64,000 bases of DNA from an uncultured Muribaculaceae bacterium (GTDB lineage: Bacteria > Bacteroidota > Bacteroidia > Bacteroidales > UBA932): positions 361 through 64,360 of the forward strand of contig CAZNDD010000001.1 in NCBI GenBank assembly GCA_964571735.1, in the 5' to 3' direction. The position numbers and the translations under genes were made by a program. Below are positions 1 to 64,000 of this stretch, piece by piece. Positions within the stretch are counted from its first letter, which is position 1; every line of letters begins with the position of its first letter. The notes below the pieces were generated by a model that did no database searches, had not been told where the DNA came from, and was given only the letters and a program-made list of their open reading frames with translations.

Positions 1-481
1 TATGAGCAACAGGACGCTTGAGGGTGACGCTCTGGAGGTCACTACCGGAAACAGTGTAGGTCAGATTGGCTGCAAATGAGTCAAAGGTATTATTATTGAC
101 CATGGGTGTGCTTGCGCTGACTATGAAATCACCATTTCGGAAAGATACAGTACCCGATAGAGCAGCACTGTATGCATAGAATCCGAGCTTGTAAGTCTGA
201 CCCTTTGCAAGAGCAAGAGACAGAGTAGTAGTTCCGCTGTAGCTGATCTGCTCGGCAGCAACAAGGCAGTCTGAAGTCTCGTTGTAGACCACATAAGCAA
301 GCTCACCAATATTAGAGCCATCACCGATAGCACGTGTTCCGATGGCACCCTCTGCGTCAACTACAAATGACACAGTAGCGGTCTCCCCGGATTCGGTCTC
401 GATGAGATCCTCATGCGAGCAAGATGTTGCGAACAGCATTCCAGCTGCTGCGAACATACCTAAGAAAAGTTTTTTATTCAT
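1..481 (-). CDS. Fimbrillin-family (type V pilin-like) lipoprotein; 5' part only, ORF runs off the left window edge
   Basis: My own reverse-strand translation from ATG 481-479 gives MNKKLFLGMFAAAGMLFATSCSHEDL... (lipoprotein signal plus Cys) and stays open to position 1. It has GAIGTR/AIGDG after the first strand and TLKRPVAH, both shared with the neighbouring pilin-like ORFs. It is absent from the supplied ORF track because there is no stop inside the window. Confidence 0.7.
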   Translation of the reverse strand, partial: MNKKLFLGMFAAAGMLFATSCSHEDLIETESGETATVSFVVDAEGAIGTRAIGDGSNIGELAYVVYNETSDCLVAAEQISYSGTTTLSLALAKGQTYKLGFYAYSAALSGTVSFRNGDFIVSASTPMVNNNTFDSFAANLTYTVSGSDLQSVTLKRPVAH

Positions 482-511
482 TGTACTTATAAATTAAAGG
501 TTCGTATGGTT

Positions 512-1381
512 TTAATCTGTTGTATATGCAGCATCCAAACTGACGGTATAATTGACTGAGCCCGTCATCAATGCACCTACGATGTTGGTGTTATGGTTTG
601 CTGCAGAAGGGACATTGTTAACCGTGCACTCATAAATTAGCGACTCGCCAGCACTGCCCTTATGTCCATATATGGAGTATTTGGGGTCAACATTGCTTCC
701 ATCTGTAAAGACAAGGAAAGAGGCAAGAGTATAGTAGTCATTACCACCGGTGGTGAGTGTCCCGCCAGTGACGGGGAGCGTCATAACTTTACTACTGACA
801 GAAGTTGCAGTCTGCTCAAGAACATTGTATGACGCGACAGCAGGGACTTCTACACTCATCTTGCTGAGAGTGTACCCAAAAGCATCCACTGTAGACTTCT
901 CACCTGCGCTGATACCGAAGTTAATCTGTGCAAGAGGGCGGGTAAGCGTCACAGGCACATTGGTGCTATTGTTTACGACAAACTCACCGGTGCTATTGGT
1001 AAAGCACTCATAGACAGTGGGGTCTCCATTGAAAGCATCACTGACTGCAACGGCTTTGAGGTCGGTGACATTGTAAGCATTATCTTTCATCGCCCAGAAA
1101 GCTACCCTATAGCTGTGCCCCTTGATAAGGCGGGGTGAGTAAACTATCGCCTGCCCATCCACGATGTCTATAACTTTGCGCAAAGCAGGGATTTCTACAT
1201 CGTTCTCGAATGTGGCACACACGACCTTGTTAACTACGAGGTCTCCGGCAACACGAGTCTGAGGCGTGGGCAGTTCTGCACTGAAACTCACCTTTACAGA
1301 CTCCCCAATAAGCACCTCATTCTTCGCGCACGACACGAAAAACAAAGGCATTGCGAGTAATAAAAGAATCGATTTTTTCAT
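512..1381 (-). CDS. Fimbrillin-family (type V pilin-like) lipoprotein
   Basis: 289-aa ORF with lipobox MKKSILLLLAMPLFFVSC. PQTR/VAGD is a putative propeptide cleavage site after the first strand. TLTRPLAQINFG motif is shared with flanking pilin-like ORFs. 4-nt gap to the upstream gene. Confidence 0.75.
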   Translation of the reverse strand: MKKSILLLLAMPLFFVSCAKNEVLIGESVKVSFSAELPTPQTRVAGDLVVNKVVCATFENDVEIPALRKVIDIVDGQAIVYSPRLIKGHSYRVAFWAMKDNAYNVTDLKAVAVSDAFNGDPTVYECFTNSTGEFVVNNSTNVPVTLTRPLAQINFGISAGEKSTVDAFGYTLSKMSVEVPAVASYNVLEQTATSVSSKVMTLPVTGGTLTTGGNDYYTLASFLVFTDGSNVDPKYSIYGHKGSAGESLIYECTVNNVPSAANHNTNIVGALMTGSVNYTVSLDAAYTTD

Positions 1382-1385
1382 TATG

Positions 1386-3863
1386 TTAAATTAGCCTTGA
1401 ACCATCAATGTACACCTTACCGCGTTGTGCAAGAGACAATGAGAATCCACCGACAAACTTCGATTTTTCATCTTTGTCATTCTCATATGTATTGCCTGAA
1501 ACGTTGCACCGATTGATATCTATCCTCTGAGAACTACTATCCAGCCTTGTCGTGCCAACAAACTGATTAACATACCTCAAGAACGAGTTCGTGCAATTAA
1601 TCACAGAATTGGTCACGCTAACGCCCTCTATCAAGGCGCTCTGCTGGATAAATCCGACTAAACCGCCCATCTCTCCTGACGCTGTAAATGTCTCACCTGT
1701 CAAATGCAAATAAGAATTCTCGAGACGAAGCTTATTTATAGAAGAATTCTTGACTGTGTAGAATGAAGCTGCAGATGTCACAAAACCATTGAGGCCTCCA
1801 GATTTGGATATTCCCAATACATACGCATCTTGAATATGAATATTCTCTGCAGTATAATTACCTTCAACATACGCACAAAGCGTAGCAGCGTATGCCGTTT
1901 CTGTTCCTTCAGTCGGCTTGACCGATACTGATGAATTGGAAAACTTGAGATTCTTATGAACGGTAGTACCTGAAGACTGCCCGATAAATGCGCCTATCCA
2001 ATTGGTCACATTCACAAGGAGATTGTATATGGTATAATTTCCGCCATCAAGCGAAGAAATACTATAAATAGGCGAGAAAGGATTACTCGAAGTACTCTTC
2101 ACACCGCCGAGGTCGACATTGGATTTGAATGTCACGGAGGCGTGGCTGCCTCCCTGGAGATAAGCAAGGTCAAATGCAGAATAGATGACTTTCGCTCCGC
2201 TTTCGACCAGAGGCTCAACCTTCTTGACGCCATCCCAGCGGGGGACGAAACGGACTTCGCCATAATTCACGACACCGCGGCTGAAAGTCTCATCTCCGAG
2301 CCAAGCATTGTATTTGGAATAATCAGTGTCCGCGAGCCACGCACCCTCATTGCCTTCGCGATAAGGAGACGCGTAATCCGCTACATTTGAAGCGGTAGTC
2401 GTGCAGTTGGATGAGAAGTTAATGGTCTCATTACCATCGTAACCGCTCAATAATCCCACGAACAGACCTTCACTCTGGGAACCTGACACAGAGACATTGT
2501 CAGCATGACAATCGTCAAACGTGAGGGTAAGAGTCTCGCTACGATCCTTGACGGACTTGCGTACCACATATCCAACCATTCCACCAGCAGCTCCGTTGGT
2601 CGTGGAGACCACGGCATTCTTTACGGTTACGGAAGACATCGAGCCGCTTCCCTGCAAGGTGTTGACAAGTGCCCCGACATGGCCGGTCGCACCGCCGACA
2701 GTTATACCGTCAATAGTCAAGTTCTTAAGTATCAAATCAGTAACATTACCAAAGAGACCTCCGTCAGAAGCAACGACATTCTTGATAGTGTGTCCGCCAC
2801 CATCCACGGTACTGCCCTGAGGGAGTTTCACTGAAGAGAGTGAATGGCTTCCCATATTAAGGTCCTTGGAGACGATAAATGTGCGATTGGACTCCAAAGT
2901 GAGTCCATTGACAGCGAGCCACGCCAAATCAGAAGTCTCATCAATGACATAACGGTTCTGATCGTCAACTACAGGCACTGTCAATGTACTTCCGTCCCAA
3001 ATATCCTCAGGCAAGCCGACGATAGTACCGAGCACATTGGTGCGCTTGTTGGCAGCTATCGTGACAGAAGAAAGAACCTGTTCTGTAACGACTGCGCCAT
3101 CCTGTTTGATACGGCAGGTCGCAGAAATAACTCCTGACTCAGGAACGAAAATATAATTGGTGGCAACATAATAGTAGGAATCGCCACCTGATGTAAGGAC
3201 TTCACCGGTAAAATCAGCGAATGTAAAGACTTTGTCTACACCGCTGCCGACACCCTTACCTGTAAATACATCAAAAGAGAGAGGCAGACCCTCAAAGCTG
3301 ATTTCCGAGACATGAGTCCCCGCAATGGGCTCGGTGCTGTCATCAGCAATATTCAACTGTGCGAAAGGCCTCTTGAGAGTTACGGATTTATTTGCATTGC
3401 CACTTGATACAGAGATAGATGACAAAGCATAGAACGCATCCAACTGCTCCATTTTGGCGAAGCCTCCATCGAGGTAATCTGTATAGTCAGCAGTGATGAT
3501 TCCACTTTCAGAAACCGTATAGGCAGTGTTGTCACTATCGTAAGCCCAGAAGAGGAGCTGATAGTTATGACCTGACAAGAGCCTCAATTCGACACCGTCA
3601 ACAAGAGCCTCATCAAGAGGCCAGACAATACGGGAAATCTCTACCGGAGATGAATTTTCGTAAACGGTCACCATGAGTTCATCGGCCCCAGTGCCGTCGC
3701 TAATCGCCTTTGTATAAAGAGAAGAGTCAAAGTCAGGAGTAAATACCACAGACACGGTTTCACCCCCCCCTACAGGTTTCAAATCATCTTTGAAGCATGA
3801 GGCAAGCACGGGTAAAGCTATGGCAAAGATGCTTGCCTTGATATATGTACGCACCTTCAACAT
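1386..3863 (-). CDS. Large type V pilin-like lipoprotein fused to two GLUG-motif (beta-helix-type) modules; putative pilus tip adhesin
   Basis: The N-terminal ~300 aa are pilin-like (MLKVRTYIKASIFAIALPVLASC lipobox, LYTK/AISDG, TLKRPFAQLNIAD). The C-terminal ~540 aa carry two WDG...DGGxxTIxN modules followed by GGLFGNV, GHVGALV, AGGMVGYV, EGLFVGLL, IGAFIGQ, GGLNGFV and GGLVGFI repeats. I place the start at the internal Met (3863), 4 nt after the upstream stop. The ORF-track start at 3899 would overlap the upstream gene by 32 nt. Confidence 0.75.
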   Translation of the reverse strand: MLKVRTYIKASIFAIALPVLASCFKDDLKPVGGGETVSVVFTPDFDSSLYTKAISDGTGADELMVTVYENSSPVEISRIVWPLDEALVDGVELRLLSGHNYQLLFWAYDSDNTAYTVSESGIITADYTDYLDGGFAKMEQLDAFYALSSISVSSGNANKSVTLKRPFAQLNIADDSTEPIAGTHVSEISFEGLPLSFDVFTGKGVGSGVDKVFTFADFTGEVLTSGGDSYYYVATNYIFVPESGVISATCRIKQDGAVVTEQVLSSVTIAANKRTNVLGTIVGLPEDIWDGSTLTVPVVDDQNRYVIDETSDLAWLAVNGLTLESNRTFIVSKDLNMGSHSLSSVKLPQGSTVDGGGHTIKNVVASDGGLFGNVTDLILKNLTIDGITVGGATGHVGALVNTLQGSGSMSSVTVKNAVVSTTNGAAGGMVGYVVRKSVKDRSETLTLTFDDCHADNVSVSGSQSEGLFVGLLSGYDGNETINFSSNCTTTASNVADYASPYREGNEGAWLADTDYSKYNAWLGDETFSRGVVNYGEVRFVPRWDGVKKVEPLVESGAKVIYSAFDLAYLQGGSHASVTFKSNVDLGGVKSTSSNPFSPIYSISSLDGGNYTIYNLLVNVTNWIGAFIGQSSGTTVHKNLKFSNSSVSVKPTEGTETAYAATLCAYVEGNYTAENIHIQDAYVLGISKSGGLNGFVTSAASFYTVKNSSINKLRLENSYLHLTGETFTASGEMGGLVGFIQQSALIEGVSVTNSVINCTNSFLRYVNQFVGTTRLDSSSQRIDINRCNVSGNTYENDKDEKSKFVGGFSLSLAQRGKVYIDGSRLI
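3763..3770 (-). repeat. Homopolymeric G8 tract (C8 on + strand) inside the 5' coding region of the adhesin gene
   Basis: Read directly: + strand cacccccccctac. The coding strand GTA GGG GGG GGT encodes V-G-G-G about 30 codons after the start. Confidence 0.95.
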
Positions 3864-3867
3864 CTTC

Positions 3868-4905
3868 CTACGAAATCGGAATAATAAATTCACCTTCAAA
3901 TGAAGGATCTATACCTACGCCTCCCGATGCGTTCTGCATCAAGAACTTACCCTTCATCAAAGTGTGTTCGCTACGGCGAAGAGGCACGTTGATAGGCGAA
4001 GTCATGGACAACTGCGTCCCGTTTTCACTGTATATGCCAACCTGAATAGTCACAGAAGACTCACGGCCGTTGACGAACACGTAGTCGAAGCCCAACGAGG
4101 CCTCCCTTTCGCTCAGACGCAGAAGCCTTCCGTTGAAACTCACACCAGTCGTGGAGTCTGACGGCTTGTCGGTGAACATATTGAACGTATTGGGCATATA
4201 ACCCACATAGTAATACACTATCTTATAGGTATTCAGATCGATAGCCTTGGTTGCATCGTCACCTACATCAGTCTTGCCGGCAAGAGCAGCCTTCACTTCC
4301 CTATCGATAAATTCCAGAATATCGGTCGTCACAAATTCGAACTTCGCCAAGGGACGAACCATCTCCACCTCAAATGTCTCAGGCTCGTGCTCCACGGCAC
4401 TGCCTTTAACACTGATTTCACCGAGACCACGAAACGCATCCCTATATTCGTAGTTGCCGATGTGCGTGGCAAAAGTAATCTGAGAGAAGTTGTCTATGTT
4501 ATAGAAGTGCCTATCTTCTGTGCTCTCCCTAAGGTCTGCCCAGACCATCAGAGAATAGTCACCCTCAGGTACGGAGAGTTCAAATGTGTCGTTATAACCC
4601 TCTGAAAGATCTTTCGTGAATATGAACTCCTCCGAGTAAGTCGAGCGGGTCGAGCGTGTACCCTGAGGATAGAGACGCACGACATAGCGCATCTCTCCGC
4701 TCGTAAGCACGCTCCTGGACGGCACGGTTGTCTTACTGTCTTCCGGAACAGGATATTCCCACTGAGGGAAGTCTGTTGTGAAGTTTAGTTTCAGTTTGAT
4801 ATCTGTATACTTGGGAGCCACAGGGAACTCGTGCAAGTCACAAGATGACACGAGAGGCAACAGAGCAATCAATGCCAAAGTAAGGCGACGCATTATCTTA
4901 TTCAT
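3868..4905 (-). CDS. FimB/Mfa2-family fimbrial anchor-like lipoprotein
   Basis: 345-aa ORF with lipobox MNKIMRRLTLALIALLPLVSSC and an MVRPLAKFEFV motif related to the pilin KRPxAxxNF motif. It sits between the OM-protein gene and the pilin genes, as in Mfa/Fim loci. ATGA overlap with the upstream stop. Confidence 0.65.
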   Translation of the reverse strand: MNKIMRRLTLALIALLPLVSSCDLHEFPVAPKYTDIKLKLNFTTDFPQWEYPVPEDSKTTVPSRSVLTSGEMRYVVRLYPQGTRSTRSTYSEEFIFTKDLSEGYNDTFELSVPEGDYSLMVWADLRESTEDRHFYNIDNFSQITFATHIGNYEYRDAFRGLGEISVKGSAVEHEPETFEVEMVRPLAKFEFVTTDILEFIDREVKAALAGKTDVGDDATKAIDLNTYKIVYYYVGYMPNTFNMFTDKPSDSTTGVSFNGRLLRLSEREASLGFDYVFVNGRESSVTIQVGIYSENGTQLSMTSPINVPLRRSEHTLMKGKFLMQNASGGVGIDPSFEGEFIIPIS

Positions 4906-6131
4906 TTGCGACCTCCTTTCTTTCCGAGTGTATAGGTAAGGGAGACAGATGCCTGGTCGATACCGAAGGCGGTCTTCTCATTGGTATCCACGAGCAGACC
5001 GTTAGGCTCATTGCGGAAGCGGTCATAGTGGAGTTTGTAGACACCGGCGCCCAGAGAGAACTCGAGATTGAGTCTACCGCTGCGCGTCAGGGGAAGTCTG
5101 TATCCTATAGCGAGACCACCGCCGAGTGCGGGGGCTTCTCCATCATGGTCCTGATATCTATATTCGCCATTCAGAGCGACATTATACCATGCAGTGCCGA
5201 AGTGCGCACCAGCGAACCACGAGTCGTAGCTGTCACCGAAATAGTAGCGCAGTTCAGGCTGGAAAGCGAAAGTTCTGAACTTGAGTGTAGGGCTGAAGTA
5301 GTTCCATGCGGACCAATAAAGAGGCAACGCAATGGAGATATGGTCAGTGAGGTCGAACTCCACTGCACCATTAATCATACCGAGACCCCAGCCTATGGCA
5401 TTGGTCTTCAATGTAATGGGGAGACGCCAGATATAATCTCTGGAGCTATCCTCTCTGGGGGCGAGGGTATTGTCTGATGATTCGTCTACAACAAGATAGT
5501 CTGTAAGCGTATCCGATGCAGGAATGGCAGAGACCTTGGTAAATGTCACGAACACCACATAGGCGGTTCTCATGTCGTGGAAGTACTTGTCGCTGAGAAT
5601 CTTCCAGGTCTTACCTCCGTCCAGTTTCTGAAGTTTAAGTATACGTCTGTCGATGTATGCTCCGCGTCTATACTCAACGAGCTCTGGAGTTTCATCTATA
5701 ATGGAGAAAACTTCTTCATAACCCTCAATCACATCCGACTCCTTCATCCAATTCTTGAGAAGTTCGAGGGGAATGCGGTCGTATTCGCGGGTGATGATAC
5801 TATCGGGGATGGAAATCTCGTTTCTTACTATGCTTTCCAATGCTGCAAGGCGTTCTACCGAAAGCCTATGGTTGAGGGCGTCGCTGCCTTCAGGAGAGGC
5901 AGATCCGTAGAATGTCACGGACTTGATGCTCGTTGTGCTATCCTGCTGTACTTCAGACAAGAAGTTCAGCATGCGACGAAGGCTCTCACCATTGGACCTA
6001 TAGTCAGGGTCCAACTCAACATCTCGCACGCGGAAATAAAAACTTGTTTCCGTGTGACTTTCTTGTGATAGGGCCGTGGTCGCTCCCATCAACAAAATAG
6101 CTAATATAGTATAGAGTCTCTTGATACTCAT
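4902..6131 (-). CDS. Pilus-locus-associated outer-membrane protein (DUF3868-like N-terminal domain plus DUF3575-like beta-barrel)
   Basis: 409-aa ORF with signal peptide MSIKRLYTILAILLMGATTALSQ. N-terminal FYFRVRDVELDPDYRSNGESL...FYGSASPEGSDALNHRLSVERL pattern. C-terminal aromatic-rich alternating strands (LKTNAIGWGLGMINGAVEFDL...). First gene of the pilus operon. The family assignment is from memory of Bacteroides Mfa-type loci. Confidence 0.65.
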   Translation of the reverse strand: MSIKRLYTILAILLMGATTALSQESHTETSFYFRVRDVELDPDYRSNGESLRRMLNFLSEVQQDSTTSIKSVTFYGSASPEGSDALNHRLSVERLAALESIVRNEISIPDSIITREYDRIPLELLKNWMKESDVIEGYEEVFSIIDETPELVEYRRGAYIDRRILKLQKLDGGKTWKILSDKYFHDMRTAYVVFVTFTKVSAIPASDTLTDYLVVDESSDNTLAPREDSSRDYIWRLPITLKTNAIGWGLGMINGAVEFDLTDHISIALPLYWSAWNYFSPTLKFRTFAFQPELRYYFGDSYDSWFAGAHFGTAWYNVALNGEYRYQDHDGEAPALGGGLAIGYRLPLTRSGRLNLEFSLGAGVYKLHYDRFRNEPNGLLVDTNEKTAFGIDQASVSLTYTLGKKGGRK

Positions 6132-6165
6132 ATGCTTTCCCCCTAAGAGAGAGACGATTTGACTA

Positions 6166-6173
6166 CAAAGTTA
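6166..6173 (-). promoter_or_regulatory. Candidate Bacteroides-type -7 promoter box (TAACTTTG) for the pilus operon
   Basis: The reverse strand reads TAACTTTG, matching the TAnnTTTG consensus, about 35 nt upstream of ATG 6131. Confidence 0.35.
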
Positions 6174-6289
6174 AGTATTTCTTTACAAAAATTTAACGCC
6201 TATGTTTAGTTGTCAAGTCCATTTTTTTGACTTGCTTTAGCGACAAGAACTAACAAGGCCTTTATTTTTAAGTATTTACACACATTTTA

Positions 6290-6298
6290 CCCCCCCCC
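6290..6298. repeat. Homopolymeric C9 tract in the divergent pilus / efflux intergenic region
   Basis: Read directly: cacattttaCCCCCCCCCtatg. About 160 nt upstream of the pilus operon start codon and about 285 nt upstream of the TolC start. Confidence 0.95.
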
Positions 6299-6582
6299 TA
6301 TGAAATTTTTATTCATTTTAGTTCATTTTGATAAGTAAAGAGTTTCTTTACATATCTCAAGGGCGCATATGTCAGTTTTAGCCCCTAAAAAAAAGATTGA
6401 GTGCAATATTGACGAAGATAAAATGTCAACTTTCAGTTTACATCTGCAAGAATCGCCATCTTTAAATACGCGACACAATGGCAGTAGAGACAAACGGCAA
6501 CCAAAACACCTGAAAATTATCCTATATACGAAAGTGGTATGTTTTTTGATGAAAAGTCGCGGTTTTAAATACTTTAGATAAA

Positions 6583-8052
6583 GTGAAAGTTAGTTTAGTG
6601 TTGGGGCTGATGGCAGCCTCAAGCCTTTTTAGCGCAGTGGGTTACGCCGCAACGGACAACGACGTACAGGTCACAACCCCCTCGGATTCAATTCAGACAG
6701 ACACCACCAGGATCAGTCTCGAGCAGGCACTTCAGATAGCTCTCAGCGAGAATGTGTCCGTCAAAGTGGCAGACAAAGAAGTAGAACGCGCACAGTATGC
6801 CAAGAAAGGCAGCTATGCGTCATTGTTCCCTCAGATTGACGGTTCGGCATCGTTCCAGCGCACCATCGAAAAGCAGGTGATGTATATGGATTTCGACATG
6901 TCATCCATCATGGGCGGAGGCAGTAGTGAAGCCCCTGAAGGCAGCGAATCAGGAAGCAGTGCAACCACTTCATCCTCAAGCTCAGACAAAGGAGGCGGCG
7001 GAATGGAAGTCGGTAGGTGGAATACCTTTGCGACAGGCGTGAATGCCTCTCTTCCCGTTGTCAATTTCCAGCTTTGGGAATCCCTGAAAATCAGCGGACA
7101 GGATGTAGAACTCGCGGTGGAGAAAGCCCGCAGCAGCCGCATCGAGATGGTGACACAGGTCAAGAGAGCTTATTTCCAGGTACTTTTCGCCAAGGAAGCA
7201 GCAGCTGTCTACAAGGAAGTGTATGACAACGCCCTCATGAACTACGAGAAAATCAAGATGCGTTACGATGTCAAGAGTGCATCGGAGCTAGACCTCGCAC
7301 GTTCACTTACGAGCCTTGCCAACGCCATACCTAACATGTATGACTCCCAGAACAATGTCACATTGGCACTCTGGCAGCTCAAGGCACTTATGGGAGTGGA
7401 TCTTGACATGAACATAGACACCGAAGGTTCGCTTCACGACTATGCTTCGGAGATGACCATCCTATATAAAGATGAAGAACTCTCACTTGAGCACAACTCG
7501 ACACTCAAGCAGCTCGCGATTCAGGCAGAACAGCTCGCATCCAATGTCAAGGCCAACCAATACGCATATCTCCCGAGTCTCTCGGTAGCATTTGTCTACC
7601 AGTTCAACGCGATGGCCAACGATTTCAACTTCTCGAATTACCGTTGGACTCCTTACTCGTATGTAGGAGTGAGTCTCAATATCCCCATTTTCTCCGGAGG
7701 CAAGAGGCTCAATAATGTGCGTGTAGCCAAGGTTCAGGCAAGCGAGCTTGATCTCCAGAGGGTCGAGACCGAAAGACAGCTCCGCATCTCCATTCGCCAG
7801 AACATCAACTCTATGGAGAGTGCTATGCGCAGTTTCGAAGCTGCGGACCAGGCCCTTGAGAGCGCACGCAAGTCCTATGACATCACCCTCGCATCTTACG
7901 AGATAGGCGGATGCACCTATACTGACCTCAACGATGCCCAGCTCGCCCTTACACAGGCAAGTCTCTCGGCAGGACAGGCAGTTTACAATTATCTCACAGC
8001 AAAGGCAGGACTCGAAGGAGTTCTCGGCAATGATTTCCTTGAAGAAAAATAA
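6583..8052 (+). CDS. TolC-family outer-membrane efflux protein
   Basis: 489-aa ORF. A GTG start gives signal peptide MKVSLVLGLMAASSLFSAVGYA. OEP/TolC-type repeat sequence (ISLEQALQIALSENVSVKVADKEVERA...). First gene of a tightly spaced efflux operon. Confidence 0.85.
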   Translation: MKVSLVLGLMAASSLFSAVGYAATDNDVQVTTPSDSIQTDTTRISLEQALQIALSENVSVKVADKEVERAQYAKKGSYASLFPQIDGSASFQRTIEKQVMYMDFDMSSIMGGGSSEAPEGSESGSSATTSSSSSDKGGGGMEVGRWNTFATGVNASLPVVNFQLWESLKISGQDVELAVEKARSSRIEMVTQVKRAYFQVLFAKEAAAVYKEVYDNALMNYEKIKMRYDVKSASELDLARSLTSLANAIPNMYDSQNNVTLALWQLKALMGVDLDMNIDTEGSLHDYASEMTILYKDEELSLEHNSTLKQLAIQAEQLASNVKANQYAYLPSLSVAFVYQFNAMANDFNFSNYRWTPYSYVGVSLNIPIFSGGKRLNNVRVAKVQASELDLQRVETERQLRISIRQNINSMESAMRSFEAADQALESARKSYDITLASYEIGGCTYTDLNDAQLALTQASLSAGQAVYNYLTAKAGLEGVLGNDFLEEK

Positions 8053-8058
8053 GTAAAG

Positions 8059-9081
8059 ATGAATAAGTATAGATTTGTACCCGCGCTCGCCATTGCAGCG
8101 CTCGCTCTCGTAAGCTGCGGCGGCAAGCAGCAGAGCAAGGAGGGAACTACCGCCACGGTAAGAGTCCCAAATGTGCGAACCACCATCGCATCCACACAGA
8201 CAGTTTCCATCGACGAGACTTATGCAGTGACTCTTCAGTCATTCGCAATCAACAACATAGCACCACAGGCAAGCGGCCGTATCGTCAAGATCAACGCAGA
8301 GATCGGTGATTTCGTCAAGAAAGGTGCAGTGCTCGCAGAGATGGACAAGACCAATCTCGAACAGACAGAACTTCAGCTCAAGAATGCCGAGAAAGAATAC
8401 AATCGCGCCAAGGCTCTCCACGAGAAAGGCGGGGTGTCGGATTCTGATTTCGAGTCCATTGAGCTCAACTATAAGGTACGCAAGAGTGCCTATCAGAACC
8501 TCAAAGAGAACACAATTCTCGAAAGCCCCCTCGAGGGCGTAGTCAGCGCCCGCAACTACGATCAGGGTGATATGTATTCCATGGCATCTCCTGTCTTCGT
8601 AGTTCAGCAGATCAATCCTCTCAAGGCCCTTGTCGCCATCTCGGAGAGCGATTATTCTCTCCTTAAAAAGGGAGCTATAGTCGAAATCAAGACAGAGGCT
8701 ATCCCCGGCAAGACATTTACCGGCAAGGTAGCCCTCATCTATCCCACTATCGATCCTACCACCCACACGGTCGTGGCTGAAGTTCACATCCCCAACGCAG
8801 CACACGATCTTCGTCCCGGCATGTACGGAGATGCAACTGTCATCTTCGGTAAGGCGGACCGCATCCTCCTTCCGGATAGCGCAATCGTGAAGCAGCAGGG
8901 CTCTGGCGTAAGATCGGTCTATGTGCTTAACGCAGACAAGAGTGTCAGCCTCAAGCAGGTCACGGTGGGTCGTCACCTCGGAGACAAATACGAGGTTCTC
9001 AGCGGTGTAAACGACGGTGAAACCATAGTCACAAGCGGTCACGGTGCACTTCGTGACGGTATCAAAGTCAATGTTATCTAA
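8059..9081 (+). CDS. Efflux RND periplasmic adaptor (membrane fusion protein) subunit
   Basis: 340 aa with lipoprotein signal ALALVSCGG and HlyD/MFP-like coiled-coil and barrel segments. 6-nt gap after the TolC gene. Confidence 0.85.
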   Translation: MNKYRFVPALAIAALALVSCGGKQQSKEGTTATVRVPNVRTTIASTQTVSIDETYAVTLQSFAINNIAPQASGRIVKINAEIGDFVKKGAVLAEMDKTNLEQTELQLKNAEKEYNRAKALHEKGGVSDSDFESIELNYKVRKSAYQNLKENTILESPLEGVVSARNYDQGDMYSMASPVFVVQQINPLKALVAISESDYSLLKKGAIVEIKTEAIPGKTFTGKVALIYPTIDPTTHTVVAEVHIPNAAHDLRPGMYGDATVIFGKADRILLPDSAIVKQQGSGVRSVYVLNADKSVSLKQVTVGRHLGDKYEVLSGVNDGETIVTSGHGALRDGIKVNVI

Positions 9082-9090
9082 TCAGAAGTC

Positions 9091-12000
9091 ATGAGCATAT
9101 ATCGCAGTGCGGTCAACAAACCGGTCACGACGGCTCTGATCTTCGTGGCATTCGCCATCTTCGGTGTGTTCTCACTATCGAAGACGAGCATTGCGCAGTT
9201 CCCGGAATTTGAGTCCAACACCATCATGGTGATGTCCTCATACCCGGGCGTAAGTGCGCAAGATATTGAAAACAACCTTACAAAAGTCCTTGAGAACAGC
9301 CTCAACGGTGTCGCCAACCTCAAGGAACTCACCTCTACTTCCAAGGAGAACATCTCCTTGCTTGCCCTCACATTCGAATACGGAACGGATATCGAAGATG
9401 CCACCAACGATGTGCGAGACAAACTCGACATGGTAAGCACGGCACTCCCGGACGGAGCGTCCACCCCTACCATATTTAAGTTCAGCGCGGACGACATGCC
9501 TATCATGACATTGTCCGCCACGGCAAGCGAGTCACTCCCCGGCCTGGACAAAATCCTCGACGACAAGATCGCGACACCTCTCGCCCGTGTAAACGGCGTA
9601 GGTACGGTGTCCATCTCGGGTGCTCCCCAGCGCGAGATTCAGATTTATTGCAATCCTGACAAACTCAACGCCTATGGGCTGAATGTAAGTGCCCTTGCAT
9701 CGATCATTGCATCTGAGAATAGGAATATCCCTTCGGGAAATATCGACATCGGTTCGGACACTTACACGCTCCGCGTACAGAAGGAGTTTACAGACCCCTC
9801 GGAGATGCTTGATATTGTAGTGGCCACAGTCGGAGGCAAGAGTGTATATCTCAGAGATATAGCCACCCTCTACGACGGACCTCAGGAAAGGGAGCAGGAG
9901 TCATACACCAATGGTCAGAGATCCGCCCGTATCGTCATCCAGAAACAGAGCGGAGCCAATACCGTCAATGTAATCAATGCTGTCAAGAAGGAGCTTAAGA
10001 AGATCGAACCCACACTCCCTTCGGACATCCACATTGAGACAATCAATGACAGCTCGACAGAGATTATCAATACCATCAATTCGCTCCGCGACACCATTCT
10101 CATCACATTCATAGTGGTCATGCTCGTGGTGTTCCTCTTCCTTGGAAGATGGAGAGCGACATTCATCATCGTATTGTCTATCCCTATCGCGCTACTCGCA
10201 TCGCTCGTATACCTCTATGCCACAGGCAACACACTCAATATCATATCGATGTCTGCTCTTTCGATTGCAATCGGTATGGTAGTGGACGATGCTATCGTGG
10301 TGCTTGAGAACATTACTACGCACCTGGATAGAGGAGAGAAGCCAAAAGAGGCTGCGGTGCTTGCGACCGGTGAGGTTTCGATTTCAGTTATTGCCTCCAC
10401 GCTTACGATGCTCTGCGTGTTCTTGCCTCTCACTATGATGAAAGGCATGGCTGGTATCATGTTCAAGCAGCTCGGTTGGATCGTGAGTATCATCATGATA
10501 GTCTCTACAACCGCCGCTCTGACTCTCATCCCTATGCTTTGCTCAAGGTTCCTCCGTTCTGGTAAACGTAGCGGTAAGTTATACAATATACTTTTCGTAC
10601 CTTTCAATCGTTTCCTTGACAAGGTCTCAGCGTTCTACGGAAAGCTCATCGCATGGTGTACAACTCACCGTAAATCAGTCATCTTTGGCGCACTTGGAAT
10701 ATTCGCCCTGACAATGGTGCTCTATATGCCGAAGATGAAGACGGAGTACTTCCCCCATAGCGACAGCGACCGTATCTCTGTGAGTATAAACCTGCCGGTC
10801 GGCACTGCACAGAGCGTCACGTCCGAACTTGCAGCCAATCTTTACGATGAGGTGTCGGAGGCCGTGCCCGAAGCAAGAATCATCAATATCACTTTCGGAC
10901 AGGCGGACACGGACAATACCTTTGCCAATATGCAGAGCAATGGTACCCATGTCATCTCAATGAATATCAATATCGGTACGAGCAGCACTCGTGAGAGGAC
11001 TTCGTCCGAAATCGCAACTGTCGTGCGCGGCATACTCGCCCATTATCCCCAGATCCGCAAGGGCCTCGTGACCGAAGGCGGCGGTGGAATGGGTGGAGCC
11101 ACATCCGTGGACATCGAAGTGTACGGATATGATTTCATAGCCACCGACCGCGTGGCAAGAGACCTCCAAGCAGCCCTGCTCCAGAACGGAGAGTTCGCAC
11201 AGGTCACCCTTTCACGCGACGAGTACACTCCTGAGTATCAGATTGATTTCGACCGCACCAAACTCGCAATCAACGGTCTCACATCTTCACAGGCAGGCGC
11301 AGCATTCAGCGCAGCTATGTCCGGAACCATTGCATCTTACTATAGAGAGGACGGAGAAGAGTACAACATCCGCGTCCGTTACGCTCCCGAGTTCCGCCAC
11401 AGCATTGAGGATATGGAGAATGTCACCATAACCAATGCGCAGGGCAAACAAATCCGCATCAAGGACCTCGGTAAAATAGTAGAGACCGAAGTTCCTCCTA
11501 CCATCGAGCGTAAGGACCGCCAGCGTCTGGTTACGGTCAAGGGTATTGTCGCCGACAAGGTAGCTTTGAGTGACGCCGTTCTTAAGGCAGAAGAGGTGAT
11601 AGCTAAGACTGATATTCCCGCAGGATTGAGCACTGAAATCGCCGGTGACTATGAAGACCAGCAGGATATGTTCGGAGATATGATAATACTTATCCTCTTG
11701 ATTGTCATCCTCGTGTACATGGTTATGGCGGCTCAGTTCGAGTCTTTCGTATCGCCATTCGTGATCATGTTCTCTATCCCGTTCGCACTCGTAGGTGTGG
11801 CAGTCGGTATGCTCGTACATAACTCAGCCCTCGGGGTGATGGGTCTTATCGGTATCATCATTCTGCTCGGTATCGTAGTTAAGAATGGTATCGTGCTTAT
11901 TGACTACACCATTCTCATGCAGGAGAGAGGCTATAGCGCCGTCGAGGCTTCCGCAATCGCAGCCAAGAGCCGTCTGCGCCCTATCCTCATGACTACGCTC

Positions 12001-12213
12001 ACCACCGTACTCGGTATGGTCCCTATGGCAATCGGCATAGGCGAAGGCTCCGAGATGTGGCAGGGACTCGGTGTAGTGGTCTGCTGGGGTCTATCCATTT
12101 CAACCCTCGTGACCCTCGTGCTGATCCCGACCATCTACTGCGTATTTGCAACCCGTCAGGAGAAACGCAATGCCAGGAAAAAGGCAGCCAGACTCGCACA
12201 ACTGAAAGGATAA
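9091..12213 (+). CDS. Efflux RND transporter permease (AcrB/HAE1-like)
   Basis: 1040 aa with typical N-terminus MSIYRSAVNKPVTTALIFVAFAIFGVFSL, 12-TM/two-large-loop layout and a conserved VVDDAIVVLENI segment. Confidence 0.95.
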   Translation: MSIYRSAVNKPVTTALIFVAFAIFGVFSLSKTSIAQFPEFESNTIMVMSSYPGVSAQDIENNLTKVLENSLNGVANLKELTSTSKENISLLALTFEYGTDIEDATNDVRDKLDMVSTALPDGASTPTIFKFSADDMPIMTLSATASESLPGLDKILDDKIATPLARVNGVGTVSISGAPQREIQIYCNPDKLNAYGLNVSALASIIASENRNIPSGNIDIGSDTYTLRVQKEFTDPSEMLDIVVATVGGKSVYLRDIATLYDGPQEREQESYTNGQRSARIVIQKQSGANTVNVINAVKKELKKIEPTLPSDIHIETINDSSTEIINTINSLRDTILITFIVVMLVVFLFLGRWRATFIIVLSIPIALLASLVYLYATGNTLNIISMSALSIAIGMVVDDAIVVLENITTHLDRGEKPKEAAVLATGEVSISVIASTLTMLCVFLPLTMMKGMAGIMFKQLGWIVSIIMIVSTTAALTLIPMLCSRFLRSGKRSGKLYNILFVPFNRFLDKVSAFYGKLIAWCTTHRKSVIFGALGIFALTMVLYMPKMKTEYFPHSDSDRISVSINLPVGTAQSVTSELAANLYDEVSEAVPEARIINITFGQADTDNTFANMQSNGTHVISMNINIGTSSTRERTSSEIATVVRGILAHYPQIRKGLVTEGGGGMGGATSVDIEVYGYDFIATDRVARDLQAALLQNGEFAQVTLSRDEYTPEYQIDFDRTKLAINGLTSSQAGAAFSAAMSGTIASYYREDGEEYNIRVRYAPEFRHSIEDMENVTITNAQGKQIRIKDLGKIVETEVPPTIERKDRQRLVTVKGIVADKVALSDAVLKAEEVIAKTDIPAGLSTEIAGDYEDQQDMFGDMIILILLIVILVYMVMAAQFESFVSPFVIMFSIPFALVGVAVGMLVHNSALGVMGLIGIIILLGIVVKNGIVLIDYTILMQERGYSAVEASAIAAKSRLRPILMTTLTTVLGMVPMAIGIGEGSEMWQGLGVVVCWGLSISTLVTLVLIPTIYCVFATRQEKRNARKKAARLAQLKG

Positions 12214-12219
12214 TACATT

Positions 12220-12513
12220 ATGAAAGCAATTTTTATATCATACGACCAGGCCTACAACGAGGAGATCATAGAGCTCCTCGAGGCTTACGGTCAGCGCGGA
12301 TTCACCCGCTGGAATGAAGTCAGCGGCCGCGGCATGGAAGACGGAGATCCTCACTACGGCAGCCACGCATGGCCTATAATGAACCATGCAGTACTTACGA
12401 TGGTGGAGGACAGTCTCGCTCCCCAACTGCTTGAAGCGCTCCATCTCAAAGATGAAGAGTTCAAGGATCTCGGCCTTCGGGCTTTTTGTTGGAATGTGGA
12501 GAGTTTTGTGTAA
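12220..12513 (+). CDS. Small RND-transporter-associated protein (PG0541-like; PII/ferredoxin-like fold candidate)
   Basis: 97-aa ORF 6 nt after the RND permease stop. MKAIFISYDQAYNEEIIELLEAYGQRGFTRWNEVSGRGMEDGDPHYGSHAWP shows a beta-alpha-beta pattern. Family name recalled from NCBI annotation of Bacteroidota efflux operons, not verified. Confidence 0.6.
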   Translation: MKAIFISYDQAYNEEIIELLEAYGQRGFTRWNEVSGRGMEDGDPHYGSHAWPIMNHAVLTMVEDSLAPQLLEALHLKDEEFKDLGLRAFCWNVESFV

Positions 12514-12525
12514 CTTTGGAGCATT

Positions 12526-12840
12526 ATGGAAACAGTATTCACAAGTCAAAATAAAGCTGAGCTGCTCGCCGGCACGGGTGTCGTCGTAGTGGACTTTTGG
12601 GCTACATGGTGCGGCCCTTGCCGTGCCCTCGCCCCCGTGGTTGAGGAAGTTGCAGAAGAATTCGGAGACAAAATCACAGTTGCAAAATGCAACGTTGATG
12701 ACGAACAGGACATCTCTATGGAGTATGGAATCCGCAGCATCCCTACCATTATCTTCTTCAAGAATGGTGAGGTGGCGGACAAGACCATAGGACTCGTCTC
12801 CAAGGACGAGATTGTCAAACGCATTAACGCTTTATTATGA
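12526..12840 (+). CDS. trxA: Thioredoxin
   Basis: 104 aa with WCGPC active site (VVDFWATWCGPCRALAP) and full-length thioredoxin-fold sequence. Confidence 0.92.
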   Translation: METVFTSQNKAELLAGTGVVVVDFWATWCGPCRALAPVVEEVAEEFGDKITVAKCNVDDEQDISMEYGIRSIPTIIFFKNGEVADKTIGLVSKDEIVKRINALL

Positions 12841-13541
12841 AGAAATTGATCATTGCTGCATGTGCAGCCCTGCTCGCAAGCGCTACCGCACACGCGCAGT
12901 TCGGTGTGGTCGCAGGTGTGACTTCAACCTCTACAAACCTGAAAGAGGCTTACGATGATATCGCCAAGACGCAGTCCGTGACCCAATATCACGCTGGTGT
13001 CGTGTACAAGCTGAATCTCCCGTTCGGCATCTTCGTGCAGCCGGGAGTGCAGTACAACATGAAAGGCCAGACTCTGAGTAGCCAGATTCTGACGGAGAAA
13101 GTTGATATCAACACCAAAACCGGCTACCTTGAGGTTCCGGTGGAGCTCGGCCTGCAGTGCAACTTTGGTCCCGTAGCGGCATTCGCTTTCGTAGAGCCTT
13201 ACGCTGGATTTGCAGTCACGACAGAGACTGTAGCAAAGGCGCAGGATGCAACGAAGCAGGCCATCTTTGAAGCCGCGGCATCTGCTGCAGGCGTGAAGGT
13301 CAACACCGCACCTGACGACGCTGACAAGTGGGACGGCAGAGAAAGACTCACTTACGGCATAGGCATAGGTGGCGGCGTACTGATATTCAAGCATATCGGT
13401 GTTTCTGCCAAGTATGTATGGGATATGGGCAAGCTCTTCAACGATGAAGGACAGGCTTCACTTTCCGCCAAAGCTATGAGCGAAGCCATCAAAGACCAGA
13501 AGTGCTCTGGCATTATGGCCACGGTTTCTCTCTACTTCTAA
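12837..13541 (+). CDS. Outer-membrane beta-barrel (porin/OmpW-like) protein
   Basis: 234 aa with signal peptide MKKLIIAACAALLASATAHA, alternating amphipathic strands and a C-terminal ...TVSLYF. ATGA overlap with the trxA stop. Confidence 0.7.
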   Translation: MKKLIIAACAALLASATAHAQFGVVAGVTSTSTNLKEAYDDIAKTQSVTQYHAGVVYKLNLPFGIFVQPGVQYNMKGQTLSSQILTEKVDINTKTGYLEVPVELGLQCNFGPVAAFAFVEPYAGFAVTTETVAKAQDATKQAIFEAAASAAGVKVNTAPDDADKWDGRERLTYGIGIGGGVLIFKHIGVSAKYVWDMGKLFNDEGQASLSAKAMSEAIKDQKCSGIMATVSLYF

Positions 13542-13569
13542 TAGAGACATCACGACAGGAATCAATATA

Positions 13570-13603
13570 GCCGCACGGATCAAAGTCCGCGCGGCTTTGA
13601 TTG
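13570..13603 (+). terminator. Rho-independent terminator candidate after the efflux/trxA/OMP operon
   Basis: GCCGCACGGA-tcaaag-TCCGCGCGGC (9 of 10 bp) followed by TTTGATTG. Confidence 0.6.
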
Positions 13604-13683
13604 TAAAAAACTGCATCACTGACCACCAGAAACAGTTTCAAACGGCCACCTTCGGAAGCTACTGAAACAGAATAATATAAAGA

Positions 13684-14667
13684 ATGAGAAGGGAAGATTT
13701 ACTCGATATACTCGGAGAAGACTGGGCTAAACTTCAGGATACCATAGCTTATGCCCTGCACTCCGATATCAGCCTTCTGGACATCATCAACGCAGGCATA
13801 CTCGCCCACAACGGCAAGATGTTGCGTCCTATGGTGACGCTCCTGATTGCCAGATGTATCAAACAAGGCGAAGCGACACCCAAAGAGACATTCAACTATG
13901 CGGCGGCATCCGAACTGCTGCACAACGCCACTCTCCTGCACGATGATGTCGCGGACGAAAGCGACACAAGGAGGGGAAAGCCCACGCTACGAGCCACGCT
14001 CGGGCCGAGCCAAGCCGTGCTGGTCGGAGATTTCTGGCTGTCAAGGGCTGTACTGCAAATCGTCAATGCAAACCCGGCAAAGAGCCACCTCATCATCCCA
14101 CTATTCTCCAATACGCTCTCACATCTTGCTGAGGGTGAGATGCTTCAACTTGAGAAAGCGTCCGACATCTCGACCACACAGGAGGATTATTTCCGCATTA
14201 TCTTCTGCAAAACGGCTTCACTTTTCGTATCTGCAGCGATGAGCGGTGCAATAGCCGCAGATGCGGACGAAAAACAACTCGCAGCGGCAAGCACATACGG
14301 AGAGGCCCTCGGTACCGCATTCCAGATAAGAGATGACATTCTGGACTATGTGGGGGACGAAGCCCTCGGGAAACCTGTGGGAATAGACATTAAAGAGAAG
14401 AAGATAACCCTACCGCTTTTCCTTTCGATGCAAAACGCGGAAGACGAGGAATATGTCAGAAATTCGCTTCGCAAAATAGATAGCTACGAGGGAATATCAG
14501 AAGAGATTCGTAAATTTGTAGGGATTCGCGCGGGAGTTCCCGCTGCCGAAAAGGTTTTGAGCGAATATGTGGACAAGGCCCTCAATGCATTGGAAGCTCT
14601 GCCCGAGTGCAAGGAAAGAGACTGCCTTGCCGCCATCGCCAGACTGAATCTCGGTAGGACACAATAG
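13684..14667 (+). CDS. Polyprenyl (octaprenyl-type) diphosphate synthase
   Basis: 327 aa with both aspartate-rich motifs (LLHDDVADESD and FQIRDDILDY). Confidence 0.9.
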   Translation: MRREDLLDILGEDWAKLQDTIAYALHSDISLLDIINAGILAHNGKMLRPMVTLLIARCIKQGEATPKETFNYAAASELLHNATLLHDDVADESDTRRGKPTLRATLGPSQAVLVGDFWLSRAVLQIVNANPAKSHLIIPLFSNTLSHLAEGEMLQLEKASDISTTQEDYFRIIFCKTASLFVSAAMSGAIAADADEKQLAAASTYGEALGTAFQIRDDILDYVGDEALGKPVGIDIKEKKITLPLFLSMQNAEDEEYVRNSLRKIDSYEGISEEIRKFVGIRAGVPAAEKVLSEYVDKALNALEALPECKERDCLAAIARLNLGRTQ

Positions 14668-14676
14668 ATACATCAG

Positions 14677-15681
14677 ATGAAATTTACTGACATACAAGGC
14701 AATGCGGATGTCGTGAAGGCTTTGGCAGGGATGGTGGATTCGGGCAGAATCCCCCACGCCATAATGCTGCACGAAGACGATGGCGGAGGGGCTCTCCCCA
14801 TCGCACATGCATTCCTGCAATACCTTTACTGTCAGCACAAATCAAGTGGCGACTCATGTGGAGAATGCCCATCCTGCAATAAGATTTCCAAACTGATTCA
14901 TCCGGACATACGCTATATTTTCCCGGTAAATAGCGGCACTTCAGCCGACTGGCTTGCACAATGGAGGGAGTTGGTCATCCAGAAGCCTTATTTCCGCGAG
15001 AGCGAGCTCGGTGAAGCCCTCGGCATTGAAGGCAAGAACTCGATGATTAAGGTGGACGAAGCCAAAGGCGTACTTGACACTCTGGCTTTCAGCGCGTTGG
15101 AGCGCGGATACCGCACTGTGGTTGTATACCTCCCGGAGAAGATGAACCGCGAAGCCGCCAACCGCCTGCTCAAGAGCATTGAAGAGCCGCCGGCATTGAC
15201 AGAGTTCATACTGATAACACACGACCCAGACAAGGTGCTTACGACCATCAAGTCAAGGTGCCTACGCATACGCATAGCTCCACCGGACGGAAGGATAGCC
15301 TCCGTAATAGAGCCTGAATACGAGTCCCTGCTGGAGCAGTGGCTCGGAGCAGTAGCAGACAAAGATCTGCTTGCGGCATTGGACACTGCAGACTCCATAG
15401 CCGCGCTACCCTCTCGTGAGAAAGCCGCAGGATTCTGCACTTATGCAGCAGCAAGATTGAGATATGTATTTCTATATCAGCAGAAACTGGATAATCTCGT
15501 GAGAGTGCCGGCAGAGGAGGAAGGAGTACTCAGAAGCTGGGCGACCGCATTGCCCAAGGCTTTCGTCCGCAAGGCCACCGAAGCATTGGGGGAAAGTCGC
15601 TCAATGATAGAACACAATGTCAGTGTAAAGATTGTCTTTACAGATCTCACTGACAAACTATATATTTTTGCCACCAGATAA
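14677..15681 (+). CDS. holB: DNA polymerase III subunit delta'
   Basis: 334 aa. RIPHAIMLHEDDGGGALPIAHAFLQYLYC...CGECPSCNKI zinc-module pattern typical of delta'. Followed by a PSP1 gene, as in other Bacteroidota. Confidence 0.8.
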   Translation: MKFTDIQGNADVVKALAGMVDSGRIPHAIMLHEDDGGGALPIAHAFLQYLYCQHKSSGDSCGECPSCNKISKLIHPDIRYIFPVNSGTSADWLAQWRELVIQKPYFRESELGEALGIEGKNSMIKVDEAKGVLDTLAFSALERGYRTVVVYLPEKMNREAANRLLKSIEEPPALTEFILITHDPDKVLTTIKSRCLRIRIAPPDGRIASVIEPEYESLLEQWLGAVADKDLLAALDTADSIAALPSREKAAGFCTYAAARLRYVFLYQQKLDNLVRVPAEEEGVLRSWATALPKAFVRKATEALGESRSMIEHNVSVKIVFTDLTDKLYIFATR

Positions 15682-16823
15682 TGGAAGAAAAGATAATTCA
15701 CGACTGCTATAGAGGCTGCGTCAAAATCGGTTCGGATGAGGGAATGGACATCCACTACCGGGAAGGCTGCAGCAAACTTGCAGAATATAACCACCTTAAA
15801 GGAGTCAGCCCTACTGAACACGGAGACCTTTTCGAGGTCAGGTTCAAGAATACCCGCAAGGGATTCTACCGCAACGGCTCCGCACAAAGCATACATCAGG
15901 GAGACCTTGTGGTGGTAGAAGCCGCTACCGGACACGATGTAGGCATAGTGACGCTCGAAGGTCCTATGGTACTCAAGCAGATGAAATGCCGTCGCGTAGA
16001 CCCGGAAAGTCAGGAGCTCAAGAAAATTCTCTATCGCGCCCATGCCATAGACATAAGCCGTTGGCTTGAAGCCTGTTCGCGCGAACAACAGACCATGATT
16101 GAGGCAAGGCGCATCGCTGCCACTATGGGGCTCAATATGAAAATCGGAGATGTGGAGTTCCAAGGGGACGGCAGCAAGGCAATATTTTACTATATAGCCG
16201 ATGCAAGGGTTGATTTCCGCCAACTCATCAAGGTATTCGCCGAAGAATTTAAGGTGAGAATCGAGATGAAACAGATCGGTGCGAGACAGGAAGCCGGACT
16301 AATCGGCGGCATAGGCGTATGTGGCAGGGAGTTATGCTGCGCGAGTTTCGTCAGTAACTTCAAGAGTATAAGCACTGCCGCAGCTCGTTGCCAAGACCTT
16401 TCGCTCAATCCGCAGAAGCTTGCAGGACAATGCGGCAAGCTCAAATGTTGTATCAATTACGAGGTAGCGACTTACCTGGATGCCCAGAGCCGCATACCCA
16501 AAGTCACCGGACCGCTCGAATTTAAGGACGGACTGGCATATCTGAAGAAGACGGATATTCTCGCGGAGACTATGTATTTCTCCTACGACAAATCATCGGA
16601 TGCAAATCTATATCCTCTGTCGGCGGAAGATGTACATGAGATAATACTCATGAACCGCGAGGGTATCAAACCCGACTCAATGCTACCAGAGCCGGTCGTT
16701 CAGGCACCTGAATTTGTGACGGCTGTAGGAGAAGGCAGCATCTCACGCTTCGACCGCCCCAAGAAGAAGAAAAACCGCAAGGGTCGCAAAGGCCCCCGCC
16801 CCAACAATGGGCAAGGTCAATAA
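15681..16823 (+). CDS. PSP1 domain protein (RicT/YaaT-like)
   Basis: 380 aa with a PSP1 C-terminal-type Cys-rich region (GVCGRELCCASF...GKLKCCINYE). TAATG overlap with holB. Confidence 0.85.
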   Translation: MEEKIIHDCYRGCVKIGSDEGMDIHYREGCSKLAEYNHLKGVSPTEHGDLFEVRFKNTRKGFYRNGSAQSIHQGDLVVVEAATGHDVGIVTLEGPMVLKQMKCRRVDPESQELKKILYRAHAIDISRWLEACSREQQTMIEARRIAATMGLNMKIGDVEFQGDGSKAIFYYIADARVDFRQLIKVFAEEFKVRIEMKQIGARQEAGLIGGIGVCGRELCCASFVSNFKSISTAAARCQDLSLNPQKLAGQCGKLKCCINYEVATYLDAQSRIPKVTGPLEFKDGLAYLKKTDILAETMYFSYDKSSDANLYPLSAEDVHEIILMNREGIKPDSMLPEPVVQAPEFVTAVGEGSISRFDRPKKKKNRKGRKGPRPNNGQGQ

Positions 16824-17235
16824 AATCATTTGCGTAATAGGGTGCGCCATTGCATTGAGCGCCTGTGCACGCCCGACACAGTGGGAAGAATTCCGCACTG
16901 CACCAAGGGATTCTTATGATTTCACTATCGACGTGGAAGATTCACTCGTGCTATACGACTTCTCGTTCTATACCAGAGTTGATGCAGGAATCAAAAAGAT
17001 GGTTTATCCATTGAAACTGGACATACAATGGGTCTCTCCTTCAGATAGTTGCTATTCGGAGATAGTCTATATGAACGTGAATACTAAAGAGGTGACCGAG
17101 AATTGGTATAGGACAGGAATGAGTTTCCCCGCTTGCGGGAAATGGACTCTCCGCGTAGGCGTAAGCCCGCAGACAAAGGAGTTTCGCGGACTCGGACTTA
17201 TTTGGAAAGAACAAAAATGGGACACGACAAACTGA
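16807..17235 (+). CDS. gldH: GldH-like lipoprotein
   Basis: 142 aa with lipobox CAIALSAC. Size and position directly after the PSP1 gene match the conserved PSP1-gldH arrangement of Bacteroidota. Sequence similarity was judged by eye only. Confidence 0.55.
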   Translation: MGKVNKIICVIGCAIALSACARPTQWEEFRTAPRDSYDFTIDVEDSLVLYDFSFYTRVDAGIKKMVYPLKLDIQWVSPSDSCYSEIVYMNVNTKEVTENWYRTGMSFPACGKWTLRVGVSPQTKEFRGLGLIWKEQKWDTTN

Positions 17236-18047
17236 GAAAATTCGCAGAAAACAAGACATTTACCTGCCTCGTGCAGCCGTCAGCAGAGGAACTTCTCGCA
17301 GACGGATATTTCAACCTGCGCCCGCATGCTCTTAAAGGCAAATGGGCGGAGGAGATGTTCTCACGCCCTACAGGAAGCAAGATTGTGCTCGAACTCGGCT
17401 GTGGCAGAGGAGAATACACTATAGACCTTGCAAGGCGCTACCCTGACACCTGCTTCATAGGCGTGGATATCAAGGGAGCGCGCCTATGGAAGGGGGCCAA
17501 GACAGCCACCCAAGAGGCTATCCCGAATGTTGCATTTCTCCGCACACGCATTGAGTTCATAGAAGCATTCTTCGCGCCCGGAGAAATCGATGAGATTTGG
17601 CTTACTTTCTCCGACCCCCAACTCAAAAGCGAAAATTCGAGACTCACTTCACCGGTGTTCCTGGAGAGATACCGCAAATTCCTCAAGGACGGCGGGACCA
17701 TACATCTCAAGACGGATTCACGCTTCCTGCACGAATACAGCAAGGCAGTAGTGGAGGAGAGTGAAGGGCTTGAACTCCTGTGCGCAGAGACGGACCTCTA
17801 TGGGAATGACTCGCGAAATCCACTCATAGACAGTTCCGTGTATGAAGTTCAGACTTATTATGAAAAGATTTTCCTGACCCAAGGATTACCTATCACTTAT
17901 TTGAAGTTCACAATGTCCAAGGATGCCGTCCTGCGTCATCCGTCAGACTTCGACGAGAAGGAGTGGAAAGCCAAAGAACAAGTACGGTTGTCGGTGTCGG
18001 AAGCCAACGGCATACCGGAGTTTACAACTTCCTTACAAAAACAATAG
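17217..18047 (+). CDS. trmB: tRNA (guanine46-N7)-methyltransferase
   Basis: SAM-MTase motif VLELGCGRGEYT and a LTFSDPQLK motif. I place the start at the internal ATG 17217 (MGHDKLRKFAEN...); the ORF-track start 17133 lies inside the gldH-like gene. Confidence 0.85.
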   Translation: MGHDKLRKFAENKTFTCLVQPSAEELLADGYFNLRPHALKGKWAEEMFSRPTGSKIVLELGCGRGEYTIDLARRYPDTCFIGVDIKGARLWKGAKTATQEAIPNVAFLRTRIEFIEAFFAPGEIDEIWLTFSDPQLKSENSRLTSPVFLERYRKFLKDGGTIHLKTDSRFLHEYSKAVVEESEGLELLCAETDLYGNDSRNPLIDSSVYEVQTYYEKIFLTQGLPITYLKFTMSKDAVLRHPSDFDEKEWKAKEQVRLSVSEANGIPEFTTSLQKQ

Positions 18048-18050
18048 ACT

Positions 18051-18353
18051 ATGGCTATTTTCAATATGTTCGACGAGGGCGAGCACAGAGTGTTCCATTA
18101 TCGCCCAAGGTATTACAATGAGACCGAAGATGAGCGCAAGCGCAAGTTCGGCAAGGTGGACGGCACTGCAGACAAAGAGATGCAGGATGGCAGCTATAAG
18201 CCCGGAGACTATGTCAGAGGCTCTCTCAGAGACCGCCGCTACTATCGCAGCAAGTCCAACGCATCCAAGGCGCAGAAGATTATCGGTATCATAGGCCTGA
18301 TATTGATTTTTGTCATTCTCATCTATATAGCCAAATTCTACACGCTGTTGTAA
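18051..18353 (+). CDS. Small tail-anchored membrane protein, function unknown
   Basis: 100-aa ORF 3 nt after trmB, with a charged N-terminal region and a single C-terminal TM helix (IIGIIGLILIFVILIYIAKFY). Confidence 0.55.
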   Translation: MAIFNMFDEGEHRVFHYRPRYYNETEDERKRKFGKVDGTADKEMQDGSYKPGDYVRGSLRDRRYYRSKSNASKAQKIIGIIGLILIFVILIYIAKFYTLL

Positions 18354-18418
18354 GAAACATCTTCAGCCCGGATTGGAGGTTTCCAGTCTGTGGTCAGTTT
18401 TCAATTACTTTTTGAATT

Positions 18419-18982
18419 ATGAACGAAAGCATAATAGAAGCGGTACGCGTAATGAAAAGCGGTGGAGTCATACTCTACCCTACCGATACCGTATGGGGAC
18501 TCGGCTGCGACGCCACCAACGAAGAAGCCGTGCGCAAAATCTTTGAAATCAAGCACCGCGCAGAGGCCAAATCCCTCGTTCTGCTCGCGTCAGACCTTGA
18601 CATGGTCGCCCGATACATTAAGAAAATACCGGACATAGCGATAGATCTCGTGACTGTCAATGACGCTCCGATGACAGTCATCTACCCCGGAGCCGTGGGA
18701 CTTGCGCCATCGACCGTTGCGGAAGACGGCTCGGTAGGTATACGCATTCCCCTGAACCATGAATGTGCAGAGCTTTGCCGCAGGCTCGGACGGCCCGTAG
18801 TGTCTACTTCCGCCAACATTTCTGGTGAACCTACACCCAAGACATTTAAAGAGATACCTCAGGATTTAATCGATGCGGTGGATTATGTGGTAGACCCTGA
18901 ACTTGAGAATGGCAGCAGCGGTGCGGCAAGCCAGATTATCAAGGTAGGACTTGATTCGGAAATAAGTATCATCCGCGCATAA
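18419..18982 (+). CDS. tsaC: L-threonylcarbamoyladenylate synthase (YrdC/TsaC family)
   Basis: 187 aa with YPTDTVWGLGCDA and STSANISGEP motifs. Confidence 0.88.
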   Translation: MNESIIEAVRVMKSGGVILYPTDTVWGLGCDATNEEAVRKIFEIKHRAEAKSLVLLASDLDMVARYIKKIPDIAIDLVTVNDAPMTVIYPGAVGLAPSTVAEDGSVGIRIPLNHECAELCRRLGRPVVSTSANISGEPTPKTFKEIPQDLIDAVDYVVDPELENGSSGAASQIIKVGLDSEISIIRA

Positions 18983-20826
18983 TGGGCAAACTTCAGGTAC
19001 TTCCGGCTCAGATAGCCAATATGATAGCTGCGGGAGAGGTCGTTGGGAGACCGGCTTCCGTAGTCAAGGAACTTATGGAGAACGCTCTCGATGCGGGGGC
19101 GGACAACATTCAGGTCATCATCGGGGACTCCGGGCGCACTCTTATCCAAGTCATAGACAACGGCTCGGGCATGAGCGGGGAGGACGCCATGCTATGCTTC
19201 GAGAGACACGCCACATCCAAGGTGGCATCAGCCGAAGACCTTGAGAAGATAGTTACATTCGGATTCAGGGGTGAGGCTCTCGCATCCATAGCCGCAGTGG
19301 CAGAAGTGACGCTCAAGACCCGCAGAGCGGACGACGAGACGGGTACCCAAGTCGTAATCAGCAGCTACGGCAATCAGGAAAGCAGCCCATGCAGCACTCC
19401 CAAGGGGACCAATATCGCAGTGCGCAATCTCTTCTACAATACGCCTGCACGCCGTAAGTTCCTGAAGTCGGACGGAGTGGAGCTCAAGCACATCATCGAA
19501 GAGTTTGACAAGGTAGCACTGACCCGCCCCGATGTCGCATTTTCACTTAGGCACAACGAGCGTGACATACAGGTGCTCAAAAAGGACAAATCCCTCAAAT
19601 TCAGGATTTTCAACCTGCTTGGCTCGGGCGTTGTAGGCGATCTCGTGGACATAAGCACTGACACTTCCATCATCTCCATCAGCGGATACATAGGTAAGCC
19701 GGAGAGTGCACGCAAAACTCTCGGCAACCAGTTCTTCTTCGTCAACGGAAGATATTTCAGAAGCCCTTATCTGCATAAGGCAGTGATGAACGCATACGCG
19801 CAGATGATCCCGGAGGGGGCTACACCATCTTATTTCTTGTATCTCGGAGTAGACCCACAGACGGTAGATGTGAATATCAGCCCGACCAAAAGCGAAGTCA
19901 AGTTCGAGAATGACAGCGTCATATTCCAGACGATATATGCCTGTGTAAGAGAGGCTCTCGGGCGCAACAGTTTTGGTGCATCCATAGATTTCGACACTGA
20001 CGGCGCTGTGCAGATGCCACAGCTCGGGCAGAGTTTCTCGGAGTACCGAGGCTCTGAGATCAAGCCGTCCACGGATTTCAATCCTGATTACAATCCTTTC
20101 AATCAAAGTCCGCAAAGCAGCGGATTTGTCACTCCGGGTGGCGAATGGAGCCTCCCCTCTGACACTCCGTCACATTATGGAGGAGAAACTGTCAGAGAGT
20201 GGTCCGAGCATAGCAAGAGTTCGGATTATTCCGCTCTGTTTGAAGGTACTGCACTTCCGAGTTCAGTCCATTATCTTATCTTTAAAGACAAGTATATAGC
20301 GACAAATGTCCCCTCGGGTATGCTTTTTGTCAATATGCGCCGGGCTTCGGAGAGGATACTGTATGAAAGGATGTTGCGTTCGCTCAAAAGCGATACCGCC
20401 GTTATCCAGACCATGCTTTTCCCCGTGCAGGCACAAGTCGGAGCAGAATATATCCCTGTGTTTGAAGACAATGCGGAACTGCTTACCCGTCTTGGATTCG
20501 AGATTGCGGTGTTCGGACATGATAGCGTAAGCGTGAGCGGAGTGCCTCAGGGTTACGATACTGACGAGAAGTCAATTTGTGACATGGTGTCAGGACTCGG
20601 TGAAATCCTCGAAGAGGGCAGCAACTCTCTCCCTGAAGTGATGCAGGCACAGACCGCAAGGAAACTTGCCGAGATGGATGTGGCGAAGTTTACTTGTCCG
20701 TCCACGCAGAAAGAAGCGGAAGCTATGCTTGACGAGCTTTTCGCCTGCGAAAATGCAGATCTCACGCCCTCAGGCAAGAGAATTACCTGCATAGTGCCCA
20801 TAGAGGACATAGACAAAAAGTTTTAA
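18982..20826 (+). CDS. mutL: DNA mismatch repair protein MutL
   Basis: 614 aa with GHKL ATPase N-terminus IAAGEVVGRPASVVKELMENALDAG...DNGSGM. Confidence 0.95.
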   Translation: MGKLQVLPAQIANMIAAGEVVGRPASVVKELMENALDAGADNIQVIIGDSGRTLIQVIDNGSGMSGEDAMLCFERHATSKVASAEDLEKIVTFGFRGEALASIAAVAEVTLKTRRADDETGTQVVISSYGNQESSPCSTPKGTNIAVRNLFYNTPARRKFLKSDGVELKHIIEEFDKVALTRPDVAFSLRHNERDIQVLKKDKSLKFRIFNLLGSGVVGDLVDISTDTSIISISGYIGKPESARKTLGNQFFFVNGRYFRSPYLHKAVMNAYAQMIPEGATPSYFLYLGVDPQTVDVNISPTKSEVKFENDSVIFQTIYACVREALGRNSFGASIDFDTDGAVQMPQLGQSFSEYRGSEIKPSTDFNPDYNPFNQSPQSSGFVTPGGEWSLPSDTPSHYGGETVREWSEHSKSSDYSALFEGTALPSSVHYLIFKDKYIATNVPSGMLFVNMRRASERILYERMLRSLKSDTAVIQTMLFPVQAQVGAEYIPVFEDNAELLTRLGFEIAVFGHDSVSVSGVPQGYDTDEKSICDMVSGLGEILEEGSNSLPEVMQAQTARKLAEMDVAKFTCPSTQKEAEAMLDELFACENADLTPSGKRITCIVPIEDIDKKF

Positions 20827-20828
20827 GA

Positions 20829-21524
20829 ATGATTAATTTTAGACAAGGAAGTTTTTTATCCAATACACCTAAGGTAACTAAGAACCTCATCATCATCAAT
20901 GTGGTGATATTCATCGCCACCCTTCTCAACGAGAATTTCATGATGAGGACTTTCGCCCTTTATCCGATTTCGTCCCGCTATTTCCATTGGTGGCAGCTTG
21001 TGACCCACATGTTCATGCATGGAGGATTCTGGCATATTCTATTCAATATGTGGGCGTTATATATGTTCGGTTCTGCCGTGGAGCGCACTATCGGCTCGAA
21101 GAAGATGCTTTATCTTTACTTCGTGGCGGGGTTTGGTGCAGTGGCATTGCATTTCGGGACGATGTATCTGGAGGAACTCTACTTCCTCGGCCAGCTGGAA
21201 GACGGTGTCGCGAGCGCAGGACAGAAATATGCCATGCTTAAGAACACTCCTACCGTAGGTGCATCAGGTGCCATCTATGGTCTGCTTATAAGCTATGCGT
21301 TGCTTTATCCGCAGAGCAGGCTGACGCTCATATTCCCTCCTATCTCTATGAGTGCCAAGACATGGGTCATCATTTTTGCCGTGATTGAACTCTTTACCGG
21401 CATCAAGGGTATAACTGACGGAGTGGCTCATTTCGCTCACCTCGGAGGCATGCTGTTCGGATGGATAATGATTTCCTATTGGAAGAAAAAGGGAACTCTC
21501 TACAGCGATTACGGCAACTGCTGA
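20829..21524 (+). CDS. Rhomboid-family intramembrane serine protease
   Basis: 231 aa, multi-TM, with GASGAIYGL (catalytic Ser) and AHLGGMLFG (catalytic His) motifs. Confidence 0.88.
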   Translation: MINFRQGSFLSNTPKVTKNLIIINVVIFIATLLNENFMMRTFALYPISSRYFHWWQLVTHMFMHGGFWHILFNMWALYMFGSAVERTIGSKKMLYLYFVAGFGAVALHFGTMYLEELYFLGQLEDGVASAGQKYAMLKNTPTVGASGAIYGLLISYALLYPQSRLTLIFPPISMSAKTWVIIFAVIELFTGIKGITDGVAHFAHLGGMLFGWIMISYWKKKGTLYSDYGNC

Positions 21525-21600
21525 GTCAGAGAGGGAGACCGGCTCAAAAATCCAGCAAATCTCGGAAACCGAATCTTAATTTCTAAAACGTTTCTTACCC

Positions 21601-22425
21601 GTGAACGAGCTTTTCTATACATCTGATATCGAAGGCAATAAGCTTAGGCTTGACGAACAGGAGAGCATACATTGCCTCCGCGTGCTGCGCCATACCGTGG
21701 GTGATGAAATAGATGTGATAGATGGACGGGGAGGGCTGATTCACTGCCGAATCTCGGACACTGCAGGCAAGAAAGTCAGCGCGGATGTCCTATCACGAGT
21801 GGAGCATTGGGGCGCAAAACCTTACAGGTTGAGTCTCGCCGTCTGCCCTACCAAGAATATAGACCGCTACGAATGGATGGTGGAGAAAGCTACAGAACTC
21901 GGTGTAGATGAGATAATTCCGCTGATAGGAGAACGCTCGGAGCGCAAAGTCATCAAGACCGAGCGGCTCGAAAGGGTGGTGTTGAGTGCTGCCAAGCAGT
22001 CGCTCAAGGCTTATCTTCCCGATGTCAGGCAGCCATTGTCCGTTAAGGATTTCTTTACAAGACAGACAGAGGACACGGGTCGCAGCCTCAAACTGATAGC
22101 GTATTGCTCCGAAGAGGGCGAAAGGCTGAGTATAATGAAGGCATTGAGGGACAGATTGCCTCTTACTGAAGATATGATGTCCCGTACAGCTTACGCGGCA
22201 GGACAGATAGAGGATGCCATAAACGGGTCAGCCACAGACAATAAGATAGAATCTACAGACCATATCACCATTCTGATAGGCCCGGAGGGGGATTTTTCCC
22301 CCAAAGAGGTGGAGGCGGCTTTCTCTGCAGGCTTCATCCCCGTGCACCTCGGCTCATCCCGTCTCCGCACGGAAACCTCAGGCCTCACCGCCGCCGAAGC
22401 CGTCTATCTGCATTATATGGGATAA
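21601..22425 (+). CDS. rsmE: 16S rRNA (uracil1498-N3)-methyltransferase
   Basis: 274 aa with a GTG start, N-terminal MNELFY... and a C-terminal LIGPEGDFSPKE...LGSSRLRTET motif. It carries an internal ~35-aa insertion relative to what I expect for the family. Confidence 0.8.
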   Translation: MNELFYTSDIEGNKLRLDEQESIHCLRVLRHTVGDEIDVIDGRGGLIHCRISDTAGKKVSADVLSRVEHWGAKPYRLSLAVCPTKNIDRYEWMVEKATELGVDEIIPLIGERSERKVIKTERLERVVLSAAKQSLKAYLPDVRQPLSVKDFFTRQTEDTGRSLKLIAYCSEEGERLSIMKALRDRLPLTEDMMSRTAYAAGQIEDAINGSATDNKIESTDHITILIGPEGDFSPKEVEAAFSAGFIPVHLGSSRLRTETSGLTAAEAVYLHYMG

Positions 22426-22568
22426 AAACGCAAGATTCTCGGTATTTCCATTGAGACACTGAAAGGCATATAGCCCGAATATCAATCACTTGACAGGTTA
22501 ATGGAGATAACTTCTTAACCGGCTAAGTTTCAACATCTTTCGTTGAGCGACGAACGATTTGATTACAA

Positions 22569-23663
22569 TTATTTATTCCTGAGAATTTCGTCTTGAGCGG
22601 ATACCGACTCTTGATGGACGGCACTGAACACCGTTTTTATAAAATTCTCTGACAGACCATATTCTTTACCTTTCTTCACCATAGAAGCAAGTACTTCGTC
22701 CCAGCGGGAAGTCTGGAGTATAGCCATATTGTGTTCTTTCTTGAACTCCCCTATTTCACGGCTGACATCCATGCGGGCTTTCAGACTGCGAAGTATGCTT
22801 TCGTCTATGACATCTATGCGTGCTCGCAATGAAGCAAGATTGTCATTGTGCAGACTATCCTTGCGCCTCACGCAAATGTTTTCCAGCATTTGGCCGAGCG
22901 CGGAGGGGGTTAGTTGCTGCGAAGCGTCACTGAGCGCGGTTGCAGGATGGATGTGGGACTCTATCATCATCCCGTCAATACCGAGATCTATCGCTCTTTG
23001 GGAGAGTTCAGCCAGATATTTCCTATCGCCTGCGATGTGGGAAGGGTCAAAGAAAAACGGAAGTTCTGGATAGCGGGTGCGAAGTTCGATGGCAATGTTC
23101 CATCCCGGGTCATTACGGTAAGCTATAGCTTCGCTCGTAGCGAATCCCCTGTGTATCACGCCCAGTTTGCGCATTCCGGCAAGACTAAGCCTTTCGAGTG
23201 CACCTATCCATAAATCCATGTCCTGCGCCGCAGGATTCTTGACAAGTACGGGGATGTCGCTTCCTTTGAGCGCGGATGCTATCTCCTGCACAAGGAAGGG
23301 GTTGGCGGTAGTCCTCGCGCCGAGCCACAACATATCTATTCCTGCATTGAGACACTCTGCAACATGCACTCCGCTCGCAACTTCGGTACAGACTTTCATA
23401 CCGAAATCCGCCTTCACCCTTTTAAGCCATTCCAAACCCACAGGGCCTACGCCTTCGAAGCCACCAGGACGGGTGCGCGGCTTCCAGATACCGGCACGGA
23501 AAACTCGCACGCCAAAGGAATTAAGACCTTGCGCCGTCTCCAACACTTGGGATTCAGACTCGGCGCTGCATGGACCGGCTATGATAATAGGTGCTTGAGC
23601 GGGGAAAATCCCCCACTGCTCTACCGGTATAATATTCTGTTTTAAATTGCTTTCCAAAATCAC
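22569..23663 (-). CDS. Bifunctional 3-deoxy-7-phosphoheptulonate synthase (type I-beta) / chorismate mutase type II
   Basis: 364 aa with an N-terminal IIAGPCSAESE...KDO8P/DAHP-synthase-like barrel and a C-terminal chorismate-mutase helix bundle (LRARIDVIDESILRSLKARMDVSREIGEFK). Confidence 0.88.
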   Translation of the reverse strand: MILESNLKQNIIPVEQWGIFPAQAPIIIAGPCSAESESQVLETAQGLNSFGVRVFRAGIWKPRTRPGGFEGVGPVGLEWLKRVKADFGMKVCTEVASGVHVAECLNAGIDMLWLGARTTANPFLVQEIASALKGSDIPVLVKNPAAQDMDLWIGALERLSLAGMRKLGVIHRGFATSEAIAYRNDPGWNIAIELRTRYPELPFFFDPSHIAGDRKYLAELSQRAIDLGIDGMMIESHIHPATALSDASQQLTPSALGQMLENICVRRKDSLHNDNLASLRARIDVIDESILRSLKARMDVSREIGEFKKEHNMAILQTSRWDEVLASMVKKGKEYGLSENFIKTVFSAVHQESVSAQDEILRNK

Positions 23664-23680
23664 TTATGCGGGCTCCAGTA

Positions 23681-24916
23681 TCAAAGTGAGAGAGATTCTG
23701 TTCTTTCTATAGCATCCTCAAATGTCGCTACGTCAGCGCAAAGCGAAGCCCTGACATAGTTGTCGCCTCCATGTCCGAATATAAAACCAGGAGTAACAAA
23801 TATCCCTGTCTTCGCAAGCAAGGCGTCAGAGAACCTTTCCCCAAGAGTAGCGGATGATACTCCACCGGTAAGAGCCGAGTTTTCAGGAACCCTCCCCCAA
23901 AGAAACAGACCGGTCGAATGAGGGTCATATGTCACGCCGAGAGCATCGAACAGTCGTCCTGCCGCTTTCTGACGTTCAGAATACTCGGCATTGAGGGATT
24001 CAAACCACTCTGGGCCCTGCTCAAGAGCAGCGATTGCTGCCATCTGCATAGGCTTGAACATACCGGAATCCATCTGGCTTTTAACCTTGAGCACTTCGGA
24101 AATAAGTTCGCGGTGACCGGCTATCATACCTATCCTCCAGCCCGACATATTGTGAGCCTTGCTGAGGGAATTGAGTTCGAGACACACTCCCTCGGAACCC
24201 TCCATGGAAAGTATGGAAAGAGGCTGGGGATTGAGCACAAAACTATAGGGGTTATCGTTGATTATAAGAATATTGTGCTTTTTTCCGAAATCCACCAATC
24301 TGCGGAAAAGTTCACGCGACGAAGCCGCTCCGGTAGGCATATTGGGATAATTGACCCACATGAGCTTGACCCCACGCAGGTCCATTTGCTCCAATTCGTC
24401 AAAATCAGGATACCAGCCGTTGTCTTCACGGAGCCTGTAGGTAAGAATCTCCGCTTCCACCAAGTTTGAGGCAGACAGATATGTGGGATAGCCCGGGTCT
24501 GGGACCAACACCTTGTCTCCTTTATCCACAAATGCAAGCGAAGTAAGCAGTATACCCTCTTTGGAACCAGCCAGAGGCTGCACCTCGCACGAGGGGTCAA
24601 GACTTACTCCATAATACCTCTTGTACCAGTTACAAAAAGCTTCGCGCAGTTCGGGCAGTCCCCTGTAATTCTGATACTTATGACTGTCAGAAAGGAATGC
24701 AGTCTCCGCCAGGGCGCTGATGGCGTCAGCAGGAGGCATCCCATCGGGAGCACCTATACCGAGATTTATTATGGGTAGCAATCCCTCGATGAGTCTTTTC
24801 TCGTCAAGAGCAGCGAGTTCCCTATTTTTGATGGAAAAATAATATTCGCGGACATCGCGAGTCCGTCGTGCAGCTTGTACAATCATTTGTGCTTTACAAC
24901 TAAGAAGCCGCTTCAT
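23681..24916 (-). CDS. Class I/II pyridoxal-phosphate-dependent aminotransferase
   Basis: 411 aa with NSLSKAHNMSGWRIG (PLP lysine) and NDNPYS motifs, coupled to the aro gene downstream. The true start may be the internal Met at 24886. Confidence 0.85.
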   Translation of the reverse strand: MKRLLSCKAQMIVQAARRTRDVREYYFSIKNRELAALDEKRLIEGLLPIINLGIGAPDGMPPADAISALAETAFLSDSHKYQNYRGLPELREAFCNWYKRYYGVSLDPSCEVQPLAGSKEGILLTSLAFVDKGDKVLVPDPGYPTYLSASNLVEAEILTYRLREDNGWYPDFDELEQMDLRGVKLMWVNYPNMPTGAASSRELFRRLVDFGKKHNILIINDNPYSFVLNPQPLSILSMEGSEGVCLELNSLSKAHNMSGWRIGMIAGHRELISEVLKVKSQMDSGMFKPMQMAAIAALEQGPEWFESLNAEYSERQKAAGRLFDALGVTYDPHSTGLFLWGRVPENSALTGGVSSATLGERFSDALLAKTGIFVTPGFIFGHGGDNYVRASLCADVATFEDAIERTESLSL

Positions 24917-25130
24917 TCAAAATTCGCCTTAAGCAAATAAACGGCTCCTGCAGATGCGAAGTTAAGCATTTTTCCCCGCATTGTCGGAGATTGCCATGGA
25001 TTTTGGCAAACCTGAGATGCGGCAAATCAAAAGAACTCGGTTTGCAGAATTTTCAGACGCCTACACATTTTAAGAAACAGGCTTTCTACCATTTCGGATA
25101 TTTTGTCTACCGCGGTTGTATGTGGCGGAT

Positions 25131-25138
25131 TATCTTTG
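25131..25138 (+). promoter_or_regulatory. Candidate -7 promoter box (TATCTTTG) for the hexosaminidase gene
   Basis: Matches TAnnTTTG, 20 nt upstream of ATG 25159. Confidence 0.35.
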
Positions 25139-25158
25139 CATATCAAAGATATAACACG

Positions 25159-27150
25159 ATGCATCGACACAATACACTTCTCTGGGGAAGGCTCATAACG
25201 GCCCTCCTTTTGGGTTTAGCGCCCCTTGCCGCATCAGCCAATGATGCCAAAATCATCCCTCAACCAGTCAGTTATACTGAAAAATCCGGCACATACCACA
25301 TCCCTGCGGAAGGGCCTGAGGTTAAAGTGAGTTTTGGGCGCATCAATGGCCTGCCCAAGAATCTGCCCGACTACGCAAAACAGAGTGCTTACCGCATGGA
25401 TATCAGCCCGAAAGGAGTGAATGTGAGAGCGGAAAGCGAGACTGGTGCATTCTACGCAAGCCAGACACTCAAGCAACTCACACAAGACACCCGGACGATA
25501 CAGTGCTGCACAATAGTGGATTATCCCGAGTTCTCATGGCGAGGACTTATGCTTGATGTTTCACGCTATTATCTTGACAAGGATTTCGTGCGCAAGCAGA
25601 TTGACGCTATGGCTGCGCTCAAGATGAATACGCTTCATCTGCACCTTACAGACGATGCAGGGTGGAGACTTGACATCCCCGATATGCCGGGACTCACGGA
25701 ACTTACCGCCTACAGACTCGGTAACGGCTGGGATCAGTGGCGGGAACAGGGATTCCGCTACGCCGCGAAGGACAACCCTATCGCATCGGGAGGTTATCTC
25801 ACTGTAGATGACGCCCGTGCACTCGTAAGCTATGCAGCAGAGAGACATATCACGATAGTTCCGGAGATAGATGTACCTGCACATTCAGACCCGCTTCTCG
25901 CGGCCTTCCCCGGGCTGCGTTGCCTGACTCCGGACGGCTCGCCCCTGCAGGAAACTCATGAACTCTGCCTCAGCAACCCGGAGACTTATGAGGTACTCTC
26001 CAAGATACTGGACGAAGTGATGGATATCTTCCCAGCAGAGTACATACACATCGGCGGAGATGAGGCATCGACCGCAGGATGGGAGCAATGCCCTCGCTGT
26101 CAAAAACTTATGAAAGATGAAGGAATAGAGGACATAGCCCTGTTCCAGTCATACTTCACCAATAGGATTGCCTCGTATGTACGAAGTAAGGGGCGCACTC
26201 CCCTCGGCTGGAACGAAGCGGAGACCGGTATGAGCGCGGATGAGATAGCGCTTATGGCATGGCACTCTCCGGACGAAGGCCGCGGCATCCCCAAAAGAGG
26301 CTTCAAGACGGTATTTTCACCAAACATAAGATGTTATCTGGACTATGTTCAGGACGCCCCGCCGACACAGCCTTACCCCATGGGCTCCTATCTTCCCATT
26401 GATTCGGTATACGCCTTCAACCCGCTCAAGGGACTGTCGGAAGCCGAACGCGCCAATGTACTCGGCGTACAGGCCAATCTTTGGACAGAACATATCGATT
26501 CACCCACTTACGCGGAATACATGCTTTATCCCCGCACTCTCGCTGTCGCGGAAATAGGATGGAGCGGAGTGCAAAACAGTGGCAATCAAGAGAATTTCCG
26601 CGCCAGAGCAAAGCATTTCTGCGCAACTTCACTTATTGATTACACCTGCTTTGATCTCGACTCGGAAGTCGGTGAGAGACCTGAATATTTCACTCCCGTA
26701 GAGCATCTCGCAAAGGGATGCAAGGTGACATATACGACTCCTTACTCCCACAGGTTCACCGGCAGCGGAGAAAGCACTCTTACCGATGGACTTCTCGGAG
26801 GCTGGAGTTTCGAGACCGCCCGCTGGAACGGATTCAATTCAGATATCGACCTCACTGTAGATCTCGGCAAAAAGACCCCATTGAGTAGCGTGGAAGCCAC
26901 ATTTATGGGCAATAAATCAGTATGGCTCGCTCTTCCGGAGAATATGGAAGTATACCTTTCTGACGATGGAAGCAATTGGGACAAAGCCGGAAACGCCATT
27001 TGCCAGATTAATGAACGCAACGCATCAATGGCTTACTACCCCATGAGGGTAAATATAGAGGGCGACGCAAGATATGTCAGGATTGTTGCGAAACGCAAGA
27101 CCCACGACTACTGCGTATGGCTGTTTATCGACGAAATCATAGTGAGATAG
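25159..27150 (+). CDS. Beta-N-acetylhexosaminidase (GH20) with a C-terminal discoidin/F5-8-type-C-like domain
   Basis: GH20 motifs HLHLTDDAGWR and IHIGGDE. Start placed at ATG 25159, giving signal peptide MHRHNTLLWGRLITALLLGLAPLAASA. The ORF-track TTG start at 24991 adds an implausible 56 aa. Confidence 0.88.
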   Translation: MHRHNTLLWGRLITALLLGLAPLAASANDAKIIPQPVSYTEKSGTYHIPAEGPEVKVSFGRINGLPKNLPDYAKQSAYRMDISPKGVNVRAESETGAFYASQTLKQLTQDTRTIQCCTIVDYPEFSWRGLMLDVSRYYLDKDFVRKQIDAMAALKMNTLHLHLTDDAGWRLDIPDMPGLTELTAYRLGNGWDQWREQGFRYAAKDNPIASGGYLTVDDARALVSYAAERHITIVPEIDVPAHSDPLLAAFPGLRCLTPDGSPLQETHELCLSNPETYEVLSKILDEVMDIFPAEYIHIGGDEASTAGWEQCPRCQKLMKDEGIEDIALFQSYFTNRIASYVRSKGRTPLGWNEAETGMSADEIALMAWHSPDEGRGIPKRGFKTVFSPNIRCYLDYVQDAPPTQPYPMGSYLPIDSVYAFNPLKGLSEAERANVLGVQANLWTEHIDSPTYAEYMLYPRTLAVAEIGWSGVQNSGNQENFRARAKHFCATSLIDYTCFDLDSEVGERPEYFTPVEHLAKGCKVTYTTPYSHRFTGSGESTLTDGLLGGWSFETARWNGFNSDIDLTVDLGKKTPLSSVEATFMGNKSVWLALPENMEVYLSDDGSNWDKAGNAICQINERNASMAYYPMRVNIEGDARYVRIVAKRKTHDYCVWLFIDEIIVR

Positions 27151-27217
27151 TCAGTTATTTAACGGTCTCCAAGCCCCTTTCCGCGTTATTGCCCTTTCGC
27201 AATGCAATTTTTTTGCT

Positions 27218-27225
27218 TAAATTTG
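27218..27225 (+). promoter_or_regulatory. Candidate -7 promoter box (TAAATTTG) for secDF
   Basis: Matches TAnnTTTG, 37 nt upstream of ATG 27263. Confidence 0.4.
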
Positions 27226-27262
27226 CGGGCTTTAGTGAAAATTTTAACACAAAAATAACATT

Positions 27263-30200
27263 ATGCAAAGCAAAGGCGCAATCAGATTCGTAGCTATCCT
27301 GCTCGGTCTTGCCTGCATCTGGCAGCTTTCATTCACAGTTGTGACAAGCATCTTTGATAAGAAAGCTGAGCAGTACGGCAAGGAGGCAGCAGCAGCTTTC
27401 GATCTGTCCAATGTCAAAGCCGAAGACAAGGCTTATGTACTCGACTCCGTCGAGAAACATCGTAGCAGATGGTACACAGACTCCATCTCTTCACAGAAAG
27501 TTTACTTCGGCCACACTTACAAGCAAGTAAAAGAAAGGGAAATCAGCTTGGGTCTCGACCTCAAGGGTGGTATGAACGTGATGCTTCAGGTACAGCTTGA
27601 AGACCTCGTCAAAGCTCTCGCAGGTGATCAGACACCCGAGTTCGATGCAGCAATGGCTCTCGCCAAGGAGCGTGCCAAGACCTCACATCAGGACTTCATC
27701 ACCGTCTTCGCACAGGCGTGGAAAGAGGTTGCAGGAGGCCAGAAACTCGCACAGGTGTTCGGCACATACGAAATGCGTGAGCGCATCAGCCCTGAAAGCA
27801 CTGACGAAGAAGTCATTGCAGTCATCAGAGAAGATGCCAACGCCGCTGTCGAGAACTCCTACAAGGTACTCAGAAGCCGTATCGACCGCTTCGGTGTAGC
27901 TTCCCCTTCAATCCAGAAAATCGGCAATACCGGACGTATCCTTATCGAGCTTCCCGGTGTGAAAGAGCCGGAGCGTGTACGTAAGCTCCTCCAGGGCACA
28001 GCCTCACTCGAATTCTGGACGACCTATGACAACTCCGAGATTCTCCCTTACCTCGAGGAGGCTAATAGCTACCTCGCAGGTCTGCAGGACAATACAAGCA
28101 AGAGCAACGCTTCTTCCGCAGCCGGACAGGACGTAGTTTCTCAGGAGCTTGCCCAGCAGGGAGACAATGCCAGCCTCGAAAGTTTCAGGAAGGCAAATCC
28201 CCTCTTCGCAGTCCTTACTCCTTCCCAGTCACGCCAGGGTGCACTCATCGGTTATGCCAATGCAGTGGATACAGCCAAGGTCAATGCATTGCTCAAGGAG
28301 ACTGAAGACATCTTCCCCGCTGACCTTCGTCCTATGTGGTCTGTCAAGCCTTCACCTTATGTGGGCGTTGACAATGTCTACGAGCTCGTAGCCATCAAGG
28401 CAAGCACCCGTGACGGCAAAGCACCTCTCGACGGTGGTGCAGTCACCGATGCCCGTGTAGCTTACGACAGCCAGAGAGGCGGCACTCCTACCGTATCCAT
28501 GTCCATGAACGCAGAAGGTGCCAATGTATGGGCACGCCTCACCAAGGACAATATCGGCAAGCAGATCGCAATCGTCCTCGACGGTACAGTCTATTCTTAT
28601 CCTGTAGTCAACAGCGAAATCAGCGGAGGTAACTCCGAGATCAGCGGCAACTTCGACGTAGAGGAAGCCACCGACCTTGCCAACGTGCTTAAGTCCGGTA
28701 AGCTCCCCGCCCCTGCAACCATCGTTCAGGAGCAGATCGTAGGCCCTTCACTCGGTGCCGAGTCCATTAATTCCGGTCTCATTTCGTTTGTTATCGCATT
28801 CCTGCTCGTTCTCATCTACATGGTATTCTTCTACCAGGGAGCAGGTCTCGTCGCTGACATCGCTCTGCTTACCAACGTGCTTCTGCTCTTCGGCACTCTC
28901 GCAGCATTCGGAGCAACTCTTACACTTCCCGGTATCGCAGGTCTCGTCCTTACCTTGGGTATGGCGGTGGATGCCAACGTTATCATATACGAGCGTATCA
29001 AGGAAGAACTTGCCGCAGGAAAGGGTCTGAGCAAAGCAATTGCAGACGGTTACAAGAACGCATACTCCGCCATTATCGACGGTCAGGTGACAACCCTCCT
29101 CACAGGTATCGTTCTCTTCATCTTCGGTTCAGGTCCTATCCAGGGCTTCGCAACTACCCTTATCATCGGTATCATCACTTCCGTTCTGACATCGATCTTC
29201 ATCACAAGGCTTATCTTTGATGACCGCATCAATGCCGGCAAGAACATCTCGTTCACCAATAAGTTCACGAAGAATTTCCTCAAGAACACGAAGGTCAATT
29301 TCATCGATTCACGCAAGTGGTCCTACACCATCTCCGGAGTTGTGATTTTGATAGCCATCGCATCCATCTGCTTCAAGGGCTTCACCTACGGTGTTGACTT
29401 CACCGGTGGTCGTACATATGTTGTACGCTTCGACAAGACCGTCTCAGCCGAGGAAGTTCGCAGTGCTACCGAGGCCGTGTTCAATGTGGCAGCTGACGCT
29501 GACGACAATGTAGGTCGCGCAGGTGTAGAGGTCAAGCAGTATGGTGGTGACTCCCAGATGAAGATCACTACTTCTTACAAGTACCAGGATGAGTCATCCG
29601 CTGTCGATACAGAAATCGAAGGTATGCTTTATGAGGCTCTTCATGGTCTGTATCAGGAGGATCTCACTCTCGGAGAGTTCGTCTCTACCCTTGACAACCC
29701 CAATGGTATCATAAGTTCTGACAAGGTCGGTGCTTCCATTGCAAGTGATATCCGCCGCAATGCTATCATCGCAGTCATCATTGCCCTGTTTGCAATCTTC
29801 GCCTACATCGCATGGCGATTCAAAGGCTGGGCATGGGGTCTCGGCGGTGTAGTATCACTGGCCCATACAACCATCATCGTGATTGGATTCTTCTCCCTCT
29901 TCTCGGGTATCCTTCCTTTCAACCTTGACGTGGACCAGACCTTTATCGCAGCTATCCTTACCATCATCGGTTACGCCATCAACGACAACGTGGTTATCTT
30001 TGACCGTATCCGTGAGAATCTCCAGCTTCATCCCAACGAGGACTTCAAGACCACCGTCAACAAGTCCCTGAATGCTACTCTCACCCGTACGATCAACACC
30101 TCGGCCTCTACCCTCCTGCCTATGATTGCAATCGCAATCTTCGGTGGTGACTCCATCAGAGGTCTGTCTGTGGCTCTCTGCATCGGTATCTTGATCGGTA

Positions 30201-30283
30201 CATACGCCTCTATCATGATCGGTACTCCTATCATGTACGACACGGTGATGTCTTCCCTCAAGAAGAAAACAGCAAAGAAATAA
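27263..30283 (+). CDS. secDF: Protein translocase subunit SecDF (fused)
   Basis: 1006 aa with N-terminus MQSKGAIRFVAILLGLACIWQLSF, a large periplasmic domain and two 6-TM SecD/SecF blocks. Confidence 0.93.
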   Translation: MQSKGAIRFVAILLGLACIWQLSFTVVTSIFDKKAEQYGKEAAAAFDLSNVKAEDKAYVLDSVEKHRSRWYTDSISSQKVYFGHTYKQVKEREISLGLDLKGGMNVMLQVQLEDLVKALAGDQTPEFDAAMALAKERAKTSHQDFITVFAQAWKEVAGGQKLAQVFGTYEMRERISPESTDEEVIAVIREDANAAVENSYKVLRSRIDRFGVASPSIQKIGNTGRILIELPGVKEPERVRKLLQGTASLEFWTTYDNSEILPYLEEANSYLAGLQDNTSKSNASSAAGQDVVSQELAQQGDNASLESFRKANPLFAVLTPSQSRQGALIGYANAVDTAKVNALLKETEDIFPADLRPMWSVKPSPYVGVDNVYELVAIKASTRDGKAPLDGGAVTDARVAYDSQRGGTPTVSMSMNAEGANVWARLTKDNIGKQIAIVLDGTVYSYPVVNSEISGGNSEISGNFDVEEATDLANVLKSGKLPAPATIVQEQIVGPSLGAESINSGLISFVIAFLLVLIYMVFFYQGAGLVADIALLTNVLLLFGTLAAFGATLTLPGIAGLVLTLGMAVDANVIIYERIKEELAAGKGLSKAIADGYKNAYSAIIDGQVTTLLTGIVLFIFGSGPIQGFATTLIIGIITSVLTSIFITRLIFDDRINAGKNISFTNKFTKNFLKNTKVNFIDSRKWSYTISGVVILIAIASICFKGFTYGVDFTGGRTYVVRFDKTVSAEEVRSATEAVFNVAADADDNVGRAGVEVKQYGGDSQMKITTSYKYQDESSAVDTEIEGMLYEALHGLYQEDLTLGEFVSTLDNPNGIISSDKVGASIASDIRRNAIIAVIIALFAIFAYIAWRFKGWAWGLGGVVSLAHTTIIVIGFFSLFSGILPFNLDVDQTFIAAILTIIGYAINDNVVIFDRIRENLQLHPNEDFKTTVNKSLNATLTRTINTSASTLLPMIAIAIFGGDSIRGLSVALCIGILIGTYASIMIGTPIMYDTVMSSLKKKTAKK

Positions 30284-30305
30284 TTGATATATTCTCAACG
30301 AGAAG

Positions 30306-30345
30306 ACCCCCTTCGGACGATTTGTTCCGGAGGGGGTTATCTTTT
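30306..30345 (+). terminator. Rho-independent terminator candidate after secDF
   Basis: ACCCCCTTCGGA-cgatttgt-TCCGGAGGGGGT (12-bp stem with one G-U pair) followed by TATCTTTT. Confidence 0.6.
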
Positions 30346-30516
30346 ATCGAGCAAAAGACAGTATTGTTTTCATAATTTCTGACAGACCCTGACATTAAGA
30401 ATGAGCGCGGATCATGCACAAGGAAGGAATTATAAGATGCTGAACTTTGGACAAAAATCAGTAACTTTATAGGATTTTTGGAATGGGGCAGCGATTCCCC
30501 GGAATTATTCTTGAAA

Positions 30517-31575
30517 ATGGATAAGCAACAGATACAAGCCGTCCTTCTGGATGTGGTACATCCCGCCAAGGGCAACAAAAGTATAGTGGAACTCGGCATG
30601 ATAGGAGATATCACAGCCGATGACAAGACCATAACTGTCACTCTCGTATTCCCCAAACGCCGCGACCCTCTTACCGAATATCTCGTCGGGGCGACTCGTG
30701 CGGCACTATACCGCAATTTTCCGGAATTTGAGGCTGAGGTCAAGACCGTAGTGGAAGAAGAACCCAAGAAAGCCCCCAAAAAGGGTCTGGAACTTAACTT
30801 TGAAGGACTCAAAGATGTCAAACACATCATTGGCATAGCCTCAGGCAAAGGTGGCGTGGGCAAATCTACCGTTTCGGTGAACCTCGCAGTGGCTCTTGCC
30901 AGACTCGGATATAAGGTAGGACTTGCCGACGCGGATGTCTACGGTCCTTCAATCCCGACTATGACCGCCACATACGGTGCACAACCCTTGGCTGAAGGCG
31001 AAGAGGGACATGAGATGATGATTCCCATTGAGAAATACGGGGTCAAATGGATGTCCATAGGCTATTTCGCCGGAGAGGAACAGGCGCTCATATGGCGCGG
31101 ACCAATGGCAAGCAACGCCCTAAAGCAGATGATATTGCAGGTGAATTGGGGCGAGCTTGACTTCCTGCTTATCGATATGCCTCCGGGAACAGGAGACATA
31201 CATATTTCCCTCGTACAGGAAATCCCCATGGAAGCCGCACTCATCGTCACAACGCCACAGAAAGTGGCTCTTGCAGATGTGCTCAAGGGGGTAAACATGT
31301 TCCGCAACGATGGAGTGCAGAAACGCATACTCGGACTCGTAGAGAACATGGCATGGTTCACTCCGGCAGAACACCCAGAAGAGAAGTACTTTATCTTCGG
31401 TAAGGATGGAGGCGCACAGATGGCTGAAAGTCTCGGCCTTGACCTGCTCGCACGCATACCGTTAGTACAGAGCGTAAGAGAAGATGCCGATGCGGGTGAG
31501 CCGGCCGCCCTGTCTTCCGGACCAGACGCCGAGCAGTTCCTCGTGCTCGCACAGAAAGTAGTAGAGATTATTTAA
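30517..31575 (+). CDS. apbC: Mrp/NBP35-family iron-sulfur cluster carrier ATPase
   Basis: Deviant Walker A SGKGGVGKST and a DUF59-like N-terminus. Start placed at ATG 30517 (MDKQQIQAVLLDVVHP); the ORF-track TTG start is at 30478. Confidence 0.88.
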   Translation: MDKQQIQAVLLDVVHPAKGNKSIVELGMIGDITADDKTITVTLVFPKRRDPLTEYLVGATRAALYRNFPEFEAEVKTVVEEEPKKAPKKGLELNFEGLKDVKHIIGIASGKGGVGKSTVSVNLAVALARLGYKVGLADADVYGPSIPTMTATYGAQPLAEGEEGHEMMIPIEKYGVKWMSIGYFAGEEQALIWRGPMASNALKQMILQVNWGELDFLLIDMPPGTGDIHISLVQEIPMEAALIVTTPQKVALADVLKGVNMFRNDGVQKRILGLVENMAWFTPAEHPEEKYFIFGKDGGAQMAESLGLDLLARIPLVQSVREDADAGEPAALSSGPDAEQFLVLAQKVVEII

Positions 31576-31587
31576 AAAACACATAAG

Positions 31588-34203
31588 ATGGCAGGCAAGG
31601 CAGCAGAAGATACACCGCTTCTCAGACAGTATTTCTCCGTTAAGGCACAGTACCCGGATGCGATATTGCTGTATCGCGTCGGGGATTTCTATGAGACCTA
31701 TTCGGACGATGCTTTGCTAGCCAGCAAAGTCCTCGGTCTGGTCCTTACAAAGCGCTCCAATGGAGAGAAAGGACACACCGAGATGGCAGGATTCCCCCAT
31801 CACGCAATAGAGGGCTATCTGCAGAAACTTATACGCTCCGGGTACAAAGTCGCCATCTGCGACCAACTTGAAGACCCAGCTCTCGTCAAAACAAAACTTG
31901 TCAAACGTGGTGTCACTGAGATTCTTACACCCGGAGTCGCATTCGGAGACGGGATGCTTGACCAGAAGGAGCACAACTATCTCTGCGGACTCTGCTTCGA
32001 AGACAATATATGCGGAGCGGCATTTCTCGATGTATCGACCGGTACCTTCCTTGTAGCACAGGGCAGCATCGATTACGCCAAGACTCTGATTTCTTCTTTC
32101 CAGCCCAAAGAGGTAGTGGTAGAGAGGAGCGTCCGCGATGCGGTAAGGGAGAAATTCGGAGAATTCTATATCTCCACCATAGAGGAGTGGGCATTTGTCT
32201 ATGACGCAGACTACGATAAGCTCTGCAAGCAGTTCGGAGTCACGGGGTTAAAAGGATTCGGCGTAGAAGTGTACCCGCTTGCTCTAAGAAGCGCTGGAGC
32301 ACTTATATACTATCTCGAGCAGACACAGCACGTCGGTCTCAAAAACATTTGCGGCATCTCCCGCATAGACGAAGAGAAATTCGTATGGATGGACCAGTTC
32401 ACCATACGCAACCTCGAGATATTTGCCTCGGCATCAGGTCAGGACGGTACGGGTCTGGTCGAGACCATAGACCGCTGTTCGTCTCCTATGGGCGCAAGAC
32501 TGCTTCGCGAATGGCTTGCCAGACCGGTGATGGATATCGCGGAACTCAATACCCGTTATGACTGCGTACAATATTTCACAGAAAATGACGAAGTTCTCGA
32601 GCAAATACGACTTCTCATAGGCAGCATGGGAGACCTGGAGCGCACTCTCGGACGACTCGCTACCGGCAAAATACTGCCCCGCGAAGTAAGACAGCTCGCA
32701 AGAAGTCTCTCCCGCATGACACCCATAAGGGAACTTTGCGAAAATTCAGGTACTGAAGCCCTGCGCAAGGCGGTTCGCAAACTCAAAGGATGCGAAGCTG
32801 TGATAGAAAGGATTACGACTACTCTGGCTGAAGACCCCGCCGCACTCATAGGCAAGGGAGATGTCATAGGTAGCGGAGTGGATGCGGATCTGGACCGAAT
32901 GAGAGAAATCTCCACCGGAGGCAAGGAGTATCTGCTTAAAATGCAGACGGCGGAAAGCGAAAGGACAGGCATATCTTCACTCAAAATAGGCTACAACAGC
33001 GTCTTCGGATACTATTTCGAAGTCCGAAACACATTCAAGGACAAAGTCCCGCCCGAGTGGATACGCAAGCAGACACTCGTAGGCGCAGAAAGATACATCA
33101 CCGAAGAACTCAAAAATTACGAAGAGCAGATACTCGGTGCGCAAGAAAAAATCTATGCCATCGAGAGCCGCATCTATTCCGAACTCATATCCTTCCTGCA
33201 AGGCAATATACGCGACATCCAGACGAATTGCGTCATCGTGGCACGCATAGACGTGCTTCAGGGTTTCGCGCAGCAGGCCGTAGACAGGAACTACTGCCGC
33301 CCTATCGTGGACAAGTCCTCCATTCTTGAGATAAAGGGCGGAAGACACCCTGTCATAGAGACGCTTATGAAAGCAGGGGAAGAATATGTCCCCAACGACA
33401 TTTCAATGGACAGCACAGGGACGCAGATTATGATATTGACCGGTCCCAACATGTCCGGTAAGTCCGCGCTCCTGCGACAGACGGCGCTCCTCGTACTGAT
33501 GGCTCAGGCAGGCTCATTCGTCCCAGCGGAGAGTGCCAGATTCGGATATTTCGACAAGATTTTCACCAGAGTCGGAGCCACGGACAATATTTCCCGCGGA
33601 GAGTCCACATTTATGGTGGAAATGCTGGAGACTTCGATGATTATGCACAATCTCTCCAGCCGTTCGCTCGTGTTGCTGGATGAGATCGGTCGTGGCACAT
33701 CAACCTACGATGGCATGTCCATAGCAAGGGCCCTCGTCGAATATATCCACAGATATGGCAAGGGAGCCAAAACCTTGTTCGCCACCCATTATCATGAACT
33801 CAACGACCTCGAGGAGATACTTCCAAGGGTAAAGAATTATCACATCGCCATCAAGGAACAAGGACACGACATAATTTTCCTCCGCAAACTTGAGCCGGGA
33901 GGCGTAGCTCACAGTTTCGGCATACATGTGGCACGGCTCGCCGGAATGCCCAAGGAAGTCATCGAGTATGCAGAAAAGACCCTGCGCGAACTTGAGATGC
34001 GAGAGAAGAGCGCCGATGCGCTGAAAGGCAAAGTAGAGGAAGACGGAAGCCTCCAATTGTCTTTCTTCCAACTTGACGATCCCACACTCAGCGCACTTCG
34101 CGAGAAGCTCGAGAATGCCGACCTCAACAATATGACCCCTATGCAAGCTTTCGACCTGCTTCGAGAAATGAAAAAAGAAGTAGGCGTGGGTGTATTGGAA
34201 TAA
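31588..34203 (+). CDS. mutS: DNA mismatch repair protein MutS
   Basis: 871 aa with N-terminal TPLLRQYFSVKAQYPDAILLYRVGDFYE and Walker A GPNMSGKS. Confidence 0.96.
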   Translation: MAGKAAEDTPLLRQYFSVKAQYPDAILLYRVGDFYETYSDDALLASKVLGLVLTKRSNGEKGHTEMAGFPHHAIEGYLQKLIRSGYKVAICDQLEDPALVKTKLVKRGVTEILTPGVAFGDGMLDQKEHNYLCGLCFEDNICGAAFLDVSTGTFLVAQGSIDYAKTLISSFQPKEVVVERSVRDAVREKFGEFYISTIEEWAFVYDADYDKLCKQFGVTGLKGFGVEVYPLALRSAGALIYYLEQTQHVGLKNICGISRIDEEKFVWMDQFTIRNLEIFASASGQDGTGLVETIDRCSSPMGARLLREWLARPVMDIAELNTRYDCVQYFTENDEVLEQIRLLIGSMGDLERTLGRLATGKILPREVRQLARSLSRMTPIRELCENSGTEALRKAVRKLKGCEAVIERITTTLAEDPAALIGKGDVIGSGVDADLDRMREISTGGKEYLLKMQTAESERTGISSLKIGYNSVFGYYFEVRNTFKDKVPPEWIRKQTLVGAERYITEELKNYEEQILGAQEKIYAIESRIYSELISFLQGNIRDIQTNCVIVARIDVLQGFAQQAVDRNYCRPIVDKSSILEIKGGRHPVIETLMKAGEEYVPNDISMDSTGTQIMILTGPNMSGKSALLRQTALLVLMAQAGSFVPAESARFGYFDKIFTRVGATDNISRGESTFMVEMLETSMIMHNLSSRSLVLLDEIGRGTSTYDGMSIARALVEYIHRYGKGAKTLFATHYHELNDLEEILPRVKNYHIAIKEQGHDIIFLRKLEPGGVAHSFGIHVARLAGMPKEVIEYAEKTLRELEMREKSADALKGKVEEDGSLQLSFFQLDDPTLSALREKLENADLNNMTPMQAFDLLREMKKEVGVGVLE

Positions 34204-34217
34204 AAATCATTTTTTCA

Positions 34218-34225
34218 TAGCTTTG
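34218..34225 (+). promoter_or_regulatory. Candidate -7 promoter box (TAGCTTTG) for the EF-G paralogue
   Basis: Matches TAnnTTTG. It implies a leader of roughly 60-70 nt before ATG 34297. Confidence 0.35.
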
Positions 34226-34296
34226 TATCTACACAATGAGCATTGATTCAATCAGTGCCCACAGATTGATACACACACTACTAAAACTAAGATAAA

Positions 34297-36411
34297 ATGA
34301 AACAAGATTATTTCGCACAAGACATCCGCAATGTGGTACTTCTGGGCGCGACCAAGTCCGGTAAGACCACATTGGCTGAAAGTATGCTTTTCGAGGGAAA
34401 AGTAATCACCAAGCGTGGCAGCGTGGAAGAGAAGAACACAGTGTCCGACTTCGATGATCTCGAAAAGCTTAACCAAAGGTCAATATACGCCACTCCTGTC
34501 TATGCGGAGTTCATGAACAAGAAAATCAATATCATAGACGCTCCTGGCTCAGACGACTTCATAGGCGGTGCTGTATCAGCATTCAGAGTCTGCGAGAATG
34601 GAGTTCTTCTCATTAACGCCCAGCAGGGTGTAGAAGTCGGAACTCGTAACCTCCTGCGTTACGCCGACGCTTACAACGTCCCCCTCGTACTTGCAGTCAA
34701 CCAGCTTGACGGAGAGAAGGCAGATTGGGACGCAACTTATGCCTCCATCAAGGAGACTTTCGGCAACAAGATGATTTCCATCCAGTTCCCGATTAACCCA
34801 GGTCCTCAGTTTGACGGATTCGTGGATGTACTCACGATGAAGTACTATCGTTTCAAGGATGCAAACGGCACCCGCGAGGACCTCGAAATTCCCGAAGAAT
34901 ACAGAGAAAGAGCAGAAGAAGCACGCCAGGAGCTTATCGAGAAAGCCGCTGAATTTGACGACACTCTCATGGAGAAATTCTTTGAAGTGGGTGCTCTCAC
35001 GGAAGACGAAATCCGCAGCGGACTTGCGATAGGTATCAGAGAACGCAAGGTATTCCCTCTGCTTTGCGTAAGTGCAAAGAAAGATATAGGAGTCAAGAGA
35101 CTCTTGGAGTTCACCAAGAATGTAGCCGGTGCTCCCAAGGTCAATCAGGAAGGTCCCGGTGGCTTGTTCATCTATAAGAACAATGCTGAACCCCACCTCG
35201 GAGAAGTTTCTTACTTCAAAGTGCTCTCCGGTGACATTACTGCAGGTCTCGATTATGAGAACCCTGTCACAGGCGACAAGGAGAGACTCAGTGCCATCTA
35301 CGCAGTGGCTGGTACTAAGAAAGAGCCCGTTCAGGTTCTTCACGCAGGCGACTTCGGCTGCGTCGTCAAACTCAAGAACAGCAAATCCAACACCACCCTT
35401 TCCGCGATAGGTTCGGGTCTTGTTTTCGATAAGATTAAGTTCCCTGCCCCCAAGTTCCGCTGCGCTATCAAGGCAAAGGTCCAGCAGGACGAGCAGAAAC
35501 TCGGTGACGCACTCCGAAAGATTTCCTCACAGGATCCCACTGTCGTGGTAGAGTTTTCAAAGGAACTTCGCCAGACAATCCTCAACGGCAACGGAGAGCA
35601 GCATATCAATATAGTCAAATGGCGTCTCAATAACGAGTTCGGTATCGAGGTTGAGCTTTTCGCACCCAAAGTACCTTACCGTGAGACTATTACCAAGGTG
35701 GCTACCGCACAATACCGCCATAAGAAACAGTCCGGTGGTGCAGGCCAGTTCGGTGAAGTACACCTTCTCGTATGCCCTGCAGAAGGAGAGGTTCGCTCCA
35801 AGTTCACAATCGACGGCAAGGAGACCCAGCTCAACATCAAGTCCTCTGAAGTCATTGACCTCGAATGGGGCGGCAAACTTGAGTTCTACAACTGCGTGGT
35901 CGGTGGTGCCATTGACCTCGGATTCATGCCTGCTATCCTCAAGGGTATCAAGGAGCGCATGGTGGAAGGCCCTCTGACCGGCTCTTATGCCCGCGATATC
36001 AGAGTGTATGTCTACGACGGCAAGATGCACCCGGTGGACTCCAAGGAAATCGCGTTTATCATCGCAGGTCGAAATGCCTTCAAGGAGGCGTTCCGCAATG
36101 CCGGACCGAAGATTCTCGAGCCTATCTACAACGTGGAAGTCACCACTCCCGGAGATTATCAAGGCGCAGTGATGTCAGACCTTCAGAACAGGCGCGGCAT
36201 ACTCGGTGAACTCGGCACGGACAAGGGATTCTCAGTCCTCAAGGCAAGAGTGCCTCTGGCAGAGCTTTACCGTTACTCAACCGTCCTCAGTTCCCTCACC
36301 TCAGGTTCTGCAAGTTTCACTATGGAGTTTGCGGATTACCAGCCCGTACCGGGAGATATTCAGAACAAACTGCTCGCAGAATACGCAGCTTCTGAAAAGG
36401 ACGACGAATAA
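34297..36411 (+). CDS. Elongation factor G paralogue with non-canonical GTPase motifs (EF-G2-like)
   Basis: 704 aa with the EF-G five-domain layout. G1 is GATKSGKTT. G3 is DAPGS instead of DTPGH (34537-34551). G4 is NQLD instead of NKxD (34699-34710). Confidence 0.85.
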   Translation: MKQDYFAQDIRNVVLLGATKSGKTTLAESMLFEGKVITKRGSVEEKNTVSDFDDLEKLNQRSIYATPVYAEFMNKKINIIDAPGSDDFIGGAVSAFRVCENGVLLINAQQGVEVGTRNLLRYADAYNVPLVLAVNQLDGEKADWDATYASIKETFGNKMISIQFPINPGPQFDGFVDVLTMKYYRFKDANGTREDLEIPEEYRERAEEARQELIEKAAEFDDTLMEKFFEVGALTEDEIRSGLAIGIRERKVFPLLCVSAKKDIGVKRLLEFTKNVAGAPKVNQEGPGGLFIYKNNAEPHLGEVSYFKVLSGDITAGLDYENPVTGDKERLSAIYAVAGTKKEPVQVLHAGDFGCVVKLKNSKSNTTLSAIGSGLVFDKIKFPAPKFRCAIKAKVQQDEQKLGDALRKISSQDPTVVVEFSKELRQTILNGNGEQHINIVKWRLNNEFGIEVELFAPKVPYRETITKVATAQYRHKKQSGGAGQFGEVHLLVCPAEGEVRSKFTIDGKETQLNIKSSEVIDLEWGGKLEFYNCVVGGAIDLGFMPAILKGIKERMVEGPLTGSYARDIRVYVYDGKMHPVDSKEIAFIIAGRNAFKEAFRNAGPKILEPIYNVEVTTPGDYQGAVMSDLQNRRGILGELGTDKGFSVLKARVPLAELYRYSTVLSSLTSGSASFTMEFADYQPVPGDIQNKLLAEYAASEKDDE

Positions 36412-36436
36412 GAATCTATATTTTTCACTATTTTTG

Positions 36437-36468
36437 ATCCCTGCAGGCTATTCTGCAGGGATTATTTG
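36437..36468 (+). terminator. Rho-independent terminator candidate after the EF-G paralogue
   Basis: ATCCCTGCAG-gctatt-CTGCAGGGAT (perfect 10-bp stem) followed by TATTTG. Confidence 0.55.
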
Positions 36469-36475
36469 ATAGGAT

Positions 36476-37489
36476 ATGAACATCAAGACTTATACACTTA
36501 CAAACAAGAACGGGGCAAGTGTCACACTCAGCAGCCTCGGAGCGGGTATCACATCCATCATAGTGCCGGATAAGGACGGGAAGCTCGAAGATGTGGTCAT
36601 AGGTTATGCCAATCTCGAGGACTACCTTGATGATGGTCCTTGCGCTGGCAAATGCCCCGGACGCTACGCCAACCGCATTGCAGGAGGTCATCTTGAGATA
36701 GACGGCAAGATATGGCAACTCCCCATCAATAACGGACCCAATCACCTTCACGGAGGCCCTGAAGGCTTCCAGAACAAGCTATGGGACAGCCGGAAAGACG
36801 GAGACGCAGTGGAGTTCATGTATCTGTCGGAAGATGGTGAGATGGGCTACCCCGGCAGCCTGCAAGTCGTAGCACGATACTCTTGGAGTGAAGACAATGT
36901 CCTGACACTCACATTGAGAGCCAGATGTGACAGCCCCACGGTGCTTAATCTCACTAACCACAGCTATTTCAATCTCGACGGGCACGGCTCCGGCTCCGTC
37001 CTGGACCATAAACTCAAGCTTTATTCCTCCCTGTATCTCCCTACAGATGAGACTCTTGTCCCTACAGGAGAAGCAGACCCCGTAGCTGGTACACCTATGG
37101 ATTTCCTTGAAGCCAAACCTATAGGTCAAGACATAAAAGAGGATTTCCCCGCTCTGCGTTACGGCAAGGGATATGACGCATGCTGGATTATAGACGGATA
37201 TGAGGAGGGGCAGTTGTCCCCTGCTGCGGAACTCTACGCCGCGAAAAGCGGACGCAGCCTCAAAGTCTACACCACACAGCCTGGCGTACAGGTATACACA
37301 GGCAACTGGCTGTCTGGCTGTCCTGCAGGCAAAGACGGTGCTGTGTATGAGGATTATAGCGCGGTAGCTATCGAATGTCAGCATTTCCCCGACAGTCCCA
37401 ACAAGCCGGACTTCCCTTCTACAAGGCTCAATCCCGACGAGGAATTCGAACAGGCAATAGTATTTGAATTCGGATGCGACAGTATTTAG
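36476..37489 (+). CDS. galM: Aldose 1-epimerase (galactose mutarotase)
   Basis: 337 aa with [14 protein letters not shown] and a conserved His/Glu pattern of the mutarotase family. Confidence 0.88.
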
Positions 37490-38271
37490 ACCTCCTTCAG
37501 GAGATAATCGACCATGGTACGGTCAAGACCGACCGTACTGGCGTGGGGACGAAGAGCGTCTTCGGTCATCAGATGCGCTTCGACCTCAGTGAGGGATTCC
37601 CCCTGCTTACTACCAAAAAGGTTTTCACACGCGGCATCATAGAGGAACTGCTGTGGTTCCTTGCCGGAGATACCAACAAGAAGACCCTCCAAGCCAAAAA
37701 TGTGCATATATGGGACTCCTGGGGAGATGATGAGACGGGAGAATTGGGTCCCATCTATGGACATCAATGGAGGTCTTGGGAAGACTACAACGGAGGGCAT
37801 ATTGACCAGATTGCCAATGCCGTGGAGCTGATAAAGCACAATCCAGACTCCCGCAGGATAATAGTGAGCGCATGGAATGTGGCTCAAATCGAGCAGATGG
37901 GACTTCCGCCGTGCCACTGCCTGTTCCAATTCTATGTGGCGGACGGGCGTCTCAGCTGCCAACTCTACCAGCGCAGCGCCGATATGTTCCTCGGAGTTCC
38001 GTTCAACATCGCCTCATACTCTTTACTTACTATGATGATAGCGCAGGTGTGCGGACTTACCCCCGGTGAATTCATCCACACGACAGGAGATACACATCTG
38101 TATCTCAACCACATAGAACAGGCAAAGGAGCAGCTCAGCCGTACTCCTCGAAAACTTCCTACAATGCACCTCAATCCTGAAGTCAAAGACCTTTTCGACT
38201 TCAAAATAGAGGATATTACATTAGAAGGCTATGATCCTTGGCCTGCCATAAAAGCTCCTGTTGCCGTATGA
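37474..38271 (+). CDS. thyA: Thymidylate synthase
   Basis: 265 aa: [12 protein letters not shown]..., [19 protein letters not shown] (catalytic Cys). Confidence 0.97.
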
Positions 38272-38762
38272 TGCAGAAGTGCGTCATAGCTGCCATAGCA
38301 GCAGACAGAGCCATAGGCAAAAATTCTACCCTTCCGTGGCATCTCAGCGGGGATTTGAAACGCTTCAAGTCCCTCACTATGGGATACCCGGTAATCATGG
38401 GGCGAAAGACCTTTCTCTCCATAGGACGAGCACTTCCCGGGCGTGTAAACATTGTCTTGACATCGCATCCGGAAGCATTTACGGCACACGATGTGATTGC
38501 CGCAGGCTCTCTTGAAGAAGCATTCTCAAAAGCAGAAGAAAGCGGAGCGCAGACCTGCTTCGTGATAGGCGGGGAATCTGTTTACAGAGAGGCTCTCCAG
38601 CACGCCAACAAGTTATATCTCACCCTTGTACACACGGAAGTGGACGGGGCGGACGCTTTCTTCCCCAAGTGGAATGAATCCGAATGGATTGAGATTTCTC
38701 GCTCGGAAATGCAGGAAGAAGACGGTCTACAATATGAATTCATAGATTACGATAGGGCCTAA
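38268..38762 (+). CDS. folA: Dihydrofolate reductase
   Basis: [51 protein letters not shown]. Start placed at ATG 38268, which forms an ATGA overlap with the thyA stop; the ORF-track start is 38238. Confidence 0.93.
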
Positions 38763-38798
38763 TCCGGATCCTGGAAACATTTGAATAACACGCTGAGA

Positions 38799-41684
38799 AT
38801 GTCAAGATTGCGCAGAAATTTATGCAGAGCAGCCATATGCGGGCTTTTTCTTCACATAGGCGCGGAGGCGCGGGCGCAATTCTACCTACTCGGAAGCGAG
38901 AGCCCTTCCGTCAAATGGAGTCATATACAGACGGACGACTACAATTTCATCTATCCCTCGGCTTACGACTCACTGGCGCGTTCCTACGCCATGACATGGG
39001 AAAAACACAAAATTCCCGTAGGTAATTCGATAGGTGCCATACCCAACGAGGCTTACGACAGCCCGCTCCCGGTGGTATTGCACCCGTATGTGGCATACTC
39101 CAACGGCTCGGTAATCTGGACGCCCCGCAGAATGGAGATGTACACTTCTCCCGATATGTTCAATCCCGAGCCTCTCCCTTGGAGCACCATGCTCGCAATC
39201 CACGAGCAGAGACATGTGAGCCAGATGCAATTCGTCCATCAAGAACCATTCAAATGGACTTCTGTACTCTGTGGGGAACTTCTTGCAGGACCGCTTTCCG
39301 TCATACGCTTCGACCCGGCTCATTTTGAAGGTGATGCAGTTACTGCTGAAACAGCTCTGACCCATAGCGGACGGGCACGCACGGCAGAGTTCCTGGAGTA
39401 CTACAGGGCATGTCTGACAGAGGGAGACATGCGCAACTACGAGAGATGGAGATTCGGCTCACAGAAACTCTACACTCCGGACTATTACAAACTTGGATAC
39501 CTCGCCATAGGAGGTATGCGAGCGGTCTATGACAAGCCCCTACTGATGCAGGCTTATTACGGCTCATACCAGCCGTATCACCGCTTCATCAAAAAGGAGA
39601 CAGGACAGAAACTTCAAGATGCTTTCGAGCATGTTTTGTCTGTGCAGGACGAAATCTGGAGGGCAAATGAGTTCGAACGTGCCCCGTTCCAGAAAACGGA
39701 GCAGGTGACACAGACAGAAGAATATTTCACTTCATACAGTTCCATCGTAAAATGTAAAGGAAATCTTTACGCCCTACGCAGCGGAATGAATGACGCCAAA
39801 GCACTTGCACGCATATACGGAGACAAAGCCGTCAAGCTCCAATACAGCAGCGCATCGAGTGCATTGTATTCTGACGGCAAGAGGATTTATTGGTCAGAAT
39901 ACATCCCGCATCCGAGGTGGGAACTGCAGTCCTCATCCGTCATCAAATACTATGACAGAGGAGTACATACCCTTTCAGATAAAGGGAAAAAGTATTATAA
40001 TCCAACGACTTACAAGGACAGAGTCATAGTCTGCGAGAGCGCACCGGACGGAAGTTCATATATCACGGTGCTGTCCTCGGCGTCAGGCTCGGTCGTCAGC
40101 CGGCACAAAGCCCCTGACGGAATAAGCCCCTACGAAGCGGTCTGTATCAACGGTAATCTCATCTGCGCCGCCGTGAGCGACAAGGGAGAGGGACTCTACA
40201 GAGTTTCGGATTTCGAATGCATACTTGACGGAGGATTCGTCAAAATCAACCATCTTTTCGTTCACGAAGACAAGCTTTACTTTACATCGGACAGAACCGG
40301 AGTGGAAGAACTGTATATGATCGATGTTGCGGCTCTTCATAACAAAGGCACTGATGCCGACATAAACGATGCCGGGATTCACTGTATACAGGAAGTCCAC
40401 CAGGTGACCAATCTCAGACTTGGAGGACAGAATTTCTGCTTCGGAGATGACGGATACCTTTACTTCACCGCCTTGAAAAGCGATGGAAGGATGATTTACC
40501 GCACGGCATTGGCTGATTTGCCCATCAAGGGAGTGGATTTCTCCGAGCATTGCAGCTATCCACTCGAAGACAGGCTTTCCGAGCAGGAGAAGCTTATTGC
40601 TCAGGCAACTCAAAAGTCCCGGGAAGGAATAACCCCACCAGAAAGCCCAGACCAAACACAGAGTAATACCTGCAAACTGAAAGATACTTGTGTGTCTTCT
40701 CCAAAAAAGTACAGCAAAGCCTCACATGCGCTGAACGTCCACTCATGGTTGCCTTTCTATGTGGATTATGACGAACTTATGAGCAGCAGCGCGGAGACTC
40801 TTCTGCAGAATGCCGGACTCGGAGGCACAGTGTTTTTCCAAAATACGCTCAGCACCCTCTACGGCTCGGCAGGCTATCATTACAACCCATGGGCGGACGC
40901 ATCGCATTCATTCATGGCAAGTGTCACATACAGAGGTCTTTATCCTGTAATCAACAACAAGACTTACTACAATCTAAACGGCACACTGAGCAATAAACTC
41001 AATGTCTATATCCCGTTCAACCTCTCTTCCAACGGATGGTCGCGTAGCGTAATACCTTATATCAAATCGGATTATACTCATTCCGACAGCCTGTCATATT
41101 CTGTCGGCAAGATAGGACTCCGTGCCTACTCGATACTTCCCACTCCTGCCGCACGCAGTTTCCCGCAGTTAGGATTGGGAATGGATTTCGGGCTCAAGTA
41201 TTTCTTCGGAGCGTTGAGACCCGAGATGACAGTCTACGGATACACGCCCGGGATTAGCGGAGCGCAGGGGCTTGCATTCTCATACTCCGTGGGCACGGCT
41301 CCTTTCAGCCATGACAAAATAGCTATTACGGAGGGATTGTCTCTCAATACCTCAACTTTGAGCCTCGCCTACTCCATTCCCTTCCTATCCGTGGACTGGA
41401 ACGGCCTAAGTCCCGTATGCTATGTGCGCAACTTCGAGCTGATGCCCAGATTCAGACAACAGACCACCATCATAGACGGAGATTTGAGCAAATATGACGC
41501 GCCGGATTTGCAGGCTTCCCGCCGAATCTATAAATTTGGGACCGATTTGAGTGTGGTGCTTGGAAACATATTATTTGTTCCGTATGATTTCCATATAGGC
41601 TTGGGGGCCTATTATGTACATGGAGATATCGCTCCGGGCACGAAACCTTACGAGATTAACCTGATTTTCAGCGTAGATATATGA
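38799..41684 (+). CDS. Large secreted/outer-membrane protein: Peptidase_MA-like HExxH domain, TolB-like beta-propeller repeats and a strand-rich C-terminal domain; function unknown
   Basis: Start at ATG 38799 gives signal peptide MSRLRRNLCRAAICGLFLHIGAEARA. HEQRH at 39201-39215 is followed by HFEGDAVTAE 40 aa later. Propeller-like repeats (KRIYWSEY, DKLYFTSDRTGVEELYMID, GYLYFTALKSDGRMIYR). The last ~330 aa are rich in alternating aromatic/hydrophobic strands. Confidence 0.7.
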   Translation: MSRLRRNLCRAAICGLFLHIGAEARAQFYLLGSESPSVKWSHIQTDDYNFIYPSAYDSLARSYAMTWEKHKIPVGNSIGAIPNEAYDSPLPVVLHPYVAYSNGSVIWTPRRMEMYTSPDMFNPEPLPWSTMLAIHEQRHVSQMQFVHQEPFKWTSVLCGELLAGPLSVIRFDPAHFEGDAVTAETALTHSGRARTAEFLEYYRACLTEGDMRNYERWRFGSQKLYTPDYYKLGYLAIGGMRAVYDKPLLMQAYYGSYQPYHRFIKKETGQKLQDAFEHVLSVQDEIWRANEFERAPFQKTEQVTQTEEYFTSYSSIVKCKGNLYALRSGMNDAKALARIYGDKAVKLQYSSASSALYSDGKRIYWSEYIPHPRWELQSSSVIKYYDRGVHTLSDKGKKYYNPTTYKDRVIVCESAPDGSSYITVLSSASGSVVSRHKAPDGISPYEAVCINGNLICAAVSDKGEGLYRVSDFECILDGGFVKINHLFVHEDKLYFTSDRTGVEELYMIDVAALHNKGTDADINDAGIHCIQEVHQVTNLRLGGQNFCFGDDGYLYFTALKSDGRMIYRTALADLPIKGVDFSEHCSYPLEDRLSEQEKLIAQATQKSREGITPPESPDQTQSNTCKLKDTCVSSPKKYSKASHALNVHSWLPFYVDYDELMSSSAETLLQNAGLGGTVFFQNTLSTLYGSAGYHYNPWADASHSFMASVTYRGLYPVINNKTYYNLNGTLSNKLNVYIPFNLSSNGWSRSVIPYIKSDYTHSDSLSYSVGKIGLRAYSILPTPAARSFPQLGLGMDFGLKYFFGALRPEMTVYGYTPGISGAQGLAFSYSVGTAPFSHDKIAITEGLSLNTSTLSLAYSIPFLSVDWNGLSPVCYVRNFELMPRFRQQTTIIDGDLSKYDAPDLQASRRIYKFGTDLSVVLGNILFVPYDFHIGLGAYYVHGDIAPGTKPYEINLIFSVDI

Positions 41685-42250
41685 TTTGTTCGAAATGCTC
41701 CAAAGCCTTTGAGGCAGGAGAAACACATAGCATTGACACAAGCCGCAATCCCGAACTGAAAGCCGCCGTGATGGACGGTTCTCTTTTCGTACACAAATGT
41801 CCTTACTGCGGCAAGGACAACCTGACACCCGAGCCCGTTCTCTATCACGACCCCGACAGAAAAATCCTGATTGCTTACACCAATGCGCCGCTCTCTTCCG
41901 ACGGACTTGAAGGATATACCTGCCGCAGAGTAGCTTCAGTGGGGGATTTGATAGAGAAAGTCAAGATTTTCGAATCGGAGCTGGACGACATTGCCGTGGA
42001 ACTTGCCAAATTCATCACCTGCCAGGAAATGAAGAAGGAAGTGGCTCTCAAGTTTCTGAAAATGGACGGGGCGGACGGAGAAATCACCCTCACTTATCCT
42101 GAAGGCGGCAACATGGAGATGATAGTGATAGGATACAATGTCTATTCAGACTGCGAAGGTATAGTCTCGCGCAATCCCCAGCTCCAAAGCATGGCGGATG
42201 GACTCACCAAAGTAGACCGCGACTGGATAGCGCAGTTCATCGCCGAATAG
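41681..42250 (+). CDS. CpXC domain protein (zinc-ribbon-like)
   Basis: 189 aa: MICSKCSKAF...FVHKCPYCGKDN (two CxxC pairs at CpXC-typical spacing). ATGA overlap with the upstream stop. Confidence 0.7.
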   Translation: MICSKCSKAFEAGETHSIDTSRNPELKAAVMDGSLFVHKCPYCGKDNLTPEPVLYHDPDRKILIAYTNAPLSSDGLEGYTCRRVASVGDLIEKVKIFESELDDIAVELAKFITCQEMKKEVALKFLKMDGADGEITLTYPEGGNMEMIVIGYNVYSDCEGIVSRNPQLQSMADGLTKVDRDWIAQFIAE

Positions 42251-42319
42251 GGATTCCACCCGCAACAACTTATTCTACAAAGTTGGTGTCAGAGAGTTTT
42301 TTTCACCGCGAAGATTGAC

Positions 42320-42327
42320 TAACTTTG
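42320..42327 (+). promoter_or_regulatory. Candidate -7 promoter box (TAACTTTG) for ychF
   Basis: Matches TAnnTTTG, 71 nt upstream of ATG 42399. It overlaps one arm of a 10-bp inverted repeat. Confidence 0.35.
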
Positions 42328-42398
42328 TAGGCTTTCTTACAAAGGCCGCCGCTACAAGTAGGCGGTTTGGATTTTGAGATACTTAACAGCTCACTGAT

Positions 42399-43499
42399 AT
42401 GTCCCTTAAATGCGGAATTGTAGGATTGCCTAATGTCGGCAAATCCACTCTTTTCAACTGCATAAGCTCAGGCAAGGCCCAGAGCGCGAATTTCCCTTTC
42501 TGTACCATCGAGCCCAACCTCGGTTCAACCAATGTCCCGGACAAGAGGTTGGAAGTACTATGTGATATATGCAATCCCAAAAGCATTGTCCCTGCGACTG
42601 TGGATATTGTGGATATCGCAGGCCTTGTAAGAGGTGCCAGTAGAGGCGAAGGTCTTGGTAACCAGTTCCTTGCAAACATACGCGAATGTGATGCCATACT
42701 CCATGTACTTCGCTGCTTCGAAGACGGCAATGTGGTCCATGTAGACGGAAGCGTAGACCCTGTCCGCGACAAGGAAGTCGTGGATACGGAGCTCCAGCTC
42801 AAGGATTTGGAAATGGTCGAGGCGCGTCTTGCAAAGGTAGAGAAAGCCGGCAAGGCGGGAGACAAGGAAGCTGCCAAGGCTGCAGCATTGCTCAAACGCC
42901 TTCGCGATGCCCTTATGGAGGGCAAGTCCTGCCGCAGCGTGGAGAGCATCAACGAAGATGAGGTTACACTGCGTAAAGATTTGTTTCTCCTGACAGACAA
43001 ACCCGTTATGTATGTCTGCAATGTGGACGATGCTTCCGCAGCAGAAGGCAACGCCTATGTAGACGCGGTGCGTGAAGCAGTCAAGGACGAGCATGCCGAG
43101 ATCCTTATCATTTCAGCAAGGACAGAGTCAGAAATCGCTGAGATTGAAGACTTTGAAGAGAGACAAATATTCCTCGAAGACATGGGTCTGAAAGAATCGG
43201 GAGTAGTGAGACTCCTCCAGGGAGCATATCACCTGCTCGGACTGCAGACTTTCTTCACTGCAGGTGCTGACGAGTGCAGGGCATGGACCATACGCAAAGG
43301 CGACAAGGCGCCCAAGGCTGCAGGAGTGATTCATACCGACTTTGAGAAAGGATTTATCCGCGCAGAGGTTATCAAATACGAGGACTTTGTGAACTACAAG
43401 AGCGAATCCGCCTGCCGCGCCGCCGGTAAACTCGGTATCGAAGGCAAAGATTATGTGGTGCAGGACGGCGATATAATGCATTTCCTTTTCAATGTCTGA
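42399..43499 (+). CDS. ychF: Redox-regulated ribosome-binding ATPase YchF
   Basis: 366 aa with GIVGLPNVGKSTLFN and a C-terminal TGS-like GKDYVVQDGDIMHFLFNV. Confidence 0.96.
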   Translation: MSLKCGIVGLPNVGKSTLFNCISSGKAQSANFPFCTIEPNLGSTNVPDKRLEVLCDICNPKSIVPATVDIVDIAGLVRGASRGEGLGNQFLANIRECDAILHVLRCFEDGNVVHVDGSVDPVRDKEVVDTELQLKDLEMVEARLAKVEKAGKAGDKEAAKAAALLKRLRDALMEGKSCRSVESINEDEVTLRKDLFLLTDKPVMYVCNVDDASAAEGNAYVDAVREAVKDEHAEILIISARTESEIAEIEDFEERQIFLEDMGLKESGVVRLLQGAYHLLGLQTFFTAGADECRAWTIRKGDKAPKAAGVIHTDFEKGFIRAEVIKYEDFVNYKSESACRAAGKLGIEGKDYVVQDGDIMHFLFNV

Positions 43500-44262
43500 G
43501 GTCAGAGCCAAGAAAGCCCTCGGTCAGCACTTCCTGACGGATCAGAGCATAGCACGCAGAATCGTAGCTACGCTCTCCTCAGATGGAGTGCGCGATGTAC
43601 TGGAGATAGGTCCCGGAATGGGCGTACTCACGCAGTATCTGCTTGAAAGAGAAGACCTGGACCTCAAGATGGTAGAGGTGGACGGGGAGTCTGTAGAGTA
43701 TCTCATGAACCATTACCAGAATATGCAGGGTAGGCTTCTGCAGGCTGATTTCCTGAAACTCGATATGAGCAAGGTCTTCGACGGAGATTATCGCGTGATA
43801 GGTAATTTCCCCTACAACATCTCCTCGCAGATTTTCTTCAAGATATTGGACGACAGGGAGCGTATACCGGAAGTGGTATGCATGATACAGAAAGAAGTGG
43901 CTGAAAGGCTGGCTGCGCCCCCCGGAAGCAAGACTTACGGCATCCTGTCCGTCCTGCTCCAGACATGGTACGACATAGAGTATGTCATAAGCGTGGGAAG
44001 CGGAGCGTTTAACCCGCCGCCGAAAGTCCAGTCAGCAGTCATACGCCTGAAAAGAAATTCCAGAACCGATTTCGATTGCGACGAGACGCTCTTCCGCAAA
44101 GTAGTGAAGACTGCCTTCGCACAAAGGCGCAAGACGCTTAGAAACGCCCTTAAACCGATTTTACCGGAGGGTTTCGACACTTCGGCACCGCTGTTTGACC
44201 TGCGGGCAGAAAGACTCAGCGTCGAAGACTACATAGAACTCACAAAGAGCATATCACAATAA
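43492..44262 (+). CDS. rsmA: 16S rRNA (adenine1518/1519-N6)-dimethyltransferase
   Basis: 256 aa with KKALGQHFL, EIGPGMGVLT and NFPYNISS motifs. Confidence 0.95.
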   Translation: MSEVRAKKALGQHFLTDQSIARRIVATLSSDGVRDVLEIGPGMGVLTQYLLEREDLDLKMVEVDGESVEYLMNHYQNMQGRLLQADFLKLDMSKVFDGDYRVIGNFPYNISSQIFFKILDDRERIPEVVCMIQKEVAERLAAPPGSKTYGILSVLLQTWYDIEYVISVGSGAFNPPPKVQSAVIRLKRNSRTDFDCDETLFRKVVKTAFAQRRKTLRNALKPILPEGFDTSAPLFDLRAERLSVEDYIELTKSISQ

Positions 44263-44263
44263 C

Positions 44264-44299
44264 ATTGGAGGGACTGTTGAAGTCTCTCCAATTTATTTT
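44264..44299 (+). terminator. Rho-independent terminator candidate after rsmA
   Basis: ATTGGAGGGAC-tgttgaa-GTCTCTCCAAT (11-bp stem with one G-U pair) followed by TTATTTT. Confidence 0.65.
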
Positions 44300-44428
44300 A
44301 ACCATAACCAATTAAATCCCCTGCAAACATCCAAGGAATCACATTTGCATTAGTCGGGGAAAATTGCCATAATTGTAATGCCTGAAGAATCTGAGGATTC
44401 AATACAGGCACAAAAATTAAAACCGATT

Positions 44429-45334
44429 ATGAACAGACTTGCTATGATACTTCTTTCAGGATGCATCGTATTCTGGAATGTCGAAAATTTCTTCGACCCT
44501 CTGCCTCAATCTGACAATGCTTCCGAATTGGAATTTACAGCCGACGGGGTCAAACATTGGACTACTTCGCGCATGAGGAAGAAAGCTATGAGCATATCCA
44601 AACTCATATTATCCCTCTCCGACTCTGCACTCCAGCCGCCTCAAATGGTAGCTCTTGCCGAAGTGGAAAATGAACATTGCCTCAAAACTCTCATTTACGG
44701 CACTCCCCTGCGTAAATTCGGCTACCGATACCTGCATTTCGACTCCCACGACCCAAGAGGAATCGACTGCGCCTTGCTTTACAGAGGTCCGAAGCCAATC
44801 AGAAGCCGTGCAATCCCGCTCAAAGACAGTTTAGGAGCGATTATACCGACCCGCGACATACTCGTGGCAGAATGGGACTCCGTAGCCGTTTTAGTATGCC
44901 ACCTACCCTCTAAAAGAGGTTCGAGCGAAGAAGCGCAAAGTCGCAGAATACTCGCATTGAATACTCTTCGAGATATATGTGATTCTCTTTCGGGCAAAAC
45001 TACCATAGTCATAGGAGATTTCAACGATACGCGCTCCGCCCTATCGGATTCGCTGATGAGCCCGATGAGAGAAGTTCAATGCCCGGAAGCAGGCAGTATC
45101 AAGTTCGACGGCAGATGGGAAGCGATAGACAGGGCTTTCGTATCTGAAAATACGGATGCAGTACTCCATATAATAAACAGAAGTTTCCTCTGCACAGAAG
45201 ACAAAAAATACGGAGGAGTCAAACCCCTCCGTACATATCTTGGACCGCGTTATATAGGCGGTACAAGCGACCACCTTCCGGTGATGCTCAATTATTCGAC
45301 TTTACGGGCACCGTCAGACACAACCACATTATAA
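44429..45334 (+). CDS. Endonuclease/exonuclease/phosphatase (EEP) family protein
   Basis: WNVENFF near the N-terminus, GDFND and SDHLPV motifs. Start placed at ATG 44429 (MNRLAMILLSGC...). Confidence 0.8.
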   Translation: MNRLAMILLSGCIVFWNVENFFDPLPQSDNASELEFTADGVKHWTTSRMRKKAMSISKLILSLSDSALQPPQMVALAEVENEHCLKTLIYGTPLRKFGYRYLHFDSHDPRGIDCALLYRGPKPIRSRAIPLKDSLGAIIPTRDILVAEWDSVAVLVCHLPSKRGSSEEAQSRRILALNTLRDICDSLSGKTTIVIGDFNDTRSALSDSLMSPMREVQCPEAGSIKFDGRWEAIDRAFVSENTDAVLHIINRSFLCTEDKKYGGVKPLRTYLGPRYIGGTSDHLPVMLNYSTLRAPSDTTTL

Positions 45335-46443
45335 ATCTTGGGTTCATGTCCGAAACGCTCAGTAAAGTCAGCCGCCACGACCTCAATGAAGGCGTTGTAT
45401 AACTCCGACTTTACAAGGTTGATGGTACAGCCTCCGAAACCTCCGCCCATTACGCGTGAACCCGTGACGCCCATCTTGCGAGCAGACGCATTGAGGAAAT
45501 CAAGTTCTTCGCAACTGACTTCATAGAGACGGCTGAGCCCGAAATGAGTCTGATACATCATCTCACCTGCAGTCACATAATCCTCTCTCTCAAGAGCATC
45601 GCAGAAATCCAAAACCCGCTGGACTTCACCAATGACATATTCGGCACGCAGGAAATCCTCCTCGGGAATCTCAGTCCTTACCTCCTCAAGCCATACTCTC
45701 TTGGCATCGCTGAGGAACTCAACCTCGGGATGATTCTTACGGATTGCCGCGCAGGCATTTTCACATGAGGCGCGACGCTTGTTGTAAGCTGAAGATGCCA
45801 GCTCGTGCTTGACGCATGAATCTATCAAAACAAGCTTATAACCATGAGCTTCAGGGTCAAATGGGAAATATTTATACTCCAAAGTCTTGCAGTTGAGACG
45901 GATGAGGCAGCCTTTCTTACCGAAGCAGGAAGCGAATTGGTCCATAATACCGCAATTCACTCCGCAGTAATTATGCTCCGTGCTCTGTCCTATCTTGGCA
46001 AGTTCAAAAAGGTCTATACCGTTGGAGTTAAGATCGTTAATAGCGTAAGCAAAACAACTTTCGAGTGCTGCGGATGAAGAAAGACCTGCTCCGAGAGGTA
46101 CATCCCCTGCAAACACGGCATCGAATCCTGCAACCTTTCCACCACGCTTGATAGTCTCGCGGCATACTCCGAAGACATAGCGCGCCCACTGCTGTTCGGG
46201 CTTATCCTCTTCGTTCAGACCGAACGAAGTCTGCTCGTCATAGTCTACAGAATAGAGATTAACCTTATCAGTGCCATTGAGTTTAATTTGGGCCATAATA
46301 CCCTTGTCAATAGCTCCAGGAAACACATATCCACCGTTGTAATCAGTGTGTTCGCCAATAAGGTTTACTCGTCCGGCACTGGCATACAAAGACCCGCCTT
46401 CACCAAAAAGACTTTTGAATTTGTCTTGGATTCTTTCTTTCAT
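45292..46443 (-). CDS. galK: Galactokinase
   Basis: 383 aa with GRVNLIGEHTDYNGG and PLGAGLSSSAA (GHMP kinase) motifs. Confidence 0.96.
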   Translation of the reverse strand: MKERIQDKFKSLFGEGGSLYASAGRVNLIGEHTDYNGGYVFPGAIDKGIMAQIKLNGTDKVNLYSVDYDEQTSFGLNEEDKPEQQWARYVFGVCRETIKRGGKVAGFDAVFAGDVPLGAGLSSSAALESCFAYAINDLNSNGIDLFELAKIGQSTEHNYCGVNCGIMDQFASCFGKKGCLIRLNCKTLEYKYFPFDPEAHGYKLVLIDSCVKHELASSAYNKRRASCENACAAIRKNHPEVEFLSDAKRVWLEEVRTEIPEEDFLRAEYVIGEVQRVLDFCDALEREDYVTAGEMMYQTHFGLSRLYEVSCEELDFLNASARKMGVTGSRVMGGGFGGCTINLVKSELYNAFIEVVAADFTERFGHEPKIYNVVVSDGARKVE

Positions 46444-46499
46444 ATCAGATGATATCGTTAATAGTTCTGTGTAATTAGTTGCTTTGGTTATAAACCGGA

Positions 46500-46507
46500 C
46501 AAATATA
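46500..46507 (-). promoter_or_regulatory. Candidate -7 promoter box (TATATTTG) for galK
   Basis: The reverse strand matches TAnnTTTG, about 57 nt upstream of ATG 46443. Confidence 0.4.
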
Positions 46508-46579
46508 ACAAGAAGCTACCAAAATTAATATTCAAAGCGAGTTTATTTAGTTTTTTAGGCATTTTTTGCCTTGAATTAC

Positions 46580-46615
46580 AAAAAAGGACCGACAGCGGAA
46601 TCCCGCCATCGGCCC
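46580..46615 (-). terminator. Rho-independent terminator candidate after the ppiD-like gene
   Basis: Reverse strand GGGCCGATGGCGG-gatt-CCGCTGTCGGTCC (10 of 13 bp) followed by TTTTTTG. Confidence 0.55.
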
Positions 46616-46640
46616 TGATTATATAGTGAAGATGTAAAGT

Positions 46641-48719
46641 TTAGAAATAACGTGCTCTGTTATCCTTTACCTTGGCATCCTGCATCATCACGGGGATAAT
46701 CATCTGTGATGAATACTGTGCTTTCTGGTTTTCGTAACCCTTGGCGTCATCCTCGGTGTAGAAGCTGCCTACATCCTTACGGAGGAGTTTGAAGACGCAG
46801 ACTGAGCTACGGCCTTCCACGACGCCAGTCTGACCCACCTCGCTGCGGAGTATACCACCGAGAAGAGCAGGCTCAACGACACCCGCGCCCATAGGTGAGA
46901 AGCTGATGTCCTTGCGGCTGGTTACGTTGCTACCATACTTCTCTGCCACTGCCTCAAGTGTAGGGTTAGAAGCAAGATACTCGGCAACCTCTGCTGTCAT
47001 CTTGGCATTGCGCTTGGCGGTGTAGAGAGTGTTCTGAATCATAGGGGCAAGCTCCTTGACGGGAGTATAGCCCTCCTTGCGAACCTCCTTAACTGCTGCA
47101 ATGAAGAAGTAATTGTTGTTGACGGTGATGATACCGGAAGCCTTGCCCTTCTTGGCATCGAAAATCCAACGGGTAAGTTCCTTGGCACCATCCACTGCAC
47201 CATATGTAGAAGTGCTCTCAAGCACTCTGTTCTGCTTGTGTGAGTAGACGGAGAGGGAATCAACGGCCTTGAGATAACCCTCATAGCTTCCACCGGTAAG
47301 GGTTGCGAACTTATTGGCCTGGTTGTAATAATTGTTGAATGTCTCCTTGCTGGGGACAACAGACTTTTCAAGAACTGCCACCTGCTTCTTAGCAACAGGA
47401 CGGGAAGTCTTAGTCACGACCACCACATGCTCGCCATAAGAAGTCTTGAGAGTGAAAGGAACACCAACCTTGGCAGTAATCACAGACTCGAAGCCGGGAA
47501 TCATATAGCTCTGGGTGAGCCAACCGATATTTCCGAGCTGACCGTCGGCAGCTGAACCCTGATCTGCAGAGAACTCTGCTGCAAGCTCAGCGAAACGGGC
47601 AGGATACCTTCTCACTACGGAAGCAATGCTATCAGCACGATGCTTGCTGTCATTACCCTGAAGGAGAATATGCTTGACATACACTGAATCAGGCACGTTT
47701 GCAGACTTGATCACACGTGCAGCGAAGAAGCTGTCGCCATCCTTGTACACGGGAGAAACGCCATTGGCGGAAGAGAATGCAAAATTGTCCACATCGGCAG
47801 AAACAGTTGCAAGCTCACCCTTCTTATACCACCACTCGGTGTAAGGACGGTCTGAATTGCGGAGCAAGAAAGCCTTGAGGTTGTCAGACTCGGCGAAATC
47901 ACCAAGCACGTCATGGATGCCCTTCTCTGCAGCAGCCACATCAGAATCAGAAGGCTTCACTTCGAAGAGTACATACTCGATATCACGGCTCGCATTCTGA
48001 CGATAGTCCTCCTTATGAGCATTGTAGTAGCTCTTAATCTCAGAAGAAGAGACCTCGATGGTAGTGTCGCGTGTATAAGGATAAGGAACATTGACAAGTT
48101 CGATATCAGCAGTGGTATTGCCCTCTGCAACTGCCTGAGCAAGAGTAAGCGGGCTCTCTATTGCACTGTATGCGAAGAGAGAAGAATACTTGGTATAGAA
48201 CTGCTGTGTGCGGATGGTCTGCTTGAGATAATCCCAATAGAGAGAAAGATTGGCATCGCTATCCGCAGCTGCATTGATCTCACGCACTCTATCGACTGAG
48301 AAAGTACCGTTTTCAGCTGCGAAAAGAGGATTCTGGGAGATAATGGGGCTAATGTGATTACCGGCGATAAGATCTGCAACTTCAGCATCGCTGACTTTGA
48401 TACCGGCTGCGTCGCAGTTCTTGAAGAACATATATCTGTCCATCATAGACTGCCATGCGGCATTGCGAATCTGCTGCTGTGCCTGCTCGTTCTGAGCGGA
48501 GGTACCAGTGGTAATCTCGTTAATTGTAGTGTACTTGTTGACTTCTGAAGCGAAATCCTCGTATGAAATAGAGGTTCCAGCAATCTCACCCACATTCTGG
48601 GGCTTGCTGAAGATGTTCATCAAGTCGTCGATAGGGGCGATAAAGTACAAGAGCGAAAGCGCAATGATGACGGAAATTGCAATTCCGAACTTCGTGCGCA
48701 ACTTTTGAAGTACTGCCAT
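46641..48719 (-). CDS. Periplasmic chaperone / peptidylprolyl isomerase (PpiD/SurA-like)
   Basis: 692 aa with an N-terminal anchor MAVLQKLRTKFGIAISVIIALSLLYFI typical of PpiD, and a parvulin-like segment (VKHILLQGNDSKHRADS...). Confidence 0.75.
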   Translation of the reverse strand: MAVLQKLRTKFGIAISVIIALSLLYFIAPIDDLMNIFSKPQNVGEIAGTSISYEDFASEVNKYTTINEITTGTSAQNEQAQQQIRNAAWQSMMDRYMFFKNCDAAGIKVSDAEVADLIAGNHISPIISQNPLFAAENGTFSVDRVREINAAADSDANLSLYWDYLKQTIRTQQFYTKYSSLFAYSAIESPLTLAQAVAEGNTTADIELVNVPYPYTRDTTIEVSSSEIKSYYNAHKEDYRQNASRDIEYVLFEVKPSDSDVAAAEKGIHDVLGDFAESDNLKAFLLRNSDRPYTEWWYKKGELATVSADVDNFAFSSANGVSPVYKDGDSFFAARVIKSANVPDSVYVKHILLQGNDSKHRADSIASVVRRYPARFAELAAEFSADQGSAADGQLGNIGWLTQSYMIPGFESVITAKVGVPFTLKTSYGEHVVVVTKTSRPVAKKQVAVLEKSVVPSKETFNNYYNQANKFATLTGGSYEGYLKAVDSLSVYSHKQNRVLESTSTYGAVDGAKELTRWIFDAKKGKASGIITVNNNYFFIAAVKEVRKEGYTPVKELAPMIQNTLYTAKRNAKMTAEVAEYLASNPTLEAVAEKYGSNVTSRKDISFSPMGAGVVEPALLGGILRSEVGQTGVVEGRSSVCVFKLLRKDVGSFYTEDDAKGYENQKAQYSSQMIIPVMMQDAKVKDNRARYF

Positions 48720-48806
48720 ATTGTGTTAAATCTTTAGTTATAATCTGTGTGTAAACCGTTGTGAGCCATTAAACAGCAAACGGGCCACGAATTTAGTAAT
48801 TTTTAC

Positions 48807-49442
48807 TCACTTGAGCAACGGGCCTATGAAGTTGACAGAATCAATCTTAAATTGAGAGTCGTCCGAAGAGTATGCATAACTATCAAAAGGCTTGAGCAAA
48901 ATCGAATTGCGTGCCCTGTCATCAGAGCGCATGCCGTAACCCTGCATCATGCCATCCTCAGAATAGAGTTTGACATACGCCTGAGTATAAATCTCAGACT
49001 TTTTCCTATCCCAATAGAGAGTATCCGTCTCCATAGTCTCGCGCTTGATAAGATTGGAGATAATCACGCCTTCAGTGGCTTCCCAAAGCTCTCCTGAGGC
49101 ATTTTTCCCTGCCGATATATGCTTCGCATAGCCTGCCGTAATAATAGTCTCCAACAAACCTTCGGGAGTATATCCATACACTTCAAGCCCGTAGGGGAAC
49201 AACTCAAAATCAAGCGTGTCGGTGTCGTATTTCAGCATAGCTTCCGCCTCCATACGCTGCTTTATCACCCCGTCTTCGGTACTTACTGCAAACATTTCGT
49301 TCACTATTTGTACCGGAGTCTGGGAGAGGTCTATACTGTCGGCTTCCTTGAGCTTGCCTTTGCCACAGGAAGACAAAGCGACAAGAGCAACCGCATAAAA
49401 TACGGTTGCTCTCAGAGCTTTTATCTTGACTCTACGATTCAA
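48807..49442 (-). CDS. lptC: LptC-like LPS export periplasmic protein
   Basis: 211 aa with lipobox ALVALSSCGKG. Size and beta-jellyroll-like sequence fit, and it sits upstream of the ppiD-like gene as in other Bacteroidales. Similarity was judged by eye only. Confidence 0.5.
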   Translation of the reverse strand: MNRRVKIKALRATVFYAVALVALSSCGKGKLKEADSIDLSQTPVQIVNEMFAVSTEDGVIKQRMEAEAMLKYDTDTLDFELFPYGLEVYGYTPEGLLETIITAGYAKHISAGKNASGELWEATEGVIISNLIKRETMETDTLYWDRKKSEIYTQAYVKLYSEDGMMQGYGMRSDDRARNSILLKPFDSYAYSSDDSQFKIDSVNFIGPLLK

Positions 49443-49444
49443 GT

Positions 49445-50788
49445 TTACTGCTGGGTCTTGACGGTAGTCTCAGCGTGGAAACCACCGCAATTCACATTGT
49501 AGACATCACCTGCCTTGACGTCGTACATGAAGGCGTCGGCTGCGGTAGGATAGTACTGACGATACTGGGCAATCAACTTATTGGCATCGGCTGCGATGTT
49601 GCTGTCAGCGGCCTTTGCTCTCTCAAGATAATCCACTGCTACCCAATAAGGAGCGCGGACTGCTATCTCATTGCCTTCGCAACGCACACCGCCCCAGATA
49701 GTAGCAAGAAGCATATAAGCCTTACCCTTGAGTTCGTTGTTACTTGTAAGGGAAACGGCCTTGCGGGCAATGCCTTCAGCTTTGGCGGCACGGGATGACT
49801 TGTAGCAGTACACCGCAAGTTCGTAGCTGTATTCAGCATCCTCCTCAACACCGGACTCTTCGCTGGCTATGGCCTCCTCGAGATATTTGATAGCCGTATC
49901 CACTTCACCGCGCTGAGAATAAAGCTGATAGAGCATCTTAGCGGTTGCGGGTGAAGGATTAGAGTTGTAGACAACAGTAGAAGCTTTGACAAAAAGGTCA
50001 TTATCAAGGCAATCCTCTGCAGAAGACATGATTCTCATCACCTTGGTGGCAAACTCCACATCATCGGGATTGGCATCGAAACGAGGGCCATAGAGGTCGA
50101 TAATCTTGTCGCACTCGGCAAGTTTGCTGGATACAAAGAGGTTCTCGAGATCATCACGGACCTTGTCGTTGCTCTCGCGCTCGGTATCGTTCTTGGGAGT
50201 AGCCTGGGCAAGCAAATCTGAGTTGCGCTCATAGACCTCGATTACTTCTTCCTCACCTATGCGTCCCACTTTGCAAAGTGAGATGGCAGCATTGAGGTTA
50301 AAAAGATAGAGGTTTGCCTTGGTGGCTGCGCCATTGGCTTCGATGATTGAATTAAGCTCATTATAAAGCCTCATATCATCATCCTTGAGATAGTTACAGA
50401 GGTCAAGACCCTTGTTGTTGCGAGCTGTGACAGCATAACGGGGATAGTTCTCAATACGCACGTCATGGATCATCATCAAAGAATCCACGAGCTGCTGCTT
50501 GTAGATAGGGTTGTTGCCGTTTTTGCTGATGAGCTTACGCACAAGGAAAGTACCGTCCACGAGCATGGTCTGGTTAGCCGTAGGAGGGCAAACCTTGAAA
50601 GCCTCACGCCAGTTACGGGTAGCATCGTCGTAGCTCTTCTGTTTGTAATACTCTTTGTAGTAAGACAGATAGCGCTTGCAATTGGTGCTGTCCGGTCCAT
50701 ACTTGCTTTGTGCAGAAAGCTGTGTTGCATTCATCGAAAATGCCAACACAGCGAGGGCTGCAATGAGGATACTGCTTTGCTTTTTCAT
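49445..50788 (-). CDS. Tetratricopeptide-repeat protein, secreted, function unknown
   Basis: Start placed at the internal ATG 50788, giving signal peptide MKKQSSILIAALAVLAFSMNATQLSAQ. Several TPR-like helical pairs (AIKYLEEAIA, KAEGIARKAVSL, YWVAVDYLERAKA). Confidence 0.7.
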   Translation of the reverse strand: MKKQSSILIAALAVLAFSMNATQLSAQSKYGPDSTNCKRYLSYYKEYYKQKSYDDATRNWREAFKVCPPTANQTMLVDGTFLVRKLISKNGNNPIYKQQLVDSLMMIHDVRIENYPRYAVTARNNKGLDLCNYLKDDDMRLYNELNSIIEANGAATKANLYLFNLNAAISLCKVGRIGEEEVIEVYERNSDLLAQATPKNDTERESNDKVRDDLENLFVSSKLAECDKIIDLYGPRFDANPDDVEFATKVMRIMSSAEDCLDNDLFVKASTVVYNSNPSPATAKMLYQLYSQRGEVDTAIKYLEEAIASEESGVEEDAEYSYELAVYCYKSSRAAKAEGIARKAVSLTSNNELKGKAYMLLATIWGGVRCEGNEIAVRAPYWVAVDYLERAKAADSNIAADANKLIAQYRQYYPTAADAFMYDVKAGDVYNVNCGGFHAETTVKTQQ

Positions 50789-50807
50789 ATTGTTATTTTT
50801 GTATTTA

Positions 50808-52136
50808 TTATTCGTAACGACGCTGCTGGAACCATATATCAAACAGATTGATACCCAAAGAGAAATTTACATAAGTTTCTTCAATGAGATTATCCTTAAG
50901 CGAACCTCTCTTACCCAACTCCATACCGAGAGTAAGACCATTGCTCCAGCGGAATACGGGAAGCGTAGCTCCCAAAGTGATACCGCGTGAATAGATGTCG
51001 TGTCCAGCTACGCTGAAATACTCTTTATTGTAATAAACTCCAGCCCTATAAGCTATGAGTTTGTGGTAGTAGCGTATGTCCGAGGGATTGGGAATGTACT
51101 CAACACCTGCCCTTATAGACTGCGCCACAGTACTTCTAAAATCTCCTCCTACGGCATCCACGGCAAATCCGCTTACATTTTCAAATCCGCTCCCGCCCCA
51201 GTCGGCACGCGTATAATCGAGCGAAGCTCTGAATTTATTGCCATAGGCAAGGCTTATACCTATCCCGGCCTCTCCGGCAAGATAAACTGGAGAAGTGGTT
51301 ACTCCAATGGTATCTATATGTGAGTCAGTGTACTCTCCACTCACCGAACTTGCTTCTATGTAACCATGCAAATTACTCTTGAGCGTATAGACGGCACCAA
51401 CGCCAATAGTGAGTTTGTCACCTATAGGCTGCTCATACTGTAACCCGAACTTCGCCGAAGCTGCACTGAGCGACATGTCAGTAGTCTTGGACAAGGCGAG
51501 TGCAGCCTTATCCTCGATGGACTGAGTATATTTCCTTTTGATGTTTCCGAAGTAGTAGATCCCCTCTACACCCACCGAAACCTTGTCGAAAAGTTCCGCT
51601 CCTACAGTACCGAATACCTGATATATGCTTCCTTGACCGGTGTAAGCGTGTGCCACATTGCCGAGAGTAGCGAGTGTGGAAGGATCGGTTTCGTAATATC
51701 CGTAACTATAGCCCGTAGAAGAATACGGCTTGATGCCTACCATAGCGGAAAGATCTGCCGCATTGGAGTAGAACAACGGGAATGAAATAACGAAATCGTT
51801 GATATTGAATATATTGTTGGCAGAGCTGCGTCCTGACTGTTTAAGTGTCTTATTATTCTCGTAAACCGAGAAATCAGACATAAACGCAAGAGTATCTCGC
51901 GCAGTAACTGCCGCAGGATTAAGCAGATTAATATAACGATGATTACGCGAAGCTATACCCGCACCTCCCATTGTCATATTGTATGCAGATCCGCCACCAA
52001 ACAACTGTCCGGCTCCAAAAACGGAATAAGGAGTGTAAGCGGAATAAGAGCCGCCTTCCTCCGCATGCAACGGAGTCAGAGCCAAAAGTGCAATGGTTGC
52101 AATAATCAGTCTGTGTGCTTTAATTGTCATAATCAA
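50808..52136 (-). CDS. Outer-membrane beta-barrel protein, function unknown
   Basis: 442 aa with signal peptide ...IIATIALLALTPLHAEE and N-terminal YTPYSVFGAGQLFGGGSAYNMTMGGAGIA, then about 16+ alternating amphipathic strands. Confidence 0.7.
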   Translation of the reverse strand: MIMTIKAHRLIIATIALLALTPLHAEEGGSYSAYTPYSVFGAGQLFGGGSAYNMTMGGAGIASRNHRYINLLNPAAVTARDTLAFMSDFSVYENNKTLKQSGRSSANNIFNINDFVISFPLFYSNAADLSAMVGIKPYSSTGYSYGYYETDPSTLATLGNVAHAYTGQGSIYQVFGTVGAELFDKVSVGVEGIYYFGNIKRKYTQSIEDKAALALSKTTDMSLSAASAKFGLQYEQPIGDKLTIGVGAVYTLKSNLHGYIEASSVSGEYTDSHIDTIGVTTSPVYLAGEAGIGISLAYGNKFRASLDYTRADWGGSGFENVSGFAVDAVGGDFRSTVAQSIRAGVEYIPNPSDIRYYHKLIAYRAGVYYNKEYFSVAGHDIYSRGITLGATLPVFRWSNGLTLGMELGKRGSLKDNLIEETYVNFSLGINLFDIWFQQRRYE

Positions 52137-52842
52137 GGGAAATTTCTGACAGTCCCATCAAAACCATATTAGGCACCACGAAAACCGATTTCGCGGTTTG
52201 AGCCGCAAAATACTCCGCATCACCGCCCGTGAAGACTGCAATGCTGCCAGGAGCTGACGCCATATACCCGTCTATTTCAAACATTATGCCCCCTATAACA
52301 CCCGCTTCTATGCTCGCGGCAAGGGAACGGCCGGGAGAGTAAGGCTTCTCTTTTGGAGTATTAACCAGAGGCAATGCCCTCGCATAGCGGTTGAGAGCCT
52401 TGAAGCGCGTCCGACATCCGAGTGAGATATTACCCCCAAGATAAGAGCCGTCTGCATCTATGAAATCAGCCGACAAAGTCGTACCTATGTCAAACAATAT
52501 GAACTTCTTGTCTTTAAAGAGTTTGCGTGCTGCTATAATGGAGGCAGCCCTGTCGGGAGACAGATACTCCGGAAGCGAATATGCCCTCAAAATTGAAGTA
52601 TGAGCCGAATCCAAAAGCACTAGCCTATCGCACCTGCTTTCTATCTCTCTTATATCTTCTTCAGGCAAATCACGCACAGAAGACAGCACTATCACTTTGG
52701 GATGCTGCTCCCCTATTAGGGTCTTGAGCAGAAAACCGTGAAGTTTCTCACCCTGGTAACGAATCGTCTTGCCGAGGGTACTACCTTCGGACCATGCCGC
52801 CTTAAGTGCGGTATTGCCTATTTCGACAAGAAGATTGGACAT
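52120..52842 (-). CDS. coaX: Type III pantothenate kinase
   Basis: 240 aa with LLVEIGNTALKAA (phosphate-1 motif) and DIGTTLSADF. Confidence 0.9.
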   Translation of the reverse strand: MSNLLVEIGNTALKAAWSEGSTLGKTIRYQGEKLHGFLLKTLIGEQHPKVIVLSSVRDLPEEDIREIESRCDRLVLLDSAHTSILRAYSLPEYLSPDRAASIIAARKLFKDKKFILFDIGTTLSADFIDADGSYLGGNISLGCRTRFKALNRYARALPLVNTPKEKPYSPGRSLAASIEAGVIGGIMFEIDGYMASAPGSIAVFTGGDAEYFAAQTAKSVFVVPNMVLMGLSEISLDYDN

Positions 52843-52858
52843 TACTTTATGCGAGCCG

Positions 52859-52866
52859 CAAATTTA
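52859..52866 (-). promoter_or_regulatory. Candidate -7 promoter box (TAAATTTG) for the coaX operon
   Basis: The reverse strand matches TAnnTTTG, 17 nt upstream of ATG 52842. Confidence 0.35.
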
Positions 52867-52969
52867 ATAAATACTATGCTTTTTTAAAAATTTAATGATT
52901 CGAGCAGAAAACATGCTTAAGAAGCTGCCTTGATTTATGAAAATTCATATTCGATGCAGAGTCAGATAG

Positions 52970-55900
52970 CTACTGCAGTTTTTTAAGAAGTTCCAACGAA
53001 TCACCTATGGATTTTATGCCGCGTGCCACTATCCTCGGTTTACCGTTGTCTTCTTTGTATGTGAGAGAAGGTACGGACCCCACCTTTGAGATGACATTAT
53101 AGAAAATGTCGCTCTTGTAGTATGGAGATAGAGGATTGGACGGGAAGAAGCATACGAAAAGATCTTTGATGATGATTTTCTCAAATCCGAGTCTCGCCCC
53201 AAGATTTCTTACCTTTACTACATTGAAGAGATTTTCAAGTTCTTCCGGACACTCTCCGAAACGGTCCGTGAGTTGATGGTGCATATTGTCTATCTCTGCA
53301 TCGGAAGTCATGGCATCGAGTTGCTTATAGATACGGATTTTTTCCGCCGTGATATCTATGTAGCTGTCAGGGATATATGCAGGTCTATCAGTCTCTATAC
53401 TGCATTCGCTTACAGCAAGGGCTCGAGAAGAGCCGCTGATGCTCTCGCCGGTCTCTATGCCAAGTTCCTCCATAGCTTCGGTAAGTATCTTCTGATAAGT
53501 CTCGTAACCCATGTCGCTGATAAATCCGCTCTGCTCCGCTCCGAGCATATTGCCGGCACCGCGTATGTCGAGGTCCTGCATGGCTATATTGAATCCGCTT
53601 CCGAGATCGGAGAATTCCTCGATGGCCTTGAGTCTCTTTCTCGCTTCGTCTGTAAGAGTCACGAGCGGAGGTACTATCAGATAGCAGAAAGCCTTGCGAT
53701 TGGAGCGTCCCACACGTCCCCTGAGCTGATGCAGGTCGCTCAGACCAATGTTCTGCGCCATATTGACGATTATGGTATTGGCATTTGAAATATCCAATCC
53801 ATTCTCGATGATGGTAGTACAAAGCAGAAGATCGTAGTCTCCCCTGACGAAATCCAGCATCTTGTCTTCAGTCTCCTTCGCAGACATCTGACCATGCACC
53901 GTACATATTTTCATGTCAGGCACCAGCCTCTGCAGTATGCCCTCAATACCAGGAAGTTGCTCTACATTGTTGTGTACGAAAAACACCTGTCCGCCGCGGT
54001 TGAGTTCATACTCTATGATGGACTTGATTTCTTTCTCCTCAAAGAGTATTATTTCAGTCTGAATGGGAATGCGATTGGCAGGAGGAGTTGCTATGATACT
54101 CAAATCCCTCGCACCGAGAAGCGAAAACTGCAAGGTACGGGGTATTGGAGTCGCTGACAGCGTAAGAGTATCCACGCCTTCTCTCAGTTTACGCAACTTC
54201 TCCTTGGCTGCGACTCCGAACTTCTGCTCCTCATCTATTATGAGAAGTCCGAAGTCTTTGAATTCAAACGCCTCGGAAAGTATCTTGTGAGTGCCTATCA
54301 GAATATCGATTTTGCCTGCCTTGAGTCTCTGCTTGATATCGTTTAACTCTTTGGTGGTACGCAGTCTGCTCACATAATCCACGCTTACGGGGAAATCCTT
54401 GAGACGGGAAGCGAAGGTGTTGTAATGCTGGAGAGCAAGTATTGTAGTAGGTACGAGCACTGCGACCTGTTTTCCGTCAGTTGCAGCCTTGAAAGCAGCA
54501 CGCACAGCGATTTCAGTCTTGCCGAAACCTACATCTCCACAGATCAGACGATCCATGGGGCATCCGGCCTCCATGTCTGACTTGACAGCGCGGGTCGCTT
54601 CCTCCTGATCGGGAGTGTCGTCATACATGAATGAAGATTCAAGTTCGCTCTGTAGATATGAATCAGCCGAGAATGCAAAACCTTTGGAAGCTTTGCGCTT
54701 GGCATAAAGACGGATAAGATCCTTGGCTATGTCCTTAACCCTCTTCTTGGCGCTGCTCTTGAGAGCAGACCACATCTTGGAGCCGAGTTTGTTGATGCGC
54801 GGGGCTTCCCCGTCCTTAGGTCTGAAACGGGATATCTTGTTGAGTGCATGCACGGAGACAAACACAACGTCCCCGTCCTTATAGGTGAGTTTGACGGCCT
54901 CCTTCATCTGACCCTTGTCATCGCGAAGCCTTACCAAACCTCCGAATATACCCACGCCGTGGTCTATATGCACTATGTAGTCACCAACATTGAAGGATGC
55001 GAGATCATTGAGCGTAAGTTGCTCAGTCTTCTCAACGCTACGCCTGATCCTGACCCTATGGAAGCGGTCAAATATCTCATGGTCAGTGTAATGACAGACT
55101 TTGTCCTGCTCGTCTATGAAGCCGTTGTGTATATTCTTGCCGGGCAGAAATTCAGGAAGAGGGCAGCTTTCTTCTATGAGAATGTGTTCAAGCCTGTCGG
55201 TCTGAGTCTTTTTTTCTCCGTATATGAGCACTTTATAGCCATGCTCTATCCTGCTTCTGACATCGGAAGTGAAAAACTCGAAATTCTTCCCGAAAACCGG
55301 CTGAGGCGAAAGTTCAAACTGCACTACATCCTCAACATCATTGTCAAGAGGCAATTCAAGCCATACTTTACGGAAGCCTCCAGTCAAAGAGAAAAACTCC
55401 TTGTCCTTATACATATCAGAGGAGTCGAGCCAGAGAAGCGTATCTGAAGGAAAAAGCTCAAATACGCTCCGCATAGGTACTGACTCTTCGGATTCGCACA
55501 GCACTGAAGATATTACCTGTACAGAATCCACTTCAGAAGTGGACAACTGGGTATTGCAGTTGAATATATGTATATGCTCTATCTCATCTCCCCAGAAAGA
55601 TATGCGGTAAGCCTCATTGTCGGCATACGAGAATAAATCTATTATACTGCCTCTGACAGCAAATTGTCCCGGGGACGAAACGAAGTCTACCCTCTCAAAG
55701 CCAAGCTCTGCAAGCCTGTTTATAAGCGAATCATAGGAGAACTCTTCGCCTTTGTTCAGAGTGAATCTGGACTGTTCCACCACTTCCCCACTCGGTACGA
55801 GTTCCTCGAGCGCCTCCGGATAAGTGACAATGACTGTCAACTCCCCTGCCTTATGGGAAAGAATCTTGTCCACTGCGGAAGTGCGCTGTACGTCAAGGGA

Positions 55901-56167
55901 AGACTTATAGTTGCTTCTCTCTACGCCTGTACCCAAGGCAGGAAGGTAGAATACCCTATCCCCCTCTATGAGATTGTAAAGGTCGGAAGCACAATATTGG
56001 GCAGCTTCTTCATTTGGAAGAATCACTATATGAAGCCCTTCCTTGGCGCAATCCGCAAGCACGAACCACCTCGCGGACAAGAAGAGAGAGCGGCAATATA
56101 TGTCTTGCCTGCCCTTTTCGGATATAAGCTTTTTTAAAGCCTCTACAGATGTTGAATTCACCCTCAT
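52970..56167 (-). CDS. mfd: Transcription-repair coupling factor
   Basis: 1065 aa with CGDVGFGKTE (Walker A), IIDEEQKFGV (DEEQ box) and a UvrB-homology N-terminal region. Confidence 0.96.
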   Translation of the reverse strand: MRVNSTSVEALKKLISEKGRQDIYCRSLFLSARWFVLADCAKEGLHIVILPNEEAAQYCASDLYNLIEGDRVFYLPALGTGVERSNYKSSLDVQRTSAVDKILSHKAGELTVIVTYPEALEELVPSGEVVEQSRFTLNKGEEFSYDSLINRLAELGFERVDFVSSPGQFAVRGSIIDLFSYADNEAYRISFWGDEIEHIHIFNCNTQLSTSEVDSVQVISSVLCESEESVPMRSVFELFPSDTLLWLDSSDMYKDKEFFSLTGGFRKVWLELPLDNDVEDVVQFELSPQPVFGKNFEFFTSDVRSRIEHGYKVLIYGEKKTQTDRLEHILIEESCPLPEFLPGKNIHNGFIDEQDKVCHYTDHEIFDRFHRVRIRRSVEKTEQLTLNDLASFNVGDYIVHIDHGVGIFGGLVRLRDDKGQMKEAVKLTYKDGDVVFVSVHALNKISRFRPKDGEAPRINKLGSKMWSALKSSAKKRVKDIAKDLIRLYAKRKASKGFAFSADSYLQSELESSFMYDDTPDQEEATRAVKSDMEAGCPMDRLICGDVGFGKTEIAVRAAFKAATDGKQVAVLVPTTILALQHYNTFASRLKDFPVSVDYVSRLRTTKELNDIKQRLKAGKIDILIGTHKILSEAFEFKDFGLLIIDEEQKFGVAAKEKLRKLREGVDTLTLSATPIPRTLQFSLLGARDLSIIATPPANRIPIQTEIILFEEKEIKSIIEYELNRGGQVFFVHNNVEQLPGIEGILQRLVPDMKICTVHGQMSAKETEDKMLDFVRGDYDLLLCTTIIENGLDISNANTIIVNMAQNIGLSDLHQLRGRVGRSNRKAFCYLIVPPLVTLTDEARKRLKAIEEFSDLGSGFNIAMQDLDIRGAGNMLGAEQSGFISDMGYETYQKILTEAMEELGIETGESISGSSRALAVSECSIETDRPAYIPDSYIDITAEKIRIYKQLDAMTSDAEIDNMHHQLTDRFGECPEELENLFNVVKVRNLGARLGFEKIIIKDLFVCFFPSNPLSPYYKSDIFYNVISKVGSVPSLTYKEDNGKPRIVARGIKSIGDSLELLKKLQ

Positions 56168-56171
56168 TTTC

Positions 56172-56332
56172 TGTGGAAAACCCTGTGGAAAACCCTGTTA
56201 ATAACTCGTGGAAAAGATCAAACTCGAAGTTATCCACAATCTTTACCAAAGTTATCCACAGTTAATCAAAAACTCATTGCATTTATACATCATTAATACT
56301 GAAAGAGATATGGAGTTATCCACATTTCCACA
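56172..56332. promoter_or_regulatory. Cluster of seven DnaA-box motifs (three perfect TTATCCACA); candidate oriC core or DnaA-regulated divergent promoter region
   Basis: Perfect TTATCCACA at 56230-56238, 56252-56260 and 56316-56324. ATTTCCACA at 56324-56332. Opposite orientation: TGTGGAAAA at 56172-56180 and 56184-56192, CGTGGAAAA at 56207-56215. Confidence 0.7.
56247..56254 (-). promoter_or_regulatory. Candidate -7 promoter box (TAACTTTG) for mfd, overlapping a DnaA box
   Basis: The reverse strand matches TAnnTTTG, about 80 nt upstream of ATG 56167. Confidence 0.3.
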
Positions 56333-56334
56333 GC

Positions 56335-56390
56335 TTAAACATAAACACCAAAATATAAAGAAATAAGATTATATTTGTAGACTTTTAGCA
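56335..56390. other. AT-rich tract (45 of 56 nt A/T) adjacent to the DnaA boxes; possible DNA unwinding element
   Basis: Counted directly: ttaaacataaacaccaaaatataaagaaataagattatatttgtagacttttagca. Confidence 0.4.
56370..56377 (+). promoter_or_regulatory. Candidate -7 promoter box (TATATTTG) for ruvB
   Basis: Matches TAnnTTTG, 26 nt upstream of ATG 56404. Confidence 0.4.
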
Positions 56391-56403
56391 AACCGCCCGT
56401 ATT

Positions 56404-57432
56404 ATGCCAGATTTCGACCCGCGCACGGACGCGAGGGACAAAGATAAGGATTTGGATGGAATTATCCGCCCGCAGGACCTGGGTGCTTTTACCGGTCAGC
56501 AGGAGATAGTTTCCAACCTTCATATTTATATCCAGGCAGCAAAGTTGAGAGGCGAAAGTCTTGACCATACTCTGTTTCACGGGCCTCCTGGACTCGGTAA
56601 GACAACTTTGGCGCATATCATTGCCAATGAGATGGGCGTGGGCTTGAAGATAACCTCGGGGCCGGTGCTGGACAAGCCCGGTGATCTTGCGGGGCTTCTG
56701 ACCTCGTTGGATACGGGGGATGTGCTTTTTATAGATGAGATTCATCGTCTTTCTCCAGAGGTGGAGGAGTATCTCTACTCCGCGATGGAGGATTTCGTGA
56801 TAGATATAATGATAGACAAGGGTCCCGGAGCGAGATCCGTGCGTATCAACCTCAATCCCTTTACCCTCGTGGGTGCCACCACCCGCAGCGGTCTGCTGAC
56901 GGCTCCTTTGCGTGCCCGTTTCGGCATTACCTGCGCTTTGGAGTACTACGATGTAGAGGATTTGAGGCGCATAGTTGAGAGAAGTGCCGATATACTCAAG
57001 GTACAGATTGACTCCGACGCCTCGCGTGAGATAGCTCTCCGCAGCCGCGGTACGCCTCGTATTGCCAATTCCTTACTCAGAAGGGTGAGGGATTTCGCTC
57101 AGGTTATGGGAGACGGCAAGATCGATCTTAAGATTGCCTCGTTTGCATTGGACAAACTCAGGATAGATACCCGTGGATTGGATGCCATCGACAACAAGAT
57201 ACTCTCGACTATCATCAACACCTTCGGAGGGGGGCCAGTGGGAGCCAATACCATAGCTACCGCAATTGGTGAGGATCAGGGTACATTTGAAGAGGTATAT
57301 GAGCCTTATCTTATAAAGGAAGGTTTCATAGTGCGTACCCAGCGGGGGAGAATAGCTACCGATTTTGCTTACAAGCATCTTGGCATCAGTCATAGCGGCG
57401 GTGAAGCAGTGGAGGAGGGGAGTCTTTTCTAA
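56404..57432 (+). CDS. ruvB: Holliday junction branch migration DNA helicase RuvB
   Basis: 342 aa with [22 protein letters not shown] and [15 protein letters not shown] motifs. Confidence 0.97.
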
Positions 57433-57482
57433 CAAGGATTTGCGAATCAAAAACTATAATACATCAATAATTTCTATCAGCA

Positions 57483-59429
57483 ATGGCAGATAAACTCATT
57501 TCAAAAATTCCTGACGGACCGCTTTCCGAAAAATGGACGAAGCGCAAGTCGGAAATCCATCTTGTGAGTCCCAACAACCGCCGCAAGCTCGAAGTCATCG
57601 TGGTCGGAACCGGCCTCGGAGGAGCTTCTGCAGCAGCTACTCTCGGCGAATTGGGCTATAATGTCAAGGTGTTCTGCATCAGTGATTCCCCCCGTCGTGC
57701 CCACTCTATCGCGGCACAGGGTGGTATTAATGCAGCCAAGAACTACCAGAACGACAACGACTCGGTCTACCGCCTCTTCTATGACACCATCAAAGGAGGT
57801 GACTATCGCAGCCGCGAGGCCAATGTTTATCGCCTTGCCGAGGTTAGCGCAGCTATCATCGACCAGTGCGTAGCCCAAGGCGTTCCTTTTGCCCGTGAAT
57901 ACGGCGGTTACCTTGCCAACCGTTCATTTGGTGGCGTGCAGGTGAGTCGTACTTTCTACGCCAGGGGTCAAACCGGTCAGCAGCTCCTTCTCGGTGCTTA
58001 CGCTGCCCTCAACCGTCAGATTGCCGCAGGTACGGTCCAGAGCTATCCTCGCTATGAGATGCTCGACCTCGTGCTTGTAAATGGTCAAGCCAAGGGTATC
58101 ATCGCCCGCAACCTCGTGACTGGTCAGCTTGAGAGATTCGGCGCACACGCCGTGATTATCGCTACAGGTGGTTACGGAAATGCTTACTTCCTTTCGACCA
58201 ACGCTATGAACAGCAACGGTTCAGCTGCCGTTCAGTGCTACCGCAAGGGCGCATATTTTGCCAACCCCTGCTTCGCTCAGATTCACCCTACATGTATCCC
58301 CGTACACGGTGAGCAGCAGTGCAAACTGACACTTATGTCAGAGTCTCTGCGTAACGACGGCCGTATCTGGGTGCCTAAGAAACTCGAGGATGTGGAGAGA
58401 CTCCGCCGCCGTGAGATCAAGGCTTCTCAGATTCCCGAAGAGGATAGGGATTACTATCTCGAGCGCAGATACCCTGCATTCGGTAACCTCGTCCCTCGTG
58501 ACGTGGCTTCACGTGCCGCTAAGGAGAGATGCGATGCAGGTTTCGGTGTAAATGAGACCGGTAAGGCCGTGTTCCTTGACTTCGCAGATGCCATCAACAG
58601 ACTTGGTCATCAGAGAGTGGCGGAGCGTTACGGTAACCTCTTCGATATGTACGAGAAAATCACAGCTTCATCCCCTTGGGAGGAGCCTATGATGATTTAT
58701 CCTGCTATCCACTACACCATGGGCGGTATCTGGGTTGACTATGACCTTCAGACCACCATCCCTGGTCTGTATGCCATCGGTGAGGCTAACTTCTCCGACC
58801 ACGGCGGAAACCGTCTCGGTGCTTCCGCTCTCATGCAGGGTCTTGCAGACGGTTACTTCGTAGTGCCTATCACTATCGCGGACTACCTCTCCAACAAGTT
58901 CTCCGAGCCTAAGACAGATGTCAATTCCAAGGAATTCGTCGAGGCCGAAAAGGCTGTGCAGCAGAGGATTGACAAACTCTTTGCTATCAATGGTACTGAG
59001 ACAGTCGATTCTATCCACAAGAGACTCGGACACATCATGTGGGAGTATGTCGGTATGGCCCGTGACGAGGAAGGCCTCAAGAAGGCTATCGTTGAGATTA
59101 AGGAACTCAAAGAAGAGTTCTATAAGACCGTCAAGGTGCCCGGAGGACAGTACGAGTTCAACCAGGAGCTTGAAAAGGCCCTCAGACTTGAAGATTTCTT
59201 CGAAATCGGCTTGTTGATGGCTAATGATGCCCTTAACCGTAAGGAGTCTTGCGGTGGACACTTCCGCGTGGAAAGCCAGACCGAAGAGGGTGAGGCAAAG
59301 CGTGACGACAAGAATTACATGTATGTCGCAGCTTGGGAGTACAAGGGTGAGAACGAAGAGCCCGAACTCCACAAAGAGCCTCTTAACTACGAGTTTATCG
59401 AGGTCAAGACCAGAAACTACAAAGACTAG
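57483..59429 (+). CDS. frdA: Fumarate reductase / succinate dehydrogenase flavoprotein subunit
   Basis: 648 aa with the FAD dinucleotide fold [23 protein letters not shown] (His for covalent FAD) and a C-terminal [10 protein letters not shown]. Confidence 0.95.
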
Positions 59430-59435
59430 TCAGCA

Positions 59436-60215
59436 ATGGAATTTAATCTTAAGATATGGCGTCAGAAAAACGCCAAGGCAAAAGGACATTTCGAGACCTA
59501 TCATATCAGCGGCATCGAAGAGGATGCTTCATTTCTCGAAATGCTTGATATCCTGAACGAACAGCTTATCCGTCAGGGAGTTGATCCCGTGGCTGTGGAG
59601 AGAGGCTGCCAGAGCAGCGGTCCTGTGTCTTTCGACCACGACTGCCGTGAGGGCATCTGCGGTGCCTGCTCGCTTTACATCGACGGCCGTGCCCATGGTC
59701 CGGACGATCATGTGACTACATGTCAGCTCTTTATGCGTCACTTCAAGGACGGAGCTACCATTACCGTAGAGCCTTTCCGCAGCGCAGCTTTCCCTGTAAT
59801 CAAAGACCTTGTAGTAGACCGTAGAGCTTTCGACAAGATTCTTCAGGCAGGCGGATTCGTCTCAGTCCGTACCGGCTCTGCTCAGGATGCCAATACTCTC
59901 CTTATCCCTCACGATCAGGCTGAAGAGAGCATGGATGCAGCAGCTTGCGTCGGTTGCGGTGCTTGCGTAGCTACCTGTAAGAACGGTTCTGCAATGCTTT
60001 TCGTTGCAGCCCGCGTCAGTTCTCTCGCTCTGCTTCCTCAGGGTCGTCCCGAGGCCAAGAAGAGAGCGGAGGCCATGGTCGCCAAGATGGACGAACTCGG
60101 ATTCGGTAACTGTACCAATACCCGTGCCTGCGAGCTTGAGTGCCCTAAGGGTATCACTGTCGCTCACATCGCCCGTCTCAATCGCGAGTTCCTCAAGGCT
60201 CATTTCTCGAACTAA
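59436..60215 (+). CDS. frdB: Fumarate reductase / succinate dehydrogenase iron-sulfur subunit
   Basis: 259 aa with three Cys clusters: [21 protein letters not shown] and [14 protein letters not shown]. Confidence 0.95.
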
Positions 60216-60237
60216 TCGGGTAATACTCAATAATGAA

Positions 60238-60269
60238 AGACGGTCACATCATCTGTGACCGTCTTTTTT
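60238..60269. terminator. Rho-independent terminator candidate between convergent frdB and hflX (possibly bidirectional)
   Basis: AGACGGTCACA-tcatc-TGTGACCGTCT (perfect 11-bp stem) followed by TTTTT on the + strand. An A/T-rich flank is also present on the other side. Confidence 0.7.
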
Positions 60270-60376
60270 CATAAGTGCTTTATGTCCTGGGACTGTTTCA
60301 AATGGTCTGGCAATAAGTCGATATTAAAGTCTGATAACCTTTTGGTTGGCTTTGTTATTATTTGAAACAGAGTCTC

Positions 60377-61570
60377 TTACCAGAGGAAATTGTTGAACGG
60401 GTAGCGTCCGGCGTGGATTTCCGCGACCATTTTGTAGAGGTCGTTGCGGAGTTTGTCTATACCCATTTTCTTCTTTGCAGAGATGAATATGCAAGGGGAT
60501 TTCTCGCTTGCTATCCAACTGTTCTTGAGGTCTTGGAGGGTGTAGTTATCCTTGCCTTTGGGTTCGAGTGAGAATTCGTCGTACTCCTTGTAGGTGTAGG
60601 AGTCGATTTTATTGAATATGACGTAGACAGGTTTGTCTGCCGCACCAATATCTTTCAAAGTCTGTTCAACCACCTTCATTTGCTCCTCAAAGTCCGGGGC
60701 GGTAATATCTACCACATGAAGCAGTATGTCGGCCTCTCTGACCTCGTCAAGGGTGCTTTTAAAGGCTTCTACGAGTTGTACGGGAAGTTTGCGTATGAAT
60801 CCTACCGTATCGCTCAGCAGGAAAGGCACATTTTCTATGACTATCTTTCGTACGGTGGTGTCGAGCGTGGCGAATAGTTTGTTCTCTGCGAACACATCGG
60901 ATTTGGCAAGCAGGTTCATCAGAGTAGATTTGCCCACATTGGTATAGCCTACGAGAGCGAGCCTTACGAGACTGCCTCGGTTGGATCTCTGGACGGACAT
61001 CTGTTTGTCTACCTTCTTGAGTTCCTCCTTGAGGCGTGTAATCCTTTGCTTTACTATGCGCCTGTCCACCTCTATCTGAGTCTCACCCATACCGCCTCTG
61101 GTTCCGCGTCCGCCTCGTTGTCTCTCAAGGTGTGTCCACATGCCTGCGAGGCGGGGGAGCATGTAGTTGTAGCGGGCGAGTTCGACCTGCATCTTGGCGT
61201 ATGAAGTCTTCGCCCTCTGGGCGAAAATCTCCAGAATCAGGCTTGTACGGTCTATAACTGCCGAAGTTTTGATGATTTTCTCGATGTTGCGCTGCTGCAT
61301 TCCGCTCAGTTCATCGTCGAAAATCACGTAGTCAATCTCGTTTTCTTCGCAGTAGACGGCTATTTCTTCGAGTTTACCGCTACGTATATAGGTGGCATTG
61401 TCAGGTCTGTCTACCTTTTGGATGAATTTCTTGTCTCCAACGGCTCCTGCGGTCTCTGCAAGGAACTCCAACTCGTCAAGATATTCCTGTATCTTGCGTT
61501 CGTCTTCACCTTGCTTCACTATGCCTACGAATACGGCTCTTTCTTCTTTTTTGCTCTCTGTTTCGTACAT
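60377..61570 (-). CDS. hflX: GTPase HflX
   Basis: 397 aa with LVGYTNVGKSTLMN (G1), DTVGFI (G3) and an HflX N-terminal domain (DELEFLAETAGA). Confidence 0.95.
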   Translation of the reverse strand: MYETESKKEERAVFVGIVKQGEDERKIQEYLDELEFLAETAGAVGDKKFIQKVDRPDNATYIRSGKLEEIAVYCEENEIDYVIFDDELSGMQQRNIEKIIKTSAVIDRTSLILEIFAQRAKTSYAKMQVELARYNYMLPRLAGMWTHLERQRGGRGTRGGMGETQIEVDRRIVKQRITRLKEELKKVDKQMSVQRSNRGSLVRLALVGYTNVGKSTLMNLLAKSDVFAENKLFATLDTTVRKIVIENVPFLLSDTVGFIRKLPVQLVEAFKSTLDEVREADILLHVVDITAPDFEEQMKVVEQTLKDIGAADKPVYVIFNKIDSYTYKEYDEFSLEPKGKDNYTLQDLKNSWIASEKSPCIFISAKKKMGIDKLRNDLYKMVAEIHAGRYPFNNFLW

Positions 61571-61693
61571 GAATAATTCTTAGGTCTATTCGTAAACCAT
61601 CACTAAAATTCCCATAATTGTTTCTTTAGTAGTTCATAGTGACAGTTTTATATAACGCTATATGGATATCATTATTTATGAAATATTCCATTC

Positions 61694-61720
61694 AAAAAAG
61701 GCCATCCTCAGCGGACGGCC
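61694..61720 (-). terminator. Rho-independent terminator candidate after tonB
   Basis: Reverse strand GGCCGTCC-gctga-GGATGGCC (7 of 8 bp) followed by TTTTTTG. Confidence 0.55.
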
Positions 61721-61744
61721 TCCTGATATTCAGTCCTTTATAAC

Positions 61745-62434
61745 TTACCTCAACTGGAAGTAAACAGGGAAGGTGTAGGTCACAGGGACAGCTCTGTCGC
61801 GCTGTTTTCCGGGACTCCACTTGGGCGAGCTGGATACTACTCTGACTGCTTCCTTGTCGATGGAAGGCTCCACGCCACGGATGACTTTCACATTGGTGAC
61901 TCTACCGTCGGCTTCTACGCGGAACTGAAGCATTACACGCCCCTGTACACCGTTCTCCTTTGCGATTTCAGGATATACGAGTCGAGTTGCAACCCATTTT
62001 GAAAACTGGTTGGCATCACCGCCCATGAATGAAGGCTTGGTTTCAACCAACTGGAAGGGGATGGCTTCCTCTTCGATTTCCTCCTCTTCCGGACCTTCCA
62101 CATAGTCCATGATTTCTACACCGAGATCATCGTCATCTTCGAGGTTGATGATGTTGTCATCAACCTTGACTTCGTCGTCCACGATGTCAATCTGGTCGGA
62201 AAGAACAGGGATTTTCGGAGCTTCGGGTGGCGGGGGAGGAGTCTCCTGGGTTACAGGTACGAATTCCTCTTCAATTACTTGCTGTGTGCCAGCGTCAAGC
62301 GTTGCCACTTGCTTTTCTGTGGTACCCACAGAGAATGCGAAGTAGACCACTGCGAGGGTAACTACGGCACCGAGTTCCACGAACAGCAACCTTTTGTTTT
62401 CAAGGTTTGCTTTCGGAGTCTTTTTAACTTCCAT
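61745..62434 (-). CDS. tonB: Energy transducer TonB
   Basis: 229 aa with an N-terminal anchor (LLFVELGAVVTLAVVYFAF), a Pro-rich PPPPPEAPKIP linker and a C-terminal TonB domain (AKENGVQGRVMLQFRVEADGRVTNVKVIRGVEPSIDKEAVRVV...WSPGKQRDRAVPV). Confidence 0.9.
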   Translation of the reverse strand: MEVKKTPKANLENKRLLFVELGAVVTLAVVYFAFSVGTTEKQVATLDAGTQQVIEEEFVPVTQETPPPPPEAPKIPVLSDQIDIVDDEVKVDDNIINLEDDDDLGVEIMDYVEGPEEEEIEEEAIPFQLVETKPSFMGGDANQFSKWVATRLVYPEIAKENGVQGRVMLQFRVEADGRVTNVKVIRGVEPSIDKEAVRVVSSSPKWSPGKQRDRAVPVTYTFPVYFQLR

Positions 62435-62464
62435 ATCTTCTTTTGTGATTTATCAAATAGCTCC

Positions 62465-62472
62465 CAAAGTTA
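62465..62472 (-). promoter_or_regulatory. Candidate -7 promoter box (TAACTTTG) for tonB
   Basis: The reverse strand matches TAnnTTTG, about 30 nt upstream of ATG 62434. Confidence 0.4.
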
Positions 62473-62613
62473 GGAATTTTTCTTTTTGATTCCAATTTTC
62501 TATGTGTGCTAATTTGAACATTATTGATTTTATATCAATTTGTCTTGATTTTTGTCGATAGTCGGGATTGTATTTTGTTTTCTTTGTTTGGTGAATATAA
62601 GTCAGATTCTTGC

Positions 62614-62621
62614 TACATTTG
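62614..62621 (+). promoter_or_regulatory. Candidate -7 promoter box (TACATTTG) for the nhaC-like gene
   Basis: Matches TAnnTTTG, 32 nt upstream of ATG 62654. Confidence 0.4.
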
Positions 62622-62653
62622 CGATGTATTAATGAATTTGAACCTATTTTGTA

Positions 62654-64000
62654 ATGTCTGAAATTGTTTCGGAGAATAAAAATTCCGTAGCTGAAGTAGA
62701 TGAGGATGTAGAACAGATCCATTCTGTGGGTAGAGCGAAAGGTTGGCTTGCTCTAAGTCCTCTGATTGTTTTCCTTATAATTTATTTTGTGTCTTCCGTG
62801 GTGGCGAAGGATTTTTACAAGGTTCCTATCGCTTCCGCTTTTCTTATCAGTTCCGTTTATGCTCTTTGTATATCTAAGGGGAAACTGAGTTCGAGAATTG
62901 AGACTTTTTCAAAAGGTGCAGGGGATAAGAATGTCCTGCTGATGCTATGGATATTTGTGCTTGCAGGGGCATTTGCTTCTACGGCGAAGGATATAGGGGC
63001 CATTGAGGCTACAGTTAATCTTACCCTCAAAATTTTGCCTTCGAATATGATTCTTGCGGGGCTTTTCCTTGCTTCATGTTTTATCTCGATGGCTGTCGGT
63101 ACCAGCGTAGGCACTATTGTGGCTATAGTTCCTATAGCTTCAGAACTTGCTATCCAGACGGGACTTAACTTGCCTATGATTACCGCGATTATCGTGGGTG
63201 GGGCTTTCTTCGGTGACAACCTTTCTTTTATTTCGGACACGACCATAGCTTCGACTAAAACACAGGGATGTTCGATGTCCGATAAGTTCAAGGCAAATAT
63301 TTGGATAGCGGGGCCTGCAGCCGTTATCGTGACCATTATCTACATCGTGCTTGGTGCTCAGTTGCCGACTGGATTGACGACGGAAGACGTGGAATTGGTT
63401 AAACTGATTCCTTATTTGCTTGTCATAGTACTTGCGGTGTCCGGGGTTAATGTACTTGTGGTTTTGACTCTTGGAATTGTATCTAATCTGATTATTGGCC
63501 TTGTTTGCGGCAATTTTGGTTGGATAGGATTTCTTTCTGCTATAGGTGACGGGATAGCGAGTATGGGAGACTTGATTATAGTAACTCTGCTGGCTGGCGG
63601 AATGCTTGAAGTAATCAGAAAGAACGGAGGGCTTGATTTTATTATAGAAGGATTGACTAAGACTGTCAAGGGGAAGCGTGGTGCTGGGCTATGTATTGCA
63701 TGTCTGGTATCTATAGTGAATATCTGTACGGCTAACAATACCATTGCAATCATTACATCTGGAGGTATTGCCAAGGATATTACAAAGAAGTTTTCTCTCA
63801 ATCCGGTCAAAACAGCCAGTATACTCGATACGTTCTCTTGTGTGATTCAGGGAATTATTCCTTATGGTGCGCAGATGCTTATGGCGTCGGGGTTGGCAGG
63901 TGTGTCTGCAGTTGCGATCATCCGTTATCTCTATTATCCCTTGGTTCTCGGGCTTGTTGCTATTTTGGCTATTCTGCTGGATTTCCCAAAAAAGTATTCA
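62654..64000 (+). CDS. Na+/H+ antiporter NhaC-family protein; 3' end beyond the window
   Basis: My own translation from ATG 62654 is open for 449 codons to the window end: MSEIVSENKNSVAEV...GWLALSPLIVFLIIYFVSS...GAFFGDNLSFISDTTIAST... It is polytopic with NhaC-like motifs. It is missing from the ORF track because there is no stop in the window. The listed - strand ORFs 62857-63336 and 63412-63810 are its shadows. Confidence 0.8.
   Translation, partial: MSEIVSENKNSVAEVDEDVEQIHSVGRAKGWLALSPLIVFLIIYFVSSVVAKDFYKVPIASAFLISSVYALCISKGKLSSRIETFSKGAGDKNVLLMLWIFVLAGAFASTAKDIGAIEATVNLTLKILPSNMILAGLFLASCFISMAVGTSVGTIVAIVPIASELAIQTGLNLPMITAIIVGGAFFGDNLSFISDTTIASTKTQGCSMSDKFKANIWIAGPAAVIVTIIYIVLGAQLPTGLTTEDVELVKLIPYLLVIVLAVSGVNVLVVLTLGIVSNLIIGLVCGNFGWIGFLSAIGDGIASMGDLIIVTLLAGGMLEVIRKNGGLDFIIEGLTKTVKGKRGAGLCIACLVSIVNICTANNTIAIITSGGIAKDITKKFSLNPVKTASILDTFSCVIQGIIPYGAQMLMASGLAGVSAVAIIRYLYYPLVLGLVAILAILLDFPKKYS

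Follow-up and report, generated by a model that had tools for sequence, protein, structure and literature searches.

A candidate chromosomal replication origin in the spacer between divergent mfd and ruvB genes of an uncultured Bacteroidales lineage

A box-rich spacer between mfd and ruvB

The 64-kb stretch of DNA that we analysed, hereafter the window, contains a 236-bp spacer (56168-56403) between two divergent ORFs, mfd and ruvB. Downstream of ruvB come frdA and frdB and then, on the - strand, hflX; on the other side, seven - strand ORFs span 45292 to 56167, so that the gene layout described in an initial annotation of this DNA, with its seven leftward genes and a rightward ruvB-frdAB, is confirmed. 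On a same-species contig (L207), mnmG (gidA), a gene classically found beside origins, follows ~9 kb rightward of the spacer, and mnmG and ruvA both lie at a distance of 9-11 kb on that side. dnaA had been reported missing from the window, and it is: six-frame translations of the window and of 80 genome loci contain no DnaA signature, and the gene is likewise absent from the ±10 kb around ruvB in all 80 genomes. The window carries no tRNAs, and a search of the spacer for structured RNA returned no Rfam match at E <= 1. The genes and the box-like elements of the spacer are as follows.

56168-56403, no strand: the whole mfd/ruvB spacer, candidate oriC (boxes, breakpoints, conservation in 53 species)
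52970-56167, - strand: mfd, transcription-repair coupling factor, pointing away from the spacer (TIGR00580, 933 bits)
56404-57432, + strand: ruvB, Holliday-junction helicase, pointing away from the spacer (NF000868, 496 bits)
56172-56180, - strand: left-array box 1, TTTTCCACA, one mismatch (+ strand reading TGTGGAAAA; in the tandem CTGTGGAAAACC)
56184-56192, - strand: left-array box 2, TTTTCCACA, one mismatch (+ strand reading TGTGGAAAA; starts 12 nt after the start of box 1)
56196-56204, - strand: left-array box 3, TTATTAACA (+ strand reading TGTTAATAA; 12 nt after box 2)
56207-56215, - strand: left-array box 4, TTTTCCACG, two mismatches (+ strand reading CGTGGAAAA; 11 nt after box 3)
56230-56238, + strand: perfect box TTATCCACA, a member of the repeat family AGTTATCCACA
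56252-56260, + strand: perfect box TTATCCACA, 22 nt past the previous box, with a 3-nt overlap with the predicted mfd -7 element
56316-56332, + strand: fused double box TTATCCACA/ATTTCCACA sharing one base, the box pair closest to the AT-rich tract

The spacer thus holds eight DnaA-box-like 9-mers in 236 bp. Four of them, all in - orientation and with starts spaced 12, 12 and 11 nt apart, make up a left array; in the fused pair the second half, ATTTCCACA at 56324-56332, has two mismatches and is joined to the third perfect box. Seven boxes had been noted before and all seven are there—the perfect TTATCCACA copies on the + strand at 56230, 56252 and 56316, the two-mismatch ATTTCCACA, and, in the opposite orientation, TGTGGAAAA at 56172 and 56184 and CGTGGAAAA at 56207—although that count fell short by one, the eighth being TGTTAATAA at 56196-56204, a variant that recurs in the left arrays of relatives. 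A repeat finder returned both the exact 12-nt tandem of two CTGTGGAAAACC copies that contains the boxes at 56172 and 56184, itself also noted previously, and a three-copy repeat family, AGTTATCCACA, within the spacer.

We searched for boxes at two levels: a strict search for TTATCCACA with at most one mismatch, and a relaxed search with the family motif TTWTYMACA. Elsewhere in the 64 kb there is one perfect TTATCCACA, at 24522, and six of the window's seven relaxed matches lie inside the spacer; the window has no second cluster, whether at 53-57 kb or further away, so that the count of boxes proposed as a check on the initial annotation yields, within the window, no rival. The argument that such clustering is not chance also stands: in 200 second-order Markov simulations the maximum number of boxes per 250 bp was 1 in 185 runs, 2 in 9 and 0 in 6, never exceeding 2, and the cluster in this non-coding spacer is far above chance. 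A tandem of two ATATCCACA copies at 42599-42616 was set aside as a coding coincidence within ychF.

Strand composition switches at the spacer

Since 2-kb windows give a raw GC skew that is weak and dominated by the coding strand, we took skews at third codon positions, separating an explicit coding-strand term from the term for side. The coding-corrected A/T skew at these positions (AT3) is +0.153 on the left (95% CI 0.106 to 0.203; 42 genes in both orientations) and -0.276 on the right (CI -0.342 to -0.213; the six genes in the window), and a likelihood scan of the window places the best breakpoint at 56,000-56,250 (dLL 90). Adding 6.9 kb from the same-species contig L207 carries the sequence to ~70.9 kb, giving 15 right-hand genes, ~15 kb of same-species sequence on that side and a skew test that spans 71 kb. 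On this merged sequence the best AT3 breakpoint is 56,000 (dLL 123; contrast -0.371) and that for G+T at third positions is 56,250 (dLL 156); cumulated along the sequence, strand-centred G+T traces a V that bottoms out at 53-56 kb.

The G/C component behaves less simply. Its third-position contrast (GC3) points the expected way but falls short of significance in the window by itself (+0.106, 95% CI -0.039 to 0.296), becoming significant with the 6.9-kb extension (+0.186, CI 0.058 to 0.326), and its best breakpoint falls to the right of the spacer, at 60-62.5 kb, a displacement that is probably due to the strong preference of frdAB for C-ending codons. A cumulative-skew check had been suggested for the complete replicon; on the 71-kb merged sequence the G+T minimum falls at 53-56 kb, the GC3 breakpoint lying elsewhere. 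The four raw G/C tallies from which a shift at ~56.2 kb had originally been read reproduce exactly, but alone they cannot separate coding from replication bias; the G/C shift itself reaches significance only with the extended sequence, and the decisive skew is that of A and T. The skew resolves the switch to ~3.5 kb, placing it at about 53-56.5 kb, with mfd taking intermediate values. G+C content, for its part, drops at 60-64 kb.

The polarity of the switch is informative. To the right of the spacer the + strand is the richer in G and T, and in Bacteroides-type genomes it is the leading strands that are G+T-rich (PMC4070872, Trend IV); the leading strands would therefore diverge at the spacer, as is the case at origins but not at termini. 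Left of the spacer the + strand carries 64% of the coding bases, and its genes there, 34 kb in all, would run head-on to replication, but they weigh little against an origin because gene-strand bias in Bacteroidetes is nearly nil (0.52-0.54 in B. thetaiotaomicron and P. gingivalis; PMC4070872).

Junction, boxes and switch recur in related genomes

The exact RuvB protein was found only on short metagenome contigs; the nearest genomes are rumen and gut Bacteroidales MAGs, including 'Candidatus Cryptobacteroides', with RuvB identity of at most 90%. Divergent mfd and ruvB are neighbours in 53 of the 80 species retrieved, with spacers of 213-460 bp and the same layout, and the junction recurs on independent contigs of several samples. 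Rumen or gut samples that carry the lineage include SRR22923222, SRR19576299 and SRR17221342. In the other retrieved species (the remaining Bacteroidota and other phyla) ruvB is located elsewhere: the loci retrieved from Bacteroidaceae and other Bacteroidota have neither mfd nor a box cluster beside ruvB, and no such cluster lies within ±10 kb of the ruvB of other Bacteroidota, so that the mfd/ruvB location looks clade-specific. A metagenome scan for the fused double box recovered mainly classical origins of other phyla, together with three members of the present family (L097, L199 and L203), all of them beside ruvB and/or mfd.

The E. coli DnaA box requires C at position 6, and a strict search for it leaves most relatives without any perfect box. 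We dropped this apparent non-conservation once the spacers had been read and TTWTYMACA was used: relaxed boxes then occur at 11.0 per kb in 54 spacers versus 0.126 per kb over the other 994 kb (88-fold), at positions fixed with respect to both mfd and ruvB. Most boxes in the relatives read TT[A/T]TCAACA, with A replacing C at position 6 (TTATCAACA), and CCACA is the form in the window and in L007 and L008, the two relatives closest to it. Since the two forms coexist within single spacers in L014, L016 and L047, one protein presumably reads both. At a fixed position in 18 of the 54 spacers there is also a palindrome, TTGATWATCAA.

The composition switch recurs as well. For - strand genes of the relatives, AT3 is +0.08 to +0.30 left of the spacer and -0.02 to -0.13 right of it; the right-minus-left difference, below zero in 32 of 34 related loci, has a mean of -0.25, as against -0.002 in ruvB-centred control loci from other lineages. 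Within ±10 kb, genes point strongly away from the spacer, with 290 - versus 23 + on the left and 253 + versus 106 - on the right.

A double box, a period-3 element and an easily melted tract

On its ruvB side, the spacer contains an arrangement that resembles an unwinding module, and within or beside the box arrays it also contains two predicted promoter elements:

56335-56390, no strand: AT-rich tract, candidate DNA-unwinding element (DUE), 45/56 A+T (80%)
56337-56351, + strand: period-3 element of five triplets, with A at 56338, 56341, 56344, 56347 and 56350; DnaA-trio-like, off consensus
56370-56377, + strand: predicted ruvB -7 element TATATTTG (consensus match; 37 nt beyond the double box)
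56247-56254, - strand: predicted mfd -7 element TAACTTTG (consensus match only)

The A+T count of the tract reproduces the figure given initially. By the double box it holds the second least stable 40-bp duplex of the 64 kb: 40-bp windows starting at 56334-56350 come to about -39.4 to -40.3 kcal/mol, where the mean over the whole stretch is -54.5 (sd 3.9). The least stable duplex lies in the coaX/mfd spacer (52843-52969), which we considered as an alternative unwinding site and rejected, as it has no boxes and its instability is accounted for by the coaX promoter.

The fused pair TTATCAACAtTTcAACA was found in 42 of the 54 spacers, and we aligned 42 spacers anchored on the box pair closest to ruvB. 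Their consensus runs aG-TTATCAACA-TtTcAACA, then [A/G]C, two free positions, five triplets, an A-rich run and the ruvB -7 element TATATTTG. In the triplets the periodic columns are 76-90% A versus 17-69% in the intervening columns, and this choice of columns (5, 8, 11, 14 and 17) is the most extreme of all (permutation p = 0.0003). The element begins 12-13 bp after the better, upstream box of the pair, and in the window it reads AAC ATA AAC ACC AAA after a 4-nt gap, GCTT. A GC-rich spacer of 4-5 bp, as in the basal unwinding system (BUS), was not found at this point, the window having GCTT and the family [A/G]C followed by two unconserved positions; a canonical DnaA-trio reading of the A-rich tract was likewise discarded, CTA or TTA repeats appearing in no register of the window. 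One sub-clade of relatives carries (ATC)3-4 at the element. As far as its sequence can tell us, then, the period-3 element is trio-like in period and in position, and not in sequence.

Promoters embedded in the spacer

The Bacteroidetes -7 promoter consensus is TAnnTTTG, and of the 54 spacers, 44 contain the 8-mer ATATTTGT and 43 the 8-mer TATATTTG. The predicted mfd -7 element (56247-56254) does overlap one DnaA box, that at 56252, by 3 nt, as the initial annotation had remarked; the four-box left array sits between this element and the mfd start codon, and in most relatives the double box stands at a fixed distance of ~37 nt upstream of the ruvB -7 element. What characterizes a DnaA-regulated promoter, boxes that overlap or adjoin core promoter elements, is accordingly present here, on promoters predicted by consensus.

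About nine relatives have 65-170 extra bp between the module and ruvB. In them the double box and the periodic A's are retained; ruvB has a -7 element of its own by the start codon, the former TATATTTG having decayed. Kept despite this additional DNA, the module does not rely on a set distance from the ruvB promoter, and this speaks for an origin rather than for an operator. An SOS or LexA-like operator was considered and rejected: of the two Bacteroidetes SOS operators, CTAA-N5-TTAG and GGA-N5-TCC (PMC8565304), the former occurs in 0 and the latter in 2 of the 54 spacers, and neither in the window.

Interpretation as an origin and its alternatives

Several features by which an oriC is recognized coincide at this locus: a cluster of DnaA boxes above chance in non-coding DNA, a strand-composition switch with diverging leading strands over 71 kb, an easily melted AT-rich element adjoining the terminal box, and conservation of both element and position among related genomes (53 species). 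We consider it probable, at about 0.82, that this uncultured Bacteroidales lineage initiates chromosome replication in the mfd/ruvB spacer, and we infer that the spacer is the replicon's sole origin. The reading offered initially is in this sense upheld, by a switch with the polarity of an origin, by conservation in 53 species and by an unwinding-like module.

On this sequence-based model, DnaA would occupy two opposed arrays of boxes, the four - boxes by mfd with their 11-12 bp spacing and the four + boxes towards ruvB, the last two of which are fused. A DnaA oligomer could then extend from the fused pair across the 4-nt spacer onto the period-3 element, whereupon the A-rich tract at 56335-56390, the putative unwinding site, would melt and replication forks would depart from the spacer in both directions. 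The same binding probably also acts on the mfd and ruvB promoters embedded in the origin: DnaA bound there would plausibly affect both of these predicted promoters.

That the boxes serve regulation instead—as a DnaA-dependent operator for mfd and ruvB, or as a datA/DARS-like titration site near a true origin, with unwinding taking place within a few kb—is an explanation to which we assign a low probability. It would fit the overlap of a box with the predicted mfd -7 element, the position of the left array in the mfd 5' leader and the ~37-nt distance, fixed in most relatives, between the double box and the ruvB -7 element; moreover, a skew that resolves only ~3.5 kb leaves room for a neighbouring site, and the least stable duplex of the window lies in the coaX/mfd spacer (52843-52969). 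Yet that spacer lacks boxes and is explained by the coaX promoter, no rival cluster lies in 53-57 kb or anywhere in the 64 kb, and other Bacteroidota lack a cluster of this kind within ±10 kb of ruvB. A double box followed by a period-3 element and an AT-rich tract is, furthermore, the layout of an unwinding module and not of an operator, and it is retained where extra DNA parts it from the ruvB promoter. The skew switch, the conservation in 53 species and this origin-like layout together lead us to prefer an origin over a mere regulatory site; promoter regulation, which had been raised initially as an alternative reading, remains plausible as a second role and is disfavoured as a replacement.

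It is considerably less probable that the repeats are bound not by DnaA but by some lineage-specific protein, for instance a transcription factor acting on repair genes, and that their resemblance to DnaA boxes is partly coincidental. The family consensus TT[A/T]TCAACA, with A and not C at position 6, could be taken in that sense, and the fixed palindrome TTGATWATCAA in 18 of 54 spacers suggests that other factors may bind here; but perfect TTATCCACA boxes occur in the window, L007 and L008, the two forms are mixed in L014, L016 and L047, and a classical dnaA-dnaN origin (L103) has a second box of the CAACA type. Such a protein would leave the skew switch unexplained, and the known SOS operators (PMC8565304) are found in only 0 and 2 of the 54 spacers. 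Least credible of all, and by our estimate close to negligible, is that the composition switch marks a terminus, a rearrangement or an assembly breakpoint beside which the boxes are incidental. Any change in the sign of a skew could mark a terminus or the boundary of an inversion, and G+C content does fall at 60-64 kb; the polarity, however, is wrong for a terminus, as the G+T-rich strands diverge from the spacer, the genes too diverge from it and do not converge, and the junction appears on independent contigs of several samples and, along with the switch, is conserved across dozens of species.

Taking the spacer as an origin, we note one further possibility, which we hold to be unlikely: the initiator and origin of this Bacteroidales clade may have drifted together, with a change in the trinucleotide or the strand that DnaA reads. 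If so, the double-stranded box would tolerate or even prefer A at position 6 (TTATCAACA), and DnaA would, in unwinding, read a different trinucleotide or engage the opposite strand. An origin lying within the mfd and ruvB promoters could also couple initiation to the expression of repair genes.

Independently of that possibility, the 54 aligned natural variants of one candidate origin, which vary in box position 6 and in the trio-like repeat, are useful for asking how DnaA recognizes double- and single-stranded origin DNA outside model organisms. For a large, uncultured family of gut and rumen Bacteroidales, the well-supported position of the candidate origin can serve as an anchor for MAG orientation, for replichore analysis and for growth-rate estimates from metagenomic coverage (peak-to-trough ratio). 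The current picture of bacterial origins is unchanged by these findings.

Comparison with known origins

The oriC of E. coli lies between gidA/mnmG and mioC, and the mfd/ruvB spacer resembles it in being distal to dnaA and flanked by promoters, with mnmG within ~9 kb. The two also share opposed arrays of boxes, reading TGTGG... on the left and TTATCC... on the right, with helical-turn spacing in one of them, and a DUE that lies downstream of a box read 5'-TTATCCACA-3', on the A-rich strand, as at R1 and the DUE of E. coli. Unlike E. coli oriC, the spacer lacks 13-mer repeats and a GATC cluster (it has a single GATC), no recognizable IHF site is established in it, and its DUE-proximal boxes are fused, as they are in B. 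subtilis and H. pylori.

DnaA also has binding sites that are not origins, among them datA, DARS, the DnaA-box clusters of B. subtilis and the dnaA and nrdAB promoters. Like datA, DARS and DnaA-regulated promoters, the spacer has several boxes in promoter-bearing intergenic DNA, with boxes overlapping promoter elements; those sites, unlike the mfd/ruvB spacer, are not at skew switches and have no adjoining unwinding module.

The closest parallel to the module itself is the BUS. The origins of B. subtilis and H. pylori have, next to the DUE, boxes that are fused or overlap, then a GC spacer of 4-5 bp and then DnaA-trios (PMC8235120), the better box being upstream, 10-13 bp from the trios (PMC8287927). 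A trio element comprises at least three trinucleotides of the form 3'-[G/A]AT-5', which read 5'-[C/T]TA-3' on the TTATCCACA strand. The spacer is alike in that its fused pair faces the unwinding region with the better match upstream, its period-3 element begins 12-13 bp after that box and the AT-rich tract comes next. It differs in its gap, which is weakly G/C-rich ([A/G]C NN), and in its repeat, which is 5'-A-W-M-3' with an invariant A on the TTATC strand where the BUS has 3'-GAT-5' trios. The classical origins recovered by our metagenome scan combine TTATCCACATATCCACA with a spacer of G/C and with (CTA)n or (TTA)n repeats in which a T is invariant, confirming the classical orientation and phase of boxes and trios; their fused-box arrangement and their box-to-DUE orientation are the same as those of the mfd/ruvB spacer. 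Among 46 box-rich metagenome sites, 11 have a DnaA signature in the same locus, and one classical example, the dnaA-dnaN spacer of L103, has TTTCAACA as its second box.

Within Bacteroidetes, oriC commonly lies far from dnaA (PMC4755523). The lack of linkage to dnaA proposed in the initial annotation is supported and is, for this group, not unusual (PMC4755523). In Prevotella intermedia OMA14, for instance, Ori-Finder places oriC at 1,498,452-1,498,927, with multiple DnaA boxes and a GC-skew transition (PMC4755523). The mfd/ruvB spacer is like the dnaA-distal Bacteroidetes oriCs of DoriC and Ori-Finder in its intergenic cluster of E. coli-type boxes, its skew transition and the absence of dnaA nearby, and unlike the published ones in belonging to an uncultured lineage for which metagenome assemblies are the only source. 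We found no paper, in open-access text, that names mfd/ruvB as the location of an origin; and since DoriC 12.0 covers RefSeq genomes, which largely exclude such MAGs, the mfd/ruvB family is probably uncatalogued, an instance of a kind of element that is already known. What is most interesting in it, when set beside these known origins, is the combination of a variant box with an off-consensus, trio-like element.

The probable origin module in spacers of altered length

Among loci related to the window, nine carry mfd/ruvB spacers of 320-460 bp (L015, L018, L019, L022, L023, L026, L050, L052 and L058), in which the origin module is set back from ruvB by an additional 65-170 bp. Within this added DNA a second -7-like element, TATCTTTG, adjoins the start of ruvB. 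The older -7 element now reads TATATTTT or TATATTTA, having decayed from TATATTTG, while both the double box and the periodic A's persist in these spacers.

A palindrome, TTGATWATCAA (allowing one mismatch), recurs in 18 of the 54 related spacers, including those of L012, L018, L032, L035, L037 and L044; shuffled spacers averaged 2.1 and never exceeded 8. It keeps a fixed distance of about 22 nt from the fused double box, on the upstream side, which places it about 102-119 nt upstream of the ruvB ATG, or 141-194 nt in L018, L023 and L082. It was not found in the window's own mfd/ruvB spacer.

Origin-like features elsewhere in the window

Two further sites to the left of mfd/ruvB resemble parts of an origin or promoter:

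42599-42616, - strand: abutting one-mismatch DnaA boxes, ATATCCACA twice, within ychF
52848-52855, + strand: -7-like element of coaX, CAAATTTA, inside the coaX/mfd spacer

We rejected the ychF tandem as an origin element because its repeats simply encode V-D-I-V-D-I beside the conserved AGLV motif, a coding coincidence. The coaX/mfd spacer (52843-52969) holds the least stable 40-bp duplex of the whole window and no DnaA boxes.

Gene content and skew to the right of the spacer

Past the window's right end, the reverse complement of L207, a contig of the same species, continues (equivalent to about 64.7-70.9 kb) with ybeY, mnmG (gidA), ruvA, sufS, sufE, an Fe-S assembly gene and HPPK, each transcribed in the direction of rightward replication. 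The gene mnmG is a classical origin neighbour; ruvA lies about 10 kb from ruvB. Strains differ about 6 kb to the right of the mfd/ruvB spacer (L002 8822-9950 versus L003 7873-9231 and window 62642-64000): a Na+/H+ antiporter gene, between a TonB-like gene and a PCC-domain gene, is present in the window, L003 and L207 and missing from some contigs.

Coding-strand GC3 skew is strongly negative in frdA (-0.28) and frdB (-0.33; window 57483-60215), which is probably why the best GC3 breakpoint is displaced to 60-62.5 kb. These values probably reflect the codon preference of highly expressed genes.

Double boxes in unrelated organisms

Double boxes with A at position 6, TTATCAACATATCAACA, occur on three metagenome contigs of 25-36% G+C from unrelated low-G+C organisms (L121, L129 and L176). 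As the double box alone was found in these loci, they are putative rather than confirmed origins. On each, the double box is followed by a G/C spacer and then CTA-TTA-ATA repeats, so CAACA-type boxes may have a role in otherwise classical origin modules.
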